A DNA stretch of 29,976 nucleotides from an uncultured bacterium (GTDB taxonomy: Bacteria; CSSED10-310; CAZUFC01). Position numbers and translations under genes: made by a program. Every line of letters begins with the position of its first letter. Position 1 is the stretch's first letter. Positions 1-29,976 of the stretch are shown here, piece after piece. Below the pieces are notes generated by a model, which was not told the origin of the DNA, made no database searches, and saw only the letters and a list, made by a program, of their open reading frames with translations. Location of the stretch: positions 1 to 29,976 of the forward strand of contig CAZUFC010000104.1 in assembly GCA_964619725.1 (NCBI GenBank). The letters run 5' to 3'.

Positions 1-161
1 TGCTGGACAGCCACTTGGGTTTTTGATCCATAAACGGGCGAATTTTTCTTAAGGCCAGGAAGGCAAAGATTTGCGAAGAAGGCGTATTTATTATATGTTG
101 ACTGAGCAAATCCGAAGCCTGACGCAGCACTGGGGGAAATTCGCCGTTTATGGACAAAAAC
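1..161. mobile_element. MITE-like composite repeat: end of a 55-bp element A (1-15) plus ~143-bp element B (19-161)
   Basis: B has terminal inverted repeats gtttttgatccataaacgggcgaattt / aaattcgccgtttatggacaaaaac. A closely similar copy lies at 24923-25082. Non-coding. Confidence 0.75.
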
Positions 162-240
162 AAGATAGCAAAAGAGTCTCTCAGAAAGGTTTCCGCCTTT
201 TTTTCAGATGGGCATTTCAGACCACAGGAGGAACGATGAC

Positions 241-960
241 ATGACGGAAAATACAATAGAAAAGTCCCCCCTCGCTTATGCGAGAACAGCCGGTATTCTT
301 TACCTCATCATCATCGTATTCGGCATTTTCAGTGAAGTATTCGCGCGGATGCGTCTTATTTCAACCGGAGATGCTGCTATTACGGCCGACAAGATCATGA
401 ACTCTCTCGTTCTGTTTCGGATCGGATTTTTCGCTGATACGATCATGTTCCTCAGCGATGTCGCCCTGGGTGTACTGCTCTTTGTTCTTCTAAGACCGGT
501 CAATCGGGTTCTGGCGCTTGCCGCTCTCGTTTTCCGTCTGACTCAAACCGCTGTTCTGGCTCTGAACCTGCTCAATTATTATGCCGCCGACCTGATTCTG
601 AACGGTGCAGGATACGCTTCAATGTACGCTCCCGATCAGTCCCATTCCCTGGCTTATTTTTTCCTCGATCTTCACAGCCACGGATATGACCTGGGATTGA
701 TTCTTTTCGGCTTTCATTGTCTTCTGCTCGGCAGATTGATTTTCAAATCGCAGTTTCTTCCAAAAGCATTGGGCATATTAATGACCGCGGCAGGATTAAC
801 TTACCTGATCGGCAGCTATACCCGGTTTCTTCTGCCCGAGTATCTGGAGTTTGTAGCTCCGATTTATGCCGTGGCTTTAATTGCCGAGTTATCCTTGTGC
901 CTGTGGTTGCTGGTGAAGGGCGTAAAAGTCGATTTATGGCGGATAGCGGATGCTGGATGA
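241..960 (+). CDS. DUF4386-family multi-pass membrane protein
   Basis: N-terminal ARTAGILYL, several hydrophobic helices, LPKALG and ELSLCLWLLVKGV motifs typical of DUF4386. AGGAGG upstream favours the ATG at 241 over 208. Confidence 0.75.
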   Translation: MTENTIEKSPLAYARTAGILYLIIIVFGIFSEVFARMRLISTGDAAITADKIMNSLVLFRIGFFADTIMFLSDVALGVLLFVLLRPVNRVLALAALVFRLTQTAVLALNLLNYYAADLILNGAGYASMYAPDQSHSLAYFFLDLHSHGYDLGLILFGFHCLLLGRLIFKSQFLPKALGILMTAAGLTYLIGSYTRFLLPEYLEFVAPIYAVALIAELSLCLWLLVKGVKVDLWRIADAG

Positions 961-1049
961 CAGACTCGGGATGGCGGATGCGCGGCGTCGGATGCGATGT
1001 GCCTTCTCCGCTGAGTCCGCCATGTCCGCTAAGTCCGCTATTCTTAAGG

Positions 1050-1508
1050 TCAACCGAACGGTTCGCCTTCTGACGCTAAAATGGTCAAAGGCGCTGCAGC
1101 GCCTCCTGCGTCGAGATATGAGAATACATCCACCACGTCAGGACCTCTCAGCGGCAGGTTTTTGATTTCGTGTAGAGTAAACCAGTCGGCTTCCAGGGAC
1201 TCTTCGTCCGGCGTCGACTTCGGCAGCGTATCGTCTGCAGGTTCCGCAGAAACGATGAGCCTGACCCTTGTGCCGTCAATGGAAGGAGTATGTTCAATTC
1301 TTACGATGCCGTTCACTTTAACGGGGATGCCTGCTTCCTCCATCGTTTCACGTTCGGCGGCGGTGATAAAATCCTCACCAGGCTTAACCCGACCTGCCGG
1401 AAAATACCAGAACTGCCCATGCCTGCTTTCATGCACAAGCAGATAACGATCTCCTTTTCTCACTGCTGCAAGAACGAAAAACCAGGTCGGTATCGGTTCT
1501 CTGCTCAC
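1050..1508 (-). CDS. NUDIX hydrolase
   Basis: Nudix box PAGRVKPGEDFITAAERETMEEAGI (GX5EX7REUXEEXGU). Confidence 0.9.
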   Translation of the reverse strand: MSREPIPTWFFVLAAVRKGDRYLLVHESRHGQFWYFPAGRVKPGEDFITAAERETMEEAGIPVKVNGIVRIEHTPSIDGTRVRLIVSAEPADDTLPKSTPDEESLEADWFTLHEIKNLPLRGPDVVDVFSYLDAGGAAAPLTILASEGEPFG

Positions 1509-1541
1509 AATTTCTCCTTTAAATAAGGTTGCCTGCTGCTC

Positions 1542-4500
1542 TCATTCCTCCGAAAAACCGAATTCCCATGAACCGAACTGACCGATCAGTTCGGTAAACT
1601 CGTTGTCGGTAAGTCCAGCGTAGAAATAGAGACCTTCCGCCTGTCCGCAACGATCGGGCCAGGGAAAGGTATCCAGGATGATTTTTTCGGTTATTCCCGC
1701 GGGAATGTCTTCCGTGTAGCAATCAAAGCCCTCCGAGGAATTTATCCAGGAAGGGGCGAACCATATTTCGCCGTAGACTTCCAGGAGAACGATGAGGGGT
1801 ATGCTCTGCATATATTCATCACAGTTACAGATCACGGCGCTGAGTGAACAGTTCATACCTGGAGTGAAGTGATGGGCGGGCATTTCAAGAGAGACTGTCG
1901 TTATGTCGCAGGGCAATTCCGTAGGCGTTACGGTCGGCGCTGGTGTCGGGATGATGGTCGGAGTTGAAGTCGGAACGGGAGCCGTGTTTTCATCGGCTCC
2001 GGCATCGCAGGAATCGAGTCTCTGATCGCCCTCGAAATCTAAAGGCGCTTCAGGCAAAAGCGCCGCTATATTCTGGCAGGCAGACCAGTCATGAATGTGC
2101 AGGTCTTCATCGCCATAAAAAGCCGGATCGCCGGACGTCACGGTCGTATCATCAGGACTGAAGCCGATGCAGGCGCCGTCGATGCCGTTCAGAAAATTAT
2201 GGTCCTCGGTCAATACGGCTTCTCCCGCAACTTCAACCGCAACATCATTCTTCGAGCCCTGTTTCACATTATAAAAACAGTTGTTCCTGGCCGTTATCGA
2301 CGTATTTTCCCCGGAGACGTATAAACACCACGAGTCAACGCCGCCGTCGTCGCCTTTAAGGTAAATGCTGTTGTGAAATAAATCGCTTCCGGATGCGCCC
2401 TCAGCAAAAATGACGTATGTGCCGGCTTTGACTCCTGCGCCTGCCGTGTTGTTGATATCATAAAACAGGTTGTTCACGATAAGGGAATCGCTGTCTGCAG
2501 GCAAACTCAGGACTTCAAGCCGGCTCTTCCCCGGAAAATAATGGATATTATGAAACCTGTTGTTTTTCACGACAGCGTTTCTGCCTTCGAGTTTCAACGC
2601 GGTCATAGTAATCATCGTATCGTTTCCGTCGCCGCCGAAATCGTTGTTCAGTATCTGCATGGAGTCGGACTGGTCGCCGGCGTGCACTCCCGTATAGGCA
2701 TCGCCGATAACGTTGCTTTCAAGAAGGGTCCCGCTGCCGTTGTCCTTAAGTGCATTGGACCATTGAATCTGCGAGGAATAACCGAGCAGCCGGCAGTTTT
2801 TGAAAGCGTTGTTTTCCGTAAGCCAGGAATGAAGCAATAATACGGTATATGACTGTTCTCCCGGTTCTTCAATGAGACTGAGACTCAATTTGCCGGCATC
2901 AACCCCGTTATGACCGTCAAAGACAATATAGTCGCATCCTTTCAATATCAAACCGGCGTGATAAGTGGGATGAATATTGAATTCCAGGAGCGCTTCAGAG
3001 CCTTCCGCCGGTTTTATCGTAACGGTATCGGTTTCGTTCGTCCCTTCGATGTGTTCGATAACCATCGATCCCTCCTGGTAAACTCCGTCGTTTAATTCCA
3101 GAACCACGGGACCGGTCGCTCCAGCTGTATGCAGATAATCCACGGCGGCTCCGAGGGATTCGAAATCGCCCGTTACGGGGTCTATCGTATAGGTTCCTGA
3201 CAGAGGCGGAGCGGGAGTCATTTCTATGATTAACGCTGCTACTCCGCCCTCGGTCACCGTGATGTCGGAGAAAAGGCCGGGAAAATATCCGTCCGCGTGA
3301 GCGGATACCGTATAAACGTCTGCCCTGATATCATCGAAGGCGACTTCGCCCGATCCGTCGCCTGTGGCAGCATAACTGTTCGGTTCGCCGTTGAGCTTAA
3401 CCGTCGGACAGGCTACGGGGTCTTGAGTTTCCGAATCGACGACCTGTATGAGTGCGCTTCCTCGCGGGATGCCGCCGTCTTCCTCAAAAAAATGGGTGGT
3501 ATTGACCGGCAGGTTCGTATAAGCATCGGTCAATCCGCTGGGCCAGGTTATGGTCAAGGTATCGATAATCAGAGCTGACCCGAGTCCGAAATGTACAAAA
3601 GGAGAATTCTGGGATGAACATGTGCCCATACCGGCTTCCACCTGGCGCGCCTGATGGAGTCCGGCCGTCTCTATGTCCACTCTGGCGCCGACAGCCGCTT
3701 TATTCGAATCTTTGCCCGTCAACAGGATTTTCACCCACGCGCCGTCAGAAGCATCATTACGGCATAATTTCAAACCGTCCGTGCTGCTGACGATCAGGTC
3801 CAGGTCACCGTCCTCGTCATAATCGGCCCAGGCAGCGCCCCAACTGTTCTTGGCGACTATGCCCCATTCATCCGTTATGTCCTGAAATACGGCGTTGCCC
3901 AGGTTTTCATACAGATGAGCCTTCGGAAAATTGTATACGCATGTGATGACTACGTCCAGGTCGCCGTCATGATCAAAGTCTGCGAAAGCCGGCGATGAGT
4001 GGGTCTCCTTGTAGGTTATCCCTGAACTTTCCGGCAGCCAGTCCATAAAATCGTAATCGGGCGCTCCGTTATTCAGGTACACTTTGGTGATGTCGGAGAA
4101 TTCCAGGTAATGTCCGCCATGCGCCAGGTTGGCGGTTACCAGGTCAAAATCCCCGTCGTTGTTTATATCGCCCCAGGCCGACCCGATGGTGTGACCGTAA
4201 TAAGGTCCGTTACCCTGGTAATACTCCTCATCCCCCTGTATGCCCAGTTCCTGAGACCTTTCGATGAAAGTCCCGTCTCCCTGGTTGTCCCACAGAAAAT
4301 TGGGATGCAGACGATAATTGGAAATGTAAACGTCCTGGTCGCCGTCTTCATCGTAATCGCACCAGGCGACGCTTCGTCCGTAACAGGCCGGCATGCCGCC
4401 CAGGCCGCACTCCTGCGTCATATCCTCAAACGTCCCGTCACCCCTGTTCTCATAAAAAACATCTGCCTGATAAGTCCCGCCGGCGCCTGACCATACCTCG

Positions 4501-4982
4501 GCCGCCGGCACATACAAATCTATCAGTCCGTCATTGTTGTAATCTCCCCAACCGGCTGCTGCCGTCACCCAGAAATCCGTGTAAACGTCCGTCCAGTCGA
4601 ATGTACCGTCTCCCTGATTGATGATCAGATAATCAGGCGCCCAGGTCGGACCGCTTCCCGCAGCAAAAATATCAGGAAATCCGTCGTTATTGAAATCTCC
4701 CCATACTCCAGAATAAGTCCCGCCAGGCAAATCCGATAATCCCGACGCCTCCGTCACGTCGATGAATCCGCCCGCTCCGTCGTTTTTGTAAAGTTTAACT
4801 CCCCCATTAACCAGCAAATCAACATGCCCGTCGTTGTCATAGTCGCCCCAGGCAACGCAACTGCCGCCGCCCAAAGGAACCTCGCCGCTCATGTCCGTGA
4901 ACAACTGCCCCGAAACGCCCGGATTGAATCCCCATAATAAAATGAAACATATTAATAATGATCCGATCATTTTCCCTTTCAT
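1542..4982 (-). CDS. Secreted CRTAC1/ASPIC-UnbV FG-GAP protein with carboxypeptidase-regulatory-like domain, beta-helix region, PT linker and conserved C-terminal domain
   Basis: Signal peptide; repeated AWGDY[DN]NDG Ca-binding motifs; ASPIC/UnbV segment (NKAAVGARV...HFGLG...ITWPSG); YTVSAHADGY; Asn-ladder beta-helix; GAGGAGG RBS. Confidence 0.8.
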   Translation of the reverse strand: MKGKMIGSLLICFILLWGFNPGVSGQLFTDMSGEVPLGGGSCVAWGDYDNDGHVDLLVNGGVKLYKNDGAGGFIDVTEASGLSDLPGGTYSGVWGDFNNDGFPDIFAAGSGPTWAPDYLIINQGDGTFDWTDVYTDFWVTAAAGWGDYNNDGLIDLYVPAAEVWSGAGGTYQADVFYENRGDGTFEDMTQECGLGGMPACYGRSVAWCDYDEDGDQDVYISNYRLHPNFLWDNQGDGTFIERSQELGIQGDEEYYQGNGPYYGHTIGSAWGDINNDGDFDLVTANLAHGGHYLEFSDITKVYLNNGAPDYDFMDWLPESSGITYKETHSSPAFADFDHDGDLDVVITCVYNFPKAHLYENLGNAVFQDITDEWGIVAKNSWGAAWADYDEDGDLDLIVSSTDGLKLCRNDASDGAWVKILLTGKDSNKAAVGARVDIETAGLHQARQVEAGMGTCSSQNSPFVHFGLGSALIIDTLTITWPSGLTDAYTNLPVNTTHFFEEDGGIPRGSALIQVVDSETQDPVACPTVKLNGEPNSYAATGDGSGEVAFDDIRADVYTVSAHADGYFPGLFSDITVTEGGVAALIIEMTPAPPLSGTYTIDPVTGDFESLGAAVDYLHTAGATGPVVLELNDGVYQEGSMVIEHIEGTNETDTVTIKPAEGSEALLEFNIHPTYHAGLILKGCDYIVFDGHNGVDAGKLSLSLIEEPGEQSYTVLLLHSWLTENNAFKNCRLLGYSSQIQWSNALKDNGSGTLLESNVIGDAYTGVHAGDQSDSMQILNNDFGGDGNDTMITMTALKLEGRNAVVKNNRFHNIHYFPGKSRLEVLSLPADSDSLIVNNLFYDINNTAGAGVKAGTYVIFAEGASGSDLFHNSIYLKGDDGGVDSWCLYVSGENTSITARNNCFYNVKQGSKNDVAVEVAGEAVLTEDHNFLNGIDGACIGFSPDDTTVTSGDPAFYGDEDLHIHDWSACQNIAALLPEAPLDFEGDQRLDSCDAGADENTAPVPTSTPTIIPTPAPTVTPTELPCDITTVSLEMPAHHFTPGMNCSLSAVICNCDEYMQSIPLIVLLEVYGEIWFAPSWINSSEGFDCYTEDIPAGITEKIILDTFPWPDRCGQAEGLYFYAGLTDNEFTELIGQFGSWEFGFSEE

Positions 4983-5353
4983 GCCGTCCTCCTCAAGTAA
5001 TAGTCCGAAACCTATTATCTCTCGTTAATTTACCACTTCCGGCATTTAACGGTCAACACGCTCTTGTGCCGTTCATTCGGCGATAAAAATCGTGTTTCGC
5101 AGGTACAATTTTCGCAACCTTGATTAATTGAGACGCTTTTAAAATTTGTTAAGGACAAAGCATATTTCACTGTAATTATTTTGTTTCGATACCGATAACA
5201 ATACCGCCCCCAATTGCTGAAACAAACCGTCGAGAATTTTAAAACAAGCGTAATCATCAGTTTGTTGAGTTCCAAAATCAATAACGGCAGTCAGATAAAT
5301 AATAATCCTAAGCCGCGCCTCGTAAGCCTGGGGAGCAGCAAAAGCTGAAAGGA

Positions 5354-5376
5354 ACGCGGCAGGATGCCGCGTCTAC
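5354..5376 (-). repeat. GTAG-type REP-like palindrome
   Basis: Minus strand reads GTAG-ACGCGGCA-TCC-TGCCGCGT: a GTAG tetranucleotide followed by a perfect 8-bp stem. Confidence 0.6.
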
Positions 5377-5450
5377 TTTTCGAAAAAAATTGACGCTGAT
5401 CAGAAACGGCCATGTCAGGTTTACAATTTCTCAGTTTGATTCCTCCGTGT

Positions 5451-5583
5451 TCGTGCTCAGTGCAGCGGTAATCGTAATCGAACCATAGGTATGATCTGTA
5501 CAGCCGTTTGAAAGCAAAGTTGGGCAATCATTTGAATCGATCGATTACGATTACGAGCACGAGCGCCGCTCCGCTGAGCACGA
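5451..5583. repeat. Inverted-repeat element built of GATTAC/GAGCAC hexamers
   Basis: tcgtgctcagtgcagcggtaatcgtaatcga (5451-5481) is the imperfect reverse complement of tcgattacgattac...cgctccgctgagcacga (5541-5583). Confidence 0.65.
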
Positions 5584-5770
5584 TAGTTCTTGTTGATTAT
5601 CGAGATTACAATTTGCAACGGCTATTTGATCAGTCCCCGATTTTTTGAGACAAATGTGACCTGTGTTTGATCAGTCCCAAAACTACTTTCCCATCGTGAG
5701 AAGCGCCAAAATATACGCCGCGCGGCGCTTTCTATTTGCTGCTTTGACCTGGTCGGACCCGCTTTTTCCG

Positions 5771-7942
5771 TCAATAGGTATAACTGTAATATGCAGCGCC
5801 GTTCGGTCCGATGGAGCCTGATTCGGCCCGCACGAGCGAGCCTTCGACGCGAACCTGCAGGAGGTATGAGGCGCTGTCGTAATCGCCGCATGAGGCGTAC
5901 CATTTCACGTAATACTCGTAGGTTCCCCTGGGGGCTGTGCCTGCTTCCCAGAAGATGTTTTCGGGTCCTCCGCCGCTGCCTTCGCCGCAAGCGCCGCGAT
6001 CGTCGAAGTCCAGGCGACCGCCGTCGGGAGATGTTTTAACGCCGTAGTAGATATGATATCCGTTGGGTGAGACGACGTGCAGGTCCAGGTCGGGACCTTC
6101 GCCGCTGTTGTAATAGTCCCAGTTGAGCTGGAAGGATATGTTGCCTGAACCCAGGGCGCAAACGGGGAGGACAGCCACGTCGCCCAGGACTTCGAAAGTT
6201 CCCGGAGTAGTCATTACGCCCCAGAAGAACAAGTCGCCGAAGGAGCTTGTTCCTCCCGGCCATCCGAAGCGCATGAAAGATTCGCTGCGACCGCCGCTGC
6301 CGGGGACGGTCATATTTTGAAAATCGAGGTCCTGTCCCCATGATGGCCAGAAGAAGAAATTTCCTTCGACTTCCAGTGCGATGTAAAGGTCCAGTGCGAT
6401 CGATGTCGTTGAAGGGTTCTGTATATAGTAGCGGCCGTCGAACAGGTCGTCCGGGGCGAAACAATCCAGAGGATCATGATTATAGTAATAAAGCGAGAGT
6501 TGCGGGTCCTCCGCAATGGCGCCGGGACCTCCGTAATACAGGTAATAACCCCATACGTTGTCGGAAGCGCTGCCGAGACGGGTGGTGTAAAGTTGGTCAT
6601 GCGTCTGAATTTCGTCCATGCCTCTTGCATCATGGTACGCATCTGACGTCCAGTAATGCATGTGTTTGACGAAGGCTGCCTGGGCATACTGCATTCCAGC
6701 GAATTTGCCGCTGCCCATGTCTGTGGTCGAAGGATGATCGACTCCGTTGTCGACGACTTCTCCACCCATGTTGACTACGATGGATTCGAGTTTCAAACCG
6801 TTATGGTCGAATAATGTAGTCGGGTAATAGCCTATCCAGATCGATCCGCCGTAACGGAGCCACCAGTGACCGCTGGGAGGATCGCGGTAAGCTTCCAGCG
6901 TAACGTGATACTGCGTTCCGTTTACCTGGCTGTAGTTATTCCAGTATCCGCCTATGACCACATCAGGATCAGTCTGAATGAATCCCTCGCAGTCCAGGTT
7001 ATAACAGCCGAAACCATCGCCATGCTGAGCGTAATTACACGTCGTGTAATAGATGAACAGGCGAGCTTTGTCATTGCCGTATTTACCTTCATATACCTGC
7101 CATCCTAATTCAACAGTCTGTGTGTCCGCGCCGGCTCCGTTCACTTCCCATAACTGGCATAAAGAAAATTCGTCGTCGTCTTCCACTTCAGGACTCCAAA
7201 GATTGAAATCTCCTCCCTGTCCGATATTGGATGTAATCAATCGCGCCGCTGCATATTTATGCACAACTGCAGGCGGAGCGGGCAATCCGCGACCGCCGGA
7301 AACAACGACTGAATCTTTTCGTTTTCCATGGGCTTCTGCAGCAGAAGAAACCGATCCAGATGCGATAAATTCCACCTTGCTCTCGCCGTCCCCGGGATAC
7401 TTGCTCCAGAAACTCTCCAGGTCCCTGAACCGAAAAAGGGCTTCCTCCGACGGTATCAAACGCGGAAATGACTTGTCGGGACACCGGCGAATATTGCCGT
7501 TGGGATCAAGCGAACCGTCCAGCATAGGTCCGACATGCTCTGAAGCAGGCATTGTCGATTCCTTGCCGGGCGGTTCAATCGGTTCCGGACGCGGAGCAGG
7601 CGGCATCAAAGGTTGAAACGTCAATTCATCCGGCGATATGCCTGCCGCCGCCAGCGATCCCTGAGTATATACATCGACGCAAACGCATTCTGAACCGTCG
7701 CTCATGAGAAATTCATGAACAATAACGCCGTCTTCGCGAAATTCAGCCAGGTATTCCTTCATACGTATGAATTCTTCCAGGGATTTCACCGCGAAATCCT
7801 CGTAACGTTCGCCCGCTTCTATGTATTCCTTCTCATACTGTACTAATTGATCGGACGAATACGTGGAAGCCGTTGAAGCGCCGATACCGTAAAAAACCTG
7901 TAATGTTAAAAAAATACAGATTAACCACCGAATTGTTTTCAT
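5771..7942 (-). CDS. Secreted neprosin-family (G3 glutamic) prolyl endopeptidase with pro-domain, shared ~115-aa domain and YfaP/DUF2135-like C-terminus
   Basis: Pro-domain-like DGSECVCVDVYTQ and CPDKSFP; catalytic-domain motifs FSLCQLW, TVELGWQV, RLFIYYT, GCYNLDCEGFIQ, WWL...IGYYP, GGEV, TDMGSG; C-terminal LNW...DLDLHVVSPNG...GGRLDFDD...GPENI. A GGGAGG RBS favours the start at 7942. Confidence 0.85.
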   Translation of the reverse strand: MKTIRWLICIFLTLQVFYGIGASTASTYSSDQLVQYEKEYIEAGERYEDFAVKSLEEFIRMKEYLAEFREDGVIVHEFLMSDGSECVCVDVYTQGSLAAAGISPDELTFQPLMPPAPRPEPIEPPGKESTMPASEHVGPMLDGSLDPNGNIRRCPDKSFPRLIPSEEALFRFRDLESFWSKYPGDGESKVEFIASGSVSSAAEAHGKRKDSVVVSGGRGLPAPPAVVHKYAAARLITSNIGQGGDFNLWSPEVEDDDEFSLCQLWEVNGAGADTQTVELGWQVYEGKYGNDKARLFIYYTTCNYAQHGDGFGCYNLDCEGFIQTDPDVVIGGYWNNYSQVNGTQYHVTLEAYRDPPSGHWWLRYGGSIWIGYYPTTLFDHNGLKLESIVVNMGGEVVDNGVDHPSTTDMGSGKFAGMQYAQAAFVKHMHYWTSDAYHDARGMDEIQTHDQLYTTRLGSASDNVWGYYLYYGGPGAIAEDPQLSLYYYNHDPLDCFAPDDLFDGRYYIQNPSTTSIALDLYIALEVEGNFFFWPSWGQDLDFQNMTVPGSGGRSESFMRFGWPGGTSSFGDLFFWGVMTTPGTFEVLGDVAVLPVCALGSGNISFQLNWDYYNSGEGPDLDLHVVSPNGYHIYYGVKTSPDGGRLDFDDRGACGEGSGGGPENIFWEAGTAPRGTYEYYVKWYASCGDYDSASYLLQVRVEGSLVRAESGSIGPNGAAYYSYTY

Positions 7943-8177
7943 GCTTGTTCCTCCCTGCGGAAGTTCCTCCATTTTTAAGATTACATGTTGGAAAGGTAAA
8001 AGGCAATTTTGCGTAGAAAATTTAAACTGTCATCAGATACTGGAAACCCGCATTTATCTGCTTACAAAACGCTGGCCATTGACGGATAAGCATTTATTTT
8101 AGACTTCGCATTCCTCCCAGATTATTGTTGAAATGAAGCAGTAATGTAAGGCAACCATCAAAAAAGGAGGCGTCAGA

Positions 8178-8591
8178 ATGGATTTTGATCGGGAATCGAG
8201 AACATTCAGCGGCCCTGGGGGAATGTTTAAAATCCTGGAAGGCGACGAGGCAAGCTACAAACTGGCTATGCTCATTACCGGCGAATGTGAGAGCATCGGA
8301 CCCTCGAAAGCCGCTGAATTGTTCGGATTCAGCAGGCAGCGATATTTTCAGTTACGTTCCGATTACATGGAAAAAGGCGTTGAGGGACTCTTAAATAAGA
8401 AACGAGGTCCCAAGAGTTATGACAGAAGAACTGACGAAGCGATCGTTCAAATCGTTCGGCAGAGTTTCCGGAATCCTGATGCTTCCACAGAAGCCATCGC
8501 TAAAAAGTTGCAGCAAAGCGGTTACAGGATAAGTAAAATGAGCGTAGCCCGCGTTATAGCCGACTATGGTCTGCACAAAAAACAGCTATGA
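8178..8591 (+). CDS. HTH protein of transposase-associated type (no catalytic partner seen)
   Basis: KAAELFGFSRQRYFQLR...GVEGLLNKKRGPK and a second HTH (AIAKKLQQSGYRISKMSVARVI) resemble the N-terminal DNA-binding part of IS transposases. AAGGAGG RBS. Confidence 0.6.
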   Translation: MDFDRESRTFSGPGGMFKILEGDEASYKLAMLITGECESIGPSKAAELFGFSRQRYFQLRSDYMEKGVEGLLNKKRGPKSYDRRTDEAIVQIVRQSFRNPDASTEAIAKKLQQSGYRISKMSVARVIADYGLHKKQL

Positions 8592-8629
8592 TCAAAAAAT
8601 CTTCCATTCCTCAATCATTCCACTCTTCC

Positions 8630-9055
8630 TCCTCCATCACGCCCAAAACCTGGAGATACTTCGGAAGCAGTTGGGAAACCCATTTCAAGCTGGGACGTTA
8701 CACGTTCGAGCCGGAAGGCGAAAACCACTGCCAGGCATACTTATCAATAAAGTTCGACGGGCCTTCTTACGGCGGCGGCAGTCCCCAGGACCTGTTAACG
8801 GTCGACAGAATTTTCGTCGTTCGTGAATTCACTCCCACACCTGCCGCAACGACGCCCCCTACGCCGGCGCCGAAAATTCCTCCGGGTCCTGTCACAACCC
8901 CCACCGCTGCCTGCCACGCCGTTGAAATCCTCATCCCCGCAACTTTAACGCATCCCCGTGAAGTGTTCTGGGTTAAGGCCCGAATCTATAATCCATATTC
9001 TGCAAGAAGCAATGTACCGCTCTGCGTGTTGCTCAATATGCCTGTTCGATACTGA
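8630..9055 (+). pseudogene. Fragment of a secreted PT-linker protein with truncated conserved C-terminal domain
   Basis: No signal peptide. A PT linker is followed by CHAVEILIP...FWVKARIYNP...NVPLCVLL, which matches the first third of the domain ending the 1542-4982 protein, then a premature stop. Confidence 0.5.
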
Positions 9056-9160
9056 ACTTCTGAATTACGAGATATCTCCGGTTGCCGCCGTACCGACTCA
9101 TTCGATCAAGTTTGACGGGATTCTCTGAGAGTAGCACTGATCAAAAAGAAATATAGAAGC

Positions 9161-9197
9161 TTGACGTCGTGATACGGAAACATTACCATGTATCACG
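9161..9197 (+). promoter_or_regulatory. Sigma70 promoter with overlapping operator palindrome for the vapBC pair
   Basis: TTGACG(9161)-N17-TACCAT(9184); inverted repeat CGTGATAC(9168-9175) / GTATCACG(9190-9197); GGAGG RBS follows. Confidence 0.75.
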
Positions 9198-9206
9198 GAG
9201 GACGAT

Positions 9207-9461
9207 ATGATATCGCTCAGATTAACTCGAAAACTTGAAAGACGAATATCGGAAGCTGCGGAAGCAGAGGGAATTTCAAGGTCTGAATTGGTCAGGAAAA
9301 GCATTAGGGAATATTTATCGAAGCGTGACAAGCAAATGGCGTGGGAGCTTGGAAAGGACCTTTTCGGAAGGTACGACCTTGAAAATACGGACCTTTCACG
9401 CGACAGGAAACGCATTATCCGGCAAAGAATAAAGAAAAAAACGAACAGGCATTCCAGATGA
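9207..9461 (+). CDS. vapB: Ribbon-helix-helix (CopG-type) antitoxin
   Basis: MISLRL...AEAEGISRSELVRKSIREYL RHH signature; ATGA overlap with the PIN gene. Confidence 0.8.
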   Translation: MISLRLTRKLERRISEAAEAEGISRSELVRKSIREYLSKRDKQMAWELGKDLFGRYDLENTDLSRDRKRIIRQRIKKKTNRHSR

Positions 9462-9874
9462 AAAAGGCATTGATTGATTCGGGACCTATGACTGCCTTGT
9501 TTAATTCACGTGACTCTTATCATGAGACGTCAAAAGCATTCATGAAGAGATGCCGATATAATTTAGTAACGACAATGGCATCGATAACCGAGGTGATGTA
9601 TTTGCTGGAAACGAATTTGTTTGCCGCTGCTGATTTTCTTGAATGGCTTGCAAGAGGCGCGGTGGAAATTGCGGATATAACAAGCGCTGATTTCACTGAT
9701 ATCAAGGAATATATGATGAAATACGGCGACCTGCCGATGGATTTTGCAGATGCAACGCTCATGGTTGTTTCAGATAGAGAGCGAATAAATAAAATAGCGA
9801 CGTTCGATTCGGACTTCGATATTTACAGAACTGCTGCGAAGGAGAAGCTGAATAACATCATTTCGATTCAATAA
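9458..9874 (+). CDS. vapC: PIN-domain toxin
   Basis: ALIDSG...ITEV...MDFADATL...IATFDSDF supply the conserved PIN acidic residues. Confidence 0.88.
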   Translation: MKKALIDSGPMTALFNSRDSYHETSKAFMKRCRYNLVTTMASITEVMYLLETNLFAAADFLEWLARGAVEIADITSADFTDIKEYMMKYGDLPMDFADATLMVVSDRERINKIATFDSDFDIYRTAAKEKLNNIISIQ

Positions 9875-9878
9875 AGAA

Positions 9879-9944
9879 GCCGAATATTGCTGCAGCCTTC
9901 CGACGACCAGATGCGACATCGGACCACGGCCTGCAATATTCAGC
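9879..9944. terminator. Imperfect hairpin between convergent genes
   Basis: gccgaatattgc (9879-9890) pairs with gcaatattcagc (9933-9944); an inner tccga/tcgga pair adds to the stem. Confidence 0.35.
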
Positions 9945-10102
9945 ATTCGTTTTTACCCGTATAAATTTCATCAAGCCGCCGGCATCCTCTTCAATAATGC
10001 TCAGCCGACAGTTAAAAAGAGTGAACAACCTTACAATTTACAGCATTTCACTAATAAACGAATTGAACAATTTCTGCTTTCCGGCTAAAACCTGTGCTTC
10101 GC

Positions 10103-13100
10103 TTAATTTTTCTTTCTTATGACTCCTGACAGGAATAAACCCATTAAAATAAATACGACTAAAATTCCTCGTGCGGTCAGACTCGGAACAGGAACAGGTT
10201 CAGGAGTCGTTGTTGCTGTAGGTGAAATGTAGGGCGTTTCTGTGGGAGGTTCAGGCGTTGATGTGAGTGTAGGCGGGTCAGTCGGCGATTGCGTAGGGGT
10301 TTCGGTCGGTGAGAGCGTTGATGTGGATGTGGGCGTTTCTGTAGGAGTGTCGGTCGGCGAAAGCGTGGATGTGGATGTGGGCGTTTCTGTAGGAGTGTCG
10401 GTCGGTGAGAGCGTCGATGTGGATGTGGGCGTTTCTGTAGGAGTGTCGGTCGGTGAGAGCGTCGATGTGGATGTGGGCGTTTCTGTCGGCGATTGAGTTG
10501 CCGTAGCGGTCGGCGTTTCTGTCGGAGGTTCAGGCGTATCAGTAGGTATGGGCGTATCTGTCGGTTCTGGAGAGGCGCTGGGTTCAGGAGTGGGCGAAGC
10601 TTCCTGTACCGAAAACGATCTGACCGCAGATTCAATCATGTTAACCTCATCTTCAGCCGTGACGTACCATTCATAGGAGCTCCCGTTATTAAGTCCCGTC
10701 CAGTCGAAAGAGAGGTTCGTTCCTGAGGGAACCTGCGTATATACGGCCAGCGTCTGGAAGGGTTCCTGGGGCGACATTTCCAGATCGAGAACGAATTCGT
10801 GGGCGTCCGATGTCAAATAGTCATCAATTGAAGGCGAATAAGTCTGCACGTAAATCTGATTATTGTCCGGAGAAAAGGTCATCAGACGCATATAACCGTT
10901 TCCGCCGTTAGGTCTGCACTGGTAATCGCTCAGAATCTGGTGGACTTCTTCTCCGTAGTCGTTCAAGTCTGTTCTTCGTGCCGCTTCACAGGCATGACCG
11001 CATAAAACCAGTTTTATGTTGTTGTTCATTCTGACCAGTTGATTCCAGAGATTATTCAAATAACTGCCGCTTCCGCTAAGATAAATATGCGTGGTCAATA
11101 TGCAGATTCGATCGGGATAAGCATCGAGCACGCTCTGGGCCCAGGTAATCAATCCTGAGGGCATTGCATATTCGAGATGGAGGAACAGCAAATCCAGTCC
11201 TGAAACGGTAAGGAGCTGATAATTGCTTTTGTAGTTTGAGGGAGCGTAATGACCGCCGAACCAGGGTTCTGACTCATATCTTGTGTAGGGGAAATATTGA
11301 TCGTAGAAATTAGCCGTTCCGTCGGAGTACTGATCGTGATTACCGGGGGTCAGTCCGTAGGGAATCTGGTCGTCAAGTATACTCATGGCGTTGTCAGCGA
11401 CTATCCATTCGCTTTCGATGGAATCCCTGTTTTCAACAATATCGCCCACATGCGTCACGAAAATAGTATTGTAGACATCTTTATTGTCCACGGCCCATTG
11501 AGTCTGATCGCTGAAATACTGCGAACCGGCCTGACAATAGTATTGAGTATCAGGTAGAACGACAAGCATGAAATCTTCCTGTGAACCAAGGCCGGTAACT
11601 TCCCTTCCGTAAAAGGTTACAGTCATCTCAGATTCTTCCGTATCGCTGACCGTGGCTTCCAGGGTAACGGAAGTCGGGAGATCGACGGCTCCATCGTCCG
11701 GGGACAGGAGTATGATTTCCGGAGGTTCATTGACCGGCGTTGAGGTTGGCCCTGGCGTTGGAGAGAGGTAGACGTATCCGCCTGTCCATACCGGTCCGTT
11801 GGTCAAAATTCCCGTATTGCCGTTTCCGGATGAGTCTGCGGCTGTCGTGCCTTCGCATTCGTTGAAACCCCAGCGTCCCACAAGTCCTGCAGCGGTTTCC
11901 ACTTCATCCGCAATAGTCGTCTGGATTTCCGCTTCGGTCCGGGCATAATTCCATACCCTTACTTCGTCCAGGATTCCGTCAAACGCGCCGCCGCCCGAAC
12001 CGTTGTCGTCAAGCGAGCGGGATATCGCAAAATAACAGGTGCTGTCCGAACGGGGCATGCCTCCGCCTTCATTCTGTTCCCCGTCCATAACGCCGTTCAG
12101 ATAAAGGCGGTTATAGGTCCCGTCGAATGTGCAGGCGGCATGGTTCCATATTCCATCCGTTACCGTCGTGTTTCCGTACAGCAGGTGATCGTAACCCGCA
12201 TAATTGGGACCGCCGGACGTTTCCTCCCAGCCTATGAACAGTTTCCCGTTTTCTGATATGCCGAAGTAGTAGTTGATGTCATAGGCGCTTCCGTCCGCAA
12301 AATTGGTCCCCTTGGTCACCATGGGCGAGACGTCGTACCATTTTGTCGTTCCGGCGCCTTCCCTGTAGAACCAGCATTCTATGGTGAAATTTGATAATCC
12401 CAGTTCAGGCAACAGCGGTCCGCCGAAGGAGAGGTAATCGTTGGAACCGTCGAAATCGATGCCGCAAGCTCCCGGAACTGTCGTGGGGGTCAAAGTGGGA
12501 ACCACAGTAGGCGTCGCAGTCGCAGGCGTCCCGGTAATGACAGGTGTCGGCGTATAATAGACGTATCCGCCTGTCCATACCGGCCCATTGGTAAGTGTGC
12601 CCGAATTATCGTTACCGGAAGAGTCGGCGGCCGTCGCACCCTCGCATTCGTTGAAACCCCAGCGACCGACCAGGCCGGCAGCCGTTTCCACTTCGTCGGG
12701 CATAGTCGTCTGGATTTCTGTTTCTGTCCGGGCGTAATTCCATATCCGTATTTCATCCAGAACGCCGTCAAAAGCGCCGCCGCCCGAACCGTTGTTATCC
12801 AGCGAGCGGGATATCGCAAAATGACATGTGCTGTCTGAACGGGGCATGCCGCCCCCTTCATTCTGCTCACCATCAAGAACGCCGTTCAAATAAAGGCGGT
12901 TATAAGTCCCGTCGAAGCTGCAGGCCGCATGATTCCACACCCCGTCCGTCACTGTCGTGCTTCCGTAAAGGAGATGATCATATCCGGGAGAATTGGGGCC
13001 GCCAGACGTCTCCTCCCAGCCGATGAACAGTTTCCCGTCTTCGGATATGCCGAAATAATAGTTAATGTCATAAACGCCGCCGTCCATAAAATTCGTCCCC

Positions 13101-14857
13101 TTCGTCACCATGGGAGATACGTCGAACCACTTCGCTGTCCCGGCGCCTTCCCTATAGAACCAGCATTCTATAGTAAAATTCGATAATCCAAGCTCCGGCA
13201 ACAGCGCTCCGCCGAAATACAGGTAATCGTTGGAACCGTCGAAGTCGATCCCGCAGGCGTCAGTAAGAGGGCTCGGCGTTGATGTCGGTATCGGCGTTGA
13301 TGTCGGTATTTCAGTCGGCGTAGGAGTACTGTAAACGTATCCTCCCGTCCAGACCGCTCCGTTTGTCAGCGTTCCCGTATTGTCGTTTCCGGACGAGTCC
13401 GCAGCCGTCGTACCTTCGCATTCGTTGAAACCCCAGCGCCCAACCAGGCCGGTCGCGGTTTCCACTTCATTCGGCATGTCGTTCTGGATTTCCGTTTCAC
13501 TACGGGCGTAATTCCATACCCGTATTTCATCCAGAACGCCGTCAAAAGCGCCGCCGCCCGAACCGTCGTCCTCCAGAGAGCGGGATATCGCAAAATGACA
13601 CGTGCTGTCCGAACGGGGCATGCCGCCTCCTTCATTCTGCTCACCGTCAAGAACGCCGTTCAGATACAGGCGGTTATAGGTCCCGTCGAACGTGCAGGCC
13701 GCATGATTCCATACTCCGTCCGTCACGGTCGTGTTTCCGTAAAGAAGATGATCGTAACCGGCAAAATTTGGGCCGCCGGACGTCTCCTCCCAGCCGATGA
13801 ACAGTTTCCCGTCTGCGGATATGCCGAAATAATAGTTTATGTCGTAAGCGCCGCCGTCCGCAAAATTGGTCCCTTTCGTCACCATGGGCGACACGTCGTA
13901 CCACTTCTCTGTTCCGGCGCCTTCCCTGTAAAACCAGCATTCTATAGTAAAATTCGATAATCCCAGCTCCGGCAACAGCGGTCCGCCGAAGGAGAGGTAA
14001 TCGTTGGAGCCGTCGAAATCGATCCCGCACTCTCCCGGAGTCGCAGTCGGCGTGACTGTCGGAACGACGGTAGGCGTCACTGTCACGGGAAAAGAGTACC
14101 CGGTCGTCCATGATACTCCACCGGTGAGAGCGCCCGTATTGCCGTTGCCTGACGTATCCGCCGTCGTGCTGCCCGTGCCCTCATTAAAGCCCCAGCGACC
14201 TGCCAATCCGCTCGCCGTTTCAATCTCATGGTTCATGCTCCCCTGAATTTCCGTCTCGCTTCGCGCATAATTCCATACTCGTACCTCTTCCAATACTCCG
14301 TTGAATGCTCCGGTACCCGATCCGTTGTTGTCCAGAGACCTGGATACGGCGAAATGACACGCGCTGTCATAACGCGGCAACCCTCCGCCTGTCGATTGTT
14401 CGCCGTCCAGGTTCCCGTTCAGGTACAATCTGTTGACCGAACCGTCAAAAGTGCAGGCCGCATGATACCACGTGCCGTTCGATACAACCGTATCTCCCGT
14501 CAGAAGATGATCGTATCCGGCAAAATTCGGGCCGCCAGACATTTCTTCCCAGCCGATGAATAAACGCGAATCTTCGCTTATTCCAAAATAATAATTGATG
14601 TCATAATTCCCGCCATCGGAAAAATTGGTTCCCTTCGCAACAAGAGGTTCGGCGTTGTGCCACCTTCCTGTTCCTGTCCCCTCACGATATATCCAGCATT
14701 CAATCGTAAAGTTCTGCAATCCCAGTTCAGGCAACAAATCGCCGCCGAAGGAAACATATCCGTCGCTTCCGTTAAAATCCAGCGCATGCTGCGCCAGGCA
14801 AGGCAAAGCCGTGAATAAAATCAGGGCTGATACAATATAAAACTTTCTACCGGGCAT
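10103..14857 (-). CDS. Secreted 4x LamG-like jellyroll protein with calcineurin-like metallophosphoesterase, PT linker and IPTL-CTERM-like tail
   Basis: Four FTIECW...W[YN]HAAC[TS]FDG...LYLNG...[DE]E[VI]R[VI]WNYAR repeats; MPP motifs LPDTQY, HVGDIV, GNHD, TTH, LCGH; ends VPSLTARGILVVFILMGLFLSGVIRKKN. Confidence 0.85.
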   Translation of the reverse strand: MPGRKFYIVSALILFTALPCLAQHALDFNGSDGYVSFGGDLLPELGLQNFTIECWIYREGTGTGRWHNAEPLVAKGTNFSDGGNYDINYYFGISEDSRLFIGWEEMSGGPNFAGYDHLLTGDTVVSNGTWYHAACTFDGSVNRLYLNGNLDGEQSTGGGLPRYDSACHFAVSRSLDNNGSGTGAFNGVLEEVRVWNYARSETEIQGSMNHEIETASGLAGRWGFNEGTGSTTADTSGNGNTGALTGGVSWTTGYSFPVTVTPTVVPTVTPTATPGECGIDFDGSNDYLSFGGPLLPELGLSNFTIECWFYREGAGTEKWYDVSPMVTKGTNFADGGAYDINYYFGISADGKLFIGWEETSGGPNFAGYDHLLYGNTTVTDGVWNHAACTFDGTYNRLYLNGVLDGEQNEGGGMPRSDSTCHFAISRSLEDDGSGGGAFDGVLDEIRVWNYARSETEIQNDMPNEVETATGLVGRWGFNECEGTTAADSSGNDNTGTLTNGAVWTGGYVYSTPTPTEIPTSTPIPTSTPSPLTDACGIDFDGSNDYLYFGGALLPELGLSNFTIECWFYREGAGTAKWFDVSPMVTKGTNFMDGGVYDINYYFGISEDGKLFIGWEETSGGPNSPGYDHLLYGSTTVTDGVWNHAACSFDGTYNRLYLNGVLDGEQNEGGGMPRSDSTCHFAISRSLDNNGSGGGAFDGVLDEIRIWNYARTETEIQTTMPDEVETAAGLVGRWGFNECEGATAADSSGNDNSGTLTNGPVWTGGYVYYTPTPVITGTPATATPTVVPTLTPTTVPGACGIDFDGSNDYLSFGGPLLPELGLSNFTIECWFYREGAGTTKWYDVSPMVTKGTNFADGSAYDINYYFGISENGKLFIGWEETSGGPNYAGYDHLLYGNTTVTDGIWNHAACTFDGTYNRLYLNGVMDGEQNEGGGMPRSDSTCYFAISRSLDDNGSGGGAFDGILDEVRVWNYARTEAEIQTTIADEVETAAGLVGRWGFNECEGTTAADSSGNGNTGILTNGPVWTGGYVYLSPTPGPTSTPVNEPPEIILLSPDDGAVDLPTSVTLEATVSDTEESEMTVTFYGREVTGLGSQEDFMLVVLPDTQYYCQAGSQYFSDQTQWAVDNKDVYNTIFVTHVGDIVENRDSIESEWIVADNAMSILDDQIPYGLTPGNHDQYSDGTANFYDQYFPYTRYESEPWFGGHYAPSNYKSNYQLLTVSGLDLLFLHLEYAMPSGLITWAQSVLDAYPDRICILTTHIYLSGSGSYLNNLWNQLVRMNNNIKLVLCGHACEAARRTDLNDYGEEVHQILSDYQCRPNGGNGYMRLMTFSPDNNQIYVQTYSPSIDDYLTSDAHEFVLDLEMSPQEPFQTLAVYTQVPSGTNLSFDWTGLNNGSSYEWYVTAEDEVNMIESAVRSFSVQEASPTPEPSASPEPTDTPIPTDTPEPPTETPTATATQSPTETPTSTSTLSPTDTPTETPTSTSTLSPTDTPTETPTSTSTLSPTDTPTETPTSTSTLSPTETPTQSPTDPPTLTSTPEPPTETPYISPTATTTPEPVPVPSLTARGILVVFILMGLFLSGVIRKKN
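10302..10490 (-). repeat. Intragenic 48-bp tandem repeat (~4 copies, TETPTSTSTLSPTDTP)
   Basis: tcggtcgg(t/c)ga(g/a)agcg recurs with a 48-bp period. Confidence 0.9.
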
Positions 14858-15319
14858 AATTTTTCCCTTTCTGAAAAATAGTCAATACCCTTTTCCAGAC
14901 AAGACAAAATCGACATCATTCTGACGGATTTATCCTGATCCGAAAAAAAGACTTCCTTTATAAAATTTTATCCCTCACTCCATTTCCAAACATCTCTTTC
15001 ATGTTTGGAACTCATAATGGATATATTTAAAAAGGTGAAAAATGTCAAAAAATGAAAACAGCGGGTAATGGCCCGATTTGAAAAAATCCTTATCGTAATC
15101 AACATATTTAAAATTAATGAAAAGAAACGGATACAATAATTTTCATTTTGAAGTAATGGAAGATGGATCGGTATGCAAAGTATGGCAAGAATCCTTGACA
15201 TCATAGAAAGGGATGATATTATTTCGACGATGGATAAGTTTGCACGCGACCGGATACAAAAAGGATATCCATTCAACGAAGGTTTTCCAAGGAAGAACAC
15301 CCAAAGTTCAAACGATAGC

Positions 15320-15622
15320 AAGCCGAAAAAGAAGTTGTTGGAGAAATAGGTGTGGAAATCAGAGCGAGGCATTACAGCAGAAGAACAGAACAGACCTAAA
15401 CTTCATGGATTAATCCGTTTATTTTTTTCACGGAAAGCGACATCCCGAAAAAATGGCTGAAATTGAAACCAATCAGTTCCTGACACATCTTAGGGAAAAA
15501 GGTTAAGATATAAGAATCGTCCAATAACTCCTCGGATAGTAAGATGTGAAAACCGCCATGATTTATACTCATGTTATCGACTGGGGCAGAAAAGGAGTCG
15601 TCAGCCCCGTTGACGACTGTAA
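15320..15622 (+). pseudogene. intI: Integron integrase, internally deleted and decayed
   Basis: Hand translation: KPKKKLLEK*...RARHYSRRTEQT*TSWINPFIF/HGKRHPEKMAEIETNQFLTHL then REKG*DIRIVQ*LLG**DVKTAMIYTHVIDWGRKGVVSPVD. This is the IntI N-terminal domain joined to the C-terminal box II, with stops and frameshifts. Confidence 0.88.
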
Positions 15623-15699
15623 AAGAAAATTATTATGTTTACGCAGAAAACCGCTGAATAAAAAAGAAGGAGAGATAAATGAACATGAAAACAATTTAC

Positions 15700-15737
15700 T
15701 TTGTGGCGCATAGGAATGATCTACAAAAGTGTTACGC
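15700..15737 (+). other. Putative attI recombination site
   Basis: ctacaaaagtG|TTACGC (G at 15731) lies between intI and the cassette gene and resembles the A-rich-then-GTT layout of attI cores. Confidence 0.4.
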
Positions 15738-15754
15738 GGGCAGAATCGACGTGT

Positions 15755-15783
15755 TTGCTCGTGCCAAGCGGTTTCCGTATAAT
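15755..15783 (+). promoter_or_regulatory. Sigma70 promoter for the cassette gene
   Basis: TTGCTC(15755)-N17-TATAAT(15778); GAGGT RBS before the ATG at 15816. Confidence 0.6.
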
Positions 15784-15815
15784 TATGCTTCGGCAAGACG
15801 AGCGAGGTAAGTCAC

Positions 15816-16328
15816 ATGCGAATACCAGTTTTTGTTTCCTGCCCAACGCAGCTGAATGCGAACCAAGAGAAATGTCGCAATATTCTCCTGTCTATCTTCG
15901 ACGATCTTCAGTTGGAGCCACGTGCTCTTGGAAGGTCCGACTACCCTAAGGATGTTCCTTTGAAAGAGGTGCTCGTCATTGCCAGGCATTGCCACGGTGG
16001 TGTGATACTGGGCTTTGAGCAGTTCTTCTCGACTTCCGGATTGTGGAAACGGGGATCGAAGGAGGAGAGGAAGGCCAGCAAAGCCAAGCCGGCAGCTTTC
16101 CCAACGCCATGGAACCATTTGGAGGCCGGCATCCTGTTCGGTCTAAGGCTTCCGCTGCTGATCTTCCGGGAAGCAGAGGTATTTGGGGGCATTTTCGACA
16201 TTGGCAGCAGCGAGGTATTTGTTAACTCGATGCCCCCACCGAACCCCGACCAGAAGAAACTCGATGAGCTCAAAGAAGTCTTCCTGAAGTGGCACTCTGA
16301 AGTGACATGGACATACTACAACGTGTGA
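15816..16328 (+). CDS. Integron cassette protein with TIR-like / nucleoside-deoxyribosyltransferase-like fold
   Basis: N-terminal VFVS strand, CHGGVILGF strand and TPWNHLEAG helix with a putative catalytic Glu, then LPLLIFRE. Directly followed by attC. Confidence 0.6.
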   Translation: MRIPVFVSCPTQLNANQEKCRNILLSIFDDLQLEPRALGRSDYPKDVPLKEVLVIARHCHGGVILGFEQFFSTSGLWKRGSKEERKASKAKPAAFPTPWNHLEAGILFGLRLPLLIFREAEVFGGIFDIGSSEVFVNSMPPPNPDQKKLDELKEVFLKWHSEVTWTYYNV

Positions 16329-16335
16329 AGGGAGA

Positions 16336-16396
16336 GCCGAACCAAGCCATGCACAGGGCGAAGCTATCGCGTCGCCCGTGATGGTACCGGTTAAAA
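16336..16396 (+). other. attC site (61 bp)
   Basis: R'' GCCGAAC, 5 bp, L'' CATGCACA, GGGCGA/TCGCCC stem, L' CGTGATG, 6 bp, R' GTTAAAA; extra unpaired base at L'' position 4; begins 8 bp after the stop codon. Confidence 0.85.
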
Positions 16397-16678
16397 TTTA
16401 AATTGAATATGTCAGTCATATACAAAAATTATCCCTTTTTATCAGTTTCCATATAAATCAATCCTCCTTTCAGTCCAGGATATGATTTTTGAAGCGCATG
16501 CATGCATCTGTAAAAATCTGATTGCTTATTATGGCGAATTCTTATTAAATGCGAAACGAAACGACATTTTGACATTCGAAGCCGCAATCCTTAAATAGAT
16601 AATGACAAGCGCCTTTTAAAGCGTGAATGAAAAAATGAAAATATATTTTCCATCAGATCAACCTTGAAAGGAGCTCTC

Positions 16679-19600
16679 ATGAGATCATTGTTCTTTTTGT
16701 CGTTCGCCGTTTTAATAATTCTCTCTTTTTCCTGGGATGGACAAAGTTTGCATGCGGAAGGGGCTGCAGGCGCAAGTAAGGTTTTGGAGGGTTCAGCCTT
16801 TCGAGAATCGAAGATGATCGATGTATCAAAAAAAGGCTTATCGATTGAGATGGAAAATGAGCACAGAGAGGACGTTCTGAGTCCTGCGGGGCCTCCGGAG
16901 CTTGAAGAAGCGGTGGAGATAAAGCGCGAGCAATTTGTCATGAGCGGAACGGGTTCGCATTTCAGGTTATGCGTAACCGACTGGGACCAGGACGGCGTAA
17001 AGGATTTGCTTGTGGGGGTGAACGACGGAAGAATCCGAATTGTAAGCAATACGGGAAGCGAAACCGAACCTTTTCTGGAAAACGGCGCCTGGTTAAAATC
17101 AGGCTATAACGACATTGATGTAGGCTGGAACGCGTCGCCCCGGCATTTCGACTGGAACAGCGACGGCAGGCGTGATCTGCTGGTCGGCGACAGCGACGGT
17201 CGCGTCAGGTTCTTTGCAAACACAGGCAGCGAATCGGCGCCTCAATTCGGATCAAGCATAACGTTGAACGCCGGGTACGGAGTTCTGGACGTAGGAATGT
17301 CCGCCAACCCTTTTCCGGTGGACTGGAACAACGACGGCAAGCATGATTTGGTAGTCGGCGGCCATGACGGTCAACTGCATTTATTCCGCAACATCGGTTC
17401 GTCTGCCTCTCCTCAGCTTGCTGCCGGAGAAGCCTTAACGGCCGGTTATCAATCTATAGACGTTGAAACTGATTCCCAACCGCGGGTAACAGACTGGGAC
17501 GGAGACGGCAAAAAGGACCTTCTCGTATCCGGCCGGGGGTCCTACGGCGCTAAATTATCTTTATTTCTCAATGAAGGCACGGATGCGAATCCGTTGTTTC
17601 AATCGGAAACGATCCTGTATTCTTCCGAGAGCTACATTCCATACGCGTGGCGCCAGGGATGGGATTTCTGCGACGTCAACGGCGACGGGGTTGAAGACCT
17701 GGTGAAGGTGAACGCTGATCGAGCGATAAGTTATATGCCTAACAAGGGGACGAATTTCAACAGGATATACGATGAAACGTTGTATATGCCGGGGTCGCAG
17801 GCTACTTCCATTTATTACAACAACATGATGAGCAACCGGATCGTCGACTGGGATGAAGACGGCTTGAAGGACCTGATGTTATGCGTAAAAACGCATGATA
17901 ATGCGGTATACATGATAATGAACACCAATACGGAGGAAGACCCGGAATTGACCGGTCACATAATGCCGGCGACGGTTACGGGAAAGCGCGTGGGAGCGGG
18001 TTTCGATTATGATACTCCAGAGATAGTCGACTGGAACAATGACGGCAAAAAGGACATATTGATGGGCCGTCACGACGGTTCCTGCGGGGATATTTATTTA
18101 TATTTAAACGTCGGGGAGAATTATGATCCCTTATTCGCGGACAAGCAGAAATTAACGGACGGATATGTGGACGTGGGACCCCGTGAGGTTATCGACGTTG
18201 AGACGGCGGATTGGAATTCCGACGGCAGGAAAGATTTGCTCGTGGGGAGCAATTTACGTCAAAGCGGGGGCTGCCTTCAGTATGTATTTTTAAATGAAGG
18301 CACGGATGCGGAGCCATCATTCTCTTCCGGCGACGTATTGGAATATGGTCCTGTGGGATACGAATCGTTACTGACAGGAACCAACTTAACGGTTCCGCAT
18401 GTCTGGGATTATGAGGAGGACGGCGATCCGGACATAATCATAACCGCGGCCTGGACATCCAACAGGCTGATGAAATACAACAACCACGGCGTTCCCGGCT
18501 CCCCTAATCTCATGCAGGAGGGACAACTTGAAGCAGGCTACGGATACGTCGGACACGTGCATGCTGTTTTCCCGGACGTATGCGACTGGGATGAGGACGG
18601 CAGGAAGGACCTGACGGTCTGCGAGCGAGACGGCGTTTTCTTCTATCGTAACGCTCAGGAAAACATGACGTCGCCGAACGAGGTTTCCGGTTTAGTTGTG
18701 GACTCTGTGACCGAGACGACGGCATCCTTGAAATGGACCAATCCTTCGGATGATGATTTTGCGGGAGTCATTATAGCTCGGGCATTTGAAGACATAACCT
18801 GGAAACCTTCGGACCGGCAGCATTATCATGTTAATGAGGGAGTCGAGACAGCGCCCGGGGTTGAGATCGTATACCGGGGGGATGAGGATCATTCGACTGT
18901 TCCCTGGACGGACGAAGGTTTATTGCCGGGCCATTTCTATCATTATAGAATTTTTACCTGCGACAAGGTGTTGCCTGCGTATTCGATCGACGGCGTTCAA
19001 ATTGTGGCTTTGACGAACGGCGATACGGTTACGCCCACCTTTTCGCCGACGCCCACAGATACCCCTACTCCGACGGCAACGGCGACGCCTACTCCTGTGG
19101 GAGAACCTGAATTCGGCAATAAAATGGAGATCACGCGGGAAGTTCATATCATCCCGGAAGATGGATGGCGATACAGACCCTGGGCTACCGATTGGGATAA
19201 AGACGGAAAGATGGACCTGCTGACCGGTTGCACCCATGGATATGTCAGGTTGTGCATAAATTCAGGCTCAGCACAGAATCCCCAGTTCCAGGATGCAGGG
19301 CGTTTAAATGCCGGTTACTCAAATATTGACGTCGGCGATCATTCAAGCCCCGTTCATTATGACTGGAATTCGGACGGCAAAAGGGACCTGTTGATAGGCA
19401 ATGCAGCAGGCCAAATAGAGTATTTGGAAAATCAAGGATCAGATACGGTTCCGGTTTTTGCCGGATCGAATACTCTTCAGGCCGGTTATGGAGTTCTTGA
19501 TGTGGATCATTATGCCGAACCCTTTCCGGTAGACTGGAACAACGACGGAAAAGACGATCTGCTGGTCGGCGGTCATGGCGGTCATGTTCATTTGTTTTTG

Positions 19601-22600
19601 AACGTCGGCGATCAGTCGAATCCCCAACTCGATTCCGGGACCCTGCTTCAGGTAGGCTACCAGAATATCGATATCGGACGAGTATCCAGACCCTGGGTCA
19701 CCGACTGGAACGGCGACGGAATGAAGGACCTGCTGGTTGAAGGCAGCGATCACTTCTCGCTGTTTATCAACGTTAATACCGATGCAGACCCGCAATTCAA
19801 TGAAGAGACGGTCATAGGTCATCAGAAGCAGACGGGCATCATTCCTTATCACGACACCTGGTGTTTTACCGATATGAACAACGATGCAGCGGAGGACCTT
19901 CTCGTTACATCAAAATCAGGAGCGGTCATGTATTACCCGAACCAGGGAACGACATTGAACCGGGTCTATGAAAAAGCGATGTATATTCCCGGTGAGGAAC
20001 CAGGCGCCATGTTTTACAACAGAAAAACGCAACGGGTCGTGGACTGGGACGAAGACGGCTTGAAAGATATATTGCTGGTTCCTAAAAATATGGTCCACAG
20101 GCATTACGTCGTATTGAATTCCGGTTCCTCAAACGAACCATCCTTCACATCCCAATTGATCCTCTCAACAGAATCGGGACGCTGGGTCGGATTCGACAGC
20201 ACTTATATGTTCCCTGAAGTAGTCGATTGGGACAATGACGGCAGAAAGGACATTTTATCCGCGCATAGGGACCGTTATAACAGCGGAGACGTTTATCTGT
20301 TTCCGAATATCGGAGAAAACTATGATCCGGAATTCGGCGATCCGGAAAAATTAACCGCGGGTTACATTGATTTAGGCCCCGAAGAGGTCATTGGAATGGA
20401 AGTCACGGACTGGAATGCAGACGGCAAAAAGGACTTGATTCTCGCCTCAGACCTGGGTCCCGGACCGCAACGCAATCAATACATTTATCTGAACGAAGGA
20501 ACGGATGCGAATCCTGCCTTTACCACGGGCTCCCTTTTGCAATATATGCATTCCGGTTATGAATCTCCGGTACCGGGTATTCAATTTTGCGTGGCTCATG
20601 TATGGGATTACGAGGAGGACGGAGACCCCGACATTCTGATAACAGACAGTTCGCATCAGGATCGCGTTCACCTCTTCAACAACATCGGGACGCCCGGATC
20701 GCCGCAATTGATCGATGCCGGTTATCTTGAAGCTTCCTACGGCTATCTGATGGGTAATTATCATATCGCTCCGGCAGTAACGGACTGGGATGAAGACGGA
20801 AAAAAAGATATCGTTTTCGGAGAAAATCATGCTATGGGGTGGTGTCCCAACTTACAGGCACAAGAGACCTCGCCGCCCGAAGCAGCGCATTTTACGGCAG
20901 TTGAAGCGACCTCGACCGGCATTGGTCTTGCCTGGAGCAATCCTGTCGTCTGCGATCTGGGGGGAATAATTATCGTCAGATCGGAATCCGATATCGTCTG
21001 GCGTCCTTCGGATCGCATGCATTATCATGCAGATACAGGGCATGACGTCGCTCCGGGCGTGACGGTCGTTTACAAAGGATCGGAAAACCATTCCGTGATT
21101 CCCTGGACTGATGAAAACGTGGAACCGGAAACTCTTTATTATTACAGGGCGTTTTCCTATGATGCGGTCCTTCCCGCCTACTCGGTGGAAGGCGTTCAGA
21201 TATCCGTTACCGCAAGCGACAATACGCCGACGCCTTCTCCCACTTCAACGCCGACGTCGACTCCCACCGAAGGCCCGGCCGGGGAGCCGGAATTCGGAGA
21301 AGGCATAGAAATAAAACGTGAAGCTTACAGAGTCCTGGACCACACTCGTGCGACATCTCCCAATGCGACAGACTGGGATAAAGACGGCAAAATAGACCTT
21401 ATCTGCGGGCATCATGGACGCATTCAACTGGCGATGAACATCGGAACCGTCAATCAGCCTCAGTTCCAGGACGGTTCGGACATACAGTCCGTATACGGCT
21501 ACGTGGAAGTAGGCGAAGGCGCTTCACCGCAACATTTCGACTGGAACGCGGACGGAAGACGCGATTTTATCATAGGCGATTTTTACGGCAATGTTTTTTA
21601 CTATCAGAATTTCGGCGATGATGATGCGCCCGAATTCCGCAACGGCGATGCATTGTATGCAGGATACTCTATTCTCGATGTGGGCCTGGAAGCCGAACCG
21701 TTCGCCGTCGATTGGGACAATGACGGCAGGAATGATCTCGTGGTCGGAGCCAGGGACGGTAAAGTCCGTCTTTTCCGCAACGTAGGAACTGCTGCGAATC
21801 CGCAGCTCGATTCCGGCGCATTGATCTATGTCGGGTATGAACCCATCCAGATGGATGACGATTCCAATCCCTGGGTCGTCGACTGGAACGGCGATGGACG
21901 AAAAGACCTGGTAGTATCCAGCAGTTATCCCTACAGCTTCTCCTTCTTCGAGAACATCAATACGGATGCCGATCCTGCCTTCAGTGAGGAAACCGTTCTT
22001 TACCATGAAGGCAGCGCGGTCAGATTGGCATCGAATATCGACTGGGCGCTGGCCGATATGAATGGAGATTCTGCCCAAGATATTCTGTCGGCTACCGGCG
22101 ATACGGCTGTGCTGTATTATCCCAACAAAGGCACGAATACGAACCGGATATACTACGAAGCGGAATACATTCCCGGTGATGAACCGACAGAAATGTTCCG
22201 GCGTAATAAAGTCCCGCGCGTAGTAGACTGGGATGAAGATGGGTTGAAAGACCTGCTTCTATGCGTCGGCAGCAACGATGACCACTATGTCGTTTTCAAC
22301 AACGGCACGCAAACAGAACCAAAGTTCACCGGGCACTTGAGGCTGGCGACGACTACCGGACGGCAGATAGGTTTCACGGCGGAATATCATTGCAGTGAAA
22401 TCATAGACTGGAATAATGACGGAAAAAAAGACCTTTTAGTTGCTCGACACGATTATTCGAATAACGGCGACGTTTACCTTTTTCTTAATACAAATGAAAA
22501 TTATGAGCCGAGATTCGGAAACCCTGAAAAACTGTCTTCAGGATACTCAGACCTTGGTCCTAATAGAGTTTATGGGATTGAAGTCAGCGACTGGAACGAC

Positions 22601-23593
22601 GACGGAAAAAAAGACCTTTTCCTGGGGACGATCAATTCTCCAGGTTTTGGCTATTTGCAATACGTTTACCTGAACGAAGGGACCGATGCCGCACCGGAAT
22701 TCTTTACCGGTGAAGCGCTGCAATACGGCGCTGCAGGATATGAATCCCCCTTGCCCGGCGACTGGATTTCCGTGCCGCATATCTGGGATTATGAAGAAGA
22801 CGCGGTTCCCGATATAGTCATGACTACGGCCTGGGACGATACGAGACTCACCAACTTCAGCAACCAGGGAACGCCCGGATTCCCCGATCTGATCGACGGA
22901 GGATTTCTTACGGCCGGTTACGGATACATCGAAGGCGTCAATTCAATTTCTCCAGAAGTGACAGACTGGGATGAAGACGGCAAAAAAGACATACTGATCG
23001 GAAATCCCTTTAACCTGGTCTATTATCCTAATAATCAGGATAATCAGACATCGCCGCCCGATCCTTACAATTTCAACGTGCACGATACAGCTCACAATCT
23101 TATAGAACTCACCTGGTCCAATCCCGCAGACCTGGACTTTGCCGGAGTCCTCATCGTACGCTCTGAATCGCCCATAACCTGGCGGCCGTCAGACAGACAG
23201 CATTATCACGTATTGGCCGGCACGGAAGTCGCTCCCGGCGTATCAGTCGTTTACAAAGGCGCTGAAGATTATTCGAGCATACCCTGGACCGACGCCGACG
23301 TCCAAGCGGGCGTAACTTACCATTATCGTGCTTTCTCCTACGACCTTATACTGCCGTCCTACTCCGTAGAAGGAGCCCAGGCTTCCACGCAAACGCTGCC
23401 GGGAACCCCGACGCCCATACCCACAGTGACACTGACCCCGACTTTGACGCCCGAACAAACCCCGACCCTTACTCCGGTTCCCACGTTTCCGCCTGTTCCC
23501 GCATTGGGAGGTTTTGGCATTGCGTTCATTGCGACCCTGATGGGATTGCTTTTAACCGGATCAACATGGTTTCGATCGAGAGGAACTTTTTGA
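16679..23593 (+). CDS. Giant secreted FG-GAP/VCBS-repeat protein: three modules of 10 Ca-binding repeats plus an FN3-like domain, with IPTL-CTERM-like tail
   Basis: Signal peptide; 30 D[WYVM][DNE]xD[GAS]xxD motifs; LxW[TS]NP...Y[HY]YRxF FN3-like domains; PT linkers; VPALGGFGIAFIATLMGLLL...RSR tail. AAGGAG RBS favours the ATG at 16679. Confidence 0.85.
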   Translation: MRSLFFLSFAVLIILSFSWDGQSLHAEGAAGASKVLEGSAFRESKMIDVSKKGLSIEMENEHREDVLSPAGPPELEEAVEIKREQFVMSGTGSHFRLCVTDWDQDGVKDLLVGVNDGRIRIVSNTGSETEPFLENGAWLKSGYNDIDVGWNASPRHFDWNSDGRRDLLVGDSDGRVRFFANTGSESAPQFGSSITLNAGYGVLDVGMSANPFPVDWNNDGKHDLVVGGHDGQLHLFRNIGSSASPQLAAGEALTAGYQSIDVETDSQPRVTDWDGDGKKDLLVSGRGSYGAKLSLFLNEGTDANPLFQSETILYSSESYIPYAWRQGWDFCDVNGDGVEDLVKVNADRAISYMPNKGTNFNRIYDETLYMPGSQATSIYYNNMMSNRIVDWDEDGLKDLMLCVKTHDNAVYMIMNTNTEEDPELTGHIMPATVTGKRVGAGFDYDTPEIVDWNNDGKKDILMGRHDGSCGDIYLYLNVGENYDPLFADKQKLTDGYVDVGPREVIDVETADWNSDGRKDLLVGSNLRQSGGCLQYVFLNEGTDAEPSFSSGDVLEYGPVGYESLLTGTNLTVPHVWDYEEDGDPDIIITAAWTSNRLMKYNNHGVPGSPNLMQEGQLEAGYGYVGHVHAVFPDVCDWDEDGRKDLTVCERDGVFFYRNAQENMTSPNEVSGLVVDSVTETTASLKWTNPSDDDFAGVIIARAFEDITWKPSDRQHYHVNEGVETAPGVEIVYRGDEDHSTVPWTDEGLLPGHFYHYRIFTCDKVLPAYSIDGVQIVALTNGDTVTPTFSPTPTDTPTPTATATPTPVGEPEFGNKMEITREVHIIPEDGWRYRPWATDWDKDGKMDLLTGCTHGYVRLCINSGSAQNPQFQDAGRLNAGYSNIDVGDHSSPVHYDWNSDGKRDLLIGNAAGQIEYLENQGSDTVPVFAGSNTLQAGYGVLDVDHYAEPFPVDWNNDGKDDLLVGGHGGHVHLFLNVGDQSNPQLDSGTLLQVGYQNIDIGRVSRPWVTDWNGDGMKDLLVEGSDHFSLFINVNTDADPQFNEETVIGHQKQTGIIPYHDTWCFTDMNNDAAEDLLVTSKSGAVMYYPNQGTTLNRVYEKAMYIPGEEPGAMFYNRKTQRVVDWDEDGLKDILLVPKNMVHRHYVVLNSGSSNEPSFTSQLILSTESGRWVGFDSTYMFPEVVDWDNDGRKDILSAHRDRYNSGDVYLFPNIGENYDPEFGDPEKLTAGYIDLGPEEVIGMEVTDWNADGKKDLILASDLGPGPQRNQYIYLNEGTDANPAFTTGSLLQYMHSGYESPVPGIQFCVAHVWDYEEDGDPDILITDSSHQDRVHLFNNIGTPGSPQLIDAGYLEASYGYLMGNYHIAPAVTDWDEDGKKDIVFGENHAMGWCPNLQAQETSPPEAAHFTAVEATSTGIGLAWSNPVVCDLGGIIIVRSESDIVWRPSDRMHYHADTGHDVAPGVTVVYKGSENHSVIPWTDENVEPETLYYYRAFSYDAVLPAYSVEGVQISVTASDNTPTPSPTSTPTSTPTEGPAGEPEFGEGIEIKREAYRVLDHTRATSPNATDWDKDGKIDLICGHHGRIQLAMNIGTVNQPQFQDGSDIQSVYGYVEVGEGASPQHFDWNADGRRDFIIGDFYGNVFYYQNFGDDDAPEFRNGDALYAGYSILDVGLEAEPFAVDWDNDGRNDLVVGARDGKVRLFRNVGTAANPQLDSGALIYVGYEPIQMDDDSNPWVVDWNGDGRKDLVVSSSYPYSFSFFENINTDADPAFSEETVLYHEGSAVRLASNIDWALADMNGDSAQDILSATGDTAVLYYPNKGTNTNRIYYEAEYIPGDEPTEMFRRNKVPRVVDWDEDGLKDLLLCVGSNDDHYVVFNNGTQTEPKFTGHLRLATTTGRQIGFTAEYHCSEIIDWNNDGKKDLLVARHDYSNNGDVYLFLNTNENYEPRFGNPEKLSSGYSDLGPNRVYGIEVSDWNDDGKKDLFLGTINSPGFGYLQYVYLNEGTDAAPEFFTGEALQYGAAGYESPLPGDWISVPHIWDYEEDAVPDIVMTTAWDDTRLTNFSNQGTPGFPDLIDGGFLTAGYGYIEGVNSISPEVTDWDEDGKKDILIGNPFNLVYYPNNQDNQTSPPDPYNFNVHDTAHNLIELTWSNPADLDFAGVLIVRSESPITWRPSDRQHYHVLAGTEVAPGVSVVYKGAEDYSSIPWTDADVQAGVTYHYRAFSYDLILPSYSVEGAQASTQTLPGTPTPIPTVTLTPTLTPEQTPTLTPVPTFPPVPALGGFGIAFIATLMGLLLTGSTWFRSRGTF

Positions 23594-23893
23594 TTATCGA
23601 CTGCCTTTAAAGGAGAATAATATAATCCCTGCTTCAGAAAGTCGGAACTGATCAACCCGGGATTACACTTTTTTCAAAACGTTTGACAGTTCGTTTCGGG
23701 ATCGGGATCGGGATCGAAATAAAATGATGGGATATTCTGTCGAATTGTAACCCCAAAAGACGATTTTTCGATCAATGCTGATTTATCAGCACGATAAATT
23801 AGCTTGATGAATCATCGCCATCGTCATTGCCGGCTTGTATGACATCCGCCGGAGTATCCAAACCCTTGAAGAAATACTGCTGCATAACTGGTC

Positions 23894-23939
23894 AGCGCCT
23901 GTCCGGCATTAAATTTTGAATCGAGATTCGAGTTTGTGA
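23894..23939 (-). repeat. Partial copy of repeat element A, inverted
   Basis: Reverse complement reads cacaaactcgaatctcgattcaaaatttaatgccggacaggcgct, matching 24883-24937 and 25088-25142. Confidence 0.8.
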
Positions 23940-23953
23940 ATATTCATCAGCTA

Positions 23954-24745
23954 TCATTCATCACCGAACTCTTTGTCCAAATCCACGATCATTCCGTCAG
24001 AAGCCGCGACCACATCCATATCCAGTTCATTTCTCAAATCGGCTGCGACTTTCTCCGGTCCGGCCATGAGCATCGTTCTTCCGAAGTGAGTCAGCACGGT
24101 TTTCCCGGGTTTTACGGCTGAAAGTATTTCCTTTACGTCGTCGGCGCTCAGGTGCATTATCTTTTCATGTTGAGGCGGCGCATAGAGAACCACGTTTATG
24201 ATTAAAATCGAGGAATCTTTATAACTTTCCGCCAGTTCAGGAAAATACCTGGTGTCTGTCATGAATGAAACCTTGCGGTTCCCGAAATGAAACTGGATGC
24301 CGTAAGTCTGAACCGGATGGCGATGCCTGATTGAGGTCGAGAACGATAAACCGTCGAGAAAATAGCGGTGATTGGCTTGCAATATCTTTATATCGCTCAA
24401 AAAATCCCGCAGGTATTTCAGAACCACCGCATTGTCGCCTTCCAGACTCTCGGCCGGAGCAAAAAGCATCCCCCGCTTTTTTATCCCGCCGCCCGTCATT
24501 GCATCGATCAGTATGTTGACGTCATTGGCGTGATCGATGTGGTTATGAGTCAGTATTACGCCGTCCAGCTCAGTCACCTCTATTTTCGGGATTGATTCGG
24601 CGCATTTTACCAGGGTTCCCGGTCCCGGGTCCAGGATTATCTTTTTGCCGTTCATTGATATGAAAACGCCCCCCGACGACCTTAACTGCCTGGCGACAAC
24701 ATGCCTGGCGCCGGCTGTTCCTAAAAATTTTATGTAATTTCTCAT
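23954..24745 (-). CDS. MBL-fold metallo-hydrolase
   Basis: FLGTAG, ILDPGPG, THNHIDH (HxHxDH), FMTDTRY, HLS and LTHFG motifs. Confidence 0.9.
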   Translation of the reverse strand: MRNYIKFLGTAGARHVVARQLRSSGGVFISMNGKKIILDPGPGTLVKCAESIPKIEVTELDGVILTHNHIDHANDVNILIDAMTGGGIKKRGMLFAPAESLEGDNAVVLKYLRDFLSDIKILQANHRYFLDGLSFSTSIRHRHPVQTYGIQFHFGNRKVSFMTDTRYFPELAESYKDSSILIINVVLYAPPQHEKIMHLSADDVKEILSAVKPGKTVLTHFGRTMLMAGPEKVAADLRNELDMDVVAASDGMIVDLDKEFGDE

Positions 24746-24882
24746 CAATCGCCCCTAAACATTTAATGAACTTCAAGACGCATTCGGCGAATCTTCCTTT
24801 CTGTTCGCCTGAAATAACTGTAACATTTCAGGCATGCCGACGTCTTCTCCTTTGACCTATAATTAGCGACTGTCCATTAACT

Positions 24883-25142
24883 AGTGCCTGTCCATAAACT
24901 CGAAACTCGATTCAAAATTTAATGCTGGACAGCCACTTGGGTTTTTGATCCATAAACGGACGAATTTATCTTAAGGCAAGGAAGGCAAGGATTTGCGAGG
25001 TAGGGGTATTTATTATACGATGATTGAGTAGAGCCGCAGCCTGACGCAGTCTGGGGAAAATTCGCCGTTTATGGACAAAAACTAACTAGTGCCTGTCCAC
25101 AAACTCGAAGCCCGATTCAAAATTAAATGCTGGACAGTCACT
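24883..25142. mobile_element. Composite MITE-like array A-B-A
   Basis: A copies at 24883-24937 and 25088-25142 (ends agtgcctgtcca / tggacag(c/t)cact) flank B at 24941-25082 (long TIRs). Both A copies are preceded by taact. Confidence 0.75.
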
Positions 25143-25167
25143 TGTTAACATTTCCAAGTCCTGATTC

Positions 25168-25197
25168 TTGACGGTAATTTTTTTCTGGTGTTACAAT
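25168..25197 (+). promoter_or_regulatory. Sigma70 promoter of the nucleotidyltransferase/TA cluster
   Basis: TTGACG(25168)-N18-TACAAT(25192) with an extended -10 TG. Confidence 0.6.
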
Positions 25198-25247
25198 GAA
25201 AACTGTGAAAGGATGAGAGTTCCTTTATGTGCGTCAAAAGGAAAAAA

Positions 25248-25448
25248 ATGGATTTTTATATATCACATGATCGAAAAGAGGAAAGCATTGAAGCCAAAGC
25301 GCGATGGTTTCAGTCGCTTTCTTTTGAAGAGCGGATGGAAGCGCTTTGTTATCTCACTGACATTGCTCTGGAAATTAATCCGGATTTGCCTTATTTGAAA
25401 GATGATAAACAGACTTCTGGACGTATTCAAGTCCTTAGAAAAAAATAA
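25248..25448 (+). CDS. Small hypothetical protein, partner of the downstream nucleotidyltransferase
   Basis: AAGGA RBS; 66 aa with WFQSLSFEERM motif; overlaps the next gene by 47 bp. Confidence 0.6.
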   Translation: MDFYISHDRKEESIEAKARWFQSLSFEERMEALCYLTDIALEINPDLPYLKDDKQTSGRIQVLRKK

Positions 25449-25863
25449 AGTCAGATATCTCGTAATCGGCGGCATTGCTGCTGTGCTTTACGGCGTTCCG
25501 CGAGCAACGTTCGATCTTGACATTATTATTGATTCAACTGAGGACAACGCTGAACGGTTGCTTAAAGCGTTTCTGGATGCGGAACTGGGAACTGCAGCAT
25601 TAACCTCTCCGCAAGACATTATTTCGAATGAAATAACGGTTTTCAGCGATATCGTCCAAATCGACGTTCAAACTTCATCTCCAGGACTGGATTTTTCCAA
25701 AGCCTGGAAAAACAGGGAAATAATGTCATTTAACAAACAAAAGTTTTGTGTGGTTTCTAAAGAACATCTGATCGACTCTGAAAAAGCCGCCGGTCGTAAA
25801 GTCGATCTTGAAGACGTTCGATTATTGAAATCAGGAACAGATACTGACAAACAGAATCAATGA
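25402..25863 (+). CDS. Nucleotidyltransferase (DUF6036-like)
   Basis: YLVIGGIAAVLYGVPRATFDLDI catalytic motif and C-terminal KAAGRKVDLEDV. Confidence 0.8.
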   Translation: MINRLLDVFKSLEKNKVRYLVIGGIAAVLYGVPRATFDLDIIIDSTEDNAERLLKAFLDAELGTAALTSPQDIISNEITVFSDIVQIDVQTSSPGLDFSKAWKNREIMSFNKQKFCVVSKEHLIDSEKAAGRKVDLEDVRLLKSGTDTDKQNQ

Positions 25864-25888
25864 CTTTAGCGCCCATAAGAATATTAAA

Positions 25889-26272
25889 ATGAAACAGTTG
25901 TCAGAAAAACTAAATTCGGCAATCAGAATATTTGCACAATCAAAAGAAGCCATTGCGGCCGTTTATGTTTTCGGGTCTTTTGCCGTCGGGAAAAACAGAA
26001 AAACAAGCGATCTGGATATCGCTGTCATGACCTGCCGGAATATTCAGGGTTGGGAAAGGATTGAATGGGAGACGGAACTGTCGCGGATATTAAAGATTGA
26101 TGCAGACCTGACGATTTTTCACCAGGCTTCTCCGCTGCTTCAGCATCAGATTCTGAAGCACGGAAGGTTAATTGTTGAAAAATACGGAAAAGAGAGGATA
26201 AGACAGGAAGTTTTCGCCCGTTTTGCTTATTTGGATACTGAATTTCTTTATAAAGAAATGAGGTCGAAATAA
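25889..26272 (+). CDS. mntA: Type VII TA MntA-type adenylyltransferase antitoxin
   Basis: YVFGSFAVGKNRKTSDLDIAV (GSX10DXD); ASPLLQHQILKHG. Confidence 0.85.
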   Translation: MKQLSEKLNSAIRIFAQSKEAIAAVYVFGSFAVGKNRKTSDLDIAVMTCRNIQGWERIEWETELSRILKIDADLTIFHQASPLLQHQILKHGRLIVEKYGKERIRQEVFARFAYLDTEFLYKEMRSK

Positions 26273-26734
26273 ATGGTCGATGAAGAGGTGATTTCACGCA
26301 AACTTTCTCAGCTAAGAAGTTATGCGGACGAACTTGAGAAAGCTCATGACATAGACTGGGAGAAATACAGAACTGATTTACGAGCCCGGGCATTTGTGGA
26401 AAGATATATTCATCTTTCGATCGAAAAGACCTTCGATATTGGAAATCACTTGATTTCTTTTCATCAATGGCGTGAACCTGAAGGTTACAGGGACATTTTT
26501 TCTGTGTTGAACGAGCATGGAGTTATACCGGATGATAATCTGGAACATTTTCAACGGATGGCTTCTTTCAGGAATATACTGGTTCATCGTTACGAAAAAA
26601 TAGACGACTCGCTGGTTTTCGGTTATTTTACAAAACGCTTGAACGATTTTCACCTGTTTATCGATCATGTAAAGAAATGGGTAAAAATTCAAAAAAGAAA
26701 AAAACAATCGGGAAAAACCGATGACGATGGGTAA
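26273..26734 (+). CDS. hepT: Type VII TA HepT (DUF86/HEPN) RNase toxin
   Basis: FRNILVHRYEKID (RX4HXY); abuts mntA. Confidence 0.88.
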   Translation: MVDEEVISRKLSQLRSYADELEKAHDIDWEKYRTDLRARAFVERYIHLSIEKTFDIGNHLISFHQWREPEGYRDIFSVLNEHGVIPDDNLEHFQRMASFRNILVHRYEKIDDSLVFGYFTKRLNDFHLFIDHVKKWVKIQKRKKQSGKTDDDG

Positions 26735-26742
26735 GCGCTTGA

Positions 26743-27054
26743 ATGTCTGATTACGCTGTTTCCGAAAACACAAAAGAAAAGCAGAAAAACCTGAAATGGA
26801 AACCGATGGGGCTGCCGTGCCCGCGTTGCAGAGAACCGCTGTTATGGGAATCCTCAAAGAAAATGCAGGATTGGGCCGTCTACCTGTTATGCCGGCTTAT
26901 TCCGACCCCTCGATGTAAAAAATGCGGCAGCATAAAAGTAAGGGAGATGCCCGCTTCATTTCGCATAAAATTTTATTTTCGCGTTTTCCTGGTCTGCCTT
27001 CTTGTATTCGTAATCGGTTTTGCTTTCGCCTGCTGGAAGAAGCACAGAGGATAA
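26743..27054 (+). CDS. Hypothetical zinc-ribbon protein with C-terminal membrane helix
   Basis: CPRC and CKKC motifs; hydrophobic VFLVCLLVFVIGFAFAC segment. Confidence 0.55.
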   Translation: MSDYAVSENTKEKQKNLKWKPMGLPCPRCREPLLWESSKKMQDWAVYLLCRLIPTPRCKKCGSIKVREMPASFRIKFYFRVFLVCLLVFVIGFAFACWKKHRG

Positions 27055-27084
27055 AAAAACCTCTGTTTCTTTATTGAGATTAAG

Positions 27085-28701
27085 GTGTTTAAAAAGGTCA
27101 TAACTATCGTAAGTTCGGGATTAATTTGCGCATTTTTTTACCTGACGGCGACTTTTGCAGGGATATTCAACGAATATGAGCACGGCGACAGGACGCCGGC
27201 TTTTACGTATGAAGAAGACAGGATCATATCAGGCCATGAGGGCCAGGCTGAAACTTTGTCGTTTCGCTTAAGCCTTTACGGAGAGGAGGAAGTCCGTTTG
27301 CCTCTCCTGGTACAGGTACACGAATGGGGCGGCAGTTTTCAGCGCATGGAGGACATCGCGCGTTATACGCCGGAGGAATATGATTTCGTTATGCTTTATT
27401 TTCAGTATAAGCCTTCGACGGGCAACGAGGACGACTGGTGGTTCGGGACTCACTGGTCCGGCGAATGCCGCCTGTGGGCGCATGAAGCAGTGATGAACAT
27501 CGTCCGGGAAGCTCAAAATACGCCGCTGGTTTCGGATCATGTTCCTGGAACGAGCATTGATCCCAGCAGAATATATCTTTTCGGTCACAGCATCGGAGGA
27601 ACCGGAGCCTGGCAGTTGGGCATGAGAAACCCGGACATTTTCGCTGCTGTACACGCTCATTCGGGATTCGCTCGCTTCACGCCGCCAGTGGGACCATTTC
27701 AGCAGCAATTCGAGGATGACATCGTAGGAGGTCCTGCAGACGGCATAATAATAACGGGCGACGACGGCAGCGAATATCCCGCCCGTGATTATTCAAATCT
27801 GGCCTGGTGGCTGGAAAACTATCGCTCGCCCTCCTTCCCCGCTCCCTTCATGATCATAACGGCAGGCCTGGATGACGAAATCGTACCGGCAGCTTCAGGA
27901 GCCGACCTGATGGCGCCTGTTCTGGATGCTCAAAAACGCTGTTTCTTTTATTACCGTCATCAATGGGGACATTCGGAAGCCTGTTTCGTGCAGTTGAACC
28001 GCATGTGGAACTTCAGGCTCAGCCGGAGTTTTCCGGCGTTCACGAATCGCAGCGGTTACGGCGTCGCTTTGAATGAAATCGGCAATATTAATGATCTCTA
28101 TCAGTTTTCGTGGAACCCCGACACCATCGTCGATCTTCCGAACAGGTACGAAGTTCAGTTGACGGGAACCGGCACGGCCGACGTCACCCTCAGAAACCTT
28201 CAGAATTTTCAGGTCGAACCTTACGCTTCCTATGAATACCGTCTGGACGATCCTTCAGCGCCGCCAATGCCTATAACTGCCGACCAGTTCGGATTGCTGA
28301 CCGTCCCCTCCGTTTCAGGCCCTCGCCGCCTTATCATCACCCCGGCAGGCTATGACTCAATCATCATACATTTAACGCTGAATCAATCGGTCTACACAGC
28401 CGGGGATTCCTTCGTCCTCTCCTGCTCAAGTTACAATCCAGGACCCGAAAAAGAAGCGCATCGCTATATCATCCTGGATTACCACGGCGCTTACTGGTTC
28501 TATCCCGCATGGTCACAATCGCCAGACCATCAAACCGTCACGCTGCCTCAGAACGAAAACCTCTCCGACCAAATCCTCAACTTCACCTGGCCCTCAAATG
28601 CCGGAGCCAATACCGGCATAATCTTCTGGGGCGGATACGTCGATCCGTTATCCGGAAACTTGACGAGCAATATCGAACAGGTTTATTTCGACTATCAATG
28701 A
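27085..28701 (+). CDS. Secreted alpha/beta hydrolase (esterase/peptidase) with conserved C-terminal domain
   Basis: Signal peptide; PLLVQVHEWGG; IDPSRIYLFGHSIGG nucleophile elbow; GLDDEIVP (Asp); WGHS (His). Confidence 0.8.
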   Translation: MFKKVITIVSSGLICAFFYLTATFAGIFNEYEHGDRTPAFTYEEDRIISGHEGQAETLSFRLSLYGEEEVRLPLLVQVHEWGGSFQRMEDIARYTPEEYDFVMLYFQYKPSTGNEDDWWFGTHWSGECRLWAHEAVMNIVREAQNTPLVSDHVPGTSIDPSRIYLFGHSIGGTGAWQLGMRNPDIFAAVHAHSGFARFTPPVGPFQQQFEDDIVGGPADGIIITGDDGSEYPARDYSNLAWWLENYRSPSFPAPFMIITAGLDDEIVPAASGADLMAPVLDAQKRCFFYYRHQWGHSEACFVQLNRMWNFRLSRSFPAFTNRSGYGVALNEIGNINDLYQFSWNPDTIVDLPNRYEVQLTGTGTADVTLRNLQNFQVEPYASYEYRLDDPSAPPMPITADQFGLLTVPSVSGPRRLIITPAGYDSIIIHLTLNQSVYTAGDSFVLSCSSYNPGPEKEAHRYIILDYHGAYWFYPAWSQSPDHQTVTLPQNENLSDQILNFTWPSNAGANTGIIFWGGYVDPLSGNLTSNIEQVYFDYQ

Positions 28702-28936
28702 CCGGTCATTTCCTTCATATAATTCAAATTTACTTTTTAAATATATACATTTAAATGCTGATAGTCATTTTCAGGCAGGCATACCCTTCAAATAAATTTC
28801 CTCAAAAATTTGACATATCCGGATTAATCAGTAAATAAATTTCCGAATTATGCTGGGGATGACGTCTTTTTCATCTTATGGATTGAGCTTCTCTAACGAC
28901 GTCGTTCAAATGTAATTTTTTTCAGGAAGGTGGAAC

Positions 28937-29976
28937 ATGTCTGTGAATTCATGGAGTAAGCGGATAATCGCGCTGCCGTATCTTCTCCTGTTACTCTCGC
29001 CGTTATTCCTCGTAAGTTCTCCCATTCATGCCGACTGGTGGGATGATGCGGAAATGATTTATTCAGCGACGACATTTCATCGTGAAAACTGGGACACGCC
29101 TTATTTGTGGGACGTCAAAAACAGACCGGAATGCTGCTTCGATGATAATTGCGAATGGTGCGAAGACGACTGCCCGGATATCGGCGGCGATGCCTGGTGC
29201 GTTGACGGCGGGTATATAACCAGGGATATGGATTTAAGAGGTTATATCGAGGCGAAGATCATGCTGACGGTGGGCCTGCAGAGCGCCTGCGGAGGCGGTA
29301 ATCCTCATATAAAAATGTACATGAACAACAACCTTATCTTCACGATCTATCAAAGCGATTGCATTGACGACAACATGTGGTCCCGGGAGTGGTTCGGTCC
29401 TTACGACATCAGCGCTTACGCGGGAAGCATTCCCAAGATGAAATTTACTTTCCACACCGGCGGTTGCAATTGCGGATGCGGAAGCATTATAGGTTATATT
29501 CAGATTAAAGGCATGGGTCCTCCGACAGCGACGCCGTCGAGAACCCCGACTTCTACTCCAACGCTGGTTCCGACTTCGACTCCTACTTTAACCCCGACAT
29601 TATCGCCGTCACCGTCTTCAAGTCCGACAGATACGCCCACTCTCACGCCGACATTCACATTGAGTCCGACGGAAACGCCAACGCGGTCTCCCACTGTCAC
29701 TCTCAGCCCCACTGAAACTCCTACCCTGTCGCCTACGATTACGTTAAGCCCTACTGAAACGCCTACGTTGACGCCTACGGTCACCCTGAGTCCCACAGAC
29801 ACCCCGACGCTGACGCCCACGGTCACCCTGAGTCCTACTGACACACCGACGTTGACGCCCACGGTGACACTCAGCCCTACAGACACACCGACTTTGACGC
29901 CCACGGTCACCCTGAGCCCTACAGACACACCGACGCTGACGCCCACGGTCACCCTGAGTCCTACTGACACACCGAC
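28937..29976 (+). CDS. Secreted Cys-rich protein with long PT repeat (3'-truncated by window; absent from ORF track)
   Basis: Open frame from ATG 28937 (AGGAAGG RBS): MSVNSWSKRIIALPYLLLLLSPLFLVSSPIHA-DWWDD...ECCFDDNCEWCEDDCPD...GGCNCGCGS...GPPTATP, with no stop before the window end. Confidence 0.85.
   Translation, partial: MSVNSWSKRIIALPYLLLLLSPLFLVSSPIHADWWDDAEMIYSATTFHRENWDTPYLWDVKNRPECCFDDNCEWCEDDCPDIGGDAWCVDGGYITRDMDLRGYIEAKIMLTVGLQSACGGGNPHIKMYMNNNLIFTIYQSDCIDDNMWSREWFGPYDISAYAGSIPKMKFTFHTGGCNCGCGSIIGYIQIKGMGPPTATPSRTPTSTPTLVPTSTPTLTPTLSPSPSSSPTDTPTLTPTFTLSPTETPTRSPTVTLSPTETPTLSPTITLSPTETPTLTPTVTLSPTDTPTLTPTVTLSPTDTPTLTPTVTLSPTDTPTLTPTVTLSPTDTPTLTPTVTLSPTDTP
29620..29976 (+). repeat. 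Intragenic 42-bp tandem repeat (LSPTDTPTLTPTVT)
   Basis: About 8 copies with a 42-bp period, more uniform toward the 3' end. Confidence 0.9.

Follow-up and report, generated by a model that had tools for sequence, protein, structure and literature searches.

Domain copies in the window

The window, by which we mean the whole 29,976-nucleotide stretch analysed here, contains four copies of one protein domain, three full and one truncated (Table 1), and they lie where a sequence-only reading of the DNA had placed them. Pairwise BLASTP comparison of the three full copies gives E-values of 7e-10, 2e-5 and 0.005, and compared with all reading frames of the genome the same copies reach profile E-values of 1e-25 to 1e-34; their similarity is far above chance. 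The proteins that carry the full copies have unrelated passengers, as had been read from the sequence: Pfam matches bear out FG-GAP/ASPIC, Neprosin and alpha/beta hydrolase assignments. The earlier claim that all three carriers have signal peptides also stands, in that their N-termini look signal-peptide-like by inspection and by a hydrophobicity heuristic. In the Neprosin protein the domain is internal, and the tail of about 125 residues that follows it occurs only once in the whole genome.

The fourth copy belongs to a gene remnant, and a profile search for its missing remainder found none in any frame of 8800-9600. Around this copy lie an HTH transposase-like frame (8178-8591) and a PIN-domain frame (9458-9874). 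The window contains no recognisable secretion component, in agreement with the earlier statement that cognate machinery is absent from it.

Table 1. Features of the window that relate to the domain and to the alternative C-terminal endings.
Feature	Position	Strand	Basis or remark
Carrier 1, FG-GAP/ASPIC protein, 1146 aa: signal-peptide-like N-terminus, FG-GAP repeats, ASPIC/UnbV, CarboxypepD_reg-like, stalk, domain	1542..4982	-	Translation and Pfam
C-terminal domain copy of carrier 1, V-x-L-x-M-P-start subtype	1551..1895	-	Profile positions 1-112 of 113, E 3.9e-39
Pro/Thr-rich stalk APVPTSTPTIIPTPAPTVTPTELP, directly upstream of the domain of carrier 1	1911..1982	-	From translation
Carrier 2, alpha/beta hydrolase, 538 aa, signal-peptide-like N-terminus	27085..28701	+	Weak PHB-depolymerase/esterase matches
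C-terminal domain copy of carrier 2, L-x-L-N-start subtype	28366..28698	+	Profile positions 1-112, E 3.9e-37
Carrier 3, Neprosin (PF03080) protein, 733 aa	5771..7972	-	Pfam and translation
Internal domain copy of carrier 3, then unique tail	~6140..6493	-	Profile match
Gene remnant: Pro/Thr stalk and profile positions 1-40 of 111, then stop	8921..9040 (frame 8588-9055)	+	Profile match
Alternative ending: Pro/Thr stalk, PPVPAL motif, hydrophobic helix, basic tail	23489..23590	+	On 2309-aa FG-GAP protein, 16664-23593
Alternative ending: Pro/Thr stalk, PVPSL motif, hydrophobic helix, RKKN	10106..10198	-	On 1584-aa LamG/metallophosphatase protein, 10103-14857

Sequence, predicted fold and family searches

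The domain covers 111 profile positions and comes in two start subtypes, 'MP' (87 copies) and 'LN' (126 copies), which separate weakly (identity 34% and 29% within, 26% between). It is rich in aromatic residues (17.6% versus 10.1% in the background) and very acidic, with a mean net charge of -12.9 and a pI below 5 in 99% of 213 copies. An AlphaFold2 model of the residues encoded by 1545-1910 (pLDDT 97.3) has eight strands and no helix, and the predicted fold is a confident yet generic Ig-like beta-sandwich. The nearest small-domain structure is CARDB (PDB 3idu; Foldseek TM 0.58/0.63, VIA Z 8.3, rmsd 3.0 over 97 residues), a Z of about 8.3 being typical of unrelated sandwiches according to the comparison tool's own note; other small-domain matches are a Wzt carbohydrate-binding domain and a porphyran-binding CBM. 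The likeness to CARDB and other E-set Ig-like domains is thus one of structural neighbourhood within the range of unrelated sandwiches, whereas sequence identity is 10-15% and 33 members of the domain have no CARDB (PF07705) match in Pfam at E up to 1.

The same Pfam search returned no other family for the 33 members, SLH and dockerin included, and none of the 33 matched any NCBIfam model. The only sequence-profile match in the PDB was to LDL-receptor YWTD repeats; no single stretch of it passes, and we judged it spurious. The clusters matched in ESM Atlas were all unnamed, and recognition there fell short of its usual level; the source records of ten relatives hold no name. The earlier view that the domain is not a named family is upheld by these searches. 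In the literature on CSSED10-310, T9SS, C-terminal sorting/exosortase and IPTL-CTERM we found no description of the domain, and the CSSED10-310 genome announcement (PMC8248873) does not mention it.

Copy number and terminal position

A profile derived from the three full copies was run against the window's own 9.2-Mb genome and detected 227 copies in 226 reading frames, that is, one domain per protein. The distance to the stop codon is at most 5 residues in 210 of the 227 copies, 6-20 residues in 7, 21-60 in 5 and more in 5; the five non-terminal copies comprise two directly after the signal peptide and three internal ones. Among crude genes of at least 120 aa, 217 of 5695 carry the domain, or roughly one gene in 25 to 40. 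The sequence-only reading had predicted tens to hundreds of mostly C-terminal copies, which is what this genome contains, and the predicted C-terminal bias extends to a library of 1.84 billion proteins, where 147 of the best 150 matches reach to within 5 residues of the C-terminus. By comparison, this genome also has an ordinary Ig-like domain whose 51 copies are spread over 32 proteins; they often stand in tandem, and only 23 are terminal.

These numbers bear on whether the domain might simply be a ligand-binding or spacer module of the ordinary kind (CBM- or CARDB-like) that takes an environmental substrate or metal, has no sorting role and owes its abundance to lineage-specific domain shuffling. 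A plain ligand-binding role is conceivable because of the generic fold and the aromatic content, and the strongly acidic character would suit it as well; one copy per protein in a near-invariant terminal position is nonetheless unlike the tandem Ig-like family of this genome. The passengers, moreover, share no common substrate, and the domain never accompanies helix-type sorting tails but takes their place in paralogues (see below). We consider this explanation improbable.

Anatomy of the carriers

Signal-peptide-like N-termini were found on 152 of 208 carriers versus 1002 of 3431 control frames (odds ratio 6.6), as judged by a home-made hydrophobicity heuristic with a background rate of 29%; an enrichment on signal-peptide proteins had been predicted. 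Across carriers, the 30 residues upstream of the domain consist of 19% Pro and 19% Thr, compared with about 5% each in the background, and in 106 of 210 copies a Gly occupies position -1, just before the first strand.

Passengers were scanned with Pfam in a non-random set of 47 carriers, taken from carrier-dense stretches together with 3 odd cases. They include five Peptidase_C25 proteins with propeptide, S8, two M14, C11 and six beta-helix/PMP proteins, as well as FG-GAP, PKD, LTD, GH114 and GSDH; 16 of the 47 carriers matched no Pfam family. The passengers are unrelated to one another and typical of exoproteins.

Dockerins of cellulosomes are terminal tags on unrelated enzymes behind a Pro/Thr linker and occasionally stand at the N-terminus or internally. 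The domain resembles them in each of these respects, has hundreds of carriers per genome, and might by analogy plug enzymes onto the repeated receptors of one or a few large surface scaffolds. Segment-wise self-comparison revealed many repeat-rich giant proteins that lack the domain (12092, 8482 and 6404 aa, and others), several of which end in helix-type anchors, as might be expected of an anchored scaffold. A dockerin is, however, a duplicated calcium-binding loop-helix structure, whereas eight strands without any helix are seen in the model of the domain, whose members match no Pfam dockerin; in addition, many carriers are not polymer-degrading enzymes. Of the readings considered here, we find this one the hardest to credit.

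Relation to helix-type sorting tails

Two further proteins of the window end differently, in a Pro/Thr stalk followed by a short motif, a hydrophobic helix and a basic tail (Table 1). Genome-wide we counted 379 frames with such a helix-plus-basic tail, at least 76 of which, these two included, have it after a Pro/Thr stalk. None of the 379 carries the domain, so that the earlier remark that carriers lack a TM tail applies to all 226.

The C25-peptidase homologues allow the two endings to be compared among paralogues. This genome encodes 26 of them: the domain forms the end of 15, and 6 have an [IV]P[AV]x-helix-basic tail there. In a relative that lacks the domain, 11 complete C25 homologues were examined; 7 of them have a C-terminus composed of a VPTLS-like motif, a helix and a basic tail, and one of these 7 reaches the cut-off of the IPTL_CTERM model. 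Paralogous peptidases thus end in the domain or in an [IV]P[AST]x-helix-basic sorting tail, and none combines the two. The endings are not cleanly split between genomes, because the helix-tail profile gives weak matches in the window's own, domain-bearing genome as well.

As far as can be judged from these sequences, the domain and the helix-type tails occupy an equivalent, mutually exclusive slot. The domain therefore resembles the IPTL-CTERM (TIGR04174)/PEP-CTERM/exosortase class in its place after a Pro/Thr stalk, on paralogous secreted proteins and in the same genomes. Those tails combine a short motif with a membrane helix and a basic stretch, whereas the domain appears to be folded, soluble, acidic and free of helix. 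We rejected its assignment to this class on the grounds that none of the 379 helix-tailed frames carries it and that the model is all-beta.

Comparison with the type IX secretion system

The T9SS CTD is reported to act as a signal for export across the outer membrane and to be removed by PorU (PMC4804311, PMC12618676). The domain shares several traits with the type A CTD of Bacteroidota (TIGR04183/Por_Secre_tail): it is a predicted beta-sandwich at the extreme C-terminus of proteins with a predicted Sec signal, it has about 100 or more carriers per genome, and the kinds of cargo match, C25 gingipain-family peptidases included. The two differ in length (72 positions in the CTD model versus 111) and in the few N-terminal or internal copies of the domain. 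A further trait of this CTD class is cleavage by a PorU-type sortase with attachment to A-LPS.

TIGR04183 had no match in four genomes of the phylum versus 103 in a Cytophagaceae control genome, and hhalign of 33 domain copies against 30 CTDs of that control gave a probability of 0.4% with one aligned column. Matches to core components were equally missing from the phylum genomes searched, whose completeness is 86-96%: SprA and GldM had no match (2611 and 484 bits, respectively, in the control), PorV had none in three genomes, and GldK gave only FGE-sulfatase matches below cut-off (at most 107 bits, cut-off 350), in domain-bearing and domain-free genomes alike. The domain was accordingly rejected as a T9SS CTD. 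A weak match to the domain in the Cytophagaceae genome lies inside an S8 peptidase with a normal T9SS CTD and was dismissed as chance. Slam/T11SS (PF04575) matched none of 14 phylum genomes, but the control was likewise without a match, so that this result carries no weight.

The domain could still be a cleaved export signal of an undiscovered T9SS-like translocon, recognised in the periplasm, threaded through the outer membrane and removed, possibly with the passenger becoming attached to a lipid or glycan. Its strictly terminal position as a single copy, cargo that mirrors that of T9SS (C25 with propeptides, S8, M14, PKD), the similar scale (226 carriers here, 103 CTDs in the control), the expected outer membrane and the Gly before the first strand are all in line with this proposal. 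On the other hand, SprA, GldM and PorV find no match, the domain has no profile similarity to T9SS CTDs, and no candidate translocon emerged. Two copies stand at the mature N-terminus and three are internal; a strict C-terminal export signal is doubtful given these five non-terminal copies. The Pro/Thr stalk, which the helix-type anchors have as well, fits a retained foot better than it does a discarded signal. We regard a cleaved signal as unlikely, while giving it more weight than the ordinary-module and dockerin-like readings.

Distribution and search for partner genes

In the phylum, most likely candidate division CSSED10-310, 11 of 14 species genomes hold between 56 and at least 150 copies each and three hold none, in keeping with the predicted abundance in one lineage. 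A distant branch of the domain occurs in three genomes outside the phylum (300-genome sample), and MAGs labelled as Verrucomicrobiota and Gracilibacteria have one copy each, a pattern that points to stray contigs or transfer. BamA exceeds its cut-off in all 14 phylum genomes, so an outer membrane is expected; secretins and a small exosortase-family protein are likewise present in 14 of 14. All three gene families consequently fail to discriminate between domain-positive and domain-negative genomes.

Our searches identified no partner, receptor, translocon or processing enzyme, and clustering of 455 neighbours of carriers produced no telling recurrent family. One machinery candidate came from a protein in which the domain directly follows the signal peptide and an FGE-sulfatase domain forms the end; the part between them was discarded as a candidate, since no more than 3 of the other 10 domain-bearing genomes have it.

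Proposed role and implications

Taking together the observed anatomy, copy number, terminal position, passenger range, lineage restriction, lack of T9SS and exclusion of helix-type tails, we propose that the domain is probably a lineage-specific C-terminal tag for surface sorting or retention. The targeting or docking role suggested by the sequence-only reading gains support from the copy number, terminality and lineage pattern that it predicted and from the lack of a known family; the function and its machinery are deduced from these patterns.

In the mechanism that we envisage, the carrier would be exported by Sec via its N-terminal signal peptide, and the catalytic or adhesive passenger would be held on an extended Pro/Thr-rich stalk. 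At the chain end, the acidic, aromatic-rich, eight-strand Ig-like sandwich would be recognised by a component of the envelope, and this recognition would bring the carrier to the cell surface, keep it there, or both. We prefer the interpretation that the domain is retained in the mature protein, where it would form the foot of the stalk, and we infer that it has a dedicated partner. Export itself could use a type II pathway, for which no tag is required, since all 14 genomes contain secretins.

More tentatively, the domain may be the cargo mark of an undiscovered, non-T9SS outer-membrane sorting system, with a translocon and/or an attachment enzyme, in CSSED10-310 and a few further uncultured lineages; we rate this possibility well below the sorting or retention tag as such. 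If true, it would mean that secretion by a Sec signal plus a C-terminal folded domain was invented independently, for 2-4% of the proteome.

C-terminal sorting tags have repeatedly led to envelope machinery, as with sortase, exosortase, archaeosortase, rhombosortase and T9SS. Dedicated machinery for the tag, if it exists, would be a new protein-sorting route, traceable by comparing the 11 positive with the 3 negative genomes. A model of the domain would give a name to the C-termini of about 2500 protein clusters that are now blank. Most carriers are secreted proteases or adhesin-like proteins, in a phylum with outer-membrane biogenesis genes and no detectable T9SS, and the domain would predict the surface proteome of this uncultured phylum.

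Domain copies in the window

The window encodes a domain of ~111 residues four times, three times in full and once as a stump, on proteins (carriers) whose other, passenger parts are unrelated according to Pfam (FG-GAP_3/UnbV_ASPIC, Neprosin and Peptidase_S9/esterase). Carrier-versus-carrier BLASTP alignments are confined to the domain stretch (E-values of 7e-10, 2e-5 and 0.005), which has no match in Pfam or NCBIfam. The sequence-only reading had placed and described these copies, and its account holds as judged by translations, pairwise BLASTP and the Pfam passengers.

Window features bearing the domain or a helix-type tail
Feature	Position	Strand	Observation
FG-GAP/ASPIC protein	1542-4982	minus	C-terminal end is the domain
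Neprosin protein	5771-7972	minus	internal copy of the domain
Truncated domain copy (frame)	8588-9055		Pro/Thr stretch, then profile positions 1-40 only, then stop
LamG protein, 1584 aa	tail 10106-10198	minus	stalk, PVP[AS]L, hydrophobic helix, basic tail
FG-GAP protein, 2309 aa	tail 23489-23590	plus	stalk, PVP[AS]L, hydrophobic helix, basic tail
Alpha/beta hydrolase	27085-28701	plus	C-terminal end is the domain

The stump is flanked by an HTH transposase-like frame (8178-8591), which overlaps the start of the stump frame, and by a PIN-domain frame (9458-9874), and appears to be what remains of a gene next to mobile or toxin-antitoxin genes. In the neprosin protein, the last ~125 residues after the internal copy (5771-6139, minus strand) have no Pfam family and are single-copy in the genome. 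A nucleotidyltransferase (Polbeta/NTP_transf_2) frame adjoining a HepT-like RNase frame (25889-26734, plus strand) looks like an MNT-HepT toxin-antitoxin pair.

Copy number and carrier anatomy

A profile seeded from the three window copies was iterated to convergence over every stop-to-stop frame with 50 codons or more in the source genome, G000 (9.17 Mb, 344 contigs, 90.9% complete, 6.5% contamination), and identified 227 domains in 226 frames. The domain end lies 0-5 residues from the stop in 210 copies, 6-20 in seven, 21-60 in five and more than 60 in five, the last being the window neprosin protein, two copies directly after a signal peptide and two internal ones. Carriers occur on 124 of the 344 contigs and make up 217 of 5695 frames in a crude gene set (≥120 aa); gaps between successive carriers are below 500 bp in 28 of 102 cases. 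The copy number and terminal position support the earlier proposal of a tag placed on many secreted proteins.

In a home-made signal-peptide test, with frames of at least 300 aa as controls, 152 of 208 complete carriers were positive against 1002 of 3431 control frames in the stricter version (odds ratio 6.6), and 184 of 208 against 1566 of 3431 in the looser one. Pro and Thr each make up 19% of the 30 residues upstream of the domain, compared with ~5% each in the background, and we refer to this stretch as the stalk. The domain starts with [LTI]-G followed by V-x-L-x-[LM]-[PN], ends with F-G-[WYF] plus 0-4 residues, and is very acidic (mean net charge -12.9; pI <5 in 99% of 213 copies, proteome median 6.2), with an aromatic content of 17.6% versus 10.1%. 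The passenger parts of G000 carriers are likewise very acidic (median pI 4.2 versus 6.2 for random genes).

Pfam scanning of 47 carriers, a non-random set drawn from the stretches richest in carriers with three odd architectures added, found a family in 31 and none in 16. The passengers include peptidases (five Peptidase_C25 with C25 propeptide, S8, two M14 and C11), six beta-helix/PMP/DUF1565, FG-GAP, PKD, LTD, GH114, GSDH, PGA_cap, FGE-sulfatase and others. Unusual fusions of an FGE-sulfatase (SUMF1-like) with the domain recur on G000 contigs C153 (3826-6570) and C179 (522-2945) and in protein P0050, with the architectures signal peptide-domain-X-FGE, FGE-domain-FGE and beta-helix-domain-stalk-FGE. 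In P0005 (440 aa), a protein from a global library, a signal peptide precedes the C-terminal half of the domain, its N-terminal half and then a full copy, an order that may reflect permutation, a chimera or faulty assembly.

Distribution

The nearest copies beyond G000 are in public MAGs labelled 'candidate division CSSED10-310', a rare phylum, Gram-negative by prediction and sister of Acidobacteriota (PMC8248873), whose sole dedicated paper does not mention the domain. Judged by these nearest copies, G000 most likely belongs to this phylum. Match counts at E up to 1e-10 run from 56 to at least 150 per genome in 11 of 14 phylum species genomes, and the other three, each from a separate family and 87-96% complete, have none. 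A sample of 300 genomes centred on a negative relative, i.e. one without the domain, contained 13 with matches: ten phylum members and three outsiders. The outside matches (25, 20 and 4 at E up to 1e-3) are weak, with best E about 1e-9 to 1e-10, and form a divergent branch that lacks the F-x-W-P motif; at 12 outside loci examined, C25-type passengers included, the domain ends within eight residues of the stop in nine. MAGs labelled Verrucomicrobiota and Gracilibacteria have one copy each. The global library (1.84 billion representative proteins) gave 2510 matches at E up to 1e-3, and the domain is the very C-terminal end in 147 of the best 150.

Fold and family identity

Searches with 33 aligned members gave no credible family in Pfam at E up to 1 (four isolated chance matches, best E 0.09) and zero matches to any NCBIfam model, and a sequence profile search of the PDB returned LDL-receptor YWTD repeats only, with no stretch passing alone. 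The AlphaFold2 model built from this alignment (pLDDT 97.3, pTM 0.88) has eight strands and no helix. Foldseek against the PDB retrieved generic Ig-like sandwiches only (TM 0.4-0.6), among them RhoGDI, CARDB (3idu), complement MG domains, the Wzt carbohydrate-binding domain and a porphyran CBM; an exhaustive structural scan gave a top Z of 9.8 (Ig-like domain of a GH66 enzyme) and 8.3 for CARDB, a range common for unrelated folds. Since credible sequence matches were absent from these three databases and the structural neighbours are generic, we conclude that the domain is an unnamed family with a predicted E-set-like fold.

Slot exchange with helix-type tails

The most telling result is that the domain exchanges its slot with helix-type tails. 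Among 26 C25-peptidase homologues in G000, 15 end in the domain, six in [IV]P[AV]x with a hydrophobic helix and basic tail, three in another Ig-like domain and two otherwise. In a relative without the domain, 11 complete C25 homologues were inspected, and seven end in a VPTLS-like motif, helix and basic tail; in an eighth, motif and helix are followed by a longer tail, and one homologue reaches the IPTL_CTERM cut-off. A helix and basic tail end 379 G000 frames (≥200 aa), none of which carries the domain, and in at least 76 of them a P[AST][LMV]-type motif follows a Pro/Thr stalk. Both ending types occur in the window, where the tails of the LamG and 2309-aa FG-GAP proteins are, by their sequence, putative IPTL-CTERM-like signals. 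Because the domain replaces established signals of the anchor type, likewise after a stalk, and occurs as a single C-terminal copy per protein, it behaves as a sorting or anchoring element.

In contrast, an ordinary Ig-like family of G000 is spread over 32 proteins with 51 copies, many of them in tandem and 23 terminal, and does not occur in any protein with the domain; that the latter is a plain binding module we regard as improbable. The contrast family is itself unnamed and ends in W-P-x-L-N-V-E (e.g. a 1210-aa frame on C72, and C145, C1 and C93). Six giant repeat proteins of 12092, 8482, 6399, 6404, 6140 and 5416 codons (contigs C34, C39, C2, C8, C119 and C9) lack the domain, and two (C8 and C9) have helix-type tails.

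Role of the domain

In a Cytophagaceae MAG used as positive control for T9SS searches, SprA (2611 bits), GldM (484 bits) and 103 type A CTDs were detected. All three were absent from the three positive and one negative phylum genomes searched, PorV had no match in three positive genomes, and GldK gave sub-cutoff FGE-sulfatase matches only, in positive and negative genomes alike. These results, and a profile-profile probability of 0.4% between the domain and 30 real T9SS CTDs, led us to reject the domain as a T9SS tag. BamA passes its cut-off in all 14 phylum genomes, and an outer membrane is therefore expected. Secretins and a small exosortase-family protein are also present in all 14, and neither tracks the domain.

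We propose that the domain is probably a surface-sorting or retention tag. The main rival, a cleaved, T9SS-like export signal, is favoured by the types of cargo and by the terminal position, yet is without any translocon candidate and appears unlikely. For the tag, we prefer a mechanism in which the domain would stay on as the foot of the stalk and bind an envelope component, because helix-type anchors have such a stalk too and a few copies lie at the mature N-terminus. A module docking onto a scaffold is the least probable reading. No recurrent family was found among carrier neighbours. A partner candidate suggested by the recurrent FGE-sulfatase fusions was rejected, being present in only three of the ten other positive genomes; the X region of the signal peptide-domain-X-FGE fusion is not conserved across positive genomes.

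The finding adds a new unnamed family, which in its putative tag function would fill a known role by novel means, in a phylum that is itself almost unknown.
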